Part shown: one piece after another, positions 1 through 64,000 of the stretch
How positions within the stretch are numbered: position 1 is the stretch's first letter
Layout of the letters: the number at the start of each line of letters is the position of its first letter
Source of the DNA: Acidobacteriota bacterium
Lineage (GTDB): Bacteria > Acidobacteriota > UBA6911
Reading direction: 5' to 3'
Length of the DNA stretch: 64,000 bases
Assembly: GCA_963664705.1 (NCBI GenBank)
Contig: OY761556.1
Location: 4,896,001-4,960,000 of the forward strand
Made by a program: the position numbers and the translations under genes
The notes under the pieces: model-generated
Told to the model about the DNA's origin: nothing
The model's database searches: none
Seen by the model: the letters and a program-made list of their open reading frames with translations, nothing else

Positions 1-3000
1 AAGAAGCGATCGGGTTGTAGTTCCCGATCGCAAGGTTCCTTGAAGTGGAGCCGGAACGACGCACCTGATCGGCACCGGAGGTCACGCCTTTGACAAGCGT
101 GCCGGACGGGATCATCTGGTTCAACAAAGTAGATTCCCCGCCTGCTCGCGCAAGATCCAGAGCATCCCTCAGGCCATTGTTGATCCAGTTGGGTGTGTTG
201 ATGTTTACCGTCGCTGCCTGTTTCCGGCTGAGTGTTCCGATATAGCGGACATCGACCGTCAGGCTGGATCCGACCTGGCGTGTTACGGCCATCGTCAAGC
301 TCTGAACATACGGAGTTCTTATGTTCGGATCAAATACCGCCACGCTCTGCTGGCGGTCTGTGACGGGCCTAACTTGCAGAGGTTGAACCGCGGGATCGAA
401 GAATCTGGAAGTCGGGACGAGATCTTTCAGCATGCTGATATCCAGATACTTCAAGCTGCCGGTGTCGCCGCTGAAGGTGTGGGTATACAAGAGCCCGGGC
501 TGGCTGCCCGCAACGTTCATAAATCCTGCGTTGGGGTCCATTCTCGAGATCGTGGTGTAGCTTAACTGATATCCGCCACGCAGCGTGGTCTTGCCCTTCC
601 CAAACCAGGGAAGCTGCCAGGAGAAGCCGACCGCGGGACCAAAATTGTTCAGATCTTTGTTGAACAGGCTCTGGTCGGGATGCGACGAATCGGGTCCAAT
701 AAAGATCTGCTTGGTGAGGTTGCTGGCATTGAAGGCGGGGACTCCGCGGAGCCAACTGTCAAAGCCTCCGGCAGATCCTCCAAAAATGCTATTGGCGCCT
801 CCCTCAAGCCCTACCGTCATGCCGCCCAGCATAAAAGGCACGCCATAGTACTCATAGCGAACGCCAAGGTTGAGTGTCAGGTTGGAGTTCACCTTCCAGT
901 CATCTTTGAAGAAGGCGCTGACCTCGCGCTGGTTCATCCTGAGGTAACGCACTTGCCCTTCCGGTTTCGATGGATCGCTCCAGGTACCGGAGGTAGCGCT
1001 ATTGACGAAGTAGAACTGCCGGATCGCTGCAAGCGAACCCGTCATATAGTTCATCAGATCGTAGATCTGCGAGTAGTTGCCGGTGGCTCCGTTGCCGAGA
1101 TCCTGCCCTACGAGTCCAGGGAAAAAGGCACTGCCGGCAGTCAGACCTTGGGGCTGAGAATACTCGGTGTTTCCCCCAAAGACCGTTGGATGCCAGTTCA
1201 TGGAAATATCACCGAATTGCGCCCATCCATTCATGTCGGAATTCGCCTTCGTCAAGCGCAGGTCGCCTCCGACTTTGAAGGAATGAGAGCCTTTCGTCCA
1301 GGTCAGCGTATCCGAGAAGGTCCAGCGATAATCCTGGCTTCCCCATGTGGCTTCAACCGGATTTCGGCCGCCAATCGGATGGCTTCCATTGTTGGCGGAT
1401 TCGGGCTGGAATCTGAAGAGCGAGGTACCTCCAGCGGGTGGGTAGCCGCCACCGGGTGCTATAAACAAAGGTAGTCCCGACCAGGTAGGGAAATCTTTTG
1501 TGGGCAGGAGCTTCTGGAGAACGTCTGAGAGTTGCTTACCCGTCGCCGGATTGTCGAGAGGAGATCCGTTGTGGCTGGTATTATACGCCAACCCGAAACG
1601 AACCTCGTTCAGGAGCGTCGGTCGCAAAGAGGACGTGAGCGAGCTCGTGAAGGTCTGCGGCTTTCTTGAAATGAAGCCACCGTAGCTGTTCTGAGGCCAC
1701 AAAGCCTCTCCGGCATCGTTAAAGGCGCTCTCATAGGAATACGTTCCGCTGAGCCTGTGCGTCTGGCTGAAGTTGTGATCGATTCTGACCGTAATCGACT
1801 TTCTGTGGCTATCCTGGCCCGATCCGTAAACCGTGTCCGCGCCTTTTGTCGTTCGCGTCCATCGCAGCGCCGCAACATTCAAGCCATCGCCGACGAAGTA
1901 ATAGTTGGGCAACGGCATGAGGGCTGAGAACCGGTCCACATACCCGGATGTATCGTATGCTTTCCGATTGGGATCCCAGTTTGTGCCGGCAGTGATTCCG
2001 GTACTGGTCGGACTGAACTGATACTCCGAACAGTTGACCGGGTCCCTGGCAATCTGGGCTTGGGCCGCGGGCGTAAGCTGACCAAGCACGCTCGCCCACT
2101 GAAGCGTTCCCGTGTACGCGGATCCATCCCGATTGTCAGTCGGGATGAGCGGAGTACCATCCGCATTGACGACGGACCGCGTCTGCGCCCCGGCATTGCG
2201 GCTTATGGTTGCATTGGCATTGCCGTTAATCCATCCGGGGAACCAGCGGTAAATGCCCTTCCTCGCGCAAGGCGTTAGGGCTTTCGGCATTACCACTTTT
2301 CTTTCTCTGACGATGTTGTGGTCCCATGACCCGAAAAAGAACGTCTTGTTCTTGATGATCGGGCCGCCACCACTGATCGTGTAGTTGTTTACATTCTTCC
2401 AGTCCTGATTCACGCCGGTGCGGTTATTATTCCACTCGTTCGCATCCAGAGCCGTATTCAAGATGCTCCAGACACCGGAACCGTGGTATTCGTTCCCACC
2501 CGACCGTGTCAACACTTGAACCTGTCCCGCACCGCGCCCCATTTCGGCATCGACCGGGGTCAGTACCATTTTAAATTCAGCAACCATTTCCGGATTGAGG
2601 CGGCCCGGGGAAACAATCCCGGAACCGAAACGCGCATCATTCACGGAAATGCCATCACGCGTGATGTTGATGTCGTTCCCCAGAACTCCAGCAAAAGTCT
2701 GGTTGGAATTGCCGAATATTGTATTCTCCGGCTTTACGACGCCGCCCATGACGTTAACAAGCTGCATCATGTCGTTGCCCAGAAGCGGCAGCTCTTTGGC
2801 GACTTTTTCGCTCATTACCGTGCCGGTACTGGAGCTCGATTCGAGCAACAGATCCTGGGCACTGGTGGAAATCTCAATCTGTGTGGATGTCCCTGCTATA
2901 GCCAGCTCGAAGTTCAATCGAACCTGAGCCCGCGTTGCCATCTGGACGTCCGTCTTGGTATTGGTTTGAAACCCGCGCATTTCCACGCTGACCGTGTAAG

Positions 3001-3241
3001 TGCCGGGAGGTAAAGAGGCAAAATTGTAGACGCCTGCGCTATTTGACAGTACCGTTACTTTAACGCCAGTTTCCTTATTTGTCGCAATAACGTTAGCACC
3101 CGGCAATACCGCCTGGGATGCATCCGTTACCGTTCCGCTCAAGCTAGCCGATTGGCCGAAGACCTGGGCAGAGAGCATAAGAAGCGGTACCATCGCGACT
3201 GCGAAAACGAGTACTTTTCGGATAAGATCCATTCTGGTCAT
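1..3241 (-). CDS. TonB-dependent receptor-like outer-membrane protein with N-terminal carboxypeptidase regulatory-like domain (3' end runs off the window)
   Basis: Hand translation from ATG 3241: MTRMDLIRKVLVFAVAMVPLLMLSAQVFGQSASLSGTVTDASQAVLPGANV...GVYNFASLPPGTYTVSVEMRGF (signal peptide + CarboxypepD_reg pattern); GAGG upstream; the same frame is open at the window start. Missing from the ORF track, presumably because there is no stop inside the window. Confidence 0.85.
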   Translation of the reverse strand, partial: MTRMDLIRKVLVFAVAMVPLLMLSAQVFGQSASLSGTVTDASQAVLPGANVIATNKETGVKVTVLSNSAGVYNFASLPPGTYTVSVEMRGFQTNTKTDVQMATRAQVRLNFELAIAGTSTQIEISTSAQDLLLESSSSTGTVMSEKVAKELPLLGNDMMQLVNVMGGVVKPENTIFGNSNQTFAGVLGNDINITRDGISVNDARFGSGIVSPGRLNPEMVAEFKMVLTPVDAEMGRGAGQVQVLTRSGGNEYHGSGVWSILNTALDANEWNNNRTGVNQDWKNVNNYTISGGGPIIKNKTFFFGSWDHNIVRERKVVMPKALTPCARKGIYRWFPGWINGNANATISRNAGAQTRSVVNADGTPLIPTDNRDGSAYTGTLQWASVLGQLTPAAQAQIARDPVNCSEYQFSPTSTGITAGTNWDPNRKAYDTSGYVDRFSALMPLPNYYFVGDGLNVAALRWTRTTKGADTVYGSGQDSHRKSITVRIDHNFSQTHRLSGTYSYESAFNDAGEALWPQNSYGGFISRKPQTFTSSLTSSLRPTLLNEVRFGLAYNTSHNGSPLDNPATGKQLSDVLQKLLPTKDFPTWSGLPLFIAPGGGYPPAGGTSLFRFQPESANNGSHPIGGRNPVEATWGSQDYRWTFSDTLTWTKGSHSFKVGGDLRLTKANSDMNGWAQFGDISMNWHPTVFGGNTEYSQPQGLTAGSAFFPGLVGQDLGNGATGNYSQIYDLMNYMTGSLAAIRQFYFVNSATSGTWSDPSKPEGQVRYLRMNQREVSAFFKDDWKVNSNLTLNLGVRYEYYGVPFMLGGMTVGLEGGANSIFGGSAGGFDSWLRGVPAFNASNLTKQIFIGPDSSHPDQSLFNKDLNNFGPAVGFSWQLPWFGKGKTTLRGGYQLSYTTISRMDPNAGFMNVAGSQPGLLYTHTFSGDTGSLKYLDISMLKDLVPTSRFFDPAVQPLQVRPVTDRQQSVAVFDPNIRTPYVQSLTMAVTRQVGSSLTVDVRYIGTLSRKQAATVNINTPNWINNGLRDALDLARAGGESTLLNQMIPSGTLVKGVTSGADQVRRSGSTSRNLAIGNYNPIAS

Positions 3242-3552
3242 AGAGTCGTTTTCCTCGATGTGTAGTTCTGGACAAACTCCACCCCAGGGAAGGTGAAGCT
3301 TGTTCTACATCCATTCCTGTGGCGGCCTTTCGACCACCCAAAAAAACGCCTTCTCGGTAGTTCTCTGTAAAGCTGATTCTTAAGACAATCTTAGATGTTG
3401 GTCCTATCCTAATCGGAGTGTGCAAATTGTCAATAACAATTATCATAATGGCGAAAAATGTATCTTCTTAATGCCATTTGTTTTTCAGGTTACCAGTGCT
3501 ATAAGAGGGGCAAGCATTTCGAAAATCAGCCAAAGAGCCGGTGGAGAAACCT

Positions 3553-4428
3553 ATGTCCAAGATGCACTATGTTGTCTCGTCAGGAATTCTCGTTCTATGC
3601 CTGAGCATTTTCCGGGTCGGTGATGGATGGCCCAAAGATCAGGTCACGGCGGAACAGGTCATAAGCGCCCACTTAAGGTCTCTGGGCAGTCCGGAAGCAC
3701 TGGCTGCTTCGAAAGCGCTGGCCTTTGTCGGGACAACGTCCGTGGAGTTTATCCAGGGGATGCATGGAAACATGAGCGGCAAGTCCATGTGCGTGGCGGA
3801 CGGGAAAAAAATGGCAATCGTTATGAAATATGGCGATCTGACCTATCCGGGAGAGTACTTTGCTTACGATGAAAAAGAGGTTTCGGTGGGGCACATCAGT
3901 CCCGGGCAGAGGTCGCCATTAGCCGATTTCCTCTTTCGCTATAAAGACATTATGAAAGAGGGGCTCCTGGGTGGCGTTTTTTCCGGAGGTTGGCCGCTCC
4001 GGAACCTGAAGGAAAGGAATGCGGATCTGGCATCCCGCGAATCCACCATTGACGGTCGCCAGCTGTACGAAATTGAATACCGCCCGAAGAAAACTCTGCG
4101 GGAAATGAAAATCAAACTGTATTTCGATGCGGAAAGCAACCGTCACATCCGGACGGAATATCGGGTTCGAGTGCGCGATGATATGTCCGTGGTACAGGGA
4201 GCAACCTTCAACACACTCAAGGATGGTCTGCCGGATTCGATTTACGTATTGACCGAGAGATTCGACGACTTCAGAGTAGAGGGCGCCCTGACACTTCCGC
4301 ACAAATACACCATCGACTATTCGGTAGAGGGGCAAGGCCGCACGTTCATCGCAAAATGGACCCTGGATGCGGTTCAATGGGCCTTCAACCAGGCCTATGA
4401 CGAACGGATTTTCGTCGCACAGAAATAG
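3553..4428 (+). CDS. Exported hypothetical protein (possibly LolA-like/outer-membrane sorting fold)
   Basis: ORF 3541..4428; GGAG RBS before ATG 3553; hydrophobic N-terminus; beta-rich body with 'LYFDAESNRHIRTEY' and 'FDDFRVEGALTLPH'. Function inferred only. Confidence 0.55.
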   Translation: MSKMHYVVSSGILVLCLSIFRVGDGWPKDQVTAEQVISAHLRSLGSPEALAASKALAFVGTTSVEFIQGMHGNMSGKSMCVADGKKMAIVMKYGDLTYPGEYFAYDEKEVSVGHISPGQRSPLADFLFRYKDIMKEGLLGGVFSGGWPLRNLKERNADLASRESTIDGRQLYEIEYRPKKTLREMKIKLYFDAESNRHIRTEYRVRVRDDMSVVQGATFNTLKDGLPDSIYVLTERFDDFRVEGALTLPHKYTIDYSVEGQGRTFIAKWTLDAVQWAFNQAYDERIFVAQK

Positions 4429-4600
4429 GTTTGCTCCCGGCAAAATGGACCCGCTGGCAGCGCCGTCGTTCCGCCTAATGCGTCATACTTCTTTGCAAAG
4501 AGGCGCGCTCGAATGGGAACGGTGAAGTGCTGCATCAAGCTGCAGCCTTTGCAAACCATAAAAGCCGAAGGCGGTGGCAAGCCATCTCCGAAGAGCACGG

Positions 4601-6661
4601 CTACTTTTTGGTCGAGCGGCGTAGAACTGCAAGCCTCTGCTTCACTTCTTCAAGATCGGGCCGGAGCAGCAAGGCCTGCTCATAATGCTCGATGGCATCT
4701 TGGAGCCGGCCCACACGCTCCAACGCAATGGCGACATTGCAATGAGCTTCCGCATACTCAGGCTTGATCCGGAGCGCTTCATCATAGTGCGTGATCGCCT
4801 CGTTGAACCGGCCTTCCCGCAGAAAGGCATTGGCCATATTGTAGTGCGCCTCGGCAAAAGCGGGCTTAACCTGAAGCGCCTGCTCCCACTGCCGCATTGC
4901 TTCCTGCCCTTTGCCCTGGTCGTACAGCACGCTTCCAAGTAGAACGCGCGCATCCGCATCAGTGGGATCGATCTGAACTACCTGCTCAAAATGCTCAATA
5001 GCATTGCCTGGCTGCCCGGTTTTAAGAAGAGCGATCCCCAACTTGTAATGCGCACGCGTATCCTTCGGATCGATGCGAAGGGCCTGGTTGAAATATCCGA
5101 TGGACTCCTCCGGCCGATCGGCTTCCAGCAAAGCGGCCGCAAGATTGAAAGGCACATAGGGATCTCCGGGATTAAGAGCCAGGGCCTGTTCATACTGATC
5201 GATTGCATCCCGAATCTGCCCTTTCAGGACAAATGCATTCCCGAAATTATTATGCGAATCCGCTCGAACAAGAGCTTCGGATATCATGGCATGATTACAA
5301 ATGGCCGCGACCACCACCGCGCCTGCCGCGCCGGACCATAGCGGCCGCCAGCGTGCCTCGCGAAACGCACCGCGAAGGGATGTCAATCCCGCGGCTGCAA
5401 ACAGGATCAGCATCGGTACAAGCGGAAACCTGTATCGCGCGAACACATAAAACAACACCACGCTTCCTGCGTAGACAAGGATCATGGCATAGAGGATCCA
5501 TAATTGTCGGCGGCGGTTCCAGGTCAGACAAATCCCCAGCGCCGCCAGCGGACAGAGCGTTCCAAAATGAAGCAAAGAGTTCAGCGCTTGCAGCAACGGC
5601 GACCAGTCCCCATAGGTGTATTGATCGTCGCTGTCACCCATTTCGGTGGCATTCCAGACAAGCAGCCATTTTCTGAACAACAGGCGCGCCCAGCGAAAAA
5701 TGTCCGCGCGAATGTCGTCGAACGCCCTGGCTGTCCAATAATTCGATACTTCCGATGGCGTAAGAGTTCGGCCTCTCGCCGCTTCCGCCAGTTTGGTAGC
5801 ATCCTCTCGTTCGAACAAGGCGCTGCCGCGCCCCTCCTGGAGAGGCTCATAAGTCCCGGTCGCACCGCTTCTGTTTCCGATATAAAAGTTCGGACCCAGC
5901 TGTGAAGTCGTTAAGTGAAATTCCCCACCGGCCAGCAGATTTCGAAACCCTATGGGCAACAATACCGCCGCCAGTCCCACCAGAACCAATCCGGCCCAGT
6001 ACAGACGGGTTTGCCACAGCTCGTCGCGCCAGGAGATGAAGAGCCAGGCCAGAAGAATCGGCAGGAAAATGAGCGCGTTTTCGCGGGTCAGCGCCAGCAA
6101 TCCCAAAACAAGCCCGGTCGCCACCCACCATCGACGCTGGGAGCGCTCCGCCAGTCTCCCCAGCACCGCCAGCAGTGCGCAGATAAAGAATAAATCCAGG
6201 ACCGATTTCTGAATGGAACAGTCAAAGGAAATCGCGGTCGGATGCAGTGCAAGAAGAACGCCCGATAGGATCCCCGCGCCGGATTTGAAAAAGCTGCGGC
6301 CGGCACGCGACAAAAGCACGCACGAACCGGATCCAAGGACAATTTGAACCAAGCGAACGGCAAAGAGGGCCTTGCCTCCAAGCAGGAAATAGAGCACGCC
6401 AAGGAAATACGGATATAGCGGCGCTTGGTAAAACACGCCCTTGCCAATCCATTCGCCGCCCGCAATGCGGCCGGCCCAGGCGTCGTAGGTTACCGCATCC
6501 CCAACGAGGAGTTGAGCTGCCGGCACATTGTTGATCTGCAGCAGGTAAATCAACCGCAGGATAAACGCAAACACAAAGACTAAAATGTAGGCGTAAGTCT
6601 CCCACTTAAACCCTGTAGACTTCTGCGGACTTAACTTTTTGACCATGTGACTGGGTGACAA
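4601..6661 (-). CDS. Polytopic GT-C (PMT_2/GT39-like) glycosyltransferase with C-terminal TPR repeats
   Basis: 686 aa; many TM segments, 'GDAVTYDAWA...FYQAPLYPYFL', 'ARYRFP'; C-terminal TPRs (AEAHYNMANAFLREGRFNEAITHYDEALRIKP). Confidence 0.8.
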   Translation of the reverse strand: MSPSHMVKKLSPQKSTGFKWETYAYILVFVFAFILRLIYLLQINNVPAAQLLVGDAVTYDAWAGRIAGGEWIGKGVFYQAPLYPYFLGVLYFLLGGKALFAVRLVQIVLGSGSCVLLSRAGRSFFKSGAGILSGVLLALHPTAISFDCSIQKSVLDLFFICALLAVLGRLAERSQRRWWVATGLVLGLLALTRENALIFLPILLAWLFISWRDELWQTRLYWAGLVLVGLAAVLLPIGFRNLLAGGEFHLTTSQLGPNFYIGNRSGATGTYEPLQEGRGSALFEREDATKLAEAARGRTLTPSEVSNYWTARAFDDIRADIFRWARLLFRKWLLVWNATEMGDSDDQYTYGDWSPLLQALNSLLHFGTLCPLAALGICLTWNRRRQLWILYAMILVYAGSVVLFYVFARYRFPLVPMLILFAAAGLTSLRGAFREARWRPLWSGAAGAVVVAAICNHAMISEALVRADSHNNFGNAFVLKGQIRDAIDQYEQALALNPGDPYVPFNLAAALLEADRPEESIGYFNQALRIDPKDTRAHYKLGIALLKTGQPGNAIEHFEQVVQIDPTDADARVLLGSVLYDQGKGQEAMRQWEQALQVKPAFAEAHYNMANAFLREGRFNEAITHYDEALRIKPEYAEAHCNVAIALERVGRLQDAIEHYEQALLLRPDLEEVKQRLAVLRRSTKK

Positions 6662-6745
6662 TCCTAATCACTCACCGAAAAACGCGCAAGTGATTTGATG
6701 GAGCACTCAGGCGAAACCGAGTTCTTGCGAGTTTGGCAACGAAGC

Positions 6746-6772
6746 CCTTTGCCGGCGAGACGCCGGCAAAGG
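6746..6772. repeat. 12-bp GC-rich hairpin (REP-like palindrome or terminator)
   Basis: CCTTTGCCGGCG-AGA-CGCCGGCAAAGG, intergenic. Confidence 0.5.
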
Positions 6773-6850
6773 ACGTAGCTGCTTGCATGTCGCTGATGTC
6801 GCCCGGACGGCGGCGCTCCCAGTCAGCGGAATTAGCACCCTGGTATCTTG

Positions 6851-8038
6851 CTATCGCGAATGCTCGCGTATGTGCTGAAGCACAGCGTCCGCAACCAGGC
6901 GGTTTCCGGCCTCATTCCAATGAATGTCTCCTGGAATGAAGTACTTTCCGTACACTGCTTCCGGTGGTTCGTCTGCAATGAACGCGGGAAAGAGGTTCAA
7001 AAAACGGATCCCGCGCATCTCCGCAAATTTGCTCCAGTAGGTAACCGGAATGCCGGACAAATTGCTGCGGGTAAGCTGATACGGCGATGGGTAAATCACC
7101 AGGCTCAGCCGGATGCCGTGCTGATCACAGAGCTTCTGAATTTCCTGTATGTACCGGCTGCAAAGGGTCAGGCCCTCACGGCCCCACTCCTCAAAAGCCG
7201 CCGGCTTGTTGGGCCAAAGAAATCGGTCTTTTTCAGGTTCCGCACGCCGCACGTATTCCTGCAGGTCCTGTACCCAGAATTGCGCATCGGCCGACCCCTC
7301 GGCAGGAAAAGCGTTGCTGACTGCCTTCTGGCGGTTCAGGCGCCTTTTTGCTGCCACATAGCTGTAGAGGAAAAAATGCTTCTGCAGGAAATTGTCCAAG
7401 GCATTCAGTCCGGAAGCGAAGGCGCCAGAGGCCGGCGGATCCCAATACTTATAGATGATTTCATCGTGGGGATCGGAGATATCGAGAAACAGATAGAGAT
7501 CGGTAAATACGAGATGCTTCTGCTCGAGTAAATACCGGAGCTTGAGGTAGTGCAGCTTGGGGCTATAGCTAACCGCAGCGGCGTTCAGCACCTCGGCCTT
7601 TTCCGGATTCAGTGCATTGCCTAGGATGCCTGCCACACTCTGCTCAAAGGAGACGCCCATACCTTCGATGAACGAATCTCCCATAAGAAGGATTCTCTCC
7701 CGACTCGTGGCGAGCGGGACTTCCCGAACCATCCCGTCCCTGAACCCAAGGGAGTTTGTAAACATACGGTATTTCCGGTTTCCCCAGGCTGTCACAGTGT
7801 CCTGGTTGGGCAGGAAATCGTGATGATAGTAGGGACTGGAGCAGCGGAAAGAATTGCCCGTCGGATTAAAAACAACACGGGCCAGTACATCTGCGACAAG
7901 GATGAAGAACACAGCGGTAATGATCAGCGTCTTCCGCGGGTTTCGTTCAAACAGGTTTTGTCTCTGCCCAGCCGTCCCGTCGCTATCCCGGTTCATCGGT
8001 TCGGCCTTGATGGTTCTCCCGCGCGTGTGTCGCCCCAC
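6851..8038 (-). CDS. Membrane-anchored SGNH/GDSL hydrolase-family protein
   Basis: N-terminal TM; 'NSLGFRD', block I 'LLMGDSF', C-terminal 'GDIHWNEAGNRLVA'. Confidence 0.8.
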   Translation of the reverse strand: MGRHTRGRTIKAEPMNRDSDGTAGQRQNLFERNPRKTLIITAVFFILVADVLARVVFNPTGNSFRCSSPYYHHDFLPNQDTVTAWGNRKYRMFTNSLGFRDGMVREVPLATSRERILLMGDSFIEGMGVSFEQSVAGILGNALNPEKAEVLNAAAVSYSPKLHYLKLRYLLEQKHLVFTDLYLFLDISDPHDEIIYKYWDPPASGAFASGLNALDNFLQKHFFLYSYVAAKRRLNRQKAVSNAFPAEGSADAQFWVQDLQEYVRRAEPEKDRFLWPNKPAAFEEWGREGLTLCSRYIQEIQKLCDQHGIRLSLVIYPSPYQLTRSNLSGIPVTYWSKFAEMRGIRFLNLFPAFIADEPPEAVYGKYFIPGDIHWNEAGNRLVADAVLQHIREHSR

Positions 8039-8053
8039 CGGTTTCAGTCCTGA

Positions 8054-8251
8054 TCAGAAAAGCGTGTAAATAAAAGCTCCCGCCGTGGTCCCGCCAAGCA
8101 TAACGAGCACGCCGATCAGAAGCAAGACAGCGATGATCGGAACCAGCCAGTATTTCTTGGTACGCGAGAGGAATCGCAAATATTCAACGAGGAGCCCTTC
8201 CTCTTTCTTCGTTGCCGCGCTCTCAAAGCGCATTTTCCCGTTGCCGTTCAT
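8054..8251 (-). CDS. DUF5989 / SxtK-like small membrane protein
   Basis: 65 aa 'FLSRTKKYWLVPII...AFIYTLF'; usual partner of NodU-type carbamoyltransferase + SxtJ. Confidence 0.8.
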   Translation of the reverse strand: MNGNGKMRFESAATKKEEGLLVEYLRFLSRTKKYWLVPIIAVLLLIGVLVMLGGTTAGAFIYTLF

Positions 8252-8260
8252 ATCCTGATC

Positions 8261-8701
8261 TCAGAATTGCCTGTAATAATCGCGGACATCGTCGGATGTC
8301 TCAACGTCCACCCAATAGCTTTGGATTTTTTTGTTGAAGGTTTTGCACACCACCCGTCGCCCGAATGCCCGCATGGCAACTCCGACAGGGGTTATAATCA
8401 ACAGGTAGAACCCTGCCAGTAACGTGTTCCCGACAATCATGCCGATGCAGCACGCCAGGAAGTACCACACAATATAGAAGGGTTTTGCCAGGAAAGGAAT
8501 CGCAACAAACAACACACCCGCAGCCAAACCAACTCCGGCAAGCCACAGGGAGGGCTCTACGCTCCAGGTTCCACGCCAGAAACGGTTGGATACCAGAAGC
8601 ATAATTCCCAGGAATGGGAACCCGAGAATCAGGCTCCGGCCAAACGCTCGTATTTCAGTTATGCCGGGGCGCCAGTTGACTCCGCTGAAAGGGTTGAACA
8701 T
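8261..8701 (-). CDS. SxtJ family membrane protein
   Basis: 'IRAFG', 'FYLLIITPVGVAMRAFG', C-terminal 'SYW...YYRQF'. Confidence 0.8.
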   Translation of the reverse strand: MFNPFSGVNWRPGITEIRAFGRSLILGFPFLGIMLLVSNRFWRGTWSVEPSLWLAGVGLAAGVLFVAIPFLAKPFYIVWYFLACCIGMIVGNTLLAGFYLLIITPVGVAMRAFGRRVVCKTFNKKIQSYWVDVETSDDVRDYYRQF

Positions 8702-8709
8702 GAGATCCG

Positions 8710-10554
8710 CTAATCCGGTATAAAATTATCGATATATTGCCGCGCAGCCCCGTCCTCGGATTTCGGCTGCTCGCTCTTAAGCAAAAGACAATTCTCAATC
8801 ACCAGTACATCCATTTCGGTCGCGATAAAGCAGCGATATGCATCCGCCGGGCTGCATACGATCGGCTCACCACGAACATTAAAGCTGGTGTTGATCAGGA
8901 CGCTGCAACCTGTTCGCCTTTTAAATTCGATCATAAGCCGCCAAAACCTGCCATGCCGCCGTTCATCCACCGTCTGCACGCGGGCGGACATATCCACGTG
9001 AGTGACGGCCGGAATGTCGGACCGCCTGATATTCAGTCGCGATTGCAGATCAGGCTCGCCGCGGCAAACATTCTGATTGTCTACTGCCGGGCACCGCCGC
9101 TCCTTGCGAACATCTGCCGTCAGCAGCATGTAGGGTGATTCATGGTTTAGTTCGAAATAACTTTCGACATCCTCGATGAGCACGCAGGGAGCAAACGGCC
9201 TGAAGGATTCCCGGTGTTTGATTCTCAGGTTCAGCGTCGACTGCATTGCGTCGTTGCGTGCGTCGGCGATGATGCTGCGTGACCCCAGCGCACGGGGACC
9301 GAATTCCATCCGGTTCTGAAACCAGCCCACGATCCTCTGTCCGGCGATCGCATCAACGGTGGCGCGCAACAAATCCGCTTCCGAATCGAAGGCGCGATAG
9401 GGGATCCTCTGCCCCTCCAGAAAAGTGCGGATCGCATGGTTGTCAAAGCTCGGCCCCAGGAGCGACCCTTTTTGAGAATCCGTATCGCCTGGCTTTCGTT
9501 CATTTTCCAGAAGCTGATGATGAACAAACAGCGCGGCTCCAAGGGCTCCGCCGGCATCGCCGGAGGCAGGCTGGATCCATATATCGTCAAAGAGCCCTGA
9601 TCGCAGCAATTTGCCGTTTGCGACACAGTTCAACGCGACTCCGCCGCCCAGGCACAGCGCGCGGGCGCCGGTCAGATTACGGGCGGTCCTCCCCATGCGA
9701 AGCACGATTTCCTCTGTGACTGCCTGGACAGAAGCAGCCATGTCCATTTCACGCTGCGTCAGGGGTGCTTCGGGATTGCGCGGCGAACCTTCGAAGAGCT
9801 GATCAAAACGACGGTTTGTCATTGTCCAGCCCTGGCAGTAATTGAAGAAGCTCATATCCATCCTGAATGAGCCGTCTTCTTTCAGGTCAATCAGTTTGTC
9901 ATAGATCAGCCCGGTATACTTTGGCTCGCCATACGGTGCCAGCCCCATCAGCTTGTACTCGCCTGAGTTCACTTTGAACCCGCAGAAGTAGGTGAACGCG
10001 CTATAGAGAAGCCCCAGCGAGTGGGGAAACCTCAGCGCTTTGAGCAACTCGATGCGGTTCCCCTGCCCGCGACCGATGGTAGCCGTATGCCACTCTCCCA
10101 CTCCGTCCATGGTGAGGATCGCGGCCTCGTCGTAAGGCGAAGGAAAAAAGGCGCTCGCGGCATGGGCTTCGTGATGGCTGGTGAAAACGATTCTTCTCCG
10201 ATAGCCTCCGCCCAGCGCCTTTCGAATGACTCCAGGCAGGTGAAGCTTGGATTTCAGCCAGAGCGGCATTGCCTGCAGAAACTGGCCCAAACCTGCCGGA
10301 GCATAAGCGAGATATGTTTCCAGGAGGCGGTCGAACTTGACAAGCGGCTTTTCGTAGAATACGACGTAGTCCAAATCTCCGGGTCCGATCCCCGCCTTAT
10401 CGAGACAGAATTGAACTGCGGCAGCGGGAAAACGATCATCATGCTTGCGACGGGAAAATCGCTCTTCCTGTGCCGCGGCAATCATCTCCCCATCAATCAG
10501 CAGCGCAGCCGCGCTGTCATGATAAAAGGCCGATATCCCAAGAATGGCTGTCAT
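8710..10554 (-). CDS. O-carbamoyltransferase, NodU/CmcH/TobZ family
   Basis: 'ILGISAFYHDSAAAL', 'HHEAHAASAF', 'DGVGE', 'GEYKLMGLAPYG', 'EFGPRALG', 'RESFRPFAP', 'NTSFNVRGEPIV'. Confidence 0.95.
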   Translation of the reverse strand: MTAILGISAFYHDSAAALLIDGEMIAAAQEERFSRRKHDDRFPAAAVQFCLDKAGIGPGDLDYVVFYEKPLVKFDRLLETYLAYAPAGLGQFLQAMPLWLKSKLHLPGVIRKALGGGYRRRIVFTSHHEAHAASAFFPSPYDEAAILTMDGVGEWHTATIGRGQGNRIELLKALRFPHSLGLLYSAFTYFCGFKVNSGEYKLMGLAPYGEPKYTGLIYDKLIDLKEDGSFRMDMSFFNYCQGWTMTNRRFDQLFEGSPRNPEAPLTQREMDMAASVQAVTEEIVLRMGRTARNLTGARALCLGGGVALNCVANGKLLRSGLFDDIWIQPASGDAGGALGAALFVHHQLLENERKPGDTDSQKGSLLGPSFDNHAIRTFLEGQRIPYRAFDSEADLLRATVDAIAGQRIVGWFQNRMEFGPRALGSRSIIADARNDAMQSTLNLRIKHRESFRPFAPCVLIEDVESYFELNHESPYMLLTADVRKERRCPAVDNQNVCRGEPDLQSRLNIRRSDIPAVTHVDMSARVQTVDERRHGRFWRLMIEFKRRTGCSVLINTSFNVRGEPIVCSPADAYRCFIATEMDVLVIENCLLLKSEQPKSEDGAARQYIDNFIPD

Positions 10555-10891
10555 GCATACTCTGATATGGAGCGACAAAGATATTAACGCGCGCGAGCTT
10601 ATCACACCGCTCAAAAGCAGTCAAAACCGGGCAGATCTGAAGCAGCCACAAAAAGCCGAACCGCACGACCCGGCTCGTGCCCTGAATGTCGAGTGGAGCT
10701 GCCGGGGCAACTTGAGGCGCTCTCCTTCCATCCCAAAGGGCGCGCGGATTACCATAGGACCCTCATTTACCGCTCACTTTCTGTTCTGTGATTCCCGCAG
10801 CTAAGATGACCTGCTTTGCATTTATACTACGTTGTGGTATGGTTCTTCCGAAAAGTCAGCTTTTACCCTAAATTGAAAAACAGAGCTATAA

Positions 10892-13045
10892 ATGCGAATG
10901 CATCTCTGCATTTGGAGCCTATTGGTTCTTGTTGCCCATACACAGGAATCTATTTGCGCCGAGCAAAGCCCTAAAGATCCCATCCCCATGCTGATCGTGA
11001 TGCTGCAGAATGACGATCGGGCGGTCCGGGCGGAAGCGGCCGATGCATTGCTAAAACTGGGGCATACAGCCATCGACCCGCTAATCAGGGAATTGTCGGG
11101 CAGGAATGCCAAGGTCCGCAGAGAGGTTGTCTCCATTATTGGGCAAACCAGAGACCCCCGCGTACTCAGTCCGCTTATTGCCGCGCTGAAGGATGACGAT
11201 CCCGTCGTCAGCTTTAATGCCGCGGCTGCCTTGAAGCGTATCCGGGATCCGAGGGCAGTGGATCCGCTGATTTCAGTTCTCAAGGCAAACGATTCTATCG
11301 TCAGTTATGGAGCCGTAGATGCCCTGGGGGAGTTCAAGGATCTTCGGGCGGTTGAAGCACTCATTGCAGTATTAAAAGAGACAAATCCCCTGCTTCGCAA
11401 ATTGACGATCACGGCATTGGCAAGGCAGGGGCAGGCTGCTGTTGACGCCCTTCTTGTCGCCCTGGCAGGCCCGGAAGACAGAGTCCGCATGGATGTAGCC
11501 GACGCACTGGGCAAAATCAAGGATCCGCGGGCAATAGATCCTCTCAATGCTTTGCTCGATAGTCCGAACCATGAGGTCCGCAGCAGAGCCGCCGGCGCGA
11601 TAGCGCGCATCCGCGAATCCAATGGTGCCGCCTTGGATTCCGCAGCGAATCAAAATGCAGACCGGCCTCTTCTGGGCACCAGAATATTGATTGTCAGAGA
11701 TTCAGGCCAGGAAAAGACACCGGGAGGCGAATCCCTGTTCAGAAACGCTCCGCAACTGAAACAGATTTTGACCGATTGGGAAGATTCATCACCGGAACCG
11801 GTGCAGAAGCAGATCCAAAGGCTCAGGGGAAGTGACGCGAGTTCGAAAGCCGACGCCGCTATACAGTTGCGAAAAGCGGGATCCTCCGCACAGGGAGCGA
11901 TCCTGGCCCTTCTGGATACACTGCGTGACCCCAGGATTGACAAACAGGTTTACATGAATGGCGGAATAGCGCGTCTCACAATCAACGTCTCTCCAGCGGC
12001 AGAGGCGGCAGATACGCTTGTCCGAGTGGGAGAGCCCGCAGTGGCTTCTCTCATTGCCGTCTTGAAAGATGGTGATGCCGGTTCGCAAAGGGCTGTTGTG
12101 CATGCACTGGCGAATGTTAAGGACCCGAACATCGCAGAGGCGCTCATCCCGATGCTGGAGGATGATAGCGCACAAACCCGCGAAGACGCCATTCATGCGT
12201 TAGGCACCGTCACTGATCCGCATGTGATTGACCTTCTCCTGGCTGCGCTGAGAAACGGCGGAGCGCGTCATCAGGAAGGTGCCATCCGGATTTTGGGTCA
12301 GATCAAAAACCGCCGGGCGGTGGAACCGCTGATCTCAATATTGAAAGAGGGTAATCCCAATGCGCGCAAGGCAGCCATTGAGGCTTTGGGACAGATCCGA
12401 GACAAACGTGCGCTCGGGCCACTGATCGCGGTTCGGAAAGACCCCGACCCCAATATTCGCGAAGCAGTCATCCTGGTCCTGGAGCAAATGAACGGGCCCG
12501 AAATTCTGGATCCTCTTGTTGCAGCATTGAGCGACGATGAGGTCAGGATCCGGGACCAGGCAAGCCGCGTGTTGAAAGCCTTCAAGGATCAACGCACGGT
12601 GGACGCACTTGCGGCAATGGCGAGGGATTCCCAAGTCAGGACTCGCAAAAGTGCAGTTCAGGTATTAGCACAAATCAAAGACGCGCACGCCATGGTCCCG
12701 CTGATCGCAGCTTCGAAGGATCAGGATCCCGGCATCCGGCAATTGGCAATAGAGTCGCTGGGCCAAATCGCCGAATCGCCCGCGTCCGAGGCCGTCATAT
12801 CCGCCTTGGCCGACACGGATCCGGATGTCCGGATCGCTGCGATTAGGACTCTGGGAAATGTGCGAACCCCCCATGTTATCGCCTCCCTCATTGCAGTTCT
12901 GGCGGACACGCGCGAAAGCGTTCGCATTGAGGCGACATGGGCACTGAAAAAACTAACCGGTGAGGATTTTGGATCTGATCGCAAGCGATGGGAACAGTGG
13001 CATCGGTCTCAAACGCCGCAAGCCACGCCTGCGCCTAAGCAGTGA
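10892..13045 (+). CDS. Exported HEAT/PBS-lyase repeat protein
   Basis: Signal peptide then many repeats of type 'VRxxAAxALGxIxDPRAVxPLIxxL'. Confidence 0.9.
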   Translation: MRMHLCIWSLLVLVAHTQESICAEQSPKDPIPMLIVMLQNDDRAVRAEAADALLKLGHTAIDPLIRELSGRNAKVRREVVSIIGQTRDPRVLSPLIAALKDDDPVVSFNAAAALKRIRDPRAVDPLISVLKANDSIVSYGAVDALGEFKDLRAVEALIAVLKETNPLLRKLTITALARQGQAAVDALLVALAGPEDRVRMDVADALGKIKDPRAIDPLNALLDSPNHEVRSRAAGAIARIRESNGAALDSAANQNADRPLLGTRILIVRDSGQEKTPGGESLFRNAPQLKQILTDWEDSSPEPVQKQIQRLRGSDASSKADAAIQLRKAGSSAQGAILALLDTLRDPRIDKQVYMNGGIARLTINVSPAAEAADTLVRVGEPAVASLIAVLKDGDAGSQRAVVHALANVKDPNIAEALIPMLEDDSAQTREDAIHALGTVTDPHVIDLLLAALRNGGARHQEGAIRILGQIKNRRAVEPLISILKEGNPNARKAAIEALGQIRDKRALGPLIAVRKDPDPNIREAVILVLEQMNGPEILDPLVAALSDDEVRIRDQASRVLKAFKDQRTVDALAAMARDSQVRTRKSAVQVLAQIKDAHAMVPLIAASKDQDPGIRQLAIESLGQIAESPASEAVISALADTDPDVRIAAIRTLGNVRTPHVIASLIAVLADTRESVRIEATWALKKLTGEDFGSDRKRWEQWHRSQTPQATPAPKQ

Positions 13046-13115
13046 TCGGGAATGGGTCCCGGGTTCATCGTAATTTCGGAGGTCTGATACCAGATTCGTC
13101 GAGGGAGCCATCATT

Positions 13116-14147
13116 TTGAGAAACAGTTCTCATAGCAAGCGCGTTTTTATGCTGTTATTTATTGCCGGAATAGTCGCATTAGCCATCCGGCATCTGCTAT
13201 TGCCCGCTTCCTTCGGAACTATCGGTCATTACCGAACCCCCAGCCTGAAGGATATGCTGAACTTGGAATCCACGTATCAAAGCGAAAATGCCTGCATCCC
13301 TTGTCATGAAGATAAGTATGAGACCCACAAAAAGGATGTCCACTATGGTGTCCAGTGTGAAAATTGTCATGGGCCGGCCAAAATTCATATTTCGGAAATA
13401 GTGCGCTATCTTGACCAGCGCAACCAAAAACTTACGGAATCAGGAAAGTATGCGAAAACGGTTTTGCAGACCGTTCCAAAAACACTGGCTCAGATGCCCA
13501 AAGAATACACGCTGGAGGGGTGTCTTTACTGCCATCGCAAACTCGATTCCCGTCCCCACGATTTTGCCCAGATAGATCCCAAGGAACACTTCAAGGCTCT
13601 TCACGTAACCGATACGTCAATACGCTGTGTCGAATGCCATAACCCTCACGAACCACTGTATCTGCTGAACCCTGTGAGTGAGGCAAGGATCCACCCAGCC
13701 ATATTCGAGTGCGAATACTGTCACAAAATACGTCCGCAGAAGAGTCACAAATCGGTAGAGAACCATCCCGTGATATTTGAATGCGAAGATTGCCATTCAG
13801 CCATAGTCCAGGATTTTAAAAAGCGGGAGCATGCGTCCATGCGATGTACGCAGTGCCATCTGTACCATCCGGAGAATGAAACATCCGGAAGAATTTATAA
13901 AAATGGAAACAGGCAGTTTTGTCTCTTATGTCATGAAAAGAAGCCCTTTAAAAACCAGCATGATCTCCCGCAAATAGATGCCTCAAAGCACCTGGAGAAA
14001 ATGCCCGGGATTATGAAAAAGGACGCGCTGACTATTATTAATTCCAGAACCGCCTGCCTGGAATGCCACTACAATTTTATTCATGACAGTAACCTCATCA
14101 AAACCCTGCGGGAGCAAAAGCAATGGGCAAAACACGTCATTCTATGA
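13116..14147 (+). CDS. Membrane-anchored multiheme c-type cytochrome (9 CxxCH)
   Basis: N-terminal TM; CIPCH, CENCH, CLYCH, CVECH, CEYCH, CEDCH, CTQCH, CLLCH, CLECH. Confidence 0.9.
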   Translation: MRNSSHSKRVFMLLFIAGIVALAIRHLLLPASFGTIGHYRTPSLKDMLNLESTYQSENACIPCHEDKYETHKKDVHYGVQCENCHGPAKIHISEIVRYLDQRNQKLTESGKYAKTVLQTVPKTLAQMPKEYTLEGCLYCHRKLDSRPHDFAQIDPKEHFKALHVTDTSIRCVECHNPHEPLYLLNPVSEARIHPAIFECEYCHKIRPQKSHKSVENHPVIFECEDCHSAIVQDFKKREHASMRCTQCHLYHPENETSGRIYKNGNRQFCLLCHEKKPFKNQHDLPQIDASKHLEKMPGIMKKDALTIINSRTACLECHYNFIHDSNLIKTLREQKQWAKHVIL

Positions 14148-14893
14148 CCCGTGGAGAATTCGTCCGTTTGGCGCTGTATAGCGCAACGGGAGTTTGCGTC
14201 GGTTCCATGTATGCCTGGGGAACCCTGAAAGATGAACCGATAGAGAAACTCGCTCGTGATTTAAGCAGGTTCGACTGGGCCTTTATTGTTGATACAACCC
14301 GATGTATAGGATGCGGTTCCTGTGTCAGAGCCTGCGGAATAGAAAATAAAGTCCCTGACGGATATTTTCGAACCTGGATAGAACGCTACGAAATAGATAA
14401 GGATGAAAACATCCTTGTCGATTCGCCGGAGGGCGGGAAACAGAGTTTTGCGCAAAACCGGCTGCAGGCTAAAGATATCGTAAAAGGGTTCTTTGTCCCG
14501 AAATTGTGCAATCATTGCCGCAATTCATCGTGCACTCAAGTATGTCCTGTCGGTGCAACCTATCATTCGCCTGACGGAGTTGTTTTGGTGGACAGGAAGC
14601 ACTGCATGGGATGTGGATATTGTGTTCAGGCCTGCCCGTATGGATGTCGCTATATTTCGTATGATATAGGCACGGTTGATAAATGCAGCTTCTGCTATCA
14701 TCGCATCCATCGCGGCCTGCCGACCGCCTGTGTTCAGGCTTGCCCGAGAAGAGCCAGGATCTTTGGAAATCTCAAGGATCCTCACAATCCAGTTTCAGCC
14801 GTGCTGCATTCCCGGCGATATTCCATACTCAAGCCTGAAATGGCCACAAATCCCAAATGCTATTACATTGGCCTTGATCTGGAGGTGATTTAA
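14123..14893 (+). CDS. NrfC/DsrO/TtrB-like 4x[4Fe-4S] electron-transfer subunit
   Basis: CIGCGSCVRAC, CNHCRNSSCTQVCP, CMGCGYCVQACP, CSFCYHR...CVQACP; Tat-like N-terminus. Confidence 0.9.
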   Translation: MGKTRHSMTRGEFVRLALYSATGVCVGSMYAWGTLKDEPIEKLARDLSRFDWAFIVDTTRCIGCGSCVRACGIENKVPDGYFRTWIERYEIDKDENILVDSPEGGKQSFAQNRLQAKDIVKGFFVPKLCNHCRNSSCTQVCPVGATYHSPDGVVLVDRKHCMGCGYCVQACPYGCRYISYDIGTVDKCSFCYHRIHRGLPTACVQACPRRARIFGNLKDPHNPVSAVLHSRRYSILKPEMATNPKCYYIGLDLEVI

Positions 14894-16047
14894 TGGGCGA
14901 TTTTGTCTTCCCCAATGAGTTGCATGTTACCTGGACGGTGATGATCGTAATGTATCCTTACATTACCGGTCTTGTGGCCGGCGCCTTTATTGTTTCCTCT
15001 CTGTTTCATGTGTTTGGCTTGAAACAGCTGGAGCCTATTGCCCGTTTCTCACTCGTCTCTTCGTTTGCTTTTCTGCTTTTTGCAACCTTACCCTTGCTCA
15101 ACCATTTGGGAAGACCAGAGCGTGCCATGAATATCCTGATTACTCCTCATTTTACTTCGGCAATGAGCGGGTTTGGGTTTGTCTATTTGACATACACCAT
15201 TATTGTCATTCTGGAAATCTGGTTCCATTACAGGGCCGATTTTGTTGATCGATATCATTCTCCGGACGTTAAATGGAAGGTGATCTATTCAGTATTGCTT
15301 CTCGGCTGCACAACACGCAATGAAGAAACGGATCACATCGATCACAAAACCGTGAAAATACTTGCAGGTATCGGGATCCCGGTTGCCTGTATCCTTCATG
15401 GTTATGTAGGCTTCCTGTTTGGTTCGATCAAAGCCAATCCATGGTGGTCTACACCACTTATGTTCATAATCTTCATTTTTTCCGCCGTTGTATCCGGCAT
15501 TTCCGTACTCATCTTTCTTTACCTCTTTGCGAACTTTCTCAAAAGGCAGAAAATCGATCAGAATGCCCTCAATACCATGGTTCGCTTTCTCTGGGGCTTC
15601 ATGATTATCGCTGTCGTGCTGGAGCTTATGGACCTCCTGTCATTGGCCTATGAGCAGACGCAAAAATGGGCAGTGCTGAAATATCTCATAACCGGACCCC
15701 TGTGGTATACCTATGTGATCGGACAGATAATCATTTGTTCGCTGGGATCATTCCTCCTTCTGACCTGTATAGTCCTGTTTAAGTTGCCACAGAAAATCTC
15801 GAATATACTTGCCTTTATAACTTCAGGCCTTCTTTTGCTGCAGGTGATTATGATGCGATGGAATGTTGTGATAGGCGGACAGCTTGTCTCAAAAAGCTAT
15901 CGTGGATTCACCAGTTTTATGCCGGGATTTCTGGAAAAGGAGGGCATCCTGGTCGCCGCGATCATTTTTATAGTGCCGTTTCTCATGCTGCGTCAATTTG
16001 ACAGGATTTTCCCTTTCTTTCCAGTCTCAAAGAAAAACATATCCTGA
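14893..16047 (+). CDS. nrfD: NrfD/PsrC family quinol-interacting membrane anchor
   Basis: 'YPYITGLVAGAF', 'HLGRPER', 'RWNVVIGGQ', many TMs; start overlaps the NrfC-like stop (TAATG). Confidence 0.88.
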   Translation: MGDFVFPNELHVTWTVMIVMYPYITGLVAGAFIVSSLFHVFGLKQLEPIARFSLVSSFAFLLFATLPLLNHLGRPERAMNILITPHFTSAMSGFGFVYLTYTIIVILEIWFHYRADFVDRYHSPDVKWKVIYSVLLLGCTTRNEETDHIDHKTVKILAGIGIPVACILHGYVGFLFGSIKANPWWSTPLMFIIFIFSAVVSGISVLIFLYLFANFLKRQKIDQNALNTMVRFLWGFMIIAVVLELMDLLSLAYEQTQKWAVLKYLITGPLWYTYVIGQIIICSLGSFLLLTCIVLFKLPQKISNILAFITSGLLLLQVIMMRWNVVIGGQLVSKSYRGFTSFMPGFLEKEGILVAAIIFIVPFLMLRQFDRIFPFFPVSKKNIS

Positions 16048-16065
16048 TTTCGAAGATACCGGCCT

Positions 16066-17082
16066 ATGCGTAACAATACTCGCATTCTACTACTCCTTTT
16101 GGCTGTATTGCCGTCCCTTTCATTTCTTTGGGCAGGTAAGAAACCCACGGAGCCAACAGAATCCTGTGCGACCAGGGAATGTCATAATTCCTATCGTCAG
16201 AAACAATTCGTTCACAAACCCGTGGCGCAAGGCTCATGCAAGTATTGCCACAAGCTCGTGAATCCTAAAACACACACCTTTAAGTTGTTTCGCACCAGGA
16301 CTGAACTCTGCGGTAATTGTCACAAGGAGATACTCCAGGGAAAAAACCTTCACAAACCGCTGGAACAGGGGCAATGCACGGAATGCCACAACCCGCATAG
16401 CAGCGATAACAAAGCCCTTGTCCGATTTGCAAACATTGAGGAGGCATGCCGCAAGTGTCATAAAAAGAAGGAAGACGTGAAAAATCCTCACGAACCGGCG
16501 GCCAAAGGCAAATGCACCGCCTGTCACAGCAGTCACAGCTCACCCTATAGACCATTGCTCATCAATAGCCAGCGGCAGCTGTGCTTCTCCTGTCATGAAA
16601 AGACAAAATGGGAATTGGATGAGTATAAGTATGTTCATAAACCGGCCACAGATCGGGGATGCAGGGTTTGTCATGAACCACATGGAAGCGATTACTACCG
16701 GTTGCTGGTCAAGGAGTATACCCCGGAATTCTATGCTCCATTTGATATTGCGAATTATGCACTTTGTTTCACGTGCCATCAGGCCAATCTGGTGTTAAAC
16801 AAGGAAACGGACAATGCGACCGATTTCAGAAATGGGAAAGTGAACCTTCACTACCTGCATGTTAACACGCAGGAAAGGGGACGGACCTGCCGGACGTGTC
16901 ATGCCACCCACGCAAGCAATGAGCCCCGGCACTTGCGCAAGGTGGTCCCCTATGGGGACTGGGAGATTCCAATTCAGTTCAACAAAACAGAAACCGGCGG
17001 CGGATGCTCTCCTGGTTGTCACAATCCGCGGACCTATGACAGGGTCGAAGCAGTTGTTTACAAATCCGATGGAGCGCATTAG
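16066..17082 (+). CDS. Periplasmic multiheme cytochrome c (9 CxxCH + CX4CH + CX3CH)
   Basis: Signal peptide; repeated 'HKP...C..CH.PH.S' doubled-CxxCH units; CATRECH and CSPGCH. Confidence 0.9.
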   Translation: MRNNTRILLLLLAVLPSLSFLWAGKKPTEPTESCATRECHNSYRQKQFVHKPVAQGSCKYCHKLVNPKTHTFKLFRTRTELCGNCHKEILQGKNLHKPLEQGQCTECHNPHSSDNKALVRFANIEEACRKCHKKKEDVKNPHEPAAKGKCTACHSSHSSPYRPLLINSQRQLCFSCHEKTKWELDEYKYVHKPATDRGCRVCHEPHGSDYYRLLVKEYTPEFYAPFDIANYALCFTCHQANLVLNKETDNATDFRNGKVNLHYLHVNTQERGRTCRTCHATHASNEPRHLRKVVPYGDWEIPIQFNKTETGGGCSPGCHNPRTYDRVEAVVYKSDGAH

Positions 17083-17139
17083 GCCAATATCTGTTTTTGA
17101 GAACCCGGGCCAGCAAAAGGAAACAGACGAGGGATAGAG

Positions 17140-18405
17140 ATGTATCTCAGGTTGGACAGCCGTTCCAGGAATTCCGGGCAAATCCGAGACAGGATTGTGC
17201 GGACACTCTTCACAGGGTTTATGGGGCTTGCGCTTCTGGTGAGCTGCAGGACGCTTTCCGCACAGGAACCGAATCCGGGACCGGGGCCAATCTATGGTCC
17301 GCATTCGCCACTGGGTTCAAGGGAATGCACGGACTGCCACAAGCGGGCAGTTTCAACCACCCTGCGCTGCCTGGCAGCCAAAACGGATCTGTGTGAATTT
17401 TGTCACCAGGTTCCTCCGGAAGGAGGTCTTGCCCAACAGGTTCGTTCATCGGAGCCACTTTGCTTCAAGTGCCACAAAAGAGATCAATTCAAAGCCAACT
17501 ATGCTCATGGTCCTTTCATTGCTGGAGCTTGCGTTACCTGTCACGATCCGCATGGTGGAGAGGTTCCGGGAATGCTGCGCATTGCGGGTTCACAATTGTG
17601 CCTGGATTGCCATAAGGATTTCAGCGCGCGTTTTTCAAATGCGAGTTTCCGGCATAAGGCCGCTGTCAATAATTGCCTGGATTGTCATTCCCCACACATG
17701 TCCGACCAACGACACCTGCTGAAGTCAGCGCCCCCCGGGCTTTGTGGTAAATGTCACCAGGGAATCATCGGAGATCTTCAAACTGCCGCAGTCATACATT
17801 CACCAGCCAGGGAAACGCCTTCCTGTATGAACTGCCACGATCCGCACATGGCAAAGGAAAAAAGTCTGCTCCTAGCGGACAGGTTAGACAGTTGTCTGAA
17901 GTGCCATGACAAACCGGTTAAAGGCGCTAAAGAAGAATTCGCGGATATGAAGAAACTGCTGGAAGCAAATCCGTATCCGCACGGACCGATCCAAAGCAGA
18001 GACTGTTCGACATGCCACAACCCGCACAGTTCGTCCTATTCCCGACTATTGACGAACCAATACGCTCCGGGCTTTTATGCTCCTTTTTTCATTTCAAATT
18101 ACAGCCTCTGTTTCCGCTGCCACGATGCCGTGCTGGCTACCGAAGAGCATACAACCAGTACCACGGAGTTCCGCGACGGCGATCGCAATCTTCATTATGT
18201 TCACGTCAGCAAGGCATCTCACGGAAGGACCTGCCGTTCGTGTCATGAGGTTCATGCAAGCTCGGGCCAGAAGCACATCGCGAAAACCGTCCCCTTTGGA
18301 AATTGGGAACTCCCGGTTCAATACGAAAAAACTGAAGATGGAGGCACCTGTACGCCGGGCTGCCATACTGTGCAGAAATACAGCCGCCAGCAGGGCAAGC
18401 AGTAA
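17140..18405 (+). CDS. Periplasmic multiheme cytochrome c (12 CxxCH + CX3CH), paralogue of the upstream gene
   Basis: 12 CxxCH counted; C-terminal 'T.FR.G..NLHY.HV...GRTCR.CH..HAS...GG.C.PGCH' shared with 16066..17082. Confidence 0.9.
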   Translation: MYLRLDSRSRNSGQIRDRIVRTLFTGFMGLALLVSCRTLSAQEPNPGPGPIYGPHSPLGSRECTDCHKRAVSTTLRCLAAKTDLCEFCHQVPPEGGLAQQVRSSEPLCFKCHKRDQFKANYAHGPFIAGACVTCHDPHGGEVPGMLRIAGSQLCLDCHKDFSARFSNASFRHKAAVNNCLDCHSPHMSDQRHLLKSAPPGLCGKCHQGIIGDLQTAAVIHSPARETPSCMNCHDPHMAKEKSLLLADRLDSCLKCHDKPVKGAKEEFADMKKLLEANPYPHGPIQSRDCSTCHNPHSSSYSRLLTNQYAPGFYAPFFISNYSLCFRCHDAVLATEEHTTSTTEFRDGDRNLHYVHVSKASHGRTCRSCHEVHASSGQKHIAKTVPFGNWELPVQYEKTEDGGTCTPGCHTVQKYSRQQGKQ

Positions 18406-18670
18406 ATCACCGGTTGACCACTTACATTCTGTGACCTGGGTGTAAAGAAAACAAAACAACCTGTTTTTCATTCCCTGCTGAATAATCCCGATGCGTACGC
18501 GGCTGGATTTCAGCAGCGTATCCATCCACTAAATATTACATTATAAATAACTTAATCTGGAAAATCCGATTTCCTGACAGTCATTACGGCCGAGGCAATC
18601 CCTTCCAGAGCTGCAGGATTGCATTTTTATATGAATATGATTCCCTATTTCATGATATAGTTTCCGTCCA

Positions 18671-18687
18671 ATGAAAATTGATTTCAT
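18671..18687 (+). promoter_or_regulatory. Putative Fur/Zur-like operator
   Basis: Palindrome ATGAAA-ATTGA-TTTCAT in an AT-rich region just upstream of the GGAGG RBS (18701-18705); a weaker similar site at ~18631-18653. Confidence 0.4.
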
Positions 18688-18712
18688 ATTTAGGCTATAC
18701 GGAGGCTATTTC

Positions 18713-19573
18713 GTGAGATATCTTTGCGCTCTAGCAATATTAGTTGGAATACCCCTTCAACCAATTTTTGCCCAGCAGAATCCCTATTTTGTGACCTATG
18801 ATCACCGGATGGAGGAGCCGCAGAATCTGGAAATCTCAACGCAGAGCACGGTGGGGATCCCGAAGGGCGATTTGCCTGGATACCTGGGCCAGCTCCTGGA
18901 GATTGAATATGGCGTGACGCCGCGCTGGTCCTCTGCGCTATATCTGGAAGGAGCCTCGCAGAGGCACGACAGCACCGTATTCACCGGATTCCGCCTGGAA
19001 AACCGTTTCAAGGTGCTGAAGGGAGAACACCGGATCAATCCTGTGCTCTATTTCGAATACGAGAACATTAACGAGGCAAGCCGGATCAAGAAGGAGATTT
19101 TGGGACATGCGGAGCCTTCCAACGAATCACTTCAGGAACCGAAACAGGAAACCGCGCGCGAGCTCGAGGCGAAACTTATCTTGTCCTCCGATATCAAGAG
19201 CTGGAATGTGGCCGGGAATTTTATCGTTGAAAAAAACCTGTCTGAAGACGAAGGATTTGAGTTTGGCTATACGTTGGGGATGTTTCATCCGCTGTCCGGC
19301 AAATCCGCCTGGTGCCGACTCTGCCAGAGCATTTCAGTCGGCGCTGAACTCTATGGCGGCCTTGGAAGCACCGATCAATTCGGTTTCAAGGACACGGCCC
19401 ATTATATTGCACCTCTGCTCGTCTGGAACTTTGCGGCCAATCAAGCGGTCAAGGTATCGCCTGGCTTTGGCTTGACGACCGTCAGCGATCGCATGCTCCT
19501 GCGCTTCGGCTACGTCTATGAGTTGAATGGCTTTGGTCACAGAGTTTCAAAGCTGTTTCGATCCAGGAGTTGA
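18713..19573 (+). CDS. Putative outer-membrane beta-barrel protein
   Basis: GTG after GGAGG; signal peptide; alternating beta-strand pattern; 'LLRFGYVYEL' near the C-terminus. Confidence 0.6.
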   Translation: MRYLCALAILVGIPLQPIFAQQNPYFVTYDHRMEEPQNLEISTQSTVGIPKGDLPGYLGQLLEIEYGVTPRWSSALYLEGASQRHDSTVFTGFRLENRFKVLKGEHRINPVLYFEYENINEASRIKKEILGHAEPSNESLQEPKQETARELEAKLILSSDIKSWNVAGNFIVEKNLSEDEGFEFGYTLGMFHPLSGKSAWCRLCQSISVGAELYGGLGSTDQFGFKDTAHYIAPLLVWNFAANQAVKVSPGFGLTTVSDRMLLRFGYVYELNGFGHRVSKLFRSRS

Positions 19574-19577
19574 AGCC

Positions 19578-19781
19578 ATGAGCCGCGACATGGATCTCCG
19601 CGAAGTATACGGCGCCAAAACCCAATCCCGATCCTGCACAAATGAAATGCGCTGCTGTTGCGGCAGTCTGTTGGCGCGTCTCGTACCCGGCGGGGTGGAA
19701 CTAAAGTGTCGGCGCTGTAAACGAACCATCTTTTTGAACCTGAAATCTCCGGAGAAAACCGGTTCTTTTCCGAACGTCTGA
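19578..19781 (+). CDS. Small C4 zinc-finger protein resembling the phage Mu Com family
   Basis: AGGAG RBS; 67 aa with 'EMRCCCGSLLARLVPGGVELKCRRCKR'. Confidence 0.6.
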   Translation: MSRDMDLREVYGAKTQSRSCTNEMRCCCGSLLARLVPGGVELKCRRCKRTIFLNLKSPEKTGSFPNV

Positions 19782-19893
19782 CCCGTGCAGACGCCTCCAA
19801 TGAACATAACCAGAGCGGCCAGCGGTCAAACAGCACCCAGAGCCCAGGCCACCGCCACGATCCGTGATTTGTGGCGGAGGAAAGGACTCTCTG

Positions 19894-20766
19894 ATGACCG
19901 CAGTACGTTTGTTGCATTTCATATTCCGTCCGGCTCTGTTGAGCCTGGCACTCGTCTGTGCCGTTCCCTTCCCTGCCCGCGCTGATAACGCGAATCCATT
20001 TGCCCTGGAGCGAGACGAAAAGATCCGGGACAATCTCTTCCTCCTGGAAGAGGCATACAACCAGGAACCCGGCGTCATTCAGCATATTCAGGCATTCAGT
20101 CTCAATCCTCAAACCAGGAGCTGGAACTACAGCTTCACGGAAGAATGGCCTGTTCCCACCGATCGGCATCAACTGTCTTTGACCATTCCGGCAATGAATC
20201 AGGGACAAGCAAGCTCCAGCGCGGTCGGGGATTTGCTCATCAATTATCGCCTTCAGGCAATTGGAGCTGGAGGTACGGGCCGCCGGATCGCAATGGCTCC
20301 AAGGCTATCGCTGGTCTTGCCTACGGGAAAATACCAGAACGGCAACGGACGCGGAGGCACCGGGTTTCAACTTAATCTGCCAATCAGCCTGGAAATCGGA
20401 GACCACTTCGTTGCGCACTGGAATGCCGGATTTACGACGACTCCATCCGCAAAATCTCCGGCCGGCTATTCGGCCTTCGCCCTCGATATCAATGCCGGAG
20501 CAGCCCTGATATGGCTTCCGCTCTCCTGGGCGAACCCGCTCATCGAGGTTGTGCATCTGTCGTCACAGGAGATCAGAGAGGACGGGACTCGCCCCCGAAG
20601 CTCCACAGCAATCATCAATCCCGGAATTCGCTTCGCGCTCAACCATCGCTCGGGACTGCAGATAGTTCCCGGGATATCCATACCGGTGCAATTGGACCGC
20701 ACTGGAGCCAAAGCTTCTGTTCTGTTCTATCTCTCCCTTGAACATCCGCTGGGGAGACGGCGCTGA
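19894..20766 (+). CDS. Outer-membrane beta-barrel 'transporter' (Phenol_MetA_deg/CoxB-like)
   Basis: Signal peptide; 'DNLFLLEEAYNQEPGVIQHI', 'GDLLINYR', 'LVLPTG', 'FYLSLEHP'. Confidence 0.7.
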   Translation: MTAVRLLHFIFRPALLSLALVCAVPFPARADNANPFALERDEKIRDNLFLLEEAYNQEPGVIQHIQAFSLNPQTRSWNYSFTEEWPVPTDRHQLSLTIPAMNQGQASSSAVGDLLINYRLQAIGAGGTGRRIAMAPRLSLVLPTGKYQNGNGRGGTGFQLNLPISLEIGDHFVAHWNAGFTTTPSAKSPAGYSAFALDINAGAALIWLPLSWANPLIEVVHLSSQEIREDGTRPRSSTAIINPGIRFALNHRSGLQIVPGISIPVQLDRTGAKASVLFYLSLEHPLGRRR

Positions 20767-20785
20767 TCCATTATTTCTTCTCTGT

Positions 20786-21742
20786 TTAAATCTGAGGCGG
20801 TTGGCCTGCACGGCTGCCCTCCGCCGGAAACAAAAACGAGGCAACCACGGAAAGGAAAAGCAATGCCGCCACGATCCCCAGGGACAACGCAATGGGCACA
20901 TGGAAAAAGCCGGCGATCAGCATCTTGATTCCTACGAACGCCAGCACAAGTCCAAGGCCGACCTTCAGGAATCTGAATTTCCCAATCATCCCGGCCAAAA
21001 GGAAATACAGTGCGCGCAATCCGAGAATGGCAAAAATATTGGATGTGAACACAATAAAGGGATCCGTCGTGACAGCAAAAATCGCGGGAATGGAGTCTAC
21101 CGCAAAGACGATGTCGGTGGCTTCAATGGCCAAAAGCACCATCAGCAGGGGGGTGGCATATCGTCGCCCCGCTTCCTTCACGGTGAACCTGGCGCCCCGA
21201 TAGTCCGGAACGGACGGGATAATCCGGCGCGATAGACGGAGTACGATATTACGCTCCGGGCTTATATTGCCTCCCTCTCGTGCTGCCAATAGTTTGATGC
21301 CGGTGAAAACCAGGAACGCTCCGAAGATATAGATCACCCACTGGAACTGCTGGATGAGTGCCGCGCCGGCCATAATAAAGCCCGCGCGCATGAGGAGCGC
21401 TCCGACGATGCCCCAGAAAAGCACTCTGTGCTGAAGCTGTGTCGGAACGGCAAAATATGAAAACAAAACCAGGAAAACAAAAAGATTGTCGACCGAAAGA
21501 GCCTTCTCGATCAGGTACCCGGTCAGAAATTCGAGTGCGCGGTCCTGTCCAAACCAGAAATAAACGCCCGCGTTAAACAAAATTGCAAGTCCGATCCAAA
21601 CCACCGACCAGGCAAGCGCTTCACGCATTTTTACGGCGTGTGCATTGCGGTGGAACACCCCGAGATCCAGGGCGAGCATCGCAAGAACGAAAATAGTGAA
21701 CCCTATCCACATCGCGGGCGTTCCGATACTCACAGCCACCAT
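20786..21742 (-). CDS. terC: TerC/Alx family membrane protein
   Basis: 'GYLIEKALSVDNLFVF', 'QHRVLFWG', 'DIVFAVDSIPAIFAVTTDPFIVFTSNIFAILGLRALYF'; ATG 21742 with GGGAG RBS. Confidence 0.92.
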   Translation of the reverse strand: MVAVSIGTPAMWIGFTIFVLAMLALDLGVFHRNAHAVKMREALAWSVVWIGLAILFNAGVYFWFGQDRALEFLTGYLIEKALSVDNLFVFLVLFSYFAVPTQLQHRVLFWGIVGALLMRAGFIMAGAALIQQFQWVIYIFGAFLVFTGIKLLAAREGGNISPERNIVLRLSRRIIPSVPDYRGARFTVKEAGRRYATPLLMVLLAIEATDIVFAVDSIPAIFAVTTDPFIVFTSNIFAILGLRALYFLLAGMIGKFRFLKVGLGLVLAFVGIKMLIAGFFHVPIALSLGIVAALLFLSVVASFLFPAEGSRAGQPPQI

Positions 21743-21779
21743 TTCAATTCTCCCGACAAAGCTATGGCACGCATCCGGT

Positions 21780-22049
21780 TCACAGCGCACTCCCGGCAAC
21801 TCGCGGCTTTCCGTGAGTTGGCACCGATTTCTGTCGATAGCGCTTCGGGGCTTGTGACGGCCAATGTACCTCCAATTCGAGATCCACCTCTCCGAGACAG
21901 ATCTCCAATTCCTCTTCAACCACTACATGATCCGGGATCTGGATTGACTTGCTTCCGATCTTGACCGGCTTGCCCACGGATATCTGCAGCGCAAGATAGT
22001 GAAGCCGTCGCGCCAGGGCATAGCGGCTCAATTTCCGTTTTGTTTTCAT
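21780..22049 (-). CDS. Amphi-Trp domain-containing protein
   Basis: 'LSRYALARRLHYLALQI...IPDHVVVEEELE...LELEVHW' fits the amphi-Trp layout (amphipathic helix, beta strands, Trp closing the domain). Confidence 0.65.
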   Translation of the reverse strand: MKTKRKLSRYALARRLHYLALQISVGKPVKIGSKSIQIPDHVVVEEELEICLGEVDLELEVHWPSQAPKRYRQKSVPTHGKPRVAGSAL

Positions 22050-22136
22050 ACGGCCATCTCCATTTGCAAAGCACCTCTATTGTCAGAATACGGAACGGGC
22101 CTTCACTTAGACAAACAGATAAAATAACCTTATTTA

Positions 22137-22151
22137 TTCGATTTAATCGAA
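22137..22151. promoter_or_regulatory. LysR (NhaR-type) recognition site
   Basis: TTCG-ATTTAAT-CGAA dyad containing T-N11-A, in the divergent nhaR promoter region. Confidence 0.6.
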
Positions 22152-22164
22152 GTATAGTTCCGTA

Positions 22165-23103
22165 ATGGAATGGATCAACTACCACCATCTGCTCTATTTC
22201 TGGATCGTATCCCGGGAAGGGAATCTTGCACGTGCGAGCGCAGAGTTGCGCCTCGCCCAATCAACCGTGAGCAAGCAGATCCATCAGCTCGAGGCGATGC
22301 TTGGCCACAAGCTTTTCTCCAAAACCGGTCGCCGGCTGGTGTTGACCGAAAGCGGCCGCGTGGTCTTCCGGTATGCCGAAGAGATTTTCGGTCTTGGCCG
22401 GGAGATGGTCGATACCCTCGGAGATCGCCCGGTCGGAAAGCCGCTTCGGGTAACAGTCGGAGTTGCTGACATTGTCCCCAAACTGGTGGCCGAGCACGTT
22501 CTGGCTCCCGCCCTAAAGTTGACGGGGCAAGTGCGGCTGATATGCAGGGAGGACAAACCGGATCGCCTGCTGGCCAATCTGGCTCTGCATGAATTGGATG
22601 TTATTTTGACGGATGCTCCGGCCAGTCCGCAGGTAAACATCCGCGCATTCAGCCATTTGCTGGGATCTTCAGAGGTCGCCTTTTTCGGCCGATCGGAGCT
22701 CGTGTCGAGATATCGTCGCAATTTCCCGGCCTCGCTGAATAGCGCACCGGTCCTCCTCCCGACGGAGAACACCATGATGCGCAGGTCCCTGGAGCAGTGG
22801 TTTGAATCGGAAGGGATCCGGCCGGATGTTGTCGGAGAATTTGAAGACAGTGCGCTTCTAAACGTATTTGGGTTTCGAGGGGCAGGGCTGTTCCCGGCAG
22901 CCTCGGTGATCTCCAGGGAGCTCGAAAAGCAATACAAAGTCCGTTGCGCCGGCATCGTAGCGGGCGTTCAAGAACGGCTCTATGCGGTCACGGTGGAACG
23001 ACGGATAAAACATCCGACAGTCGCCGCGATCATCAAGGCAGCCGAGACTTGGTTTAAGCCGGCCCAGGGCGGAAGCCGGGAAATAGTTTCCACGCATCCT
23101 TAG
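22165..23103 (+). CDS. nhaR: NhaR-like LysR transcriptional activator
   Basis: 'MEWINYHHLLYFW', 'VGVADIVPKLVA', 'GEFEDSALL', 'ERRIKHP'. Confidence 0.88.
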   Translation: MEWINYHHLLYFWIVSREGNLARASAELRLAQSTVSKQIHQLEAMLGHKLFSKTGRRLVLTESGRVVFRYAEEIFGLGREMVDTLGDRPVGKPLRVTVGVADIVPKLVAEHVLAPALKLTGQVRLICREDKPDRLLANLALHELDVILTDAPASPQVNIRAFSHLLGSSEVAFFGRSELVSRYRRNFPASLNSAPVLLPTENTMMRRSLEQWFESEGIRPDVVGEFEDSALLNVFGFRGAGLFPAASVISRELEKQYKVRCAGIVAGVQERLYAVTVERRIKHPTVAAIIKAAETWFKPAQGGSREIVSTHP

Positions 23104-23344
23104 GCACTTCAGAAGATAGCCTGAATTTTCGAATGGCAACGCTTCCGTTGCAAAAATGCCCCCGCTTGTCGGGTGTCCCGCCGCGGTCTTAATCCACACG
23201 AAAGGCTGGCTTTACACTCCTTGTCGTATAACTGTCGCATTCCTGACATTCCCGTTCTCAGGGGCTGCGGATACCCTTCAGCTCAACGCGGTGGCGTTCC
23301 TGCCACACGCAATGGACGACCGCATGGTCCGAAGGGAGGATGTT

Positions 23345-24400
23345 TTGAAGAAACAGGATATCTTGCGCGCCTGGGGGCGCATTCTTGTTGGGAAAGCACC
23401 ATCCATGTCGATTGAGATAACGCGACGATGTCCCCTGTCGTGTCCCGGCTGCTATGCTTATCAGAACTCCCACCTCGCCAGGGAGGGTTCCCTGACCAAT
23501 GCCCGGGAATTTGAGGGAGAACAGCTTATCCGGGGAGTTCTCTCTCTGGTTGACCGGCATCGGCCGCTGCACCTGTCCATCGTAGGAGGCGAGCCGCTGG
23601 TCCGTCAGCGGGAGATAACAGCGCTCCTGCCGGAGTTGGAAAGAAGGAAGATCCATACGCAGATTGTGACAAGCGCGGTCAGTCCTATTCCGATCGAATG
23701 GAGCCATTTCCGCCACCTCACCCTGGTCGTCTCCGTTGACGGCCTGCCTTCAGAACATGACCGGCGCCGGGCCCCTGCAACCTACAACCGGATCCTAAAC
23801 CACATGCGCGGACACTTGATTACGGTCCATTGCACGATTACGCGACAGATGACTCAACGGCCGGGTTATCTTCGGGAATTTCTCGATTTCTGGTCGGAAA
23901 GGGATGAAGTTCGCAAGATCTGGATGAGCTTATATACTCCCCAAATCGGCGAATCGCGTCCGGAGCTAATTCCTCAGGATCTGCGAAAAAGAGTGATCGA
24001 CGAACTTACTATACTCAATGACGAATTCGCAAAACTTGAACTCCCGCCGGGCTTGCTGCAGGCTTACAGGACGCCACCAGCCGGGCCACGTCATTGCGTA
24101 TTCGCTCTGACCACGCAAACAATTTCGTCCGACCTTACGACCAGGGTAATCCCTTGTCAGCTTGGAGGAAGGCCCGACTGCCATCAGTGCGGTTGCATTG
24201 CGGCGGCTGGCATGCTAGCGATCAGTCGGCACCGCCTACCGGGTGGGATCCAGGCCGGCACCATTTTCACTTTATCCCATGCTTTCGGGCTTCAACTGAG
24301 AAAATGGCTCGACAATACCGCTCTATCGCGGCCGATCATGGAAGGCAATCCAATTCCGCGTATTGGTCAGAACGCGGAAATCCGAATCGATGGCGCCTGA
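23345..24400 (+). CDS. Radical SAM protein with Cys-rich C-terminal auxiliary domain
   Basis: CPLSCPGC, 'GGEPL', 'VSVDG', C-terminal 'CVFA...CQLGGRPDCHQCGC'; TTG start after GGAGG. Confidence 0.85.
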   Translation: MKKQDILRAWGRILVGKAPSMSIEITRRCPLSCPGCYAYQNSHLAREGSLTNAREFEGEQLIRGVLSLVDRHRPLHLSIVGGEPLVRQREITALLPELERRKIHTQIVTSAVSPIPIEWSHFRHLTLVVSVDGLPSEHDRRRAPATYNRILNHMRGHLITVHCTITRQMTQRPGYLREFLDFWSERDEVRKIWMSLYTPQIGESRPELIPQDLRKRVIDELTILNDEFAKLELPPGLLQAYRTPPAGPRHCVFALTTQTISSDLTTRVIPCQLGGRPDCHQCGCIAAAGMLAISRHRLPGGIQAGTIFTLSHAFGLQLRKWLDNTALSRPIMEGNPIPRIGQNAEIRIDGA

Positions 24401-24435
24401 ATCGGTCCGAAGATCAATGGGTGGTGGAGCGTGCC

Positions 24436-25311
24436 CTAGAATACGCGCTTTACGGAGGTCCCAACTTTCGAAACAAAGCTGCCGGTCTTCCGGGCCGCGA
24501 GATCCAGCGCCTGTCTGACCGCACCCAGCTCCGGTTCATCCTGGGGCCGGTTTATCGCAAGAACCGGAAGCTCGCTTGAACGAACGGGCATCTCCGCCAT
24601 TACCAGTTCGGATTGCAGGGTATGCGAATGCGGAAGTGAATCGAAAAATGCAGAGGCCTGAGAACTCTGGATCATTTCTCTTGAACCAGCATCGGAGGAC
24701 ACCACAGGTTGCGGCTCCTCAGGAATTGATTGCCGCAGGCTTACAGGGTGCTTGGATGCTGCTGCATTGACGGGTTGAGTTCTGACTTTTGCCGCTGGCT
24801 TTTCCAGTCGTGCATCGGCAATCAGCGGCACAGTATTGGGAGGTATTTCGACAGCCCGTGAAACCACCGCAGGCTTCGAAGACTCCAGGGAATGGGATTT
24901 CCCTCTTATCCCAAAATGAGTTGTGAGGATGGCTCCCGCTGCCAGACCTAAAATCAAGGTGCATACCGACAGGAAAGACCTCGTCCACACCGGCCGCACC
25001 CATTGCCGGGTCGGGTTGACCGGAATCGTCTCCAACTCCTGTCCGGAGGTCATGATGACTGCCCCCTCCGCAACCTGAGCTTCATGATCGGAATCAGGCG
25101 AGGACTCCGATCCAAGCAGTTGGGCGAAATCCGTTTCGAAAGCTACCGCAATCGCTCTCAACGTTTCAAAAGAGGCGCTGCTTGCAGTCTCGGCTCTCTG
25201 TATGGTCCGGGCACTGACGCCGGCAATTTCCGCAAGTTGTTCCTGGGTCCAGCCACGCTGGATGCGCAGAATTTTGATTTTGGGGCCATCAGGGTTGAGC
25301 TTGCCTCGCAT
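24436..25311 (-). CDS. XRE-family HTH protein with a central TM helix
   Basis: 'IKILRIQRGWTQEQLAEIAGVSARTIQRAE'; hydrophobic 'FLSVCTLILGLAAGAIL'. Confidence 0.75.
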   Translation of the reverse strand: MRGKLNPDGPKIKILRIQRGWTQEQLAEIAGVSARTIQRAETASSASFETLRAIAVAFETDFAQLLGSESSPDSDHEAQVAEGAVIMTSGQELETIPVNPTRQWVRPVWTRSFLSVCTLILGLAAGAILTTHFGIRGKSHSLESSKPAVVSRAVEIPPNTVPLIADARLEKPAAKVRTQPVNAAASKHPVSLRQSIPEEPQPVVSSDAGSREMIQSSQASAFFDSLPHSHTLQSELVMAEMPVRSSELPVLAINRPQDEPELGAVRQALDLAARKTGSFVSKVGTSVKRVF

Positions 25312-25466
25312 CGGATCTCCCAATGTCACTCGAGTTCATTGACGGACTCAAAGCTCACCAACAATACGCCCGCCATGCCGGATTGTATAGAATAAATCAG
25401 CCGCCGTCCTGATCCGGAATTGCAGCAAACACATGTTTCCCGGGTTTGTTTAGCCAAGGAGAGGGC

Positions 25467-25703
25467 TTAGTTCATTTTTTGGATAGAGGATATTTCCACG
25501 TTTGCGGAATTCAGCAGAGCGCGTACCCGCGGTTCATCGCACCAATCGAAGCGCAGCGCCATCCCGCAGTCGCTCGAAAACTCACGGGGTGTGGGAATTA
25601 ATTTGACCGAAAATCCATCCTTCAGCAGAAGCTTTTCCGAACGCAATGCCGCCGAACTTGTGTAAAACAGAATCACACCAAATATTTTGATCTCTTGAGG
25701 CAT
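25467..25703 (-). CDS. DUF3343 family putative Se/S carrier protein
   Basis: 'FYTSSAALRSEKLL', 'LIPTPREFSSDCGMALRF'. Confidence 0.85.
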   Translation of the reverse strand: MPQEIKIFGVILFYTSSAALRSEKLLLKDGFSVKLIPTPREFSSDCGMALRFDWCDEPRVRALLNSANVEISSIQKMN

Positions 25704-25709
25704 AGTGCA

Positions 25710-26852
25710 CTATTGAAGAATTTTATTTACCGCGTCGACCGCCAGATCCACTTCTTCCTTCGTTGCCTCCAATCCCAAGGCTAAACGAACAGTACCGTCA
25801 GGAAATGTCCCGATCGTACGATGAGCCGCCGGCGCACAGTGTAAGCCAACACGGCTCAGGATTCCAAATTCATCGTCCAGACGCAATCCAATTTCGGAGA
25901 CGCGATGCCGGGCTGCAGTGAAGGAAACAATCGATGTACGCCGAGTCACATCCGCAGGGCCGTAGATGTCGACTCCATCCATATTCGCCAACCCTTCAAT
26001 GAGCCGCCGGGTCAACTCAATTTCCCTTGCGCGAATCGCCTCAATTCCTCTTTCCATTATGTACTGAAGGCCGGCGCCAAGTCCGGCAATTCCCGGGCCG
26101 TTCAAAGTACCGCTTTCAAATTTATCCGGCAAATCTTCAGGCTGTATCTCGAATTCAGAACGGCTCCCGGTGCCTCCGCGCCAGAGGGGCTTCATCTCTT
26201 CAGGATGCGCTGCGCTTCCGATTATCAATCCGCCGGTTCCCTGCGGCCCCTGCAATCCCTTATGCCCGGTGAAGGCCAAGAGATCGATGCCCATGGCGCC
26301 CATATCGATGGGCACAACACCCGCCGTTTGCGCCGCATCGACCAGCAACAATGCGCCTGCTTGATGGACTATCCTCGCAATCTCATGAATCGGAAGAATG
26401 GTGCCAACGACATTGCTGGCATGAGTAACCACCACCATTCGGGTAGAGGGACGCAATGCACTGGCAAAAGACTCCGGAGCCACAGAGCCATCCCGCGCAC
26501 AGGATATCACCGTTAGTTCGATCCCTTTTTTTTCGAGATCCCGCAGCGGCCTCATGACGGCATTGTGTTCCATCGAGCTTGTGATGACATGATCTCCCGG
26601 TCCTAAAATCCCGTAGAGACACAGATTGATTGCCTGGGTAGCGTTGGCTGTGAAGATTACTTTCAGGGGATCCGGGGCATTGAAGAAATTCGCCAGAGTT
26701 TCGCGCACGTTGTAGACGATGCGTCCGGCCTCGATGGACAAACGGTGCCCGGCACGACCCGGATTGCCGCCCCTCACCAGGAAATCTGCCATCGCATGGA
26801 GAACAGCGGGCGGTTTCGGCCAGGAGGTTGCGGCATGATCGAGATATATCAT
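25710..26852 (-). CDS. Cysteine desulfurase / selenocysteine lyase family PLP enzyme (class V)
   Basis: 'IYLDHAATSWPKP', 'EHNAV', 'VDAAQTAG', 'FTGHKGL', 'RVGLHCAP'. Confidence 0.92.
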   Translation of the reverse strand: MIYLDHAATSWPKPPAVLHAMADFLVRGGNPGRAGHRLSIEAGRIVYNVRETLANFFNAPDPLKVIFTANATQAINLCLYGILGPGDHVITSSMEHNAVMRPLRDLEKKGIELTVISCARDGSVAPESFASALRPSTRMVVVTHASNVVGTILPIHEIARIVHQAGALLLVDAAQTAGVVPIDMGAMGIDLLAFTGHKGLQGPQGTGGLIIGSAAHPEEMKPLWRGGTGSRSEFEIQPEDLPDKFESGTLNGPGIAGLGAGLQYIMERGIEAIRAREIELTRRLIEGLANMDGVDIYGPADVTRRTSIVSFTAARHRVSEIGLRLDDEFGILSRVGLHCAPAAHRTIGTFPDGTVRLALGLEATKEEVDLAVDAVNKILQ

Positions 26853-26858
26853 GGGCCT

Positions 26859-27581
26859 TTATTCCAGACAATTTTGCGACATCAAGGTCGCTTCATAGAA
26901 GTTCACACCCAGATAGCACCAAGTGCCATTTCGTCGGTACTGCGCCAGACCGCGTTGGGTGCGGCCGTCAAGGTAAGAGAACAGGCCCTCGGAAAAAGCA
27001 TCATACTCGGCGGGCTGGAAAGGCCGTTCGACCCTGGCCCTGCGTCGGAGAGTAAATCCTTTCCTTTCGAACAGCGGCATGACTCTCAACGGAAAGGCCC
27101 AATCGGTAATCAGCATATATAGCCGTCCGCCGGGCATGAGATAGCGTTCGGCTTTCGCGGCCAGTCTGCGCAGGTATTTGAGCCCATCAGGTCCCCCATA
27201 CCTGGCTGCGAGAATCGGTTTCGGAGCAGGAAGCTGCGGAAGGGTTGTGATGATAATGTCAAACCGTTCCCCTCGGACCGGAGCAAAGAGGGATCCGACG
27301 CGTCCATCAACCCGCGTGATGCCATTCCGGGCGGCATTCCGGAGTGCGCAGGTTACGGCGGCGGGATCAATATCGGTAAGGACGATTTCTCCCGCTCCGC
27401 GCACCGCAGTGGAAAGACCATAGCCTCCCGCCCCGCAGCCGAGGTCAAGAACTCTGTCGCCGCGCCGAACGCGTATCGCCGCCGCAACCGTATCCGCATA
27501 CGGATCCGGATGATGCACCGGCGAGTCCACCGATAGGGAAATTGGGCTGTGGGGAGGAACCTGCAACTTAAATTTTTTCAT
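26859..27581 (-). CDS. Class I SAM-dependent methyltransferase (HemK/MTS-like)
   Basis: 'VLDLGCGAG', 'TDIDP', 'GSLFAPV...FDIIITTLPQLP'. Confidence 0.85.
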   Translation of the reverse strand: MKKFKLQVPPHSPISLSVDSPVHHPDPYADTVAAAIRVRRGDRVLDLGCGAGGYGLSTAVRGAGEIVLTDIDPAAVTCALRNAARNGITRVDGRVGSLFAPVRGERFDIIITTLPQLPAPKPILAARYGGPDGLKYLRRLAAKAERYLMPGGRLYMLITDWAFPLRVMPLFERKGFTLRRRARVERPFQPAEYDAFSEGLFSYLDGRTQRGLAQYRRNGTWCYLGVNFYEATLMSQNCLE

Positions 27582-27628
27582 AAAAAAATCTCTTTGATAA
27601 AAAAACACTCAATCGAATTACATAATGG

Positions 27629-28735
27629 CTAGGCTGTCGTTTTTTCTCTCATCAGCAAACCAAGAGTGACGCAAACAAGGATGCCGACGATCACCGCAAC
27701 CGGACCATAGGGACTGGGACCGGCCGGAGAGCTTGCCAGATTGAAATTGTGGGCAAATCCTGCGCCGACAAGCATGCCTATGACAAAGACGGCGGCATCG
27801 CCATCCCCTTCGCCGGACAAAAAGACCTGGCGGCCGGGACATCCTCCCGCCAGAGTAAATGCCAGGCCGGACAAAAGCATTCCGGCAAAATTCCACAATC
27901 CAAAGGTGTGCGCTATCGGCTGCTCCGCAAAACCGGGCTTAAATTGCCCCAACGCCAGGTTGGTTACAAATGAGGCCAGAACCAAAGCGATCACTCCGCT
28001 GAACAGATTCACATTTTTCAGGAGGATCAGATCCCGCACGGCTCCGACCGTACAGAATCGGCTGCGCTGCGCCAGAAACCCGATCAGCAAACCGGCAGCC
28101 AGGGAAATCCATATTCCCGCATGTTGGCTGCCGGGACCTTTCGCCGACAGAAATATCGGACCGATGGGTTTACCTTCCGGATCCCGCCCCAGTTGCGGCG
28201 CAAGGATCAATAAAAGCAGCAGGCCGATCATCAGAGCAGGCATTACCCATCCGAGCACATTAGAAGCCGGATGCGATCGCCCCAAGCTAAAGCCCATACG
28301 CAACAGGACTACGCCCACTGCAACCCCCGCTGCCAAACCGAGAATTCCCAGAAGTGCATTCCAGTCGCCGCCGCCCAGACGCAGAAAAGCGCGCCAGGGA
28401 CAACCCAGAAACACGAGAGCTCCGATCATGGAAAGAGCGCCCAGAAGAAATTTGATGAGCGGAGAAGATCCGGTGCGTGGACGGAATTCACGAAAGATCA
28501 ATGCCGCAACAAGAGATCCCAATATAAAACCGATGATCTCGGGCCGTATATATTGAACGGTGGCCGCGCGGTGAAAACCCAGGGCTCCCGCAATATCCCG
28601 GCTGAAACAGGCAACACAAACACCCATATTGGCAGGATTGCCCAGCTTGACCAAAATGGGAGCCAGCACACCCACCGCTAGCCCCGTGACAATTATTCCC
28701 CCGCGGGAAGACAGGAAACGGCCAATTGCGGACAT
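27629..28735 (-). CDS. yedE: YedE family putative selenium/sulfur transporter
   Basis: 'GNPANMGVCVACFSRDIAGALG', 'FLGCPWR', 'QRSRFCTVG', 'LAGGCPGRQ'. Confidence 0.9.
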   Translation of the reverse strand: MSAIGRFLSSRGGIIVTGLAVGVLAPILVKLGNPANMGVCVACFSRDIAGALGFHRAATVQYIRPEIIGFILGSLVAALIFREFRPRTGSSPLIKFLLGALSMIGALVFLGCPWRAFLRLGGGDWNALLGILGLAAGVAVGVVLLRMGFSLGRSHPASNVLGWVMPALMIGLLLLLILAPQLGRDPEGKPIGPIFLSAKGPGSQHAGIWISLAAGLLIGFLAQRSRFCTVGAVRDLILLKNVNLFSGVIALVLASFVTNLALGQFKPGFAEQPIAHTFGLWNFAGMLLSGLAFTLAGGCPGRQVFLSGEGDGDAAVFVIGMLVGAGFAHNFNLASSPAGPSPYGPVAVIVGILVCVTLGLLMREKTTA

Positions 28736-28821
28736 TATATTTATTCCTTTCGTTTCAACTTGGATTACATTGCCAGGAACATATTTTCACTATCGCTATT
28801 GTCGCTGTTGCCAGGCCTACC

Positions 28822-29667
28822 CTATGAAATAGCATCTTGAGTAATTGGCAAATACCCGACCGCATCGGACCGGCATCGCGTGCAATGATGCATCTGCCGG
28901 ACATAGGGACTCGCCCGCTGTCTCAACCATCTCATCTTTTCCTCACTGGGAGCCGCTATGCCCGCCATTTCTGTTCCAGCCAGAGGGATCAACGGCAGAA
29001 AATTCATCAAGTCCACCTGGAGGTTGCCCAGGTTCTTGGCAAGAAACGGCAAATGGTGTTCATTGATTCCAGGAACAACAACAGTGTTGATCTTGACGAT
29101 GATTCCGGCAGCTTTCAAACGACCGATGGCTTCGAGCTGCGTAGATATCAGGCCATGAGCCGCTTCCATACCTCTGAAGATTCTTCCGGCAATCGAAATC
29201 CACGGATGCAGCCGCGCCCCGATGAAGGGATCGATTGCATTGACCGTGATCGTTACATAGCCGACGTTCAAGGCGGACAAGTGCGGGATAGAGCCCATCA
29301 CATTCAATCCATTGGTGGAGACGCACAAAGCAATGTCCGGATTTTTCCTGCGAATAAGCTCAAAGGTCTTCAAGGTGCATTCCGGATCACAGAAGGCATC
29401 TCCCGGTCCCGCCACCGCCGCTACCGAGATGTGCGGCGTTTCTCGGAGTACCTGTTCCAGCCGCTCGGATGCTTCTTCCGGGCTCAACACGCCGGTGCAG
29501 ACACCGGGTCGGTTTTCATTGGGACAATCATGATCGCGGCGGCAATACGCACATTGGATATTGCAGGACGCAGCTACAGGCAGATGCACCCGCCCATATT
29601 TCCCTTTGGCCCCGGCATAAAAGCAGGGATGAATTTTCTGTTGCGTAGGCACGATGGCAGATGACAT
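28822..29667 (-). CDS. nifB: Stand-alone NifB-like radical SAM protein (no NifX domain)
   Basis: HPC, CNIQCAYC, ENRP, AGPG, TITVN and CTRCRSDAVG motifs; 281 aa. Confidence 0.8.
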   Translation of the reverse strand: MSSAIVPTQQKIHPCFYAGAKGKYGRVHLPVAASCNIQCAYCRRDHDCPNENRPGVCTGVLSPEEASERLEQVLRETPHISVAAVAGPGDAFCDPECTLKTFELIRRKNPDIALCVSTNGLNVMGSIPHLSALNVGYVTITVNAIDPFIGARLHPWISIAGRIFRGMEAAHGLISTQLEAIGRLKAAGIIVKINTVVVPGINEHHLPFLAKNLGNLQVDLMNFLPLIPLAGTEMAGIAAPSEEKMRWLRQRASPYVRQMHHCTRCRSDAVGYLPITQDAIS

Positions 29668-30471
29668 TTACGCTTTCCTCCCAGGGCGCCCGATGTGAAT
29701 GGCGTCACGAGGGCAAAGGGATGTGCAGTCGCAGCAGTTTGTGCAGTTGACCTCTGCAGGGCGAGTTCCCATTTCACAAACTTGAAGGCATTGATTGCAG
29801 CCGTCGCATTTGTCGTCTTTGTAAACCTTAAACAGGGAAAGCGATTTGATAATTTCCAATGCGCCGCCCGTGGGACAGGCAAACCGGCACCAGGCGTTGG
29901 CAAGGAGCAGTCCCAGCAGGACGAATCCCAAAACAAAAACGGACCGGATCAGCCAGAGCGGATGCGCGTTCTTGAACGTAAACGCGAACGAAGCGAAGAA
30001 CTCTCCGATTCGAATCGGCACAGCTTCACGCGGTTGTCCATAAGGCAGCCAAATGCAGAGCGCCACCAGCAGCCCGATATACTTAAAATAGGGTGCGGTC
30101 TTCGTAAAACCGTTTCTGATTCGCAGCTTTGCCGACGATGCCATTCCAAGCAGTTGATGGAGTAATCCTCCGGGACAGAACCAACTGCAAAAAGCCCTGC
30201 CAAAAACCAGCGCGGAGATAGGTAGCAGGAGCCAAAAGCCCCAGAACATCGTGAGAAGCCTGCCATGACAGGTAATGACCGGGCAGTTCTGGCAGCTTAC
30301 GTACGGCACTATGAAAGGGCAGCGAAAAATGCCGTAAAAGGACCACTGCCCAAGAACAGCCAGCGAAGCGCACTGAGCAACCCGACGCCACCGGGTAACC
30401 GGCGCTGTTTTGCTTTCCTCCCCTGACAATTCGTTCATCACTGCAAGCTGAGCCACGTTGACCTTAGACAT
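29668..30471 (-). CDS. Membrane polyferredoxin (NapH/YccM-like 4Fe-4S binding protein)
   Basis: 'GRAFCSWFCPGG', 'WCRFACPTG', CDGCNQCLQVC, CTNCCDCTSLCP; TM segments. Confidence 0.88.
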   Translation of the reverse strand: MSKVNVAQLAVMNELSGEESKTAPVTRWRRVAQCASLAVLGQWSFYGIFRCPFIVPYVSCQNCPVITCHGRLLTMFWGFWLLLPISALVFGRAFCSWFCPGGLLHQLLGMASSAKLRIRNGFTKTAPYFKYIGLLVALCIWLPYGQPREAVPIRIGEFFASFAFTFKNAHPLWLIRSVFVLGFVLLGLLLANAWCRFACPTGGALEIIKSLSLFKVYKDDKCDGCNQCLQVCEMGTRPAEVNCTNCCDCTSLCPRDAIHIGRPGRKA

Positions 30472-31333
30472 CTTTCACCCCCAGTTTCTCAACCAAACGA
30501 CGCCCTTCATCCGACATGGCGGGGATAAAGCCTGCGGACTGAAAGAATCCCTGTCCTTCCTCCGACAAAATGAAATCCACAAAATGATTGGCCAGTGCCT
30601 TGTCGCGTGCGTTTTTCATCACGCCAATGGTGAAGGTCAGCGGACCGGCAGGGAAAAATTCCTCAGGGATTGGAAGAACCTCTACTTTTCCGCTGAAGAG
30701 AGGCATCCGCGTCAACCTGCATTCAACCACGGACACATCCCCTTTTCCCTTTACCAGATCCTCCATCGTGCGCTGGACGCAGCTGCCTTTGATTACAGCA
30801 TTTTTCATGGCCTGATCCAGAACTCCAGCCTTTTTCAGCAGCCCGGTGACCGCTTCTCCGCCCGGCGCTGAGGCATCGGGAGCAAGAATTACCCTGACCC
30901 CCTGCTTTGCCAGGTCCTGTATAGCTGAAATGCCCGCGGGGTTGCCTTTCGGCGTGACCAACACATAGGAAGTAAAGCAGAGCGGCTTAAAGAACGACAT
31001 TTTGTTCGCGCTGCGCAGCTTCTGGGCCAACGCGAGAACTCTTCCCGCAAATACCTCAGTGGTTGCGCTGCCCAAAAGCGATTTGCCTAAGGCGGCGGCA
31101 AAAGCACCGGTAAAAGCGATCTCAATTCCGGTCTTTGTCCGGTATTGCTTGTTTGCAGGAATAAAGGCTTCCGCCAGTCCACCACAAGCCCAGACCTGAA
31201 GCGTATTCTGCCCAAACGATAGTGATTCCGAACCGGCTGCGGCAACCGTTGCGCCTGCTGCGGCCCCGGTGGCGACAGTCAAAAAGGCCCTGCGGTTCAA
31301 GAGGGATTGCGGTACTGTTTCAGTCATATGCAT
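30464..31333 (-). CDS. ModA-like (molybdate/oxyanion) substrate-binding protein with Tat signal
   Basis: 'NRRAFL' Tat motif; 'LVTPKGNPAGI...DLA', 'APGG', 'FVDFILSEEGQ...GF'; four Cys. Confidence 0.8.
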   Translation of the reverse strand: MHMTETVPQSLLNRRAFLTVATGAAAGATVAAAGSESLSFGQNTLQVWACGGLAEAFIPANKQYRTKTGIEIAFTGAFAAALGKSLLGSATTEVFAGRVLALAQKLRSANKMSFFKPLCFTSYVLVTPKGNPAGISAIQDLAKQGVRVILAPDASAPGGEAVTGLLKKAGVLDQAMKNAVIKGSCVQRTMEDLVKGKGDVSVVECRLTRMPLFSGKVEVLPIPEEFFPAGPLTFTIGVMKNARDKALANHFVDFILSEEGQGFFQSAGFIPAMSDEGRRLVEKLGVKDV

Positions 31334-31595
31334 TCTCGCCTTTGAAAAGGTCGCGTAATCGAGTCTTAATTAATGGTGTTGAGACGCGTTTTATCTAAAC
31401 CTGCGCATCTCCAAGTTCAGCCCGGACCATATTGCTGGTTTGAGAAAGGAACGATGCTAATTCGGAATGCCCGTGAGATCGGCCCGCCCACAGATTCGTC
31501 CAACAACCCGGTCAGATGACGATCCTGTTTCACGTAAAGCCGAATACGTTCATTACGAAAGCCCTTGCGGATTCAATATAGTTAAGAAAATCCTT

Positions 31596-31636
31596 ATACA
31601 TATATGCTATCTATATGTCAAATAGATATATTTTAG
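31596..31636. promoter_or_regulatory. Tandem putative LysR boxes in the divergent promoter
   Basis: ATACATATATGCTAT (31596-31610) and ATAGATATATTTTAG (31622-31636); also the dyad ATCTAT-N7-ATAGAT. Confidence 0.5.
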
Positions 31637-31701
31637 GTTAATTATCGTTGTTTGAGAGAGCGAAACATCATTACTTTGCCGGTATTGTTTAACGAGGGAC
31701 C

Positions 31702-32592
31702 ATGGAACTGAGATATATCGAGATATTCTGCGCAGTGGTAGAACTGAAGAGCTTTTCCAAGGCCGCCCAGGCGTTGCATCTGACTCAACCGACGATCAGC
31801 GTGCATATCAAAGCCCTGGAAGACGAGTTTTCGACCAAGCTTCTGGACCGTCTTGGCAGAACGATCCTGCCGACCCAGGATGGCGAAATTCTTTACAGGT
31901 ATGCAAAAGAGATCGTCACTCTGAAAGAGAATGCGCGCAAGGCGATGGAAAGGGTCACCGGCACGGTGAGCGGCAAGCTTACTATCGGCGCAAGCACGAT
32001 ACCGGGAGAGTACTTGCTCCCGCGCCTGCTCGCTGGATTCAGAAAGGCTTATCCCGATGTATTTCCCACACTCCGGATCGCCGATTCGAATGACATTTAT
32101 GAAAGTGTGCTCCGCGGCGAAGTGGATCTGGGCGTCATCGGGAAAGAGGTGAAAGACAAAAACATCATCCTGCAAAAGTATCTGGGCGACGAGATCATTC
32201 TTGTCGCACCGGCAACATACAAGCCTTCCAAATTGCATCGAGACGAAGTCAAAACAGTCCCGCTGATCGTCCGGGAGAGTGGCTCCGGCTCTCGGTCTTC
32301 GCTGGAAGCCCATCTGCAAAGGATCGGACTGTTGTTGGACAGCCTCAATATTGTCGCGGAAATCGGTTCCACGCAATCGCTGATCCAGGCGGTGAAATTT
32401 GGCATGGGATTGGCCTTTACTTCCAGTCTTTCGGTCAAAGATGAGATTGAGCGAGGAACGTTGAAGGCCGTTCAAATAAAAGGAATGGCGATTTTCAGAA
32501 ATTTCTATGTCATTACTCACCGGCTGCGCTTCAACTCGCTGATTTGCAGATCCTTCATCGATTTCCTCACGCAGTCCGGCGGGAAAAAATAA
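31702..32592 (+). CDS. CysL-like / selenium-metabolism-associated LysR regulator
   Basis: 'SFSKAAQALHLTQPTIS', 'GASTIPGEYLLP', 'RESGSGSR'; divergent from the YedE cluster. Confidence 0.85.
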   Translation: MELRYIEIFCAVVELKSFSKAAQALHLTQPTISVHIKALEDEFSTKLLDRLGRTILPTQDGEILYRYAKEIVTLKENARKAMERVTGTVSGKLTIGASTIPGEYLLPRLLAGFRKAYPDVFPTLRIADSNDIYESVLRGEVDLGVIGKEVKDKNIILQKYLGDEIILVAPATYKPSKLHRDEVKTVPLIVRESGSGSRSSLEAHLQRIGLLLDSLNIVAEIGSTQSLIQAVKFGMGLAFTSSLSVKDEIERGTLKAVQIKGMAIFRNFYVITHRLRFNSLICRSFIDFLTQSGGKK

Positions 32593-32609
32593 CCAAGGTC
32601 TCATCTGCT

Positions 32610-32624
32610 ATAGATATATTCAAT
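32610..32624 (+). promoter_or_regulatory. Putative LysR box upstream of the porin gene
   Basis: ATAGATATATTCAAT; first 11 nt identical to 31622-31632. Confidence 0.45.
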
Positions 32625-32694
32625 TGGACATATTTAGGATCTAACGGTACTAATGCGGAACTAGTAAAGCCAACGATCCTACGGAGGGACATAC

Positions 32695-34182
32695 ATGCGA
32701 CAGTGGCGGTATTTTTTTTCAGGCGGGGTTTTTTTGTTATCGGTTTTGAGCGCGGCATTGATCCCCGGTAGTGTGCGGGCGGAAACCAAGCTATTTGCGC
32801 TAGACAAAAACACCAGTGTTTCGGCCTCCGGTGAAATTACGGCACGAAACACCTATGAAAACTGGTTTGAACCAGCGTCGACGAATTACAAAAACAGTTA
32901 CGATTATTTTTTTACGCGCACACGCCTGGCCATTGCCCTTCGCAATCCATACATCCATGCTTATGTGCAGGCCCAGGACGTTCACATGTGGAATCTTCCT
33001 GAAAGCTCTATTGCTCCGGCGCCTCAGGGAGCCCTGGGTAGCGGGGCAACCTATTACTCCCATGCCAAGAGCGATTTCGATCACAGCCTGATAATCCGGC
33101 AAGCCTACCTGGATTTCCCCAAGCTCTTTTTGAAGGGGCTTTCCACAAGGATTGGTCGCTTCGATTATGCGGATGGCCAGGAGGTCACCTATAAGGATAA
33201 TCCCAAGGTGACGTGGCTCAAGAACACGCGCTTGTCTGACCGGATGCTCGGCGCCTTTGACTGGTCTTCTTACAATCGCAGTTTCGACGGGCTTCAGGCC
33301 AAATATGACAGGAAGAATTTCAATCTGTACGTTTCCGTCACCCACCCGACGCAGGGAGGCTATGAGAACAATGCTCAGAAGACGATCTCTTCCATAAACC
33401 TGGGCAACATTACCGGCACGATCAAATATGGCGGATGGCTGAAAAACACTGAAGCGCGCATTTTCTATTATTATTACTTCGATCACAGAAACATTCCGAC
33501 CACACTCGGACAAAGCGGTCTGAAGGATGGACCGATTCGAATCAACACCTTCGGCACCCACTGGCTGCACACTGAAAGCACCAAATCCGGCGTATTCGAT
33601 ATGCTCTTCTGGGGCGCGCTCCAGGATGGGAAATGGGGCGCCGTGGATCACAAAGCATGGGCTGCGGCGATAGAAGGAGGGTTTCAGTTCACAAAGATTC
33701 GCTGGAAGCCCTGGATTCGAGGCGGCTATTTCGCCTCATCCGGCGATTCGGATGCCACGGACGGGAAGCATGAAACCTTTTATCAGATGCTTCCAACGGC
33801 TCGCAAGTATGCGCTTTTTCCATTTTACAATTTGATGAACAATGAAGACCTGTTCATTCAGACCATTTTGAAACCCAAAGAAGCTTTCTCCATTCGAGCG
33901 GATCTTCACAGCCTTAGCCTTCAGAACTCCCATGACCTCTGGTACATGGGGGCGGGCCCGACACAGAGTTCGGGTACCATATTTGGGTATACGGGGCGTC
34001 CCAGCAACAATCAGAGCGGGTTGGCAACAGTCCTGGACATTTCTCCCAGCTATACATTCTCCAAGTACCTGTCGGCAAACCTCTATTATGGTCACGTTTT
34101 TGGACGGGATGTCCTGAAGAGCATCTATCCCAAAAATTCAAATGGCGATCTGTTTTATATAGAGATGAAGACACAATTCTAG
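32695..34182 (+). CDS. Alginate-export family outer-membrane porin
   Basis: Signal peptide; 'IRQAYLD', 'RSFDG', 'SSGDSDATDGKHETFYQMLPT', terminal F. Confidence 0.8.
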   Translation: MRQWRYFFSGGVFLLSVLSAALIPGSVRAETKLFALDKNTSVSASGEITARNTYENWFEPASTNYKNSYDYFFTRTRLAIALRNPYIHAYVQAQDVHMWNLPESSIAPAPQGALGSGATYYSHAKSDFDHSLIIRQAYLDFPKLFLKGLSTRIGRFDYADGQEVTYKDNPKVTWLKNTRLSDRMLGAFDWSSYNRSFDGLQAKYDRKNFNLYVSVTHPTQGGYENNAQKTISSINLGNITGTIKYGGWLKNTEARIFYYYYFDHRNIPTTLGQSGLKDGPIRINTFGTHWLHTESTKSGVFDMLFWGALQDGKWGAVDHKAWAAAIEGGFQFTKIRWKPWIRGGYFASSGDSDATDGKHETFYQMLPTARKYALFPFYNLMNNEDLFIQTILKPKEAFSIRADLHSLSLQNSHDLWYMGAGPTQSSGTIFGYTGRPSNNQSGLATVLDISPSYTFSKYLSANLYYGHVFGRDVLKSIYPKNSNGDLFYIEMKTQF

Positions 34183-34234
34183 CCGGAAGCAACGACTTGC
34201 CCCGTACCACACATTACCTGTCGACAGAATGACA

Positions 34235-34257
34235 CGGGGCTCCCGGTGGGAGCCCCG
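34235..34257. terminator. GC hairpin after the porin (terminator or REP-like)
   Basis: CGGGGCTCCC-GGT-GGGAGCCCCG; no U-tract. Confidence 0.4.
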
Positions 34258-34458
34258 CCGTCCCGGCCTATGCCGCATATCATTTGTGGAAGCTTGAGGC
34301 GCGATGCGTCTCAGCCCCGGAGGGACCCGGAGGGGCGGTCAGAAAGTAGCCGGGGGTGACGCGAATCGAGCCCCGGCAGAGATAAGCCCGAGAAAGGGCC
34401 CTGGCAGGGCGATAGAAACGGTTAACTCTCGGCCTATCCGTTCCGTTCCATTTGGCTG

Positions 34459-35577
34459 TCAAGCGGGCGCTTTCAGTCCAGTTTCCACCATCCACTCATC
34501 CTCGGTAAGAAAAAAGGAAAATTCAAAGCCTTCATCCATGCTGTAGCCATCCAGATGCCAAAAGCCCGGCCCGCATCTCGCCTTGGCCATCGTCTGGCAG
34601 CAGGGGCAATCGGCCTCCAAGGGGGAGTCTTCTTCAGGCGAAACCCATGGCATCCTTGTGCGTTCGTACTCAATAAGACACGACGGGGTTTGACCCTCGT
34701 ACTCAGGATCGGGTGAGTCCAGCCACTCTGCTTTTAGGCGCTCCAGCCGTGCAATTTCGTTCTCTATGGAGATCATCCTTCTTTTGCTCACCCAATTCCA
34801 GCAGTCGGTAATCAGCATCCGGACCAGATTGTAGTAAATCACGATCTCATGCGTACCGAATCCGGCAAAGCGATACGCATGGGATCCCTTGCTCAGGCAC
34901 GGAGCCGGCTTCTTGAGCCGATTCCACTGTATCTCCCGCGTCTCCATGTCCATATCAATATATTCGCGTTTCATCAAAAGGATTTCTCTCGGTGGCCGGC
35001 CGCCCAATTCATCGCGTGGCGTCACCAGCCATTTCGCGTGAATCTCAGCAACCGGATCTTTCAGATTTGCTTCTCGGGCTGCGCGACATTCATTGGCAAC
35101 AAATTCCGTAATGGCACCGTATAGAACAGGTCGCGCATCGATCGGTTGAATGGCCGCCCGTTTGGCGCGCCGCTCATCGGCGACGGCTTTGTATCCCTCG
35201 ACAGAATCAAGAAAGAGCCAATCACTATGGACCCGGTATGGCAACCATACTTCGGTGAGCTCCCGACCATTGTGAAATTGGACTTCTCCTTCCGGCATCA
35301 AGAAGGAGAAGGACGCTTCCGACGCAAAAACCCGTGCGGCCAGATCCACAAAAACAATCCCCAAATCCCAGGCTGCTTCGTTGACACCATTCAGAAACTG
35401 GTCCAGGTGCGGCTTGCCACCAACCGGCCTGGCAAACCGCGTCATGGCCTCCTCCACTTCTTCGATCGTCTCCGGTTCGGCCGCCAGCCCGGCCAGAATG
35501 GCATCAGCGATCGAGGCGTGAAGGGTTCCATTAACGGCACGGTTCGCATCTAAAATGTTGATTCTTATTTCGCTCAT
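34459..35577 (-). CDS. Hypothetical protein
   Basis: 372-aa ORF with GGAGG RBS; C-terminal 'DCPCCQ' and 'FWHLDG'; function unknown. Confidence 0.6.
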   Translation of the reverse strand: MSEIRINILDANRAVNGTLHASIADAILAGLAAEPETIEEVEEAMTRFARPVGGKPHLDQFLNGVNEAAWDLGIVFVDLAARVFASEASFSFLMPEGEVQFHNGRELTEVWLPYRVHSDWLFLDSVEGYKAVADERRAKRAAIQPIDARPVLYGAITEFVANECRAAREANLKDPVAEIHAKWLVTPRDELGGRPPREILLMKREYIDMDMETREIQWNRLKKPAPCLSKGSHAYRFAGFGTHEIVIYYNLVRMLITDCWNWVSKRRMISIENEIARLERLKAEWLDSPDPEYEGQTPSCLIEYERTRMPWVSPEEDSPLEADCPCCQTMAKARCGPGFWHLDGYSMDEGFEFSFFLTEDEWMVETGLKAPA

Positions 35578-35952
35578 AAAATCCTCCCCAGGCTGTTACT
35601 CCCATACATTCCCGCTTAAACCATAGCTGCCTTCCAGATATCAGCCCCGTTTCCATATCTAATGGCCTGGCCCCCAATTTGAGCCATTTTATTTTCATCC
35701 CGGGGCAGACCAGTGCAGTGCGCACGAGGGCTTCGCCGAAAACGATTTTGTTTGATCGTGGGAGAGCGCTTCCGATCACATGAGTAGTGAGCGAAAAGAT
35801 AGTCCGGCTTTTCTCGCCGGAAAGATCTGGCCGCTAATCCGCATTGGCCGCTAGTGGTTCAGCAGCCTTCAGTGGATGAGGCATAGGTTTGAAATTCTCT
35901 TCCTGTAGTGGTGAGGGTCATGTATTGCCGTCTTTGGAAACGACATATTGTC

Positions 35953-36630
35953 TCAGTCCGAGGTGTCGGTGTCGCTGCGAGATTGGCGGCTCCGGATCCC
36001 CGCTTCGATATCTGCAGTCAGTAGCTGCCACAATTCCGGCTGCGCTTGCTGCCATTGTATCATCCAGGAACGGATGGCCTCCACCTGCGCCGATGCCAAT
36101 GCCGCGGTTTCCGGTGGCAGGGCATATTTGGACACGCTGAATATTTTCAGCTTCTTTTCCACCCATTTCTGAGCCAGGCCCCGCTGCGCCAGCTGATCCT
36201 TGACCAGATCCATGGCCTTGGCGAACGGATCCGCGTCATCCTCTTTGATGAAAAAGGAGACAACTGCCTTGACGTCATGAGCGGCACGGAGGGTTTGCAA
36301 TTGTTCGGACAGAGACCGGAGCGACGCTTCAAGCGACGGGGCAGGCAATACCGATGGGTTCGCTCCAATTTCGACCATTATCTGCCGCACGGTACGCAAT
36401 CCCATCATCGCCTTCTTGTCGTGAATCTCCAGGCGGATGCTCCCGTATCCGAACTCGCTCAGGAACGCGGCGGCATAGAGCTGGATCGCAAGCTGTCTTT
36501 TGGACACCACTGTGTCCTGGCCGAAAAGTGTATATTTATCGCCCATGCTTCCCTTGGGCACGAACTGGTTTCCTGCAAGGAACACGATTTCGCTCGGAGT
36601 CAGACAAGCATTTTCGGGGATGGGGGGCAT
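35953..36630 (-). CDS. Hypothetical protein, possibly GPP34/GOLPH3-like
   Basis: 225 aa; AAGGA RBS; 'DQLAQRGLAQKWVEKKLKIFSVSKY' resembles the GPP34 segment (weak). Confidence 0.5.
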   Translation of the reverse strand: MPPIPENACLTPSEIVFLAGNQFVPKGSMGDKYTLFGQDTVVSKRQLAIQLYAAAFLSEFGYGSIRLEIHDKKAMMGLRTVRQIMVEIGANPSVLPAPSLEASLRSLSEQLQTLRAAHDVKAVVSFFIKEDDADPFAKAMDLVKDQLAQRGLAQKWVEKKLKIFSVSKYALPPETAALASAQVEAIRSWMIQWQQAQPELWQLLTADIEAGIRSRQSRSDTDTSD

Positions 36631-37006
36631 GTCTTGTTTCCTTTCTCTGTACCGATAATCCTATCTCCTGTGGCCGCGACTTCATCCGCAGCCTTCCGGC
36701 CGGCACGAGTTTAATCCAAAGACGGTGCTTTGAGATAATCAATCTGCATGGTTTGAATTTGAATCTTCGGCTGCCGGTGGCACGACATTGGAAACTGCGG
36801 ATATGTCAATATTGCGGGGGAACCAAACTAAGCGAAACGCCTGGTGATTGCAGCGCGGGCTCGGCAGAAAAGCCGAGAACGTTTCACGATACGATTTCTC
36901 AAATGACATAATTTTCGGTTCAGTCGTGCCAGATTACAAATTCCGTTTTGATGATGGATTTGCAATCTGGCACCCGTTCTTCAAAGCATGAATCCGCCAG
37001 CCAGTT

Positions 37007-37372
37007 TCAATAGGCAACGGACGGAGAGCCATTCGCCAGCCACTCTACCAGTGCTGCTCCTCCAGCCGGAGTAGCCCCCTTGATGAGCTGGTCTTCGCCG
37101 ACATTGCGTTTCTTCATGCAGGGAGTACAAACCAGGATCTTCCCCCCTCCCGCAACAAATTTATCCATGAGCTCTTTGAGCGGAGCGAATGGCGGACCCT
37201 CCTTGATTTTTTCCGCCTCTCCTTGTACCGCGCACCAAATGCCGTCACTGCTCAGGAATACCATCGTCTCCTTTTCACTGCCGAGTGCTGCATTGGCGAC
37301 CACGAAACCCAAAGTAGCCTTATCCCCATCCGTACGACAGTGAGTAATGGTTACACAGAATGTACCGGCCAT
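37007..37372 (-). CDS. DsrE/DsrF-like family protein
   Basis: 'FLSSDGI', 'GGKILVCTPCMKKR', 'PAGGAALVEW'; AAGGAG RBS. Confidence 0.85.
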   Translation of the reverse strand: MAGTFCVTITHCRTDGDKATLGFVVANAALGSEKETMVFLSSDGIWCAVQGEAEKIKEGPPFAPLKELMDKFVAGGGKILVCTPCMKKRNVGEDQLIKGATPAGGAALVEWLANGSPSVAY

Positions 37373-37437
37373 CAGTCTTGCTCCTTTCTTCTCGGAATAT
37401 TGTCCATAGTACAGTATTGAACCCCGGTTCAAAAATT

Positions 37438-38457
37438 CTAGTGCACTTCAATTTTTTTAATGCGCTTCACAGAACGTCCGCCGGTGCTGTCTTCCCCTGT
37501 CACCGACATTGCGAATCCATCGGCAGGCGACAGCGGTTTGCCGTCCTTCACTGTGGCAATGACAATCTGGTCGCCCATGCGCGAATTAAAAAGTTCGCCA
37601 AAGGAGTAGGTTGCGCAATAACCATCGTCGCTGGTTATAAGAACATAGCGGTTGTAGGGCGCGGGATCCGATATGGAGATGTATTTCTTCAGGAAAACAG
37701 ATAGCGGAACGCCATCCAGGTCATGGATCCCGTGGAAGCCCTCGCATTCGCCAATCATGACGGCTGCGGGAATGTGGATTTTGGGCAGAGCTTTGAGGTC
37801 CGCAGGATTCACAATGCGCTGAATTTTGCCGATCTGGTCGGTGAGGGAGAATTCGGTGCTGGGAGGACGAACCTTTTTCTTCTCCTGATCATCGTAGGCC
37901 AGGAGCTCAACATCCACACGAGAAACCTTTATCTCTGTCAAATTCGTCATTGTGCGGCCGTCATGAATATCCGTGGCAACAACCAGGGTTGGCGAACAAG
38001 GCAGCTCCTCGCGTTCATACGCTATCAGGACACTGCGCCCAATGCTGGAATAAAAGATCTCTCCAAACGAAAACACGATTTCCCGGTTGTCTCTATTCCG
38101 GATTTGAATGAACGTGCCCGGCTCCCATTTTCGCTTATGCTTCATCCCGGCTTTCCATAGAATGTCCCGCAGGAGGACGCCGCGAAAGGTGGTTTGTGTC
38201 ACCTTTTCCTTATCCTGCCGGTCACGCACCCGCTCCGGAATCACCGGGACATCGCGGATGAGAAATGGCGGCATCGCTTTGAGATCAGCAAGGGATACGG
38301 ACAATTCCTTTTGCAGCTCGCCTCGAACCGCAATTGAAGCCTCCTGGGAAAGGGCTCGCCTGGCCAGGAAGGGAGTGAGCAAAGAACAACACAGGCAGGA
38401 AACCATCCAACAGGCTTTCCCAGCCTTTGCAAAACGCATATTGAACAAGGAGAACAT
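37438..38457 (-). CDS. Exported protein with two tandem Oxidored_molyb-like (molybdopterin-binding) domains
   Basis: Internal duplication: 'FRGVLLRDIL...IVFSFGEIFYS...DIHDGR' and 'LDGVPLSVFL...ATYSFGELFNS...DSTGGRSVK'. Confidence 0.65.
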   Translation of the reverse strand: MFSLFNMRFAKAGKACWMVSCLCCSLLTPFLARRALSQEASIAVRGELQKELSVSLADLKAMPPFLIRDVPVIPERVRDRQDKEKVTQTTFRGVLLRDILWKAGMKHKRKWEPGTFIQIRNRDNREIVFSFGEIFYSSIGRSVLIAYEREELPCSPTLVVATDIHDGRTMTNLTEIKVSRVDVELLAYDDQEKKKVRPPSTEFSLTDQIGKIQRIVNPADLKALPKIHIPAAVMIGECEGFHGIHDLDGVPLSVFLKKYISISDPAPYNRYVLITSDDGYCATYSFGELFNSRMGDQIVIATVKDGKPLSPADGFAMSVTGEDSTGGRSVKRIKKIEVH

Positions 38458-38780
38458 CGGAAGCTCCCTTTGAGAATGCGGCAATCGCCTCGTTGCCGGC
38501 TCCTCGCGGGAGGTCTAGCAGGATGGTGGATTCCTCTGCAGAGTATTTCCCGGACGGATACGCAATGATGCGATCTGTTTGGTCATCAGCACTTGCACGC
38601 CGTGCAACCAATGCCGGGTTCAGGTTTTTCGTACGTAAATCACCATTTTTTCCTCGGGGGCGGAGTTTAACACAAGGTATTCGATCGCGCAATTTTTGCA
38701 TTCCTGCCCGATGAAGGAGCGCAATACCGGTGCGAACTGCAAAAATATTGAGATATAGGCACTAAAGGGTAAAAAGCCGT

Positions 38781-38808
38781 TAATGAAAAATATGCAAAAA
38801 TCCGATAA
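38781..38808 (+). promoter_or_regulatory. Putative sigma28 (FliA/SigD) promoter for cheW-MCP
   Basis: TAAT-N16-TCCGATAA versus consensus TAAA-N15/16-GCCGATAA. Confidence 0.45.
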
Positions 38809-38881
38809 CACAATCGCTGAAACGGGACGGTGTGGGATCCCGACAGGAACAGCAGCAATAAATCCTATACACAATCGGCGA

Positions 38882-38963
38882 GTGTCTTAACGGGCAGAAT
38901 TTTGGTTTGCAAGTTGAAGGCGCAGCGGGCATACGCGGTTCCAATGCCTGCTGCGCCTTTTTT
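38882..38963 (+). ncRNA. Candidate cis-regulatory leader RNA (antiterminator/riboswitch) with intrinsic terminator, copy 1
   Basis: GTGTCTTAACGG-GCAGA(loop)TTTGC-AAGTTGAAGGCGCA, then terminator AAGGCGCAGCGGGCAT/ATGCCTGCTGCGCCTT + T-tract; same core at 44253..44329(-). Confidence 0.7.
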
Positions 38964-39023
38964 ATTGCTCAGAGTGACTCCGGATACGGAACACAAATCT
39001 TGAGCGGAATTCAGGGGAAAACG

Positions 39024-39563
39024 ATGTCAACCATGTTGGTTCGGGATGAGCCCGCGATGTATCCGGCCCACTCCAAAACCGCAGCCAATGCTACCGATTT
39101 TGGGGGCAAGTTTCTGACTTTCTTTCTGGCAGAGGAGGAATATGGCATAGCAATCCTGAAGGTGCACGAAATTATCGGGATGATGGCTATCACAAGCGTG
39201 CCGCGAACTCCCGCCTTTACCCGTGGAGTCATCAACCTCAGAGGGAAAGTCATCCCGATTGTTGATCTTCGGCTGAAATTCGAAATGCCGGCGCAGGATC
39301 AAACATCGGAAACCTGCATCATTGTCGTTCATGTTCAAGGCATCGAGATCGGGATTGTCGTAGACAGGGTATCAGAGGTTTTGAATATAGCAGGAAGCGA
39401 TATTGAAGAAGCTCCATCGTTTGGAACGGATGTAAATACCGATTACATCCTGGGGATAGGAAAGTCGCAGGGCAAGGTCAAAATCCTGCTGGATATCGAC
39501 AGGGTCCTGTCGACCCGGGAAGTCCATGAGATTGCGTCCCCCGAAACGGCAAACATCAATTAA
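39024..39563 (+). CDS. cheW: Chemotaxis coupling protein CheW
   Basis: 'FLTFFLAEEEYGI', 'GVINLRGKVIPIVDLR', 'GIVVDRVSEV'. Confidence 0.95.
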   Translation: MSTMLVRDEPAMYPAHSKTAANATDFGGKFLTFFLAEEEYGIAILKVHEIIGMMAITSVPRTPAFTRGVINLRGKVIPIVDLRLKFEMPAQDQTSETCIIVVHVQGIEIGIVVDRVSEVLNIAGSDIEEAPSFGTDVNTDYILGIGKSQGKVKILLDIDRVLSTREVHEIASPETANIN

Positions 39564-39594
39564 GCCTTAACCGGCCCATGGTAAGGAGATCAAC

Positions 39595-41859
39595 ATGAAG
39601 TGGTTTTACAATATGAAGATTGCCTCAAAATTGACCTGTTTTGCGCTAATGATGGCTTTCATCGCAGCTGTAATCGGATACGTCGGGATCCGGCAATTGA
39701 AGACACTTCAAAACGCCGATGAGGGGATGTACCAAAACAATGTCATCCCGCTTGAAAAGGTTTCGGAGGTTTCCAAATCTCTCCAGAGATTACGAGTCAA
39801 TGTCAGGGATGCGCTGCTGAGCGAAACCCAAAAGGATAGAAACTACTATCTTGATAGAACGCGAGAGATACTCAAAACGCTCCCGCCGCTCCTAAAGGAA
39901 ATCGAAACCGGCGTAAAGACCCCGGAGGAAAAGGAAACTCTCGAGGCATTATCTGTCAGCCTTAAGCAATATACGACCGACTTTGAGCAATTTGCCACGA
40001 TGGTCAATGCGAACAAAAAGGGAGTGGCACTGGCATATATGCGCGGCCCCTTCCTGAAAACTGCAACCGCAGGGATCAATGCCATCGACAAGCTGGTGCA
40101 AGTCAACGCGGATTTGGCAAAATCCACGGCCGATCAGAATGGGGTTACGGCAACCCATGGCGAACGGCTTGTGCTGGTGATTCTTGGGGTGGGGATTGCC
40201 CTGGCGGTAGGACTCGGGCTATGGATATCGCGAATGATCGCAACACCCCTCAAGCAGGTGGCCGAGCGTGCGGAAAGGCTTCAAAGCATTTGCATCACCA
40301 ACCTGGGGAAAGCCAGTGAAGCTATGGCGCATGGAGAACTCAATGCCAAGATAGTCACCGGCACAGAACCGCTTCAATTGGACAGCAAAGATGAAGTGGG
40401 CGCCCTGGCTCAAAGTGTAAACGGGATCATTACCAAAACACAGGGAACCATCGCGGCCTTCGAGAAGGCAATGGCCAATCTGCGCAGCGTAACGGATGAA
40501 ATCAACGGAATGATCTCGAGCGCGCAGGCAGGCGATCTGGCGAATCGAGGGAAGGCCGAGCGGTTCGAAGGCGGCTATCGCGCTATGGTGTCAGGATTCA
40601 ATGCCACACTGGACGCCGTCGTCGGACCCCTGCAGATGGCCTCCACATACATTGATCGCATCAGCCGCGGCGACATCCCGCCCAAAATCACGGAAAATTA
40701 CAACGGTGATTTCAATAACATTAAAAACAGCCTGAACCTGTGCATCGATAGTTTGCATTCTTTGATTGAAGAAGATGGTGGCGCCGCGCTTCTCGCCGCC
40801 GCCAACAGAGACCTGACAGCCCGGGCCAAAAAGGAATATCAGGGTGCATTTGAAAAGATGAAGACAAACATCAATACCCTGATCCAAAACCTGGATGACG
40901 CTCTTGTCCAGGTTGCCCTTGCATCGGATCAGGTCACTTCAGCGGCCAGTGAGATCTCATCGGGCAGCCAGACTCTTTCTCAGGGAGCTTCCGAGCAGGC
41001 GAGTTCGCTGGAAGAAGTATCGAGCAGTTTGCAGGAAATGTCATCGATGACCAAACGCAATGCGGAAAACGCCAAGGAAGCCCGCAGCCTCTCGGAAGGA
41101 GCGCAGGCGATCGCCGATAGAGGCGTTGAAAGCATGAAACGGCTTTCCGAGGCCATCGCCAAAATCAAAGTCTCCTCGGATTCCACCGCGAAGATCGTCA
41201 AAACAATTGACGAGATTGCCTTCCAGACCAACCTGCTGGCCCTTAACGCAGCGGTAGAAGCGGCGCGCGCCGGGGATGCCGGAAAGGGCTTTGCCGTGGT
41301 TGCAGAAGAAGTGCGCAATCTTGCCATGCGCAGTGCCGAAGCGGCCAAGAATACCGCAAACATGATTGAGGAATCGGTCAAGAATGCCGAAGGCGGCGTT
41401 GCCATCAACCAGGAAGTGCTGAGGAACCTGACCGAAATCAATAGCCAGGTGAATCAGGTCGGTACGGTCATGGCTGAAATAGCCGCAGCCTCGGAGCAGC
41501 AGAGCCAGGGAGTTGAGCAGGTAAATACTGCGGTTGAGCAGATGAACACGGTAACACAGCAGGTTGCTGCGAATGCTGAGGAGTCGGCCAGTGCGGCGGA
41601 AGAACTGTCCGGACAAGCCGAGGAAATGAAAAGCATGGTGGGAACCTTCCAGTTGTCGAGCACGCTGGCCAATAGTTCCCGGCCGACAAACCGGGCACGC
41701 AGGCAGCCCGCCTTCACGCCAGTTCCCAGGGCGGGAAAGATTCTGGCAAAACCGGTTGCCGCAGCGCGTGCCAACGGCGGGCTTCACGGCAAGCCTCTCG
41801 ATCCTTCAAAGCTGATCCCATTTGACAATGATGACCAGTCCATCTTGAAGGACTTCTAA
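39595..41859 (+). CDS. Methyl-accepting chemotaxis protein (4HB sensor, poly-HAMP)
   Basis: Two TMs, HAMPs, '[37 protein letters not shown]'; C-terminal 'LKDF'. Confidence 0.95.
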
Positions 41860-41865
41860 AACAAG

Positions 41866-41904
41866 GGACGCTCCCCTGCCTTAAGGGGAGCGTCCGCATT
41901 TTCT
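41866..41904 (+). terminator. Intrinsic terminator after the MCP gene
   Basis: GGACGCTCCCCT / AGGGGAGCGTCC stem followed by GCATTTTCT. Confidence 0.7.
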
Positions 41905-42045
41905 GCATCAAAATTCCTTTATCTCAACTCTCCTGATCGTACTACTTGTTTGGGCCCGTATTTTGGCGAAAATAGAGGGAGCAGCCCCACATCCCTGCAG
42001 TTGTCATGCAAATGCAGGCAGCCGGCGGAAGGGAAAGGAATCAGA

Positions 42046-42534
42046 ATGAAAGCTACCGCAAAACAAATGGCATGGATGCAAGCTTTTGGAATAGTGGCAA
42101 TGCTCTGCATAATTTATGTTGCCGGTTGCTCACGCGGGAGGATGAATGAGGCCCCCGCAACCGTGCCGAGCGACGCTCAGACATATGTCATCCGCGGCGA
42201 AGTGATTTCCGTGCCACAAGCGGACAAGCCCGGGACACAGTTCATCGTCAAGCACGAGCCCATCGACAGGTTTCGCGGCGCCGATGGCCAAATCGTTGGT
42301 ATGAGCACCATGGGCATGCCGTTTACGCCCGGTAAAGGGGTGTCTCTGAAGGGAATCCTGCCCGGTGACAAAATCGAGCTGCGGTGGGTTCTGCAGTGGA
42401 GGCCTGAATCAAAGGAATATATTGAGTCCTTGCAAAAGCTGCCGGCAGAGACCCAACTGAGGTTTGGGGAGGCACATCCTCCGGCATTGCCCGTGACGAC
42501 GCCTGCAGGGCATGCCACCGGTGATGGCCATTAG
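42046..42534 (+). CDS. CusF-like copper-binding lipoprotein
   Basis: Lipobox 'VAGC'; 'VKHEPI...GMSTMGMPF...GDKIE' (His/Met ligand pattern). Confidence 0.7.
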   Translation: MKATAKQMAWMQAFGIVAMLCIIYVAGCSRGRMNEAPATVPSDAQTYVIRGEVISVPQADKPGTQFIVKHEPIDRFRGADGQIVGMSTMGMPFTPGKGVSLKGILPGDKIELRWVLQWRPESKEYIESLQKLPAETQLRFGEAHPPALPVTTPAGHATGDGH

Positions 42535-42672
42535 CAGCTCCGGCAGTTGCGATGTTTTACATATAATTAAGGAGTCGTTTCTCCTACATTCATGAGTTGG
42601 CAAAAACGGCAGGACTGCTACAATGACTCTCTTTTTGGATGAAGAACGCATTCGATAAAACTCACCCTTTCT

Positions 42673-43626
42673 TTGGAGCGGATTGTGCCTGAAAGAGCCC
42701 GTTTATCGATCTGGAAGAGGACGTCTCCAACACGCAGAGTGATATTGCTATCCATCAGCGCCTCAATTGTAACGATGGCTCTCAAGATTGGAGCTTACGC
42801 GTTCACCGGCTCCGTCAGTTTGCTTTCGGATGCCATGGAATCCAGCGTCAACCTGATCGCGGCTTTAGTAGCCTTCATTGCTTTGACGATTGCTGACCGC
42901 CCGGCCGATCCATCGCATGCTTACGGCCACGATAAAGCGGAGTACTTTTCCAGCGGCGTGGAAGGGGCATTAATCCTGGTTGCGGCGATGCTCATCATCT
43001 ATACTGCGACCCAGAGATTCCTCCATCCAACGCCGCTCACGGATCTGGGCATGGGGTTAGCCATTGCGCTCATTGCGTCCGGCGTAAATTTCGGCGTTTC
43101 CCGATTTATGCTGCGGATGGCCAAACGCTACGACAGTATCTCGTTGGAAGCCGATGCCCAACATTTGATGACGGATGTCTGGACCTCGGTGGGAGTGGTG
43201 GCCGCTCTTGGAGTCGTGTCTTTCACGCCTCCTCAATGGGCTATCCTGGACCCCATTATTGCGGTCATCGTGGGACTGAACATAATTTACACGGGAGTGA
43301 ATCTGATCCGGCGCTCTTTCTCGGGCCTAATGGATAGCAGCCTCGCTGAGGATGAAATCGGACAGGTCAAAGCCGCAATTCATGGAGCCATTGATACGGG
43401 GATATCATTCCACAATCTTCGAACGCGAAAATCCGGATCCAGGCGGTTTGTAGAACTCCACGTTACAGTTCCTGGAAATCTCACAGTTACCGAAGGCCAT
43501 AATTATTGCGAGCGCATTGAGCAGGAAGTTGCAAACCGCCTTCCCAAAACATCCGTTTCCACCCACCTGGAACCGGAGGGAGCCATTGACAGATCTGCGG
43601 AGAAGGCTTCCGTCGTTGGACATTAA
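42673..43626 (+). CDS. Cation diffusion facilitator (FieF-like) transporter
   Basis: 'GSVSLLSDAMES', 'HAYGHDKAEY', 'LEADAQHLMTDV', 'THLEP'. Confidence 0.92.
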   Translation: MERIVPERARLSIWKRTSPTRRVILLSISASIVTMALKIGAYAFTGSVSLLSDAMESSVNLIAALVAFIALTIADRPADPSHAYGHDKAEYFSSGVEGALILVAAMLIIYTATQRFLHPTPLTDLGMGLAIALIASGVNFGVSRFMLRMAKRYDSISLEADAQHLMTDVWTSVGVVAALGVVSFTPPQWAILDPIIAVIVGLNIIYTGVNLIRRSFSGLMDSSLAEDEIGQVKAAIHGAIDTGISFHNLRTRKSGSRRFVELHVTVPGNLTVTEGHNYCERIEQEVANRLPKTSVSTHLEPEGAIDRSAEKASVVGH

Positions 43627-43696
43627 GCCTCTTCCACGGTTGCCTCTCACACAAATCAGTTCCTGAAATGCTATTGGTCTCGCCGATTCACAAATC

Positions 43697-44059
43697 TTAA
43701 CAACTGGATTTCAATTTGGTCAGTTTGCCAATTAGCTCCGTTGAGCATTTGCGGATTTTTGAGCTGTTTTCGACCAGAGCCAGTGCCTCATTCTTCTTGC
43801 CTTTGAGCGCCAGTTCCAAAATGTGTGCTGCTTCTTTATGGAATTCGGCATGAAGGGTTTTGATTTCCGAATACAGGGGAGTGCCTTTTACCTGTGGGGG
43901 AAAGTCGCCATAAAGCCACTTGCCAAAATCACAATTATTATCGGGTCTTACATTCTCGGGACTGAATTGACTGGTCCCTTCATTGATGGCTACACGCAAT
44001 CTGATAAACCAATTGGTATGTGCCGAGATTGCATTGTCAATCTTCTCCGTATTGGACAC
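43697..44059 (-). CDS. Stand-alone CZB (chemoreceptor zinc-binding) domain protein
   Basis: GTG after GAGGAG; 'SAHTNW', 'CDFGKWLY', 'HAEFH' (3His/1Cys). Confidence 0.85.
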   Translation of the reverse strand: MSNTEKIDNAISAHTNWFIRLRVAINEGTSQFSPENVRPDNNCDFGKWLYGDFPPQVKGTPLYSEIKTLHAEFHKEAAHILELALKGKKNEALALVENSSKIRKCSTELIGKLTKLKSSC

Positions 44060-44252
44060 GAAATCTCCTCTCTGTTTACAAGTGCCGTGAGTCAAAAGCC
44101 CTTTGCCATTTGGAATCCCTGTTTTAGCGCTTCCGGCGCTTGATCCGTTGGACTCACACTGCCCTAGCTCTATTAGCCAAAGACAACTGACAGGAATCGA
44201 ACGCCGGACAGGATGGAAAGCCCAAAGCCACATCGGTCCTACGGCCCGAAAC

Positions 44253-44329
44253 AAAAAAAGGCGCGGTCACGCCTGATATGCGTGACTGCGCCTTCAACTT
44301 GCAGGCCCTTTGCCTGCCCGCTAAGACAT
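44253..44329 (-). ncRNA. Candidate cis-regulatory leader RNA with intrinsic terminator, copy 2
   Basis: Minus strand: ATGTCTTAGCGG-GCAGGC-AAAGG-GCCTGC-AAGTTGAAGGCGCAGTCACGC-ATATCAG-GCGTGACCGCGCCTTTTTTT. Confidence 0.7.
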
Positions 44330-44394
44330 AGACTTGTTACAACATGTCCACTACTTTATCGGGAGGCTTGATAGACTAGGTAAATAGTATTTTT

Positions 44395-47202
44395 TCATTT
44401 TCTTTCTGGTTGCAGCCTCGCCGATCGCTCCTTCCATAAGACCAAAAGTGAGCCTGCCACAAATACCGAAGAATATGTGCCGACAACGATACCGGTCAGC
44501 AGGGCAAAGGCAATTCCGTTGAGGACCTCGCCTCCGAGAAAATAGAGAGCCAGGCACGCCAGCAATGTCGGTCCGGCGGTAAGCAGGGTTCGGCTCAACG
44601 TTTGATTGACCGAATCATTCACCAGTTTCAGGAACGAACCTGAGAATCGTCCGGATTGAAGGTTTTCGCGCACACGATCGAACACCACAATCGTGTCATT
44701 CGTCGAATATCCGATAAGCGTCAGCAATGCCGCTACAATGCTCAGGTCAACCTCGCGGCCGGTAAAAGCAAACAGCCCCAGCGTGATAATCACATCATGA
44801 ATCGTGGCCAGGATGGCTGCGACGCCCGAAAGCCATTTGAAGCGAAATGCAATGTAGAGCAGCATGCCTCCCAGGGCTCCCAGGGTCGCCATGGCGGCTC
44901 GCGTTTTCATCTGCTCGCTGGCGCGCGGGCTGACTGCTTCCGCCGAAAGGACGCGGAACTGGCCCGTTCCGCATTCATTTTTGAGAACCCCTAAAAGGTC
45001 AGGACTGATCTGCACAACCGAGGCCAGCGAATCGATTGAGTTGAGATATCCCCCGCTCTGCCTCTCCCTGAAATCCACTATGCTCGTTGCCAGCTCTCGA
45101 ATTTGAGCATCATTTAACGCAATTCCATGAGCAGGGAATGCCTTTTTGAGATGCTCGAAGAGTTCTGAGGGACTGGCCAGATTCAGATCCAGCTTGCCGT
45201 CGCCCTCACCATAGTGCTCGCTGAGAACCTGCTTTATTCGTTCACGCGCGGCAGACAAACCATCCCCTCCGGACAACTCTGTACTGATAATGAATTGAGA
45301 GAAGCCATGTTCTCGATGAGCAGCGCTCAGTTTTCCGGCTTCCTGCACAGACACTTCGCCTTTCAGCTTTGTGGAAAGGGCTTTCCGCACATCTTCGATC
45401 TGCTGCGCTCCTGCAATTTCGACTTTGACGACGGTTCCTCCGCGGAAATCAATGCCCGGTTTCAGGCCGATTCCAACGAGGCCGAGCAGGCTTGCCAGGA
45501 TGGCCGCAACGGAGATTCCAATGGCAAGATATCGCCATTTCATGAAATCGATGGATCTATTGAACAAATGGGTCGTTGGCAATCCGATGCTCAAATGCTT
45601 CGCATTGGGCCGGCGCCATGTCTGAATTTCAAAAATGGCGCGCGAAACAAAAACTGCAGTAAACAGGTTTGCGATCAATCCCAGCACAAGCGTCACGGCA
45701 AAACCTTTGACCGGCCCGGTTCCAAAAACGAACAGGAATGCGCTGGCGGCTACTGTTGTGACATGGGTGTCAATAATGGTGAGCAAAGCTCGTTTGAATC
45801 CGCTGGAAACAGCGCTGGCAACCAGTCGCCCGGATCGCAATTCTTCCTTGATACGCTCGAAAATGAGAACATTGGAATCCACGGCCATTCCGATCGACAA
45901 AACCAATCCGGCAAGGCCTGGCAGCGTCCATGTCCAATTCAGCCAGCTGAGAGCGGCAATTGTCAGGATTGCGTTCAAAACCAATGCGGCGACTGCATTC
46001 AAACCGGCCCCCCGGTAATAGCCAATCATGGAAGCGATCACGAGCATTAGTCCTACCGCGGCGGCGACAAGTCCGCGATGAATTGAATCGGACCCCAGAG
46101 AAGGCCCGACCGTGCTCTCCGCCATTGTCTTGATCCCGGCAGGAAGAGACCCCGCCTTGAGATTCAGTGCCAGATCAGCGGCATCCTGAAACGACCTGGC
46201 GCCGGTGATCCTGCCTTGATCGGATATGGCGGCATCGATACGCGGGACACTTAGAACCGCATTGTCGAGAACAATCGCGAGATGGTTCCCGATATTGGAT
46301 CGAGTGAATTTCTCAAAGCGTTCGGCCGCGGCCGGTTGCAGCATAAAGCCGGTATCCCAGCGTCCCGGGAGTTCGCCCGCTTCTGCGCGTGCATCTCTCA
46401 GGTCGATTCCCGCGATAACGGGCGAGCTGGAAATTAGCCACCAGGTCTTTCCATTGTCAGAAGGAGAGAGCCCGGGAACCATCCTGGCGCCTGCCGGTAA
46501 CGAACCGTTATGCGAACTGATTGCCTCCTCCTGGGAAGCATAGGGCCCACCGATCAGGGGAGACAATTCAAGCTGTGCCTGCGTGCGAATGATCTCCTTC
46601 ACCCGCGCGGGATCATCGACTCCCGGCAGCTGCACCAGGATTTCGGCACTGTCACGGCCTCCGCGCTGTTGCACGACAGTTTCAGCTAAGCCCAGGCTGT
46701 CGATCTTCCTCTGAATCGTGTGCATGCATTGCGTTACCGTATCCTGGCGCAGCCTTCGCGCCCTCTCTTGTCGGATTCCGAGGCGCAGGTCTCCTCCCTC
46801 CTCACCCATCAATTTCCATATCTGTCCCAGCGTCTCTTCCGCAATCCGGCGCATTTCGGTCGCCCGATTGGCCGGGATTCTCCGGACAATGATTTGTATT
46901 TGCTCGGCACTTTCTGCGGAATCTGGATCGCTTCTCTCAAGGATTGTGTCTTGAATCCCGGCCTTCCCCAATGCTTCACGAAGTCGTTCCAACCCCCGGT
47001 CTGCCTCGCTTTTGAAAGCATCCTGTACCTGGATCTGCATCTCCAGATAGGTGCCTCCCTTTAGATCCAAGCCCAGTCGGATACTCTTGTTCCAGTTTTC
47101 TCTCAACTCCTGTTGAGATTTGGGAAACTGGACGAGGCCTGCGATGCAGGCAAAAAGTACAAACGCTATCAAAACCCATTTCCACCGTAATCTGCTCGGC
47201 AT
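44395..47202 (-). CDS. secDF: Fused protein translocase subunit SecDF
   Basis: 'LGLDLKGG', 'VGPSLG', 'GMAVDSNVLIFERIKEE', 'GIDFRGG', 'GYSTNDTIVVFDRVRE'; ATG 47202 with CAGGAG RBS. Confidence 0.95.
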   Translation of the reverse strand: MPSRLRWKWVLIAFVLFACIAGLVQFPKSQQELRENWNKSIRLGLDLKGGTYLEMQIQVQDAFKSEADRGLERLREALGKAGIQDTILERSDPDSAESAEQIQIIVRRIPANRATEMRRIAEETLGQIWKLMGEEGGDLRLGIRQERARRLRQDTVTQCMHTIQRKIDSLGLAETVVQQRGGRDSAEILVQLPGVDDPARVKEIIRTQAQLELSPLIGGPYASQEEAISSHNGSLPAGARMVPGLSPSDNGKTWWLISSSPVIAGIDLRDARAEAGELPGRWDTGFMLQPAAAERFEKFTRSNIGNHLAIVLDNAVLSVPRIDAAISDQGRITGARSFQDAADLALNLKAGSLPAGIKTMAESTVGPSLGSDSIHRGLVAAAVGLMLVIASMIGYYRGAGLNAVAALVLNAILTIAALSWLNWTWTLPGLAGLVLSIGMAVDSNVLIFERIKEELRSGRLVASAVSSGFKRALLTIIDTHVTTVAASAFLFVFGTGPVKGFAVTLVLGLIANLFTAVFVSRAIFEIQTWRRPNAKHLSIGLPTTHLFNRSIDFMKWRYLAIGISVAAILASLLGLVGIGLKPGIDFRGGTVVKVEIAGAQQIEDVRKALSTKLKGEVSVQEAGKLSAAHREHGFSQFIISTELSGGDGLSAARERIKQVLSEHYGEGDGKLDLNLASPSELFEHLKKAFPAHGIALNDAQIRELATSIVDFRERQSGGYLNSIDSLASVVQISPDLLGVLKNECGTGQFRVLSAEAVSPRASEQMKTRAAMATLGALGGMLLYIAFRFKWLSGVAAILATIHDVIITLGLFAFTGREVDLSIVAALLTLIGYSTNDTIVVFDRVRENLQSGRFSGSFLKLVNDSVNQTLSRTLLTAGPTLLACLALYFLGGEVLNGIAFALLTGIVVGTYSSVFVAGSLLVLWKERSARLQPERK

Positions 47203-47370
47203 AGTATTTCTCCTGAAGGTACCCGATGCCGGCGAAAGAACTATCGCGGGCATGGATACATGCTCCGGCGGCAGGAGACACCTACCAGCACAGCATTGTC
47301 TGCAAGGCCGGTGCAGGCGTACTCCCGACGCAGATATTAAAAAAAAATCGAAATTGTTGGGGTAAACAAA

Positions 47371-47733
47371 TCAGCTCAGGAGGAAAACCGGAGGAGCGCG
47401 CAGCCGCAAGTGAAACCCGATTCCCCGGGCGGAAATCGAATGAACACTCGCGATGCATTTTCCATAACCGCCCAGAAGATTCGGAGGTATGGACTGAGGA
47501 ATAATGCCCTGTGCAGATGATTGACTGGATCGCGATGTGTTTGAAGCAGCCGGATCCGCATTCTGAATTACTAGTCTCTGTCCGGTATCACCAAGCGCAG
47601 TCTCTCGATGGCTTACCGGTCCAAAGCCTGCAGCATCCGAACCCATGGCCGGAGCAGGTGAAAACGCAGCGGCCGATGCAAGAAGAAAGAGAGCTAACAA
47701 TCCGAGGGTAGCAAGGACTCGATAGCGCTTCAA
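47371..47733 (-). CDS. Putative secretion-monitor arrest peptide (signal peptide + C-terminal RAPP), ApdA/ApdP/SecM-like
   Basis: TTG after GGAGG; (M)KRYRVLATLGLLALFLLASAAA signal peptide; ends 'HLRLRAPPVFLLS*'; directly upstream of secDF. Confidence 0.75.
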   Translation of the reverse strand: MKRYRVLATLGLLALFLLASAAAFSPAPAMGSDAAGFGPVSHRETALGDTGQRLVIQNADPAASNTSRSSQSSAQGIIPQSIPPNLLGGYGKCIASVHSISARGIGFHLRLRAPPVFLLS

Positions 47734-47997
47734 ACCGGTGCCTCCAAATTTCGCGTCCAATGCCGCAAATAACTGGCAGCCTGCAATCATACCTTTATAA
47801 GACTGTTGGCAGCGGTTGACACAAAAAAAATGGAGGAAGGCTTACAAAAATTACCTTTCATTAACATAATGCAGAAAAGCGGCATACAGGAACCATGCAG
47901 CCGTTGTACCTGCCTCGAAGATCCTGTCATCGATCGGATGGATGGCGCGGGATGCGGGCTTCGCATACTTCGAGGTCATAGGTAGCCACGCAGATTT

Positions 47998-49239
47998 TTA
48001 TCCGACAAAATGCCTCGGAATGCGGCATCTTGTTTTTGTATAGATCCATAGCACCAGGCCCGCCAATCCCAGAGTAAACATCATGGCACCAAGAACCATA
48101 ATGCGGTCGACCCATTCGTGAGACACAATCAACATTCCTATGCTGCCGGTTAATACGAAAGTCGCCTGAATCAGTGAAGATGCGGATCCGGTATCCGAAT
48201 CGTGCTGTTCCAGCAGCAGGCTGCTCGAAGGGGGTCGGCTGATGCTTACACATATGTATGCGAAGGCGATCGAGACGGCAAACAGCACCGGTCCGGTTCG
48301 TCCGATCGTAAGCAGCATGAGCCCGCTAAGGATTGCGCCGAAATAGCAAACAGTGATGATGGGCAGCGGTTTGAAGAACCTCTGCAGGAACAGATAGATG
48401 GGTCCGCCCACCACGAACATCATGGCAATTGAGCCAAAGTAGATTCCGAAGGCATCCTCGCTGACGCCGAAATGCTTGATGAAAATAAAGGAAGAAACGC
48501 TGATAAATCCCATAATAGGCATTGAGATTACCGAAAAAACCGCCAGCAGCCTTGAAAAATTCCGATTTTTCAACACAAACACGAGCCTTCGAGCGGTCTG
48601 AAGCATGTTCAGGTTGGAACGCTCGGCGCTGGTTTCTTTTAAAAACAGCGCAAAAACACATATGAGCATGCCAATTAAAGTAAACGCTACGAAAATGCCC
48701 CGCCAGGATGTCAGTTTTAGAATTTGCGCGCCGATCGAGGGCGCGATAACAGGAATTACACCGTTCAGTACGGACACCCAGGCGAGCGTGCCCTCTCTTC
48801 TTCTTCCCGGAAAAACATCCTTAATAATTGCCAGATTCACAGCCATTGCGGCCCCGGCTCCAACCGCCTGGAAAACTCTGGCTGCAATCAACTGGAAGAT
48901 ATTGCCGCTGAAAACACAAAAGGCGCTGGACACAGTATAGAGGATCACGCCGGTCAGCATAATGGGCCGGCGCCCGTATTTGTCCGACAGCGGCCCCCAA
49001 AAAATGGAGCTAAGGCTGAGGCAAATGAAAAAAACGATCAAGGAAAGGTTCACCAGCGGCTCGGAACACTTCAGCTGTTCGCTCATGGTGGGGAGCGCCG
49101 GCAAATAGAGATCGGTCGACAATGGGGGAAAGGAGGCGGTCGCCGCTACCAGAACCATGATCATTCCGTCGGAAAGCTGTTTCGGATGTCTGCGATTTGT
49201 TTCCCGGATCGCCGGTTCGCTATTGTCCATCATGTACAC
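47998..49239 (-). CDS. Bcr/CflA family MFS efflux transporter
   Basis: 'PLSTDLYLPALP', 'GPLSDKYGRRP', 'RVFQAVG', 'APSIG'. Confidence 0.92.
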   Translation of the reverse strand: MYMMDNSEPAIRETNRRHPKQLSDGMIMVLVAATASFPPLSTDLYLPALPTMSEQLKCSEPLVNLSLIVFFICLSLSSIFWGPLSDKYGRRPIMLTGVILYTVSSAFCVFSGNIFQLIAARVFQAVGAGAAMAVNLAIIKDVFPGRRREGTLAWVSVLNGVIPVIAPSIGAQILKLTSWRGIFVAFTLIGMLICVFALFLKETSAERSNLNMLQTARRLVFVLKNRNFSRLLAVFSVISMPIMGFISVSSFIFIKHFGVSEDAFGIYFGSIAMMFVVGGPIYLFLQRFFKPLPIITVCYFGAILSGLMLLTIGRTGPVLFAVSIAFAYICVSISRPPSSSLLLEQHDSDTGSASSLIQATFVLTGSIGMLIVSHEWVDRIMVLGAMMFTLGLAGLVLWIYTKTRCRIPRHFVG

Positions 49240-49441
49240 TCCATTACAAGCCTTGAGAATGCGGTCACACTCTGAGCCAGCCCTTGGGAGGGCAAGATCC
49301 CCCTAAATGAGGCTTTTGCGCAACCCCTTATAATACAGACCTTAGCTTAATGGTATTTACATTTTCGCCAAGGGCTTGTGAAATCACCCAAAACCGCCGA
49401 TGATGAGAAACCTGATTGACAATTCTCATGGAAGGAAAGCA

Positions 49442-50032
49442 ATGAATTCGAGACTCCAAGCACAACTGGAATTTCTCTTCGAAATCGACCAACTGAAGCA
49501 CATCTTCAGACGAACCAAGCTTCTGAATGGATCAAGGTATGAAAACGATGCGGAACATGCCTGGCACCTCGCAATGATGGCCATGGTACTCGTCGAATAT
49601 TCCAATGAACCGGTCGAGATATTGAAAGTGTTAAAAATGGTCCTGATCCATGACCTTGTTGAAATCGATGCCGGCGATACATTCTTATATGATGAAAAAG
49701 GTTCAAGTCTGAAGGAGGAGGCCGAGAACAGGGCTGCGGCAAGATTGTACGGTTTGCTGCCTGAAGACCAGGGCAGAGAATTCATCGATCTCTGGCGGGA
49801 ATTTGAAAAGAAGGAAACCTCGGAGGCAAAATTTGCCGCAGCGCTTGACAGACTTGAGCCGATTATTCAGAACGTGAAAACTGAAGGACATGCCTGGGTG
49901 AAACACGGAATCACAAAGAACCAGGTGATACAAAAAAATCAGCCACCTCTTATGGGAGGCTCACGGGAATTGTGGGACTACGCCGGGAAGATGATTGCGG
50001 AATGCGCGGACAAGGGCTATTTCAAAGACTGA
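49442..50032 (+). CDS. HD-domain phosphohydrolase (HD_3/HDDC2-like)
   Basis: 'IDQLKHIFR', 'ENDAEHAWHLA', 'IHDLVEIDAGD'. Confidence 0.9.
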   Translation: MNSRLQAQLEFLFEIDQLKHIFRRTKLLNGSRYENDAEHAWHLAMMAMVLVEYSNEPVEILKVLKMVLIHDLVEIDAGDTFLYDEKGSSLKEEAENRAAARLYGLLPEDQGREFIDLWREFEKKETSEAKFAAALDRLEPIIQNVKTEGHAWVKHGITKNQVIQKNQPPLMGGSRELWDYAGKMIAECADKGYFKD

Positions 50033-50354
50033 TTCCGGCAGAAAACTGAACCCTCCCCAGGTATTTCAATACCCTGCGGCGAACACATTGCGCAGTTCTC
50101 CGCTCTTAAGAAAACCTTTCGTGAAATAAATCCACGCTTCGTGAAACATCCTGGATGAGCAGATCAACGTTCGCCTGCTCACGAAACGCAGCCGCGATGT
50201 CAAATCCCAGGGGAACCGAACCGAATTGTTTTTTTCGTCGGTCCAGCCTGAGTTGAGGGATTTTGAGCGCGATTGACGGAGTCCTGCGTTTACGCCATGA
50301 CAGCCATGCCTATTGACAGGCTGAGCTAATCCAAAATGCAAGGGAGGAAAACAA

Positions 50355-51143
50355 GTGAAGGCTGCCCAAATTTCAAACAAACCGATGAACAAAACCGCTC
50401 ATTCAATTATTGTCGATCTCCGGATTCCCGGTCGGTGGTCGCATCCAGAGGACCTGATCAAGTGCCTGCCCCCCGGCTACAAGGTGATGCAGAAAGCGCT
50501 GATCCTGCCGGACGGTGCGAAGGTCGACCTGGGCTTCTTTCCGGCCGATGCAGTGTTCCCCGGAATCTTCCGTTCCACATGCCGGCAGCCGCCGACCGAC
50601 ACAGAACTGGCCACGGTAGAAAGCTACACGGTCAACGTAACGATCAGCGGCGCCGGAGGATCCATGGAATCAGCCCGGACAATCATGCAGGCTGCAGCAG
50701 GGGTGGTGCGGGCCGGCGGAGCGGGTGTATTCATTGATAACAGCGCGCTGGCTCACGGCGGGGAACTCTGGCTCGAAATGACCGAAGACGGCGGCATAGA
50801 CGCCCTGAGTTTCGCGTTTGTCGGCATCGTCCGAGCCAAAGCCGACGTATGGACGGTTGGGATGCATGTATTGGGGCTGCGGGACATCGTGTTGAAGCGG
50901 GCAGATTTTGATAAGGGCTTTGATATCGTGGAGCTGATTCGCTATATGGTCCGCGGTGACAGGCCGGTAGAAAACGGCCATATCCTGGCGGACGCAAATG
51001 GCCCCTGGTTCACCTGTAATGTGGAGGACGGAGATTCAAGGATGATCGCTATTCCCATGCTCAATCCCTTTGGCCGCCTCCGTCTGTCAAAATTGCCGCA
51101 TAAGGCGGGCAGGAACCAGGAGGCACGCTGTGTGATCCACTAA
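50355..51143 (+). CDS. Hypothetical protein (DUF4261-like C-terminus)
   Basis: 262 aa; 'WTVGMHVLGLRDI', 'NPFGRLRL'. Confidence 0.55.
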   Translation: MKAAQISNKPMNKTAHSIIVDLRIPGRWSHPEDLIKCLPPGYKVMQKALILPDGAKVDLGFFPADAVFPGIFRSTCRQPPTDTELATVESYTVNVTISGAGGSMESARTIMQAAAGVVRAGGAGVFIDNSALAHGGELWLEMTEDGGIDALSFAFVGIVRAKADVWTVGMHVLGLRDIVLKRADFDKGFDIVELIRYMVRGDRPVENGHILADANGPWFTCNVEDGDSRMIAIPMLNPFGRLRLSKLPHKAGRNQEARCVIH

Positions 51144-51273
51144 TGAGGAACAGGTGACCAAACTGTTGCGCCGGGCATATCCCAAATGTGCTATAAGGGT
51201 CCGAGTATTTTAAGGCTTTGGAATCAACTATGCCTTCGATTATGCCGGGCTCCGGGACCGTAGAGGTATTGCT

Positions 51274-52245
51274 ATGAAAGCACCAAAAAATGGGAATCGG
51301 GAAGATATGCTAGCGCTACTGCGCATGATGATCCGGATCCGTACTTTTGAGGAGACAGCGGCCCGGCTCTTTCTGGATGGCAAGCTGATCGGCTTTCTCC
51401 ATCTGTACAGCGGGGAGGAAGCGATCGCCACCGGAGTCTGTGCCTGCCTGCGGGAGGACGATTGCATCACCAGCACTCACCGTGGGCATGGTCACTGCAT
51501 TGCCAAGGGCGCGGATGTCAATCGAATGATGGCGGAGCTGCATGGCAGGGTGACAGGATATTGCAAGGGCAAGGGTGGCTCCATGCACATTGCCGACATC
51601 TCAAAAGGAATTATCGGCGCCAACGGAATTGTGGGAGCAGGCATCCCCATTGCCGTGGGCACGGCCTATGCTCAGAAATATAGAAACCAGAATGCCGTTT
51701 CTGTCGCTTTTTTTGGCGATGGAGCCACAAACCGCGGGACCTTCCATGAGTCGCTGAATATGGCTGCAGCGTTGAATTTGCCGGTTGTCTTCGTGTGTGA
51801 GAACAACCAGTTCGGCATGTCCACACCCTTTGCCTATCATTCCAAGAACAAAACCATTTCGCAGCGCGCTGCCGCCTATGACATGCCGGGAGTACAGGTG
51901 GATGGCAACGACCCGGTAGCAGTGCGCGAAGCCGCAGCTCCTGCGGTTGCCCGGGCCCGCGAAGGCGGGGGCCCAACCCTGATCGAGTGCCTGACCTGGC
52001 GACATTACGGACACTTTGTGGGCGATTCAGCTCCGTACAAAAAACCAGAGGATGAAAAGGAATGGCGTGCCAAAGACCCGATTCCCATTTTTGAGAAGCG
52101 CCTGTTGGAAAATTGCATTGCGGACGCTTCTGAAATCAAAAGGATTTGGGCTGAAGCCGAAGAGGAAATTCGAGCGGCGGTGAAATTTGCCGAAGAGAGT
52201 CCCTTTCCCAAGGTTGAAGTAATGTACGAAGACCTGGTCTTTTGA
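51274..52245 (+). CDS. acoA: TPP-dependent acetoin/pyruvate dehydrogenase E1 alpha subunit
   Basis: 'THRGHGH', 'GKGGSMH', TPP motif 'GDGA...ENN'; substrate (acetoin vs pyruvate) uncertain. Confidence 0.85.
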   Translation: MKAPKNGNREDMLALLRMMIRIRTFEETAARLFLDGKLIGFLHLYSGEEAIATGVCACLREDDCITSTHRGHGHCIAKGADVNRMMAELHGRVTGYCKGKGGSMHIADISKGIIGANGIVGAGIPIAVGTAYAQKYRNQNAVSVAFFGDGATNRGTFHESLNMAAALNLPVVFVCENNQFGMSTPFAYHSKNKTISQRAAAYDMPGVQVDGNDPVAVREAAAPAVARAREGGGPTLIECLTWRHYGHFVGDSAPYKKPEDEKEWRAKDPIPIFEKRLLENCIADASEIKRIWAEAEEEIRAAVKFAEESPFPKVEVMYEDLVF

Positions 52246-52273
52246 TCCGCTGAACACAGGAAGGAGCTACATA

Positions 52274-53248
52274 GTGGCAAGGATACTGACCTATACACAA
52301 GCCATTCGGGAGGCGCAGGACATTGAAATGGCTCGCGATCCCAACGTCTTTATCTGTGGCGAAGATGTAGGCGCTTTTGGCAGCGCCTTCGGACAGACGG
52401 CGGGTCTGCAGAAAAAGTACGGTCCCATGCGGGTACTGGATACGCCCCTGAGCGAGACGGCGATCACCAGCCTTGGTGTCGGCGCTGCCGCCGTGGGCCT
52501 GCGCCCTATCGTAGTCCACGATTTCATGGACTTCATGGGCGTCTGCATGGACGAAATCCTCAACCAGGTTTCCAAACTGGCCTGGATGGTTGCGGGCCAG
52601 ACAAAGCTGTCCATGGTCATACGAGCTCAGGCGGGCGCCGGCATCAACGCCGCGGCTCAACACTCGCAAAGTCTCGAATCATTTTTCACGCACATGCCGG
52701 GCATCAAAGTCGTCGCTTCATCCAATCCTGCGGATATGAAGGGCCTTTTGGAATCAGCCATACGGGACGATAACCCCGTCCTCGTCATTGAAAACAAGAC
52801 CCTCCTGGGTATGGAGGGGGATGTCCCAGAAGGGGAATATCTTGTTCCCATCGGCAAAGCCAATGTGGCTCGCGAAGGCACGGATGTGACCATCGTGTCG
52901 TACGGCATGATGGTGAATAAATGCCTGAGCGCTGCGAAGACGCTGGCTTCCGAAGGCCTTAATGTGGAGGTCATCGATATCCGTAGTCTTATCCCTTTGG
53001 ATAAGGAAACCATTTTCCGCTCTCTGGCCAAGACCAATCGACTTGTAATCGTGCACGAGGCGATCGGCTGCACGGGCTATGGGGCCGAGATTTCCGCGAT
53101 TGTGGCCGAGGAGGCGCTTGATTATCTGGACGCCCCTATCGTGCGCGTCGCCGCGCCTTTTACCCATTGTCCGTTCTCTCCTACGCTGGAACAGGAATTC
53201 GTGCCGAACGAGGCGAAAATCATTCGTGCAGTCAAATCGTTGCTTTAG
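52274..53248 (+). CDS. acoB: Acetoin/pyruvate dehydrogenase E1 beta subunit
   Basis: 'GEDVG', 'DTPLSE', 'AAAQHSQSLE', 'LDYLDAPIVRV'. Confidence 0.85.
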   Translation: MARILTYTQAIREAQDIEMARDPNVFICGEDVGAFGSAFGQTAGLQKKYGPMRVLDTPLSETAITSLGVGAAAVGLRPIVVHDFMDFMGVCMDEILNQVSKLAWMVAGQTKLSMVIRAQAGAGINAAAQHSQSLESFFTHMPGIKVVASSNPADMKGLLESAIRDDNPVLVIENKTLLGMEGDVPEGEYLVPIGKANVAREGTDVTIVSYGMMVNKCLSAAKTLASEGLNVEVIDIRSLIPLDKETIFRSLAKTNRLVIVHEAIGCTGYGAEISAIVAEEALDYLDAPIVRVAAPFTHCPFSPTLEQEFVPNEAKIIRAVKSLL

Positions 53249-53292
53249 GTCTCAGACCGGCAGATGCAGAAAAGGATAAGGTAGGGATTGAT

Positions 53293-54504
53293 ATGGCTGT
53301 CGAAATATTAATGCCCAAACTCGGGTTAACCATGAAAACCGGTACCGTTCTCAAATGGTTGAAGGAGGAGGGCGATGAAGTTGCTGCGACCGAGCCCGTG
53401 CTCGAAATCGAAACGGAGAAACTCAGCCATCAGATTGAGAGTCCGGCGGACGGCGTCCTTTTAAAGAGAATCGCCATTGAAGGGGAGCGCTATCCCGTTG
53501 CCTTCGTCGTGGGCTATATCGGCCAGCCCGGTGAGCAGATCGCAGCCGGGGTTGCGGCGGATATTTCTATCGGAGCTGCGTCGCCAAATAGGGAAACCGC
53601 GCCGTTGCGTACCCAGGTCCCTAATGCCTCGCAAGGTGGGCGTGTCTTTATTTCTCCTGTGGCCAGAAAGCTGGCCGCTGATCTAGGTCTTGATTACCGA
53701 CAGATCCCGGGTACGGGCCCCAACGGACGCATCGTTAAGGCAGATGTTCAAAAATACGCGGACGCGCAGCAGGCGGCGCGCGCACCGATCGCTCACCCGG
53801 AGCCGGATGAGGCCGATACCGTGATCCCATGCAGCGGGATGCGATGTACCATCGGAACCAATATGCTCCAAGCCTGGACGACCATACCCATGGTCACGCA
53901 TCACGTTATGGCAGATGCAACTGCGCTGCTGGGCTATCGCGAGATGCTCAACCGCGGCGTTACGGATAAAGGTGACCAGGTATCTATCAACGATCTTCTC
54001 CTGAAGTTAACCGCAGTGGCACTGGAGAAAATACCCATCGTCAATTCCTCACTTGCGGGGAACAACATTGTCCTGCACAAGCGTGTACATCTTGGCATGG
54101 CCACGGCTTTGGATAATGGCTTGATCGTCCCGGTCATTCGGGATGCCAACCGGAAAAACCTGCTGGCGCTCAGCCGGGAGGCAAAAGATCTGGCTGCCCG
54201 GGCCAGGAAAGGGAGCCTTGGTCTGGATGAAATTCAGGGCGCGACCTTCACCGTTTCCAATCTGGGCGGCTACGGGTCGGTCGATCTCTTTACTCCTATT
54301 ATCAACCCGCCGCAGGCCGGCATCCTCGGGATCGGTCGCATAATCGAAACCGCCGTGCCCGTGGAGGGGGAAGTTCGGATCCGGCCTCAAATCGGGCTTT
54401 CCTTCACCTACGATCACCGGATCATGGACGGCGCCGTTGCCGCTGAATTTATTCGCAAACTGATGCAACTTCTGGAAAATCCGGCACGCTCCGTGCTTCT
54501 GTAG
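53293..54504 (+). CDS. acoC: Dihydrolipoamide acyltransferase E2
   Basis: Lipoyl domain 'MPKLGLTM...IETEKL', PSBD 'SPVARKLA...GTGPNGRI', catalytic 'DHRIMDG'. Confidence 0.88.
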   Translation: MAVEILMPKLGLTMKTGTVLKWLKEEGDEVAATEPVLEIETEKLSHQIESPADGVLLKRIAIEGERYPVAFVVGYIGQPGEQIAAGVAADISIGAASPNRETAPLRTQVPNASQGGRVFISPVARKLAADLGLDYRQIPGTGPNGRIVKADVQKYADAQQAARAPIAHPEPDEADTVIPCSGMRCTIGTNMLQAWTTIPMVTHHVMADATALLGYREMLNRGVTDKGDQVSINDLLLKLTAVALEKIPIVNSSLAGNNIVLHKRVHLGMATALDNGLIVPVIRDANRKNLLALSREAKDLAARARKGSLGLDEIQGATFTVSNLGGYGSVDLFTPIINPPQAGILGIGRIIETAVPVEGEVRIRPQIGLSFTYDHRIMDGAVAAEFIRKLMQLLENPARSVLL

Positions 54505-54538
54505 ACCGGAAGCGCCGACACCAACTGCAGTAGAGGAC

Positions 54539-55528
54539 ATGCGATACATAGAAAGCCCCTCGACCGACCCGGCCTTCAACCTGGCGCTCGAGCAATATCT
54601 GTTTGATACCCTGTCCTGCAATGAAGAGTACTTCATGCTCTGGCAGAACAGGGATTCCGTCATCATTGGCCTGCACCAGAATACGGCAGAAGAGATAAAC
54701 CAGGCCTATATCACTCAACACCACATTCCCGTCATCCGGCGTCTGTCGGGCGGCGGTGCCGTATTTCACGATTTGGGCAATATCAATTACTCTTTTGTTA
54801 CCCCGGCTCCGGATATTGGCAAATTGGACTACAGGTTCTTTTGCCAACCCATTATCGAGGCTCTTGAGGACTTTGGCCTTCGCGCGGAAACCAGCGGTCG
54901 AAACGATATAACCATCGACGGCAAAAAGTTTTCCGGCAATGCCCGGTATCTGCGCGGCGGCCGCCTGATGCACCACGGCACGATCCTGTTTGACACCGAT
55001 TTGGAAAAAATGGCGGAGGCCCTGCGCGTGCCGGAGGACAAGATCTTTTCAAAAGGTATAAAGTCCGTTCGCGCTCGAGTAACCAACCTCCGAGGCTATT
55101 TGCCCCGCAATCTGACTGCGCTGGAATTTCTGGCATTTCTGCACACCAGCATAGCCGGAAAGAGGGACATGTCCGCCTATACCATGACCGGGCAGGATTG
55201 GGATGCCGTGGAAGCGCTGCGACTTCGACGCTATGTGAACTGGGAATGGAACTACGGTCAGTCGCCGGATTACCGTATCAAAAAGCGCCGGCGCCTGCCC
55301 GGCTTCGGAGATATCCGGGTCAGCATGCAGGTGGAAAACGGCAGAATTACAGCTTTCGCAACCGACGGAGATTATTTCGGCTCCAGGCCCTGCGCCGATA
55401 TAGCCGCCGCGTTGATCAACACCAGGCTGGAAGAGAAGGCTTTGCTGGAGGTATTGGCCACTGTTCCGCTGGAGGAATTCTACGAAGGGCTTTCCCGGAA
55501 TGAATTTATCCGCCTCCTTCTCGAATAA
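54539..55528 (+). CDS. lplA: Lipoate-protein ligase A
   Basis: 'FNLALEQY', 'RRLSGGGAVFHDLGN', 'GRNDI..DGKKFSGNA', 'HHGT', 'KSVRARV'. Confidence 0.92.
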   Translation: MRYIESPSTDPAFNLALEQYLFDTLSCNEEYFMLWQNRDSVIIGLHQNTAEEINQAYITQHHIPVIRRLSGGGAVFHDLGNINYSFVTPAPDIGKLDYRFFCQPIIEALEDFGLRAETSGRNDITIDGKKFSGNARYLRGGRLMHHGTILFDTDLEKMAEALRVPEDKIFSKGIKSVRARVTNLRGYLPRNLTALEFLAFLHTSIAGKRDMSAYTMTGQDWDAVEALRLRRYVNWEWNYGQSPDYRIKKRRRLPGFGDIRVSMQVENGRITAFATDGDYFGSRPCADIAAALINTRLEEKALLEVLATVPLEEFYEGLSRNEFIRLLLE

Positions 55529-55579
55529 TCAGTGCGTATGGAAATTCAGTACCGGTTTTGATTCACAGCCGCGTTCTTT

Positions 55580-55645
55580 CGCCCCTGCCGGGGCTCGTTT
55601 ATTCCGTGATCAAGAACCAGGGGTTCGCTTCGCTCACCCCTGGCT
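55580..55645. repeat. REP-like palindromic element (left part), target of the IS
   Basis: GCCCCTGCCGGGGC and CCAGGGG-N13-CCCCTGG hairpins ending ...CCCTGGCT; continues after the IS as ACTTTCTATCGGGCCTCCGGCCC. Confidence 0.6.
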
Positions 55646-55736
55646 GATATGGAGTGATCGGTCAAGTACAATCAATCCGTTCCTTGTTCGTTCATTTTGG
55701 TTTTCTTCGGTTCATAAATAAATCAGCCAGTAAAAA

Positions 55737-55919
55737 GAACAGGGGATCGAGTTGGCAACAGCGACGATAATCAATCTGATATTCGCGGGTCGATAAGCAC
55801 GCATGACAACTGATTCATCGGGAGCGGCCTCACTCTACTTCCGTGGATTCTGGTTTCCCATACCAACATAGCCAGGTCGAGGTTTCTCCTTTCGAAGCCT
55901 GGAACTCGATCTCCTGTTC
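55737..55919 (-). ncRNA. Putative bridge/seek RNA of the IS1111 element
   Basis: 16/17-bp closing stem (55903-55919 with 55737-55753); internal matches to the target (CCTGGCTA, AAGTAG) and the donor junction (ATATCAGA). Confidence 0.75.
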
Positions 55920-55991
55920 CGTTCACTAACCGAATGTTTCCGTTATTAATCCATTGAAGAACAAAATAGCTGCAAGAGCTGGTGCCTTATG

Positions 55992-57101
55992 TCATGCAAC
56001 ACGACCGATAGCCCAGATAAATCCTGCCAATTCTCGACTTACCGCAACCGCGATCTTTTGTCTTTCTTTCCCTCGGTTGAGCATGCGTCGGAATTTTTGA
56101 TTCAATCGCTTATCGCAACGTTGTGCAATCTCGATAACTTCTGCCGGCAAACACTCTCGTCGTTTCTTGAGAGTCTTGCCAGCTACTGAAGAATGACGGT
56201 AGTGCCAGGCGCTTTCGATCAGCACCCTACGTAGGTGGCTGTTTCCCGTTTTGGTTATCCTTCCCCGTCTTTCAAGTTCACCTGAGCTGCTTTCCGAAGG
56301 CACCACCCCAATAGCGGCCATAAACGAAGGCGCATCGACGAACCGTCTTAAATCGAGCGCTTCTGCGATAATCGTCATCGCCGTCAGAACCTGAACACCT
56401 TTTAGCGCCATCAAATAGCTGACTCGCTTTTGATAGTTCGGCTGTTTTGCAACTTCCTCGATTTTTCCCTGGAATGTTTTCAACCGCTCCGTCTGTTGCT
56501 CAAGCGCCTGTCGATATTCCTCCAGTACTGTTTGATCCCCATCATCCTCAAACACAAGGCTCTAAATCCACTTTAGGTGCCCAAGCGACCAGTTCTTGCC
56601 CTGCGGATATTTCAATCCACGTCGCATCAGAAACCGTGCTAATCGATGCCGTGCTCGCTGCTGGTCTTCCAATGCGTCTTCTCGCGCACGCACCAGATCT
56701 CGCAGACTTTCCTGTTCTTTTTGCGGGATCACAATACATGTTAGTTCTCCCGCTCGGTACAATTTGCCCAAGGCTTTCGCATCCAGCTTATCCGTTTTTA
56801 CTTTTTTCCCCGCTCGTCTCGGAGTCAACGAAGGGGCCGCAACCTCACAAGAAATCCCATGTTTGGCCAAATAGCGCTGCAAATAGTATCCATTAACGCC
56901 CGCTTCGTAGACGCACCGTACATCATCTTCAAATGCCCTTAGCTTTTTCGCTAACCGACCCAGCCCCGTACTGTCGTTTGATACAACAAGTTCTTCTCGA
57001 GGGTTACTTTCCTGCCCGCGAAAAATTGCGACGTTTATCTTTTTTGCTGAATCATCCATCCCTACCCAAGTGATACAATCTGCCATGATCGGTCTCCTCA
57101 T
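55992..57101 (-). pseudogene. IS110 transposase/recombinase interrupted by one in-frame TAG (56562-56564)
   Basis: DEDD domain 'VGMD...YEAG...KTDKLDA'; C-terminal 'SESSSG...ITKTGNSHLRRVLIESAW'; the two ORFs are in one frame: HLKWI*SLVFEDDG. Confidence 0.85.
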
Positions 57102-57411
57102 GTTTTATGGCTCTGCAGCTTCGTCACCACGACTTCAGCTGTAACCCACGATATTACATGCTAGAGACCGATCACTCCATTATGTCTACTTTCTATCGGG
57201 CCTCCGGCCCTTGCAAATCGCAGCCATTTCTGGGCGATTTTAGACGGGTCTGACTTTCTGAGGTTGCCTCCCCGGCTGAGGGACCTAAAACAGGCCACAT
57301 ATTTCGGATCGTGCCGCGACCGGGTCCTCTATTTATCAGCATTGCTGGAGTTCGCTTGGCATTTCTCCCAAATCGATAAAGTCAACGCATGCCCAGCGCC
57401 GAAGGCGCGCC

Positions 57412-57435
57412 AGAAAGTAGACATAATGGAGTGAT
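57412..57435 (+). mobile_element. Remnant second IS1111 left-end junction in an oppositely oriented REP-like element
   Basis: AGAAAGTAGACATAATGGAGTGAT is the exact reverse complement of 57171-57194; preceded by a GCGCCGAAGGCGC hairpin. Confidence 0.65.
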
Positions 57436-57492
57436 TCAGGACATCCACAGAGCCGCGGATGCCTCTAATGGACACAGGGGCAAAGGAGATGG

Positions 57493-59223
57493 TTACCTGT
57501 TTCTTTTCCGGTCCTTCTTTTTAACTTTCCTGGCTATCTTTTTTGCGTCTGGATGCATCTCTTCTCTGGCGTATTCCAGACGTGATATTTCCAATTGTCG
57601 TCCGGACACCCAGACTTTTTTCAGCATATTAAAAATATCTTTGGGCATTCCTTTCGGCAGGTCAACCGTGCTGTATTCGTCGTAGATTTTGATCTGGCCT
57701 ATGTGCTTATTGGACAAGCCCGCTTCATTTGCAATCGCGCCGACAATGTTGGCCGGTTTCACGCCATGAATATGTCCGACCTCAATGCAAAATCGTTCCA
57801 TTCCGGCTTCGACAGTGTCTCTTGGCGAGTTTCGCCTGGCGCGAGGCTTATTCTCGTGGGATTTGTCTTCGGAAGCCGGTTCATGTTTTCTGGGCTTGTC
57901 TGCCAGCAATAGGGGTTTGTCTCCCTGCAGCATTCTGGCCAGCGCAGCCGCGGTATCCAGTGGAGACACATCGTGGTCTCGGCAATACTGGTCGAGAAGA
58001 CTGGAAAAAAAATCGGTATCGCCGGCCGCCAGCGTATCGGTAATGGCCTGTTTGAAGCGGGCGATGCGCTGATTGTTGATTGCTTCTGTAGACGGCAGCT
58101 TCATCATATCGATTTTCTGGCGCGTTGCTTTCTCGATCGCCTTCAGCATGAACTTTTCACGGGGACCCACAAAAAGTATCGCATCTCCACTGCGGCCAGC
58201 CCGACCCGTGCGGCCCACGCGATGCACATAGGATTCCGCATCATAGGGAATGTCGTAATTGATCACATGGCTGATGCGGTCTACGTCAAGCCCGCGGGCG
58301 GCCACATCCGTCGCCACCAGTATGTCCACTTTGCCTGATTTCAGCTGAGCGATTGTCCGCTCGCGCGTATTTTGAGCAATATCGCCATTGAGCGGCGCAC
58401 AGGTATACCCTCTTGCCTCCAACTTCTCCGCCAGCTCGACGGTAGCTGTTTTTGTCCGCACGAAAATGATGATTCCCTCAAACGGCTCCGATTCAAGTAT
58501 TCGTGTCAATGCATCAAGCTTATGCATGCCATCAACCAGCCAGAACCGGTGCCGGATGGTGTCCGCCGTTATCGTGCGGACCTTGATCGTCACTTCAACC
58601 GGGTCCTTCAAATACTTCTGCGCGATACGCTTAATAGCCGAGGGAATCGTTGCGGAGAACAGCGTGATCTGCCGGTCCCCGGGGGTCTGCCCCAAAATCC
58701 ACTCCACGTCATCGATAAATCCCATGCGCAGCATTTCATCGGCCTCATCAAGCACAAGACACGTGAGGGCCTGCAGATTCAAAGTCCCGCGGCGCATGTG
58801 ATCCATGATACGGCCGGGTGTTCCCACAATAACGTGCACCCCTCGTCTGAGCTGCCTGAGCTGAACGTCGTAGCTCTGCCCGCCATAGACCGGCAGGACG
58901 TGAAATGCTTTCAGGTGAGAGGCATACCGTTGGAACGCCTCAGCCACCTGGATTGCCAATTCGCGCGTGGGAGTAAGCACCAGCACTTGCGGCTCAATTC
59001 TTTTCAGGTCGATGCGCGACAGCAGCGGCAAAGCAAATGCGGCGGTTTTGCCCGTACCGGTCTGCGCCTGCCCCAGAACATCCTTGCCCGAAAGCAAAAG
59101 CGGAATTATCTGCGACTGGATTGGAGTGGGTATTTCATAGCCCACGTCTCCAAGCGCCTTCAGCACAGGATTGATAAGGCCAAATTCCTGAAAACTCATT
59201 TGAGGCAGCGTCGCATCGGACAT
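57493..59223 (-). CDS. deaD: DEAD-box RNA helicase DeaD/CsdA
   Basis: Q motif, 'AQTGTGKT', 'PTRELA', 'DEADEM', 'SAT', 'HRVGRTGRAG', DbpA RNA-binding domain. Confidence 0.93.
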   Translation of the reverse strand: MSDATLPQMSFQEFGLINPVLKALGDVGYEIPTPIQSQIIPLLLSGKDVLGQAQTGTGKTAAFALPLLSRIDLKRIEPQVLVLTPTRELAIQVAEAFQRYASHLKAFHVLPVYGGQSYDVQLRQLRRGVHVIVGTPGRIMDHMRRGTLNLQALTCLVLDEADEMLRMGFIDDVEWILGQTPGDRQITLFSATIPSAIKRIAQKYLKDPVEVTIKVRTITADTIRHRFWLVDGMHKLDALTRILESEPFEGIIIFVRTKTATVELAEKLEARGYTCAPLNGDIAQNTRERTIAQLKSGKVDILVATDVAARGLDVDRISHVINYDIPYDAESYVHRVGRTGRAGRSGDAILFVGPREKFMLKAIEKATRQKIDMMKLPSTEAINNQRIARFKQAITDTLAAGDTDFFSSLLDQYCRDHDVSPLDTAAALARMLQGDKPLLLADKPRKHEPASEDKSHENKPRARRNSPRDTVEAGMERFCIEVGHIHGVKPANIVGAIANEAGLSNKHIGQIKIYDEYSTVDLPKGMPKDIFNMLKKVWVSGRQLEISRLEYAREEMHPDAKKIARKVKKKDRKRNR

Positions 59224-59395
59224 AAATACTCCCAGATCCCCAGCATAATTTTGCATTTTCGGGTAGCCCGAATCAATTTCAGCAAAGCAGCCCCTGGATC
59301 GCTTGCGAATACTCATCGCGGGGGTGGCGGCGCTGGATCGCTAGTCAATAGGGTGCTCTAAAGAAAACAAGTGGCGCCCACAATTCGGGCAATAG

Positions 59396-60853
59396 TTACC
59401 CATCCTGCTTGCCGAGATACCTCAAGGCGTTCTTCCCCGCGAGACGCCCCGAGTTCATGGCGAAGCAGGAGGAAAGCCCGGTAGAAGACCGGATACTGTA
59501 GCTGTCGCCGTACATCCCTCCGGCGTCAAAGCCGCCCGCGTAAAGTCCGGGCACAATCTGGTCTTCCTTGTCCACAACTTCGGTTTTTTCGTTTATCTTG
59601 ATCCCCCCCATGGTCCCCAAAAAAACAGTCTGGGTTTTAACGGCGTAAAACCGTGGACCACGAATGGGTCTCAAGTAACGCGGGTTCTTGGCAAAGAGCT
59701 CGTCATGTCCCTGGTCGCAATAGCGGTTGTATTGCTCCACCGTGGCTTGCAGCTTGACGGGGTCGACTTGTATGAGAGCAGCGAGACCGGCAATGGAATC
59801 TGCCTGATAGACATCGTCGGGACGGGTCGTGGGCGCTTCCTCGAGTTCCCTGGCAAGGTTGGTCAGGCGCGATCCGGGTGGAAAATCTAGCGCCATTGCC
59901 TTATCAATGCCCCTTTCAGCGAGCTGCCGGACGATTGAGGTATCGAAGATGCTATAGCCACAGCCCTTGTTCTGTTTAATGGAAGCATTTCCCATTGACG
60001 TGTCGTCGAATGTGACCGTCTCATCACAGAACCTTTCGCCCCGAGTGTTGATCCACAGATCGGGTTGGACTACGGCAAACCCGACTTCGGTCATGGTACC
60101 GGGACGATCCCGGCTGGTTCTGAGCATCTCGATGACGGTGATCCCTTCCGAGGCCGCACCGATATCGTGAGCCATGCGGATGCCATCGCCCATTTTTTCC
60201 TCGTTTCCGACCGGAAATAGATTCACTTCGAGATCAAGGCCTGTGTACCTTTTAATCCATTCGGCGTTGTTGGCATAGCCGCCGCTGGCCACGAAAACCA
60301 CCCGGGCGTCTACACGCACCTCTTCGCCGTTTTCCTCCACGATAATTCCTGCGACGCGGCCGCTTTCCACTATGATTTTCTTGACGGGGGTTGACGTCTT
60401 GATCGTAACCCCTTTTCCAACCGCATGGGCACTCAAGGCCTTAACCACATCTTCGCCGGAGTTTTTAACCAGGTGATAGGTTTGCGGAGCGCCGGGGATA
60501 TTGGTTACTACATCGGTGAAGACAACGCCTCTCTCCTGCAGCCAGGGGATGGTGTTGGCCGATTCATTTACAATAGCTCTCACGAGACGCGCGTTGGCGA
60601 GCCAATGGCTGTATTCCATAATATTCTGAAAGGCTTCATCCCGGCTGTAAGCAATGCATTTTCTCCGCTGCATCTCGCTTTCTGCCGCAAAGGTCCCCCT
60701 AAAGTTGAAGGAAGTGCCTCCAATGGTTGGCCTCTTTTCGAAAACCGCCACTTTCGCACCTGCTTCGGCGAGGGTTACTGCGGCTGTGAGCGCGCAGGCG
60801 CCCGAGCCGATCGTCACTGCATCGTATTCGCTTATGCGTTTCATCCTCTTCAC
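59396..60853 (-). CDS. FAD-dependent oxidoreductase (flavocytochrome c / fumarate reductase-like, FAD_binding_2)
   Basis: 'IGSGACALTAA', 'ASGGY', 'GDGIRMA', 'GTMGGIKIN', 'GLYAGG', 'NSGRLAG'. Confidence 0.85.
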   Translation of the reverse strand: MKRMKRISEYDAVTIGSGACALTAAVTLAEAGAKVAVFEKRPTIGGTSFNFRGTFAAESEMQRRKCIAYSRDEAFQNIMEYSHWLANARLVRAIVNESANTIPWLQERGVVFTDVVTNIPGAPQTYHLVKNSGEDVVKALSAHAVGKGVTIKTSTPVKKIIVESGRVAGIIVEENGEEVRVDARVVFVASGGYANNAEWIKRYTGLDLEVNLFPVGNEEKMGDGIRMAHDIGAASEGITVIEMLRTSRDRPGTMTEVGFAVVQPDLWINTRGERFCDETVTFDDTSMGNASIKQNKGCGYSIFDTSIVRQLAERGIDKAMALDFPPGSRLTNLARELEEAPTTRPDDVYQADSIAGLAALIQVDPVKLQATVEQYNRYCDQGHDELFAKNPRYLRPIRGPRFYAVKTQTVFLGTMGGIKINEKTEVVDKEDQIVPGLYAGGFDAGGMYGDSYSIRSSTGLSSCFAMNSGRLAGKNALRYLGKQDG

Positions 60854-61013
60854 CTCTCAGCATATTTTGCCCGCACGGATTTGGGCATAATGGAATTATG
60901 ACTGCAGTATATAAGGCCTATTCGACACGGAAATCAACTAATGTAGTAAGTCAGAAGTCCTTTATCATTCGGAAATCATGTTTTAGCCGCGGAGGCGCTC
61001 ATCCTCGCCAGGA

Positions 61014-62489
61014 TTATTTATGCACTATCGCAAAGTCGATCCATCCATTGGGTACGCTCACCTCTACCAGCCTGGCTCGGCAGCGATCTCCGACGTCGAG
61101 TCCCTGCTCTCCCCGTACCACCTTTCCTTCCACCGGCGGTCGCATAATCCGAATCCAGGTTCCCTTATCCGAAGCTCCTGTGACAATCGCATCAAAGGTT
61201 TCTCCGATATGTTTTGAAAGCAGTGCCGCACCGGCAGATTTGCGCACCTGCCGCTCCACCTTATCTGCTTCGTTCTCTCGTTCGGTACAATGGGATGCAA
61301 GTGCCTCCAAATCTCCAACTGGAGGAGGTGCCGCACCGGAAAGAGCGGCCTTGAGCAGCCTATGGGTAACAAGGTCGGGATAGCGGCGATTGGGGGCTGT
61401 GGAATGACTGTAATCACGCACGGCCAGACCAAAATGTCCCAACGGAGCTTGCCCCGGTGTTTCCAGCATATACTCGCCTCGGCCCAGCAGCTTCACGACG
61501 GTTAATGACAGATCCGGAAATCTCAATGGATCCCTGGCCTTTTCTTTTGCCAAGAACCGATTGAGCGCCCTTGCGTCAGGTTCAGCCGGCAGGTCGCTTC
61601 CCAGGTTTTCGGCAGTGGCGACAATGCGCTGCCATCTTTCCGGAGAACGCACCACGCGACGGAATGTGGGAAATCCTTTCTTCATCAGGTAGCGCGCAGT
61701 GACTCCGTTGGCTGCGACCATGAGATCTTCAATCAGTTCCTGCGCGCGGTTTTGTGACTCTGCAACAAGATCCACCACCACTTCATTTTCCATGACCGCG
61801 CGAGACTGCATTGTTTCGAGGTCCAGCGCACCATGCTCATGTCTTGCCATTCGAAGTCGCTGGGCGGCGGCATCCTGTGTCCGGAGCTGGGCATCCAATC
61901 CCGCCACCCTGGCTGCCTCCGGAGGCAACGGCGCTTTCCCTTCCAACCAGGCTGCCACGGCGTTGTAGGTGAGTTTGGCCTTATTCCGAACCCACGCCTG
62001 GTAAACGCGGGGTTCTCCGACAGAGCCGTCGGGCCCGACGACGAATTCAAAGACGAAGGCTTGGCGGTCTTCGTTGGCATTCAGCGAAGTCAGATCCCAG
62101 GAAAGACGCTCGGGAAACATAGGGAAGATGCGTACGCCTGTATAAACGGAGGTGGTGTTGTAGCGCGCGTGGCGGTCCAGTGGCGTATCTCTTTGTACCA
62201 GAGCGTCCACGTCAGCCACCCCGACCAATATCTTCGTTCGCCCGTCAGGCAGATCCTCCGAAACAGTGACCTGGTCCAGATCCCGCGAATCATCGTTGTC
62301 AATGGAACACCAGGGAAGATCCGTCAAGTCATCAAGCCGGTCGGAGCGGTTTTTGACCGGTTCACGCATTGAGGCCGCTTGCTCAAAAGCCGCTTTGGGA
62401 AAATTTGCTTCGAATCCATGTGATGCCATGGCTTCGATGGCGATTTGCTGGAGGTTGTAGGTTCTGTCCGAGTGATTATGATTATTCAT
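61014..62489 (-). CDS. RNB-domain exoribonuclease (RNase II/R family)
   Basis: 'SIDNDDSRDLDQ', 'HFGLA...YSHSTAPNRRYPDL'. Confidence 0.9.
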   Translation of the reverse strand: MNNHNHSDRTYNLQQIAIEAMASHGFEANFPKAAFEQAASMREPVKNRSDRLDDLTDLPWCSIDNDDSRDLDQVTVSEDLPDGRTKILVGVADVDALVQRDTPLDRHARYNTTSVYTGVRIFPMFPERLSWDLTSLNANEDRQAFVFEFVVGPDGSVGEPRVYQAWVRNKAKLTYNAVAAWLEGKAPLPPEAARVAGLDAQLRTQDAAAQRLRMARHEHGALDLETMQSRAVMENEVVVDLVAESQNRAQELIEDLMVAANGVTARYLMKKGFPTFRRVVRSPERWQRIVATAENLGSDLPAEPDARALNRFLAKEKARDPLRFPDLSLTVVKLLGRGEYMLETPGQAPLGHFGLAVRDYSHSTAPNRRYPDLVTHRLLKAALSGAAPPPVGDLEALASHCTERENEADKVERQVRKSAGAALLSKHIGETFDAIVTGASDKGTWIRIMRPPVEGKVVRGEQGLDVGDRCRARLVEVSVPNGWIDFAIVHK

Positions 62490-62584
62490 TAGATGCTGCT
62501 TTCGAGATATGAACTCATGGATTCCGGTACTCGATGCAAGGCCTAAAGGCGCAACATTAAGTGAGACACGGAGGTATCCCGCTG

Positions 62585-63307
62585 TTAATACCCGACGAAA
62601 TCCTCGCTGTTAATCTCGTCTTCGTCAACGCCGGCTTCGCCAAGCATCTCCTTTACGGCCGCCACAAGGGCTGGAGGTCCGGCCGTGTAGTAAATCGGCT
62701 CTCTCAAGTCGTCGACGAATTTCGTCAACATCTCTTTGTTGATATATCCCCTTTCGCCTGTCCAGGCGATCTTGGATTGGCTCAGATCGGTCATGGTGGG
62801 AATAAGAGCGAAAGTTGAATTCCTCTGCGCGAGTTCTTGCAGTTCGCCCAGAAAAGCCGCATCCTCCGGACGACGATTCGAATAAAAAAGAAGAATGCGA
62901 TGCCCGGTTCCGGCTTGCGCGGCCTGCAGCAGCATGCTGCGGAACGGCGTAATGCCGATTCCGCCGGCGAGTATGACCGCCGGCCGGCTGACCTTACGAT
63001 GCAGCGTCATGGATCCGAACGGACCTTCTATTTGAAGCTCCGATCCGAACGCCATGCTTCGGAGAACCCGTTTGAAGGCAGTATCGCGCTGACGAGTGGC
63101 AACCATAATCCAAGGCTCGTGTGGAGCGCTCGCAATCGAGAACGATCGCTTGTCTCCTTCCGCGTCGGTTTCGGGCGGGTTGATGAGCGTCAAATCAATC
63201 GATTGCCCTCCTGCAAACGCAAATCCGTCCGGCTTGTCGAGGAAATAAGCCATGGTGCCCTCGGCTATCTGTTGACGGTCTTTCAGCCTCACCGTGTAAA
63301 TGCCCAT
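62585..63307 (-). CDS. Ferredoxin-NADP reductase-like FAD/NAD(P) oxidoreductase
   Basis: 'RSFSIAS', 'EGPFG', 'AGGIGITPF', 'AGPP', terminal 'FVGY'. Confidence 0.88.
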   Translation of the reverse strand: MGIYTVRLKDRQQIAEGTMAYFLDKPDGFAFAGGQSIDLTLINPPETDAEGDKRSFSIASAPHEPWIMVATRQRDTAFKRVLRSMAFGSELQIEGPFGSMTLHRKVSRPAVILAGGIGITPFRSMLLQAAQAGTGHRILLFYSNRRPEDAAFLGELQELAQRNSTFALIPTMTDLSQSKIAWTGERGYINKEMLTKFVDDLREPIYYTAGPPALVAAVKEMLGEAGVDEDEINSEDFVGY

Positions 63308-63371
63308 AGATCGGTTCCCTTCCAATAGGATCAGCGGGAGGAATGCTGAGACAATTCCTCCCGGTTGCCAG

Positions 63372-63869
63372 CTACACCTGCATGAACTTTTCTGCTTTCG
63401 TGCCGCAGATCGGACAGGAAGCGGGCGGCGCCCCCATTTCGATATGGCCGCAGACCGGGCACAAATAGAAATTGGTTTCGCTCAAATCCTTGCCGGCTTT
63501 CACGGCTTCGAGTGCCATTTTGTAGAGTTTTGCATGAACAGCCTCCGCCTTCATGGCAAACCCGAACATCCGCTTGGCGCGGTGATCCTCTTCAATCGCC
63601 TGCTGCAACATCGGGGGATACATCTCAACATGCTCCTGCGTCTCACCGGCCACGGCCGCGCTCAGATTCTCGGCCGTCGATCCAATCCCGTCCATGGCAC
63701 CAAAATGCCCGAGCGCATGGATGGTCTCGGCTTCCGCTGCGGTACGGAACAGCCGCGCCACATTTGTGAAACCTTCCTGTTCAGCCTTCTTTGCAAACGC
63801 CAGGTATTTCCGGTTTGCCTGGCTTTCGCCGGCAAATGCTTCCTTGAGATTACTTTCAGTAGTAGCCAT
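63372..63869 (-). CDS. rbr: Rubrerythrin
   Basis: 'AFAGESQA', 'AETIHA', 'AEAVH', rubredoxin-type 'CPVCG...CPICG'. Confidence 0.92.
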   Translation of the reverse strand: MATTESNLKEAFAGESQANRKYLAFAKKAEQEGFTNVARLFRTAAEAETIHALGHFGAMDGIGSTAENLSAAVAGETQEHVEMYPPMLQQAIEEDHRAKRMFGFAMKAEAVHAKLYKMALEAVKAGKDLSETNFYLCPVCGHIEMGAPPASCPICGTKAEKFMQV

Positions 63870-64000
63870 GATATTTCGTCTCCATAAACATCGTGAATTC
63901 CAATTCTTGCCTATGCAGGATAAAACAAACCGAAGCCTTACGGCTAAATTTATTCATATCTGCTGTGGATGACTTACAAAGGTATTCCACATATTCAGCG

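Follow-up and report, generated by a model that had tools for sequence, protein, structure and literature searches.

Radical SAM proteins of the NifB kind are described as NifB itself (TIGR01290; archaeal single-domain structures PDB 6y1x, 7bi7 and 7jmb) and as MarB, NflB and IsrB, and the locus analysed here contains a cassette-borne NifB which shares their six motifs and, like methanogen NifB, consists of one radical SAM domain. In contrast to these systems, the cassette operon is devoid of nifHDK, nflDK and marHDK, which are also missing genome-wide in many carriers, and couples its NifB to a binding-protein fold predicted to be exported and to a membrane polyferredoxin under a selenium-type LysR regulator. 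The L-cluster is used outside the nitrogenase family by the MCR activation complex (McrC/Mmp7) of methanogens. Two cysteines hold one of the McrC clusters, according to the available portions of two reports (PMC13474568, PMC12176620). Use of a NifB product outside the nitrogenase fold, predicted here, is a likeness to this complex, which is however archaeal, cytoplasmic and tied to F430, whereas the present module is bacterial and membrane-bound or periplasmic, with unrelated folds and predicted cluster binding.

The other components also have described counterparts. ModA, WtpA and Sbp have the type II periplasmic binding fold of the ModA-fold protein (SBP) of the cassette, which in contrast lacks equivalents of the residues that we take to be the ModA oxyanion ligands (Ser12, Ser39 and Tyr170; numbering checked on E. 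coli ModA), carries three invariant cysteines and a Tat signal, and has no modBC in its operon. NapH, MauN, RdxA and NosR share membrane helices, two CxxxCP motifs and a 2[4Fe-4S] tail with the polyferredoxin, which differs from them in falling far under the NapH cut-off, in an extra, predicted outward four-cysteine loop and in having no napA or nosZ partner. The YedE/YedF/DUF3343/LysR_Se set (PMC5322559) and the SAO system (10.1101/2022.07.06.499078) have the same accessory genes as the window locus and double-cubane neighbours, and SaoB and SaoX of the latter are cysteine-lined binding proteins, as is SBP; in the available text of the two sources NifB and ModA have 0 occurrences each. No description of a module of NifB, a ModA-fold protein and a polyferredoxin was found in the part of the literature covered.

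A conserved three-gene core within a nine-gene locus

The window is a 64,000-nucleotide stretch of contig OY761556.1 from the closed genome of an Acidobacteriota bacterium (UBA6911; GCA_963664705.1), labelled G000 in the comparison set. All nine genes which the initial annotation had described between 25467 and 34182 are in place, as confirmed by ORF coordinates and profile matches. Seven of them are transcribed from the minus strand in the order SBP (30464-31333; PF13531), NapH-like polyferredoxin (29668-30471; PF12801), NifB-like radical SAM protein (28822-29667; below the TIGR01290 cut-off), the putative selenium transporter YedE (27629-28735; 493.6 bits against TIGR04112, cut-off 200), a HemK2-like class I SAM methyltransferase (26859-27608) found among the relatives only in the closest, L047, a cysteine desulfurase/selenocysteine-lyase-like PLP enzyme (25710-26852) and a DUF3343 Se/S carrier-like protein (25467-25703; PF11823, 72 bits), with an 8-nt overlap between the first two and then spacings of 0, 86, 20, 6 and 6 nt. 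The PLP enzyme passes TIGR01977 with 461 bits and, scoring 416.5 against the SclA model NF040779 (cut-off 525), is not assigned to SclA. Divergent from this operon on the plus strand are a LysR regulator (31702-32592) and an Alginate_exp-family outer-membrane beta-barrel (32695-34182; PF13372), the likely entry porin. The regulator had been taken to be CysL-like; it passes the selenium-associated model NF040786 (312.9 bits, cut-off 250) and so belongs to the LysR_Sec/HrsM type instead. An Rfam search of the window gave no match, and a scan for promoters and terminators gave nothing over shuffles (4 against 6.9; 12 against 12.3).

Across the loci compared, which come mostly from incomplete assemblies and in part from related, non-independent genomes, the conserved unit is three genes, namely SBP, polyferredoxin and NifB, whereas YedE, the desulfurase, DUF3343, the methyltransferase, LysR and the porin are variable partners. 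SBP is followed by the polyferredoxin in 75/80 loci, the remaining 5 being cut by contig ends, and the polyferredoxin is the very next gene in all 75 loci with room for it; a NifB match is found in 56/80. These core loci span at least five phylum-level groups; Nitratidesulfovibrio sp. HK-II and Desulfocarbo indianensis are examples of carriers in culture. The proposed nine-gene island holds in so far as its gene order recurs elsewhere, L047 having all nine genes in unchanged order and L057 eight, where YedF stands instead of the methyltransferase and DUF3343 was not detected, and the suspicion that the order is conserved in no other genome can be set aside. As a conserved unit, however, the island is rejected outside close relatives by the locus comparison. 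YedE lies near the trio in 9/80 loci, as many as contain an Alginate_exp porin, which in L101, L102, L108, L111 and L118 is directly upstream of the core.

The cassette NifB and its relation to nitrogenase

The cassette NifB is a stand-alone protein of 281 aa with a single radical SAM domain and no NifX domain. Its score of 284.7 bits against TIGR01290, over profile positions 8-276 of 441, does not pass the cut-off of 343.65, which is expected of a single-domain form because the model includes the NifX part. All six fingerprint motifs of NifB as defined in PMC5715403 (HPC, CxxxCxxC, ExRP, AGPG, TxTxN and CxxCRxDAxG) are found, AGPG and TxTxN being scored loosely with Ser allowed at the first position; the window protein reads AGPG and a TVTVN-type ITVN. 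HPC, CxxxCxxC, AGPG and TxTxN are present in 55/55 cassette homologues and ExRP in 48/55, the latter being absent from a deep-branching clade. The structure match is PDB 6y1x (E 5.7e-69), and the protein is 45% identical to the NifB of the same genome's nif cluster. In the tree, cassette NifBs lie outside the nif-type clade, the exception being L122, in which a 439-aa nif-clade NifB occupies the cassette position. An [8Fe-9S-C]-type carbide cluster is the likely product of the cassette NifB, as indicated indirectly by the pattern of its replacement by ordinary NifB. In L103, L115, L124 and P0124 a single open frame covers both NifB and SBP; in P0124 the joined frame offers no Met ahead of the twin arginines, and in L103 and L124 SBP retains a ribosome site and an ATG of its own, so that these joins may be lost stops instead of fusions.

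The window genome carries a full nifHDKENB set elsewhere, with a nifB of its own inside the nif cluster, and also an NflH-D fusion without an adjoining nifB. A displaced nifB is thus rejected as an identity for the cassette gene, in line with the initial annotation. No nitrogenase-family gene (PF00148) was found in 20/50 trio genomes, nor in nine genomes of 1.8-2.2 Mb whose sole NifB is the cassette copy, and these carriers, together with the separate nif nifB, support the view, also put forward initially, that the unit works apart from nitrogen fixation. Genomes without the cassette nifB, from about 11 clades, have nitrogenase in 20/20 cases, as against 30/50 of those with it, and a long nifB in 19/20, and we infer, with good comparative support, that the module probably needs NifB activity and that an ordinary nif NifB can supply it. 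An 82-aa remnant of the cassette nifB is found in G238 beside three other NifBs.

The ModA-fold protein, the polyferredoxin and selenium

SBP is 289 aa long (287 counted from the second Met) and carries a twin-arginine signal, RRAFL, at residues 14-18, with RRxF in 81/82 homologues; tatC is present in 5/5 genomes searched, and this combination predicts export by the Tat system. Tat signals are found on cofactor-free proteins too. Cys119 and Cys185 are kept in 82/82 homologues and Cys50 in 81/82 (one gap), and in contrast to the SAO system, which has an ABC permease and selenocysteine residues, none of the three was seen as selenocysteine in the homologues, though extraction by open frames would miss UGA forms. 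Against the ModA model TIGR01256 the protein scores 41.4 bits, under the cut-off of 62.5. ModA S12, S39 and Y170 align with SBP G52, A79 and E204, so that the oxyanion ligands are absent, and C50 and C185 align with ModA A10 and D151, on opposite lobes and adjoining the ligand positions. No ABC permease or ATPase (ModB/ModC) is encoded in the window operon; ABC ATPases occur somewhere in 18/84 loci, not all of them placed relative to SBP. A molybdate ABC receptor is rejected on the lost ligands, the TIGR01256 score and the lack of modBC context, which also tells against the oxyanion import of the initial annotation in the form in which it was put forward. SBPs form a discrete family, which at E<=1e-30 counts only 25 representatives in 1.84 billion, and a search of the ESM Atlas gave generic SBP_bac_11 clusters only.

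The polyferredoxin is a NapH/MauN-like protein of 267 aa with about four predicted membrane helices, a loop C51-x8-C60-x2-C63-x4-C68 placed outward on the basis of positive-inside residues, the two CxxxCP motifs and a C-terminal 2[4Fe-4S] domain. Its 16 cysteines are invariant in 77/77 homologues; it scores 56 bits against the napH model (cut-off 213), and a fold search with its model gave no PDB match at E<=0.001. Complex prediction for SBP and the polyferredoxin gave 0.39 against 0.00 for the best control (runs 0.39, 0.45 and 0.01), with contacts agreeing to at least 52% and a partner pLDDT of at least 83; in calibration, passes at or below 0.60 came from 18/157 solved complexes and, among 215 mismatches, from both of the 2 that passed at all, and the prediction hints weakly that the two proteins form a complex.

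The link of the module to selenium is strong, as YedE, DUF3343, LysR_Sec, selD and a Methanococcus sister pair all point to it, and the selenium association noted at the outset is borne out. The gene selD is present in 46/50 trio genomes and selA in 3 of the other 4; in one class draw, selD was found in 19/20 carriers against 98/181 non-carriers, being common in that draw overall (117/201). Neither selD nor selA was found in the assemblies searched for G074 and G226. The adjacent sister pair of M. maripaludis (AVB75435/AVB75436; 32% and 29% identical) probably maps to MMJJ_00160/00170, which are induced 55- and 14-fold on selenium depletion together with YedE, DUF3343 and an HgdB-family gene (PMC11097638 supplement). 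In the methanococcal sister SBP the signal is of the lipoprotein type, without twin arginines, and Cys119 is missing; tatC had no match in the M. jannaschii control, so that cytoplasmic cluster loading followed by export with SBP cannot be the rule for this branch.

Two LysR-type boxes (ATAG-N7-CTAT-like, 22 bp apart) at 31600-31636 flank a minus-strand TTGACA hexamer (31621-31616), and a third at 32610-32624, the 4th best single site in the genome, lies upstream of the porin; similar porin-upstream boxes are found in L047, L050, L057 and L108. Of 71 SBP genes, 34 have such a box upstream, where shuffles gave a mean of 6.7 (maximum 9). The box is generic, the genome's best tandem pair being at an unrelated LysR promoter, and the window genome's sel loci have no strong one.

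Proposed mechanism, alternatives and significance

We give an even chance to the reading that the three genes form a redox module for selenium scavenging, equipped with a carbide cluster made by NifB. The cassette NifB would make this cluster for the module's own use. The cleft of the ModA-fold protein, Tat-exported and lined with cysteines, is the likeliest place for it to be inserted, and electrons supplied by the polyferredoxin would then drive reductive release of selenium from an oxidised or organic selenium compound, with selenite as the first candidate. The weakest step is where the cluster sits: a site between Cys50 and Cys185 in the exported protein, or else on the membrane protein, is about as likely as not. 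Very probably, LysR_Sec activates the module under selenium shortage, substrate enters through the porin, and YedE, DUF3343 and the desulfurase/lyase pass the freed selenium towards SelD. The most specific form, in which a binding-protein fold has turned into a Tat-exported enzyme, holding [8Fe-9S-C] between two cysteines across its cleft and cleaving or reducing selenium compounds, ATP-free and driven by the polyferredoxin, is possible if doubtful. The cluster likely serves selenium acquisition, not selenium the cluster.

It is rather unlikely that NifB itself is the catalyst, with SBP capturing selenite outside, YedE importing it and a cytoplasmic, cluster-bound NifB using its ninth-chalcogen site and polyferredoxin electrons to reduce it to selenide, no cluster being exported. 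Sulfite, selenite or tellurite can be reduced and incorporated by NifB in vitro (PMC13474568), and NifB with a bound L-cluster acts as a catalyst when a ferredoxin donates the electrons (PMC13245594), as far as the available text of both sources goes; replacement by an ordinary NifB, the Tat-less methanococcal branch and the cytoplasmic ferredoxin domain would fit as well. Left without explanation, however, are the invariant outward loop of the polyferredoxin, the Tat signal of nearly all SBPs and the in-frame NifB-SBP joins, YedE is seldom near the trio, and a NifB under nif control would hardly serve in place of a catalyst regulated by selenium. A module handling sulfur (sulfite, thiosulfate or organosulfur) or a Mo/W or As oxyanion, beside selenium genes only through the clustering of trace-element genes, could claim the ModA and sulfate-binding folds as the closest structures to SBP, the relationship of YedE to thiosulfate transporters, the two assemblies in which selD and selA were not found, and a sulfite-oxidase-like Mo protein and DsrE 3 kb from the locus; it is made clearly unlikely by the lost ModA ligands, by the specific models passed (TIGR04112 and NF040786) being selenium ones, and by selD exceeding background and the probable methanococcal orthologues responding to selenium depletion.

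In the direction taken by the initial annotation, selenium or sulfur from the module would go into a substituted Fe-S(-C) cluster; the client would be a separate protein, for instance a double-cubane reductase or a nitrogenase-like enzyme. Double-cubane genes are indeed found in 14/84 loci and 35/50 genomes, and a selenium-bridged double cubane is raised as a formal possibility in the available text of 10.1101/2022.07.06.499078. The same text, however, describes the double cubane as 8Fe-9S, with no carbide, the window genome has no double-cubane protein over the cut-off (best 193.5 against 350), and in five of the nine small carriers neither HGD-D/double-cubane proteins nor nitrogenase-family genes were found; an obligate double-cubane client is rejected on these absences, and a separate client, weakened as a general rule, appears highly unlikely. 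That the radical SAM gene is a spare nifB, incidentally placed, for nitrogenase or NflHD proteins is scarcely credible: the window genome has nifHDKEN and an NflH-D fusion to be served, as have 30/50 trio genomes with nitrogenase-family genes, but the nif cluster has its own nifB, all cassette NifBs save one fall outside the nif-type clade, and the nitrogenase-free carriers refute it as a general explanation.

If the module does carry a carbide cluster for selenium scavenging, this would be a new job for the NifB cluster, with a bacterial client outside the nitrogenase superfamily and the MCR activation complex. A Tat-exported cluster enzyme, if confirmed, would be the first L-cluster enzyme outside the cytoplasm and a third protein scaffold for the cluster, occurring in hosts as different as sediment sulfate reducers and small gut-type anaerobes without nitrogenase. 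The three-gene operon is small and easy to express. No dedicated selenium transporter is known according to PMC11097638, whose authors left the probable sister locus in place, and the module bears on the acquisition of trace selenium by anaerobes. It also accounts for the nifB kept by some nitrogenase-free anaerobes, and a nifB match in these lineages should not be read as a sign of nitrogen fixation.

The island and its conserved core

All nine open reading frames of the island (25467..34182) are present as the initial annotation described, with their families confirmed by profile scans: YedE (TIGR04112), the desulfurase (TIGR01977), DUF3343 (PF11823) and the regulator (NF040786, LysR_Sec) pass curated cut-offs, and the binding protein (ModA), the polyferredoxin (NapH) and the radical SAM protein (NifB) fall below those of their models. 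Short gaps separate the seven minus-strand genes, from which the LysR and porin genes diverge. Three kilobases away, a DsrE-family protein and a molybdopterin oxidoreductase-like protein (37007-38484, minus) have homologues near the module at L080, L086 and L104; the window also holds an unassigned respiratory module (multiheme cytochrome, TtrB/DsrO-like Fe-S protein, NrfD and two doubled-CXXCH cytochromes; 13116-19573, plus) and a TerC/Alx transporter divergent from an NhaR-like LysR (20786-23103).

Scanning GTDB genomes with an alignment of the binding protein (SBP; 30464-31333, minus) confirmed 146 stretches, and the best 80 loci of the 146 were kept, their record titles naming Desulfobacterota, Acidobacteriota, Bacillota, Planctomycetota and SAR324; adding four from relatives brings the neighbourhood set to 84, three of the added loci being on contigs that the 80 already include. 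The polyferredoxin (29668-30471, minus) lies immediately 3' of the SBP in 75 of the 80, the remaining five ending at the SBP, and 56 contain a match to NifB (in the window the stand-alone gene at 28822-29667, minus); the match at L093 is of nif type and lies 6 kb off. Accessory genes are YedE (nine loci), porin (nine), LysR (seven), desulfurase (three, one just 29% identical), methyltransferase (one) and DUF3343 (one, a tblastn count that is too low, these genes being short and divergent). Among the 84, YedF-like genes and double-cubane reductases occur in 14 loci each, and all eight HgdB-like proteins tested near the module pass NF040772. A metagenome scan queried with a distant member returned 47 near-identical gut-type loci, with polyferredoxin in 44, NifB in 41, desulfurase in 40 and YedE in 39. 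Gene order is conserved, locus L047 having all nine island genes in sequence. An exported protein that reads as transglutaminase-like from its sequence, rather than from a model match, adjoins the module in 15/84 loci (for example L094:11660-13363 and L109:1024-2037) and is sometimes fused to rhodanese domains; YedE, YedF, a longer DUF3343-like protein and a YjeF_C-like enzyme form a four-gene set beside the trio in L064, L074, L076, L081, L105 and L108.

A stand-alone NifB and its independence from nitrogenase

The host genome, a single 6.89 Mb contig (98% complete), encodes nifHDKEN with its own two-domain nifB, so the possibility that the island gene is the displaced nifB of a complete nif system is rejected; the island gene encodes the sole other NifB homologue (45% identity to the nif-cluster protein) and so represents a second copy that stands alone. 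The genome also carries selD and selA, each twice, and tRNA-Sec calls, and no double-cubane protein above cut-off was found in it. Within its cobalamin biosynthesis/uptake cluster lie a 735-aa NflH-NflD fusion and a second NflD-like gene (G000:C1:6416471-6419972, L023), a locus below the CfbC and NifH cut-offs and with no adjacent nifB.

The island protein has all six motifs that define NifB in PMC5715403, and the PDB entries it matches best are archaeal NifBs with a single domain. In a midpoint-rooted 66-sequence tree with weak deep nodes, from which truncated or gapped rows (L028-L031, L106, L125) were omitted, all 15 NifBs of nif type group together in one clade (support 0.989); the sole cassette copy inside it is that of L122, where a long-type NifB of 439 aa occupies the cassette position.

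Genome-wide searches, made in mostly incomplete assemblies, covered 50 of the 52 genomes with the full trio at the locus: 30 have a nitrogenase component I family match, 35 a double-cubane gene and 46 selD, selA being present in three of the four lacking selD. Such nitrogenase-family genes are very numerous in G076, G110, G214, G238 and G265 (16 to 23 matches per genome). Where SBP and polyferredoxin occur without adjacent nifB, all 20 genomes have nitrogenase genes and 19 a NifB elsewhere, in a long open frame; three of these loci stop just past the polyferredoxin, the long NifB being the only one in each genome, and G238 keeps an 82-aa nifB remnant with three other NifBs. Losses of the cassette nifB map to 11 clades in a tree of core genes (about 0.004 at a 0.6 background), and their association with nitrogenase presence gives Fisher's p = 0.0003, kinship ignored. 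In 201 genomes drawn from the class of G090, the 20 SBP carriers all have NifB (versus 68/181 non-carriers) and 19 have selD (versus 98/181). The cassette copy is the only NifB in nine carriers of 1.8-2.2 Mb, none of which matched the nitrogenase family (searched at E<=0.001 in five and at E<=1e-60 in four), and no HGD-D protein was found in the five small carriers tested. The usual place of a NifB gene in this class is beside its client, since the three other stand-alone NifBs examined in its small genomes adjoin nflD/K-like genes. Divergent nflD-nflK-nifB trios occur in the small genomes G205, G291 and G300 (L232, L233, L234), with no nifH match within 14 kb.

The proposal that the island is a sulfur/selenium pathway unrelated to nitrogen fixation thus holds in part: the gene order recurs and nitrogenase-free carriers exist, but the conserved unit is the trio and not the nine genes. 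For a unit that likely needs NifB, likely accepts an ordinary NifB and persists without any known client, the simplest account is that the client belongs to the unit itself.

Selenium context and regulation

An ATAG-N7-CTAT box precedes 34 of 71 SBP genes, versus 6.7 in shuffles (maximum 9), with only 4 and 6 matches at spacers of 6 and 8; the window has a 22-bp tandem ahead of the operon and a single copy ahead of the porin. The box is LysR-type and not specific to selenium. A sister SBP family was found in Methanococcales, where M. maripaludis AVB75435 and the adjacent polyferredoxin AVB75436 are 32% and 29% identical to the window proteins, the latter sharing the four-Cys loop. From identical annotation text and from locus numbering, these are presumably MMJJ_00160 and MMJJ_00170. 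In PMC11097638, whose supplement labels MMJJ_00170 and MMJJ_00180 ModB and ModC, selenium depletion raises MMJJ_00160, 00170 and 00180 by 55-, 14- and 8.5-fold; YedE, DUF3343, TusA/D and a gene of the HgdB family are induced as well, and nifHDK decrease. Read from this context, the purpose of the module is likely selenium-related. The host genome also has a second selB-selA-selD set (G000:C1:3066000-3080000, L024), its SelD frame bearing long extensions (545 aa), beside MtaA-like methyltransferases, a corrinoid protein and an AcsV-like activase, a cluster that resembles the type I mlp clusters, for which a role in recycling methyl-selenium has been proposed.

The binding protein as a candidate client

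The SBP has the ModA fold, yet its family is discrete. Serine 12, S39 and Y170 bind molybdate in E. coli ModA, whereas the aligned SBP residues are G52, A79 and E204; C50 and C185 of the SBP align to A10 and D151. In PDB 3axf, the ModA mutant A11C/R153C bridges the cleft. An RRxF motif is kept in 81/82 SBP homologues and tatC is present in all five carrier genomes searched. One open frame is common to NifB and SBP in L103, L115, L124 and P0124, the internal start being kept in two. A predicted SBP-polyferredoxin complex is weakly supported (0.39 versus 0.00), at a level where only 18 of 157 solved complexes, but both passing mismatches, lie. Distant relatives (P0155, P0186; 727-759 aa) retain WSCGG and the second Cys, with long TPR-like tails fused.

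The best mechanism, to which we give an even chance, would be a selenium-scavenging redox module bearing a NifB-made carbide cluster. The host of this cluster may be the exported SBP, as export by the Tat route, a pair of cysteines on either side of an emptied cleft and a conduit for electrons in the membrane suggest, or alternatively the membrane protein. In the boldest form, which is rather doubtful, the Tat-exported SBP would be an enzyme with an [8Fe-9S-C] cluster between the two cysteines, receiving electrons from the polyferredoxin; the export model is weakened by the methanococcal branch, in which the SBP has a lipoprotein signal and lacks Cys119, and by the lack of a TatC match in a search of M. 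jannaschii. The main rival, resting on the accessible parts of PMC13474568 and PMC13245594, is that NifB itself would be the reductase.

No description of the trio was found by full-text searches of openly accessible papers and bioRxiv main texts, nor in the accessible parts of PMC5322559, PMC13188914, 10.1101/2022.07.06.499078, PMC12176620, PMC13474568, PMC3464626, PMC10701300 and PMC10418091. Each part of the trio belongs to a known fold.

Follow-up and report, generated by a model that had tools for sequence, protein, structure and literature searches.

A Second, Single-Domain NifB in an Acidobacteriota Genome Belongs to a Conserved Unit With a ModA-Fold Protein and a NapH-Like Membrane Protein

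Introduction

NifB is the radical SAM maturase of FeMo-cofactor and builds the iron-sulfur cluster with a central carbon that nitrogenase uses. NifB proteins can be recognized by a fingerprint of six motifs (Arragain et al., 2017; PMC5715403), and according to the available text of the same source, the single-domain form of the protein occurs in archaea and makes up 24% of bacterial NifB. Some NifB proteins and homologs serve systems other than nitrogenase. In methanogens, NifB functions outside nitrogenase and provides L-like clusters to McrC/Mmp7 (bioRxiv 10.1101/2023.10.20.563283; PMC12176620), and McrC is described in the accessible part of PMC12176620 as binding the L-like cluster through two cysteines. 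The MarB, IsrB, and Nfa-type homologs serve nitrogenase-like proteins, as far as the available text of PMC13474568 goes.

Here, we analyze a single-domain nifB gene in a window of 64,000 nucleotides (the whole stretch of DNA under analysis) from an Acidobacteriota bacterium of the UBA6911 lineage (assembly GCA_963664705.1, contig OY761556.1, positions 4,896,001 to 4,960,000). A previous sequence-only reading of the window had regarded this gene as an orphan NifB with a non-nitrogenase client. While this type of enzyme is known, we found no account of its surrounding system in the searchable literature: searches for NifB in non-diazotroph, Veillonella, NapH/ModA/twin-arginine, YedE/selenium, and Campylobacter concisus contexts, covering titles and the openings of abstracts, mostly of papers outside subscription, returned no description of the unit reported below.

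An Intact Second NifB in a Genome With nif Genes

The gene (28822..29667, minus strand) encodes a NifB paralog of 281 aa, as assigned by profile matches, motifs, and ligand positions. All six motifs claimed for it in the sequence-only reading were found, on the minus strand from 29667 to 28822: HPC (29623-29631), CNIQCAYC (29542-29565), ENRP (29506-29517), AGPG (29401-29412), TITVN (29239-29253), and CTRCRSDAVG (28855-28884). This set of motifs is not a matter of chance, because the protein matches both TIGR01290 (E 1e-84, profile positions 8-276 of 441) and the solved NifB 6Y1X (E 6e-69), and it aligns to 6Y1X and 7BI7 without large gaps. Its score of 284.7 bits is below the curated TIGR01290 cut-off of 343.65 bits, which is expected for a protein that lacks the NifX part of the 441-position model and is aligned over positions 8-276 only. 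The absence of a NifX domain had also been read correctly: the ORF stops 10 residues past the last motif, and Pfam gives Radical_SAM only. An in-frame TGA in the ortholog of another genome (G016) was considered as a selenocysteine codon and rejected, as it is an ordinary stop right after the last motif.

The residues that hold the clusters are in place. The RS ligands are C35/C39/C42, the K-cluster (K1, K2) ligands are C15, H28, C115, C262, and C265, and further NifB site residues are also present, namely loop residues C48/E51, T141, K192, and N194 (roles as given in the accessible text of PMC8179604). In the main type of NifB encoded in the three-gene unit described below (hereafter the cassette), C15, H28, C35, C39, C42, C48, E51, C115, T141, C262, and C265 are kept in 35/35 proteins and all six motifs in 34/35, and K192 and N194 are invariant across 103 close relatives. 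A missing His at HPC+6/+7 was rejected as a sign of lost function, since several nif-linked NifB-X proteins also lack it and since it is not a ligand according to the available part of PMC8179604. We infer from the conserved ligands that the window NifB would perform carbide-inserting chemistry, and, judged by its sequence, the gene is an intact second NifB copy of this genome.

The surroundings of the gene agree with the earlier description in one respect: the window contains no nif gene, as tblastn with NifH, NifD, NifK, NifE, NifN, and NifV of the host and with its NifX domain gave no match there at E<1e-4. The term “orphan” was mistaken, since the genome holds nifHDKENB and the gene itself belongs to a conserved three-gene unit. 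The genome has six PF00148 matches and two strong PF00142 matches, and a nif cluster at C1:4,623,185-4,634,713, about 290 kb from the window gene, includes nifA-like, nifH, D, K, E, N, and nifV-like genes (with A and V assigned by reading the translations) and a gene for a NifB-X of 427 aa that is 45% identical to the window NifB. On paper, therefore, the host fixes nitrogen. The window gene is neither linked to nifHDKEN nor the sole NifB of a diazotroph, as a nif-dedicated NifB would be, and adjacent H, D, and K nitrogenase-like genes of the kind that mark MarB, IsrB, and NfaB are missing. In GC content, the cassette is like the rest of the genome (0.529 versus 0.532 for the genome).

Two other observations concern the same genome. 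A second nitrogenase-like pair, consisting of a 735-aa NifH-like + NifE/D-like fusion and a 436-aa partner, is encoded outside the window at C1:6,416,471-6,419,972, within a cobalamin-type gene cluster and with no adjoining nifB; it is under all NCBIfam cut-offs and resembles tetrapyrrole-associated nitrogenase-like groups. Within the window, another radical SAM gene (23156-24400, plus strand) has no NCBIfam family over cut-off.

A Conserved Three-Gene Unit

The nifB gene is the third of three genes on one strand. It is preceded by a gene for a ModA-fold protein of 289 aa (30464..31333, minus strand), a candidate client that has a twin-arginine signal and in which three cysteines are invariant, and by a gene for a NapH-like membrane Fe-S protein of 267 aa (29668..30471, minus strand; PF12801, with TIGR02163 below cut-off). 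The ModA-fold gene and the NapH-like gene share 8 nt, and the stop codon of the latter abuts the nifB start codon. A promoter/terminator scan gave no excess over shuffles.

Copies of the unit occur in Acidobacteriota, Desulfobacterota, and Negativicutes, with a patchy distribution. In the genus of the window, the NapH-like gene is present in 6/30 genomes, with both partners alongside in all six, and the ModA-fold gene was found in 0/300 of the other Acidobacteriota sampled. Among Desulfobacterota, 15/401 genomes have the NapH-like gene, accompanied by the ModA-fold gene in 15/15 and by an adjacent NifB in 12/15 (nifB downstream in nine, a divergent nifB upstream in three, none in three). The ModA-fold gene is present in 32/301 Negativicutes and in 1/401 of the Bacillota sampled; in 11 larger Negativicutes genomes that have it, the NapH-like gene is always adjacent, and nifB is intact in eight, a stub in one, and missing from two. 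Within a Veillonella-like genus, an identical set of 32/55 genomes carries both nifB and the gene for the ModA-fold protein, and the cultured Veillonella parvula DSM 2008 has an identical ModA-fold protein, matching that genus. A plasmid collection contained no match to the ModA-fold protein. Contigs from four RNA runs of one study span parts of all three genes of one Veillonella-like locus; DNA carry-over is possible, so these are not counted as expression. A protein collection places the NifB-like protein of Veillonella (276 aa) and the NapH-like protein (268 aa) in a single 90% cluster; either a clustering artifact or a member fused by read-through could explain this.

A divergent subtype was identified at three loci (L153-L155, in genomes G150, G251, and G339), with the gene order nifB - ModA-fold - NapH-like. 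Its NifBs lack ExRP and TxTxN and keep HPC and the RS cysteines, so that 0/3 have all six motifs; the full canonical motif set is thus not always needed.

The Cassette in Genomes Without Nitrogenase

The non-nitrogenase client proposed in the sequence-only reading gains its support from relatives, in which the cassette is present in many PF00148-free genomes, and not from the host genome itself. PF00148 was found in 0/55 genomes of the Veillonella-like genus and is also absent from G004 (86% complete), G008 (76%), G009 (100%), G016 (98%), G048 (95%), G342, and G251, while two more (G416 and G390) contain sub-cut-off scraps only. A search for NifH at E<=1e-15 gave no match in 5/5 genomes tested, four of them cassette-bearing. 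The split is not a clean one, as PF00148 genes over cut-off occur in 11 of the 15 Desulfobacterota with the NapH-like gene and in 4/5 Negativicutes tested. A separate nif-linked NifB is present in 6/6 Desulfobacterota in which the complete trio and a nif cluster occur together.

The pattern of loss points in the same direction. In six genomes (G337, G186, G412, G1325, G1284, and G1305), the two partner genes are retained while the cassette nifB is missing or no longer intact, and 6/6 encode another full NifB. Counted over the genomes tested, which are related and partly fragmented and do not include six other Negativicutes whose cassette is intact, the cassette NifB is lost in 6/14 genomes with another full NifB versus 0/12 without one (Fisher p=0.013; p=0.08 once kin are collapsed). 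Loss only where another NifB exists fits partners that need a product any NifB supplies, which suggests, without proving, that this is what the partners require. We consider a non-nitrogenase role for the cassette NifB well supported, because of the presence of the unit in 32/55 genomes of a genus without nitrogenase-family genes together with the loss pattern. Decay of the gene can be seen directly in G1305, where the cassette nifB is a stub; the stubs in G1305 and G1294 are about 65-90 codons long, and a nifB fragment in G1294 is beside a nifH fragment.

In a quick, unrooted IQ-TREE phylogeny of 61 rows, which was built without MarB, IsrB, and the solved methanogen proteins, with one long-branch row (L037) omitted and three rows kept from the mostly near-identical Veillonella-like proteins, the window NifB is placed within a clade of 29 rows, all of them cassette proteins (SH-aLRT 99). 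This clade, a second cassette clade of six rows with the Veillonella-like proteins, and eight nif-linked NifB-X rows form a group of 43 rows (SH-aLRT 99); the NifB-X rows are of Desulfobacterota and Acidobacteriota type and include that of the host. Monophyly of all 35 rows from cassettes cannot be rejected, as the best tree of this kind scores 4.1 log units higher (p-AU 0.654), and the three divergent cassette NifBs fall elsewhere. The window NifB is apart from the five archaeal rows, none of which is from Methanosarcina or Methanobacterium. The sequence-only reading had held that a position among diazotroph NifBs, with nifHDK in the genome, would speak against a separate client. The nifHDK genes are indeed there, and the position is of both kinds, as the protein groups with nif-linked NifB-X (SH-aLRT 99) yet is within an all-cassette clade (SH-aLRT 99).

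The ModA-Fold and NapH-Like Proteins as Candidate Clients

The ModA-fold protein carries a twin-arginine motif, RRAFL, at residues 14-18 (31280..31294, minus strand, from sequence), and a TatC gene is present in the host genome. The motif was found in 64/66 locus-derived rows, with one truncated and one junk row as the two misses and three more loci dropped by the search pattern. Tat signals are also found on cofactor-free binding proteins. Three cysteines, C50 (31184-31186), C119 (30977-30979), and C185 (30779-30781), whose codons span 30779..31186 of the minus strand, are each present in 176/177 aligned rows, and the sole miss is a junk row of two residues.

The predicted structure (pLDDT 93) has ModA structures as its best matches (4KD5: Z 26.4, rmsd 2.1 over 224 residues). 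In E. coli ModA, the anion ligands are S12, S39, A125, V152, and Y170 according to the accessible text of PMC8895017, and in a MAFFT alignment with bridging sequences these positions are occupied by G52, A79, G158, V186, and E204 in the ModA-fold protein. The cysteines C50, C119, and C185 align to A10, L81, and D151 of E. coli ModA. C50 adjoins the S12 position on one lobe and C185 the V152 position on the other, next to the two residues that form an engineered disulfide in 3AXF (A11C/R153C). L81, to which C119 aligns, is part of a hinge strand and is not among the ligands of ModA. None of 45 loci (0/45) has a match to E. coli ModB at E<1e-6 beside the unit, and generic ATPase matches occur in 7/45. 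Because the anion ligands S12, S39, and Y170 are replaced, C50 and C185 are on opposite lobes, and ModB is missing, the sequence and the model suggest that the protein is more likely an exported cofactor-bearing protein than an ABC binding subunit. The cysteines could equally bind a single metal, an arsenic or selenium species, or a [4Fe-4S] cluster, or form a disulfide.

Distant relatives of the ModA-fold protein were found in Methanococci and Armatimonadota (P0310, P0436, P0289, and P0286), with the CGG cysteine and the equivalent of C185 kept; the Methanococci relatives thus have two of the three cysteines, and they have a non-Tat leader. As these two-cysteine relatives occur outside the cassette, the cysteines do not depend on it. 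A selenium-induced protein of M. maripaludis, MMJJ_00160, was considered as a homolog and dropped, as the part of the PMC11097638 supplement that was available assigns it to an ordinary modABC operon; the Methanocaldococcus relative, used as a query, returned two proteins only, neither of them named M. maripaludis. One 562-aa protein (P0276), a single sequence on one 21 kb contig, is a fusion of a divergent NifB-like domain and a ModA-fold protein in which the twin-arginine motif is retained internally. A prediction of the complex of NifB and the ModA-fold protein scored 0.01 and counts neither for nor against such a pairing.

The reading that we prefer, while giving it a little less than an even chance, is that NifB builds an L-type carbide cluster, likely for the ModA-fold protein, which would be exported by the Tat system and form a redox module with the NapH-like protein outside the cytoplasm. 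The product of NifB would be, with good probability, an [8Fe-8/9S-C] cluster. As client, a role for which it is a plausible candidate though still on the doubtful side of even, the ModA-fold protein would hold the cluster between cysteines of its two lobes and be loaded before export; McrC, with an L-like cluster on two cysteines, is a precedent for such a two-cysteine clamp. The NapH-like protein would pass electrons between the membrane pool and the cluster site.

It is also possible, if unlikely, that the L-type cluster goes to the NapH-like protein and that the ModA-fold protein only binds substrate via its cysteines and docks. The NapH-like protein has two CxxxCP motifs, a C-terminal cysteine set of the 2x[4Fe-4S] type, and four further cysteines, C51, C60, C63, and C68, and all 16 cysteines are invariant in 78/78 rows. 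These four extra positions, the direct contact of its gene with nifB, and the CxxxCP motifs, which are expected to face the cytoplasm, would all suit a recipient of the cluster. The cysteine patterns, however, resemble ordinary [4Fe-4S] sites of the NapH family, and the sole fusion found joins NifB to the ModA-fold protein instead.

A different objection concerns the chemistry itself: the NifB paralog might carry out other radical SAM or methyl-transfer reactions, such as modification of a partner or methylation of selenium, and release no carbide cluster. The absence of ExRP and TxTxN from the divergent subtype is in favor of this, as is an A-N pair after AGPG that is found in 18/18 and 17/18 nif-linked rows and is variable in cassette rows, and IsrB, a NifB homolog of unclear product in the available text of PMC13474568, provides a precedent. 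We nevertheless consider it quite unlikely, as the main type keeps all K-cluster ligands and SAM-site residues, and the loss of the cassette copy only beside a canonical NifB suggests that the two are interchangeable.

Selenium Genes Around the Unit

In the window, the unit is flanked on one side by genes for a putative selenium transporter of the YedE family (27629..28735, minus strand; TIGR04112 at 493.6 bits, cut-off 200), a HemK/PrmC-like SAM methyltransferase (26859..27608, minus strand), found there only with the closest relative, and a cysteine desulfurase or selenocysteine-lyase-like PLP enzyme (25710..26852, minus strand). The PLP enzyme is over the TIGR01977 cut-off and, with 416.5 bits, below the SclA cut-off of 525 (NF040779); it and YedE are accessory neighbors. 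On the other side are a divergently transcribed selenium-metabolism-associated LysR regulator (31702..32592, plus strand; NF040786 at 312.9 bits, cut-off 250) and an outer-membrane porin-like protein of the alginate-export family (32695..34182, plus strand; PF13372), a gene of which type is near the cassette in 5/27 loci.

Selenium genes are within the fetched flank in 10/27 loci, not all of them independent, and YedE flanks the unit in 6/11 Negativicutes loci. In one genus, TIGR04112 is over cut-off in 1/1 cassette-bearing and 0/3 cassette-free genomes. As a discriminating marker, selD was rejected, being nearly universal in the Veillonella-like genus (54/55 genomes, with or without the cassette). 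The host genome has two selD genes (C1:3,076,698 and 2,046,792), one of them with an in-frame TGA that is likely selenocysteine. A double-cubane-cluster reductase gene is near the cassette in 7/27 loci and often adjoins it (L066, L078, L080, L084, L170, L178, L180, L227, and L228); that of L066 is over the NF040772 cut-off, and the host genome has no close copy. A DsrE-family gene and a gene with a molybdopterin-oxidoreductase domain (37007-38484, minus strand) are near the cassette in the window and are not so paired elsewhere.

A role in selenium metabolism is our best guess for the unit, at less than an even chance. In the preferred reading, the job of the exported module would be the capture or reduction of selenium or sulfur species for uptake via YedE, for which we see nearly an even chance. 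More broadly, and with greater reserve, we suggest that anaerobes, including common oral and gut Veillonella, may carry a NifB-loaded carbide cluster in a Tat-exported solute-binding fold that is wired to a NapH-like protein, involves no nitrogenase-family protein, and probably acts on selenium or sulfur species.

Alternatively, NifB may itself be the terminal catalyst, with captured and imported selenite or sulfite reduced on the nascent cluster in a “ninth ligand” step, NapH-like electrons driving the reaction, and selenide passed to SelD. Selenite can replace sulfite as the source of the ninth ligand. This possibility, very unlikely in our view, draws on the YedE, YedF, SclA-like, and selD genes that often flank the unit and on the in vitro formation of the ninth sulfur from sulfite and a reductant (accessible text of PMC8179604). 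Each turnover, however, would consume two SAM and eight Fe unless the cluster were recycled, 17/27 loci have no nearby selenium gene, and genomes with selD and without the cassette are common.

That the gene is a spare NifB for the host nitrogenase or the second nitrogenase-like pair is highly improbable: the genome does encode nifHDKEN and a NifH-fusion pair whose locus has no adjacent single-domain nifB, the cassette clade is related to nif-linked NifB-X, and many cassette Desulfobacterota and Negativicutes also have nif genes, but the nif cluster has its own NifB-X and dozens of PF00148-free genomes retain orthologs with the gene order unchanged, which contradicts such a role as the reason for retention of the gene and leaves incidental cross-feeding in this genome as a possibility.

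Significance and Comparison With Known Systems

These results identify a bacterial NifB with all ligands kept in genomes without nitrogenase-family genes, with two candidate clients named. The question of other users of the L-cluster can be tested directly in the cultured V. parvula DSM 2008, and small mesophilic single-domain NifBs become available for cofactor engineering. Many close relatives are labeled “nitrogen fixation protein NifB,” and a nifB annotation in a metagenome is not evidence for nitrogen fixation.

With the NifB maturase (TIGR01290; PDB 6Y1X, 7BI7, 7JMA/B), the window protein shares the six motifs and the RS and K-cluster ligands. It differs from nif NifB in that the cassette NifB is located outside the nif cluster, forms its own clade, is kept without nitrogenase-family genes, and is tied to ModA-fold and NapH-like genes. 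MCR is not expected in these bacteria. The cassette NifB resembles the methanogen NifB of the McrC/Mmp7 system in being single-domain with a non-nitrogenase role, and the methanogen client likewise holds its cluster by two Cys/His residues on a non-nitrogenase fold; by contrast, the host here is bacterial, and the candidate client has an exported binding-protein fold. Like MarB, IsrB, and NfaB, it is a NifB homolog devoted to a system with a role other than nitrogen fixation, although those proteins are encoded with H/D/K-type genes, whereas the cassette NifB has none adjacent and often none in the genome.

The partners show the same mixture of likeness and difference. The ModA-fold protein has the fold of ModA and keeps P-G at P124/A125 and V152, but S12, S39, and Y170 are replaced, and it has three invariant cysteines, a twin-arginine signal, and no ModB match at any of the 45 loci. 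The NapH-like protein shares the CxxxCP and ferredoxin motifs of the NapH/NosR-type membrane polyferredoxins, but it is under the family cut-offs and has four extra invariant cysteines. As in the putative selenium cluster of YedE, YedF, and SclA, genes for YedE and an SclA-like enzyme adjoin the unit in the window, together with that for a selenium LysR regulator, but the trio also occurs at loci without selenium genes.

Follow-up and report, generated by a model that had tools for sequence, protein, structure and literature searches.

Antitermination systems with a related architecture

To our knowledge, only few classes of antiterminator proteins are known, and the RAT elements recognized by one of them have the shape of a single hairpin with internal loops. 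The accessible parts of the pertinent reports describe the ANTAR domain as an RNA-binding output of response regulators (PMC3369931; PMC12591593) and the EutW/EutV pair as a system in which signal-gated RNA binding blocks an overlapping intrinsic terminator, the ANTAR target RNA being composed of two small hairpins with hexaloops that are conserved at positions 1 and 4 (A1 and G4; PMC3369931). In the CAT/RAT systems (BglG, SacY and LicT), as far as they are covered by the accessible text, an RNA element overlapping a terminator is stabilised by a phosphorylation-controlled protein (PMC12591593).

The locus analysed in the present study probably falls into the same functional class: a conserved leader structure competes with an overlapping intrinsic terminator, and a dedicated protein co-occurs with this RNA, with exceptions. 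It resembles EutW/EutV, as well as AmiR and NasR/NasT, in the combination of a histidine kinase with a receiver-fused regulator, in the long helical linker and in the modular sensors, and the receiver-domain matches obtained with Foldseek include EutV (6ww6) with a TM score of 0.52. In contrast to the ANTAR RNA, the target is a single irregular hairpin of about 42 nt, the loop of which is free in length and sequence. The ANTAR domain (PF03861) was matched by none of 23 members of the candidate protein family and was also not found in the genome that contains the locus, and a profile comparison (hhalign) of the candidate domain with an ANTAR protein yielded a probability of 0.2%. The likeness to CAT/RAT comprises one RNA element placed over a terminator and the single-hairpin site, whereas the input (two-component or metal instead of PTS), the C-terminal and predicted all-helical domain, the motility and signalling targets instead of sugar uptake genes, and an RNA without Rfam match are different. 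The data make it likely that the locus represents a new family of antiterminators whose mode of action corresponds to that of ANTAR in EutW/EutV, while domain and RNA are both distinct.

A hairpin RNA overlapping an intrinsic terminator upstream of cheW

The window, i.e. the whole stretch of 64,000 nucleotides that was analysed, contains two copies of the hairpin. Copy 1 is located at positions 38882 to 38923 of the forward strand and was delimited by sequence, folding and covariation. This irregular hairpin of 42 nt, the predicted antiterminator and protein site, is composed of a basal stem, the bulged G38916, a short middle stem with the invariant pair C38891-G38913 and the mismatch G38892.A38912, an upper stem and a variable loop. 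The accompanying intrinsic terminator (38917 to 38963, forward strand) comprises 16 bp, an 11-nt loop and a U6 tract; its arms cover 38917-38932 and 38944-38959, the U-tract extends to 38963, and the left arm begins within the 3' strand of the hairpin. The terminator ends 60 nt ahead of the ATG codon (39024) of cheW (39024 to 39563, forward strand; Pfam CheW, E=9e-39), which is followed as second gene by that of a methyl-accepting chemotaxis protein (MCP; 39595 to 41859, forward strand; 4HB_MCP_1, HAMP and MCPsignal domains). The sequence, the coordinates, the 16-bp terminator and the distance of about 60 nt given in the original prediction were all reproduced, as was the recurrence of the core on the opposite strand, where a copy spans positions 44253-44328. 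The hairpin of this copy 2 (44287 to 44328, reverse strand) was recognized by sequence, folding and pattern search and its overlapping intrinsic terminator (44253 to 44294, reverse strand) by sequence, folding and terminator scoring; the gene downstream (43697 to 44059, reverse strand) encodes a stand-alone chemoreceptor zinc-binding (CZB) protein (Pfam CZB, E=7e-13). The joint pattern occurred twice in the window compared with no occurrence in 100 shuffled sequences, and the hairpin alone gave a folding z-score of -3.4.

According to the folding calculations, the terminator state is the more stable one, by 9.2 kcal/mol in copy 1 and by 6.6 kcal/mol in copy 2, so that read-through would need a stabilising partner. 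The two folds had been described as mutually exclusive, which holds true only for the base of the hairpin: folding indicates that the contested part is the stretch of 6-7 nt (AAGGCGC) beside the U-tract, whereas the upper hairpin is compatible with the terminator.

Elements resembling the -10 region of sigma-28-type promoters and putatively functioning as such are present ahead of copy 1 (TCCGATAA, 38801 to 38808, forward strand) and copy 2 (CCCGATAA, 44356 to 44363, reverse strand). The motif CCGATA, which we take to be a -10-type element with respect to the sigma-28 consensus, is found within 130 nt upstream of all seven strong copies of the genome, with 0.04 occurrences expected per such upstream region; six cases were detected by pattern search and the seventh was read directly from the sequence.

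The surroundings of the locus contain further features. A perfect, G+C-rich inverted repeat of 12 bp (41866-41895) directly follows the MCP gene and has a terminator-like score on both strands. In the region 29668-34182, a LysR regulator gene is divergent from two genes, one coding for a molybdate-type binding protein and the other for a 4Fe-4S protein, with a gene for an alginate-export-type porin behind them. The region 37007-38484 carries a DsrE gene and a molybdopterin oxidoreductase-like gene; together, both regions may constitute a molybdenum/tungsten or sulphur module. Two genes on the reverse strand (34459-35577 and 35953-36630) encode proteins of 372 and 225 amino acids without Pfam family.

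Comparison with known RNA families

A search of the whole window against Rfam 15 yielded no match at the gathering threshold; the two copies gave only weak, chance-level matches at E<=10, and nothing relevant was detected in nine homologous loci. The original prediction had considered che1 or DUF1646/Na+-I as possible identities of the RNA. Neither is borne out by the model searches, as both che1 (RF02935; 150 of 455 candidates scored) and Na+-I/DUF1646 (RF03071) were without match in the genome at E<=1, and che1 was not matched at either copy. The c-di-GMP-I model (RF01051) likewise matched neither the copies nor any other site of the genome, in agreement with the earlier statement that the RNA does not look like this type. 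The nhaA-I model (RF03057), which also had no match at the copies, matched two unrelated places of the genome only. These above-threshold matches of the Li+/Na+-II type (G000:C1:6291370-6291423 and 6294065-6294118, forward strand, where G000 is the genome of the window) are 2.7 kb apart and serve as a positive control for the genome model searches. With respect to their features, the four motifs have the leader position, the chemotaxis gene context or, for Na+-I, the terminator overlap in common with the hairpin RNA, but all of them differ from it by the lack of a model match at the hairpin sites. Moreover, the genes downstream of the hairpin are signalling genes instead of the cation transport genes that constitute the context of Na+-I and nhaA-I.

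A likeness to the 3' end of the glutamine (glnA) riboswitch was considered and dropped, since there was no Rfam match and no loop-E AGUA sequence, and a repeat or mobile element was ruled out by the unrelated flanks, the sense-oriented leader position and the covarying stems.

A description of the hairpin RNA or of the protein domain introduced below was not found in the literature searched, although the RNA may be contained as an unnamed motif in supplements or databases; a term search gave no occurrence in the main text of PMC11109978 and PMC8632094 and, for the latter, in one short supplementary file. The hairpin is an uncatalogued cis-regulatory RNA family.

Distribution and conservation of the hairpin RNA

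In the genome G000 (6.89 Mb), seven strong copies are accompanied by a variant copy and by a 5' half. The second copy noted originally is thus real, and the total of eight full copies exceeds the two that had been counted. The full copies precede cheW-MCP gene pairs (two), MCP genes (three), the CZB gene, a gene for a PAS-GAF protein and a che operon. The 5' half (G000:C1:3222930-3222951, reverse strand; L268, approximately 9931-9952) has no 3' strand or terminator and is located beyond the che operon, before a PLP aminotransferase-like gene as judged by eye; its upstream sequence resembles that of window copy 1, and it is probably a decayed copy.

More than 150 further copies were found in Acidobacteriota, Nitrospirota, Nitrospinota, KSB1, Latescibacterota, Planctomycetota and one gammaproteobacterial MAG. 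A pattern scan of species genomes detected 36 loci, 32 of which were kept after removal of four chance or uncertain loci (L021, L040, L043 and L048) before counting; the kept loci belong to Holophagaceae and other Acidobacteriota, Nitrospirota, Nitrospinota, KSB1, Latescibacterota, Planctomycetaceae and a Methylococcales MAG. In metagenomes, at least 123 stretches with the pattern (97 distinct) were present, with six loci dropped before counting (L062, L089, L108, L136, L142 and L170). A covariance model, which is free of the bias of the pattern, recovered further variants; weak matches in G030, G004 and G153 were dropped before counting, and a few doubtful rows (e.g. L173) were retained among the 149 copies evaluated below and scored as failures.

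The original prediction had assumed that a ligand or protein controls chemosensory genes through this RNA. The data support a conserved cis-regulatory ON-switch, the regulon of which is wider than chemotaxis. Among 62 first downstream open reading frames that were scanned, 14 are chemotaxis or flagellar genes, two encode HAMP-only proteins, 19 receiver, kinase, PAS or LuxR proteins, 11 other proteins (including HU, porin, TpsB and FG-GAP proteins) and 16 are without assignment.

In several loci the RNA lies ahead of genes for small DNA-binding proteins, namely HU (L015, L035 and L047), XRE-type helix-turn-helix proteins (L210 and L212-L215) and, by eye, excisionase-like helix-turn-helix proteins (L398 and L399); by this arrangement, seen in Nitrospirales and others, the regulon would extend indirectly. 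In G074 (L216, L218-L221, L224 and L225) and in L390 and L391, most copies precede genes for large secreted proteins instead of chemotaxis genes; one of these proteins from the phylum of G074 contains FG-GAP repeats.

The stems of the hairpin covary. In an alignment of 61 sequences, 52 double-change cells were counted versus 20 in shuffled alignments, and 32 mostly non-pattern copies gave 55 versus 21, the middle pairs included, whereas the number of pairs with a double change in these 32 copies was not above the shuffles (9 versus 8.6). About five positions are near-invariant, namely the C-G pair, the adjoining G.A mismatch, the bulged G and the basal CC/GG; all of them are situated within one helix, and there is no conserved loop, junction or pseudoknot. 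Conserved bases inside an irregular helix together with a free loop represent the pattern that is expected of a protein site. A terminator on the 3' strand of the hairpin was detected in 124 of 149 copies versus 2.8% in shuffled sequences, the remaining 25 copies failing the strict test.

Four copies without a standard terminator (L094, L107:1492-1538, L112 and L135, located before a LuxR-type gene) are followed by a stretch that complements the 3' strand of the hairpin, which suggests that they use a different expression platform. Additionally, TTGAC(A/T) is present 50-70 nt upstream of many copies (59 of 149), and a sequence-variable hairpin abuts the 5' side of the motif in 38% of the copies compared with a background of about 10%; the transcript thus seems to begin directly with the RNA.

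A distinct response regulator as candidate partner protein

Clustering of 1,217 open reading frames around the copies revealed a distinct response regulator and no second shared family. The regulator consists of a receiver, a long helix and a C-terminal domain of about 90 amino acids with the motifs CxxxxCP and TK..FKSK.L..LR. This domain is usually receiver-fused and encoded behind a histidine kinase gene; a kinase gene preceded the regulator gene in all 13 loci scanned, which had been chosen by eye from 28. The RNA is located 20-277 nt behind the domain gene on the same strand in 47 of 74 distinct domain open reading frames, a count that is biased by the retrieval of most loci via the RNA.

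The domain family comprises 1,299 clusters at 50% identity, and its members are currently labelled as 'hypothetical', 'CheY-like' or 'DNA-binding response regulator' in the source databases. Beyond the receiver, no match to Pfam or NCBIfam was obtained, including helix-turn-helix and other DNA-binding families. About 45 conserved residues form a helix-loop-helix without enzyme-like match, and the conserved tail has only a slight basic character (net charge of +1 across the last 30 residues), which speaks against the RNA-binding role proposed below. The structural model of the domain is all-helical and of modest quality (pLDDT 70, pTM 0.34); a wide fold search returned only generic helical matches with a best Z-score of 8.0, further fold matches concerned the receiver domain, and these results are silent on fold novelty. 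The protein atlas contained one weak unnamed match (0.77).

In G000, the sole gene copy is located outside the window (G000:C1:665334-666122, corresponding to L267:10335-11123, reverse strand) and encodes a protein of 262 amino acids, the candidate antiterminator. A run of chemotaxis genes on the same strand, near the distal end of which it is situated, starts at the leader at 681004, one of the eight leaders of this genome.

Co-occurrence of RNA and protein

Among the genomes that were selected by the RNA pattern, 24 of 25 encode the domain. In Nitrospirota, 13 of 151 genomes have the domain, and all nine credible RNA-positive genomes are among them. In the phylum of G000, the pattern was present in 13 of 401 genomes and an intact hairpin in only three (G000, G373 and G435), all of which fall among the eight domain-encoding genomes; the ten non-hairpin pattern matches were rejected by sequence, and eight of their loci were rescored low. 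A prospective test was performed in a third phylum, that of G074, where the domain was detected in seven new genomes among 78. The RNA was present in all seven of these protein-first genomes versus none of eight protein-negative genomes, yielding 13 RNA copies, six of which adjoin the gene and seven of which are dispersed, with a terminator in 11 of the 13. Since the gene and the RNA are often adjacent, part of the co-occurrence represents co-inheritance, and the counts are inflated by this adjacency and by the kinship of genomes that are not independent, so that the corresponding Fisher values are too optimistic.

The exceptions comprise nine genomes in which the domain was found without credible RNA (G007, G011, G016, G025, G139, G211, G217, G575 and G589), and the receiver-fused copy of G026 was likewise found without RNA of the 3-bp type. 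G589 is a single contig, the matches in G139, G211 and G217 are located megabases into one contig, and several of the nine genomes keep an intact protein motif. In these genomes, the RNA may have been overlooked, the targets may have been lost, or the protein may have a second function; the RNA model misses diverged copies, one of which was seen by eye in L386, and 41-150 candidates were scored per genome. Conversely, G065 (a draft MAG of 2.7 Mb) is RNA-positive and the domain was not found in it. In favour of the link, decay of the RNA in G133 is accompanied by decay of the protein motif. In L387, a short open reading frame beside an RNA of the 3-bp type looks like a frameshifted receiver fusion.

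Other candidate effectors were rejected, since their distribution does not follow the RNA: ANTAR was present in one and an extra NusG in two of five motif genomes, and the CAT domain (PF03123) was detected neither in any of the five nor in the candidate protein, with the control giving a match in 4 of 14 cases.

Proposed mechanism and alternative explanations

The hairpin is quite probably the binding site of the C-terminal domain, which would act as a signal-gated antiterminator over chemotaxis and signalling genes; this reading is deduced from sequence data, and the role of the protein is based on guilt by association. In the default state, the terminator would fold and transcription would stop. 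The cognate histidine kinase, or CheA in the case of G000, would phosphorylate the receiver, and the activated protein would, in analogy to EutV, probably form a dimer via its long helix. The basic helix-loop-helix with the TK..FKSK.L..LR motif would bind the face of the hairpin that carries the C-G pair, the G.A mismatch and the bulged G, and the bound domain would clamp the irregular helix and keep AAGGCGC from the terminator, leading to read-through. By this means, one regulator would switch a dispersed regulon after initiation. The position of the G000 gene near the far end of a run starting from a leader suggests positive feedback layered on the sigma-28 promoters.

The original prediction had left the choice between a riboswitch and a protein-bound antiterminator, and the candidate domain shifts the evidence to the protein. 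That the RNA is a compact riboswitch of the ON type sensing an ion or a second messenger is regarded as unlikely; in this case, the linked protein would produce the ligand, release it, react to it or just be co-regulated. The targets, including receivers, kinases, MCPs, flagellin, HD-domain and surface proteins, presumably resemble the regulons of cyclic-dinucleotide riboswitches, and the sequence-variable hairpin that often abuts the 5' side of the motif also speaks for this option. Compact aptamers overlapping a terminator are moreover known, e.g. Na+-I according to the accessible part of PMC9337991. Nevertheless, the confinement of the few near-invariant positions to one helix, with neither loop nor junction nor pseudoknot conserved, and the conserved helix-loop-helix residues without enzyme-like match argue against a ligand-binding RNA.

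A DNA-level function appears even less probable, with the protein acting as a DNA-binding transcription factor or as a protein-interaction regulator at promoters or RNA polymerase and the hairpin being read by another factor. Most response-regulator outputs bind DNA, and the nine genomes with the protein in which no RNA was detected would agree with such a role, but the domain matches neither a helix-turn-helix nor any other DNA-binding family, the hairpin is the only conserved leader sequence and covaries as single-stranded RNA, and no further shared family emerged from the 1,217 neighbouring open reading frames. It is highly improbable that binding of the protein to the RNA favours termination, or that it shields the short terminated transcript, which would then act in trans as a decoy or small RNA: the terminated RNA would retain part of the site in its upper hairpin and some copies have no good terminator, but the fold that competes with the terminator includes the bulged G and those basal pairs that are conserved best, the terminator is already preferred unaided, and the copies are placed in sense orientation before functionally related genes.

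If the antitermination by the C-terminal domain is true, a second RNA-binding output domain of response regulators would stand beside ANTAR together with its target RNA, and a function would be assigned to a family of about 1,300 clusters without annotation. For Nitrospira, Holophagae and several uncultured phyla, this reading predicts that chemotaxis and flagellar genes are controlled after initiation, possibly with a metal-gated form in addition. Since the parts are small (an RNA of 42 nt and a domain of 90 amino acids), the claim is testable in a standard host and a confirmed pair could serve synthetic biology as an orthogonal RNA switch that is gated by phosphorylation.

A stand-alone protein form and a shorter RNA variant

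A stand-alone form of the domain with 88-102 amino acids, bearing His and Cys residues, is encoded in five of ten protein-positive relatives; the loci of this system are L276-L280 and L368. Three of the genes are located after feoB, one of these assigned by Pfam and two by likeness, one after a DtxR-like gene and one at a contig end. The stand-alone proteins cluster together in a quick tree with a support of 0.86. Within about 40 nt behind these genes, a variant hairpin with a middle stem of 2 bp, i.e. one pair fewer, is clear in four of the five cases and degenerate in the fifth; two of the variant hairpins show a compensatory change from U-A to C-G. The gene following the variant hairpin is porin-like or without assignment. 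In G013, where the stand-alone form was the only protein found, a dispersed copy of the 2-bp variant precedes a DUF2325 gene.

The stand-alone form and the variant RNA possibly constitute a metal-gated antitermination system. The His/Cys-bearing forms would probably be gated by metal instead of phosphorylation and act on porin and iron-related genes, which would represent a bacterial iron response via transcription antitermination. One ligand is hard to fit to both the chemotaxis and the iron-uptake contexts, each with its own protein form, which additionally argues against a riboswitch. With a somewhat better than even chance, the two forms together define a new antiterminator class distinct from ANTAR, CAT and HutP, comprising a two-component output for a multi-copy regulon of motility and signalling genes and a stand-alone, metal-sensing iron-uptake switch with a co-evolved shorter RNA.

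The pairing of protein form and RNA subtype deviates in individual genomes. In G012 (draft, 89% complete), an RNA of the 3-bp type is present and the stand-alone form was the only protein found. In G024, the receiver-fused form was the only protein found; the 5' strand of the hairpin at L364 (G024:C119:7841-7888) looks lost, and the 3' half and the terminator of the 2-bp subtype are located before a porin-like gene.
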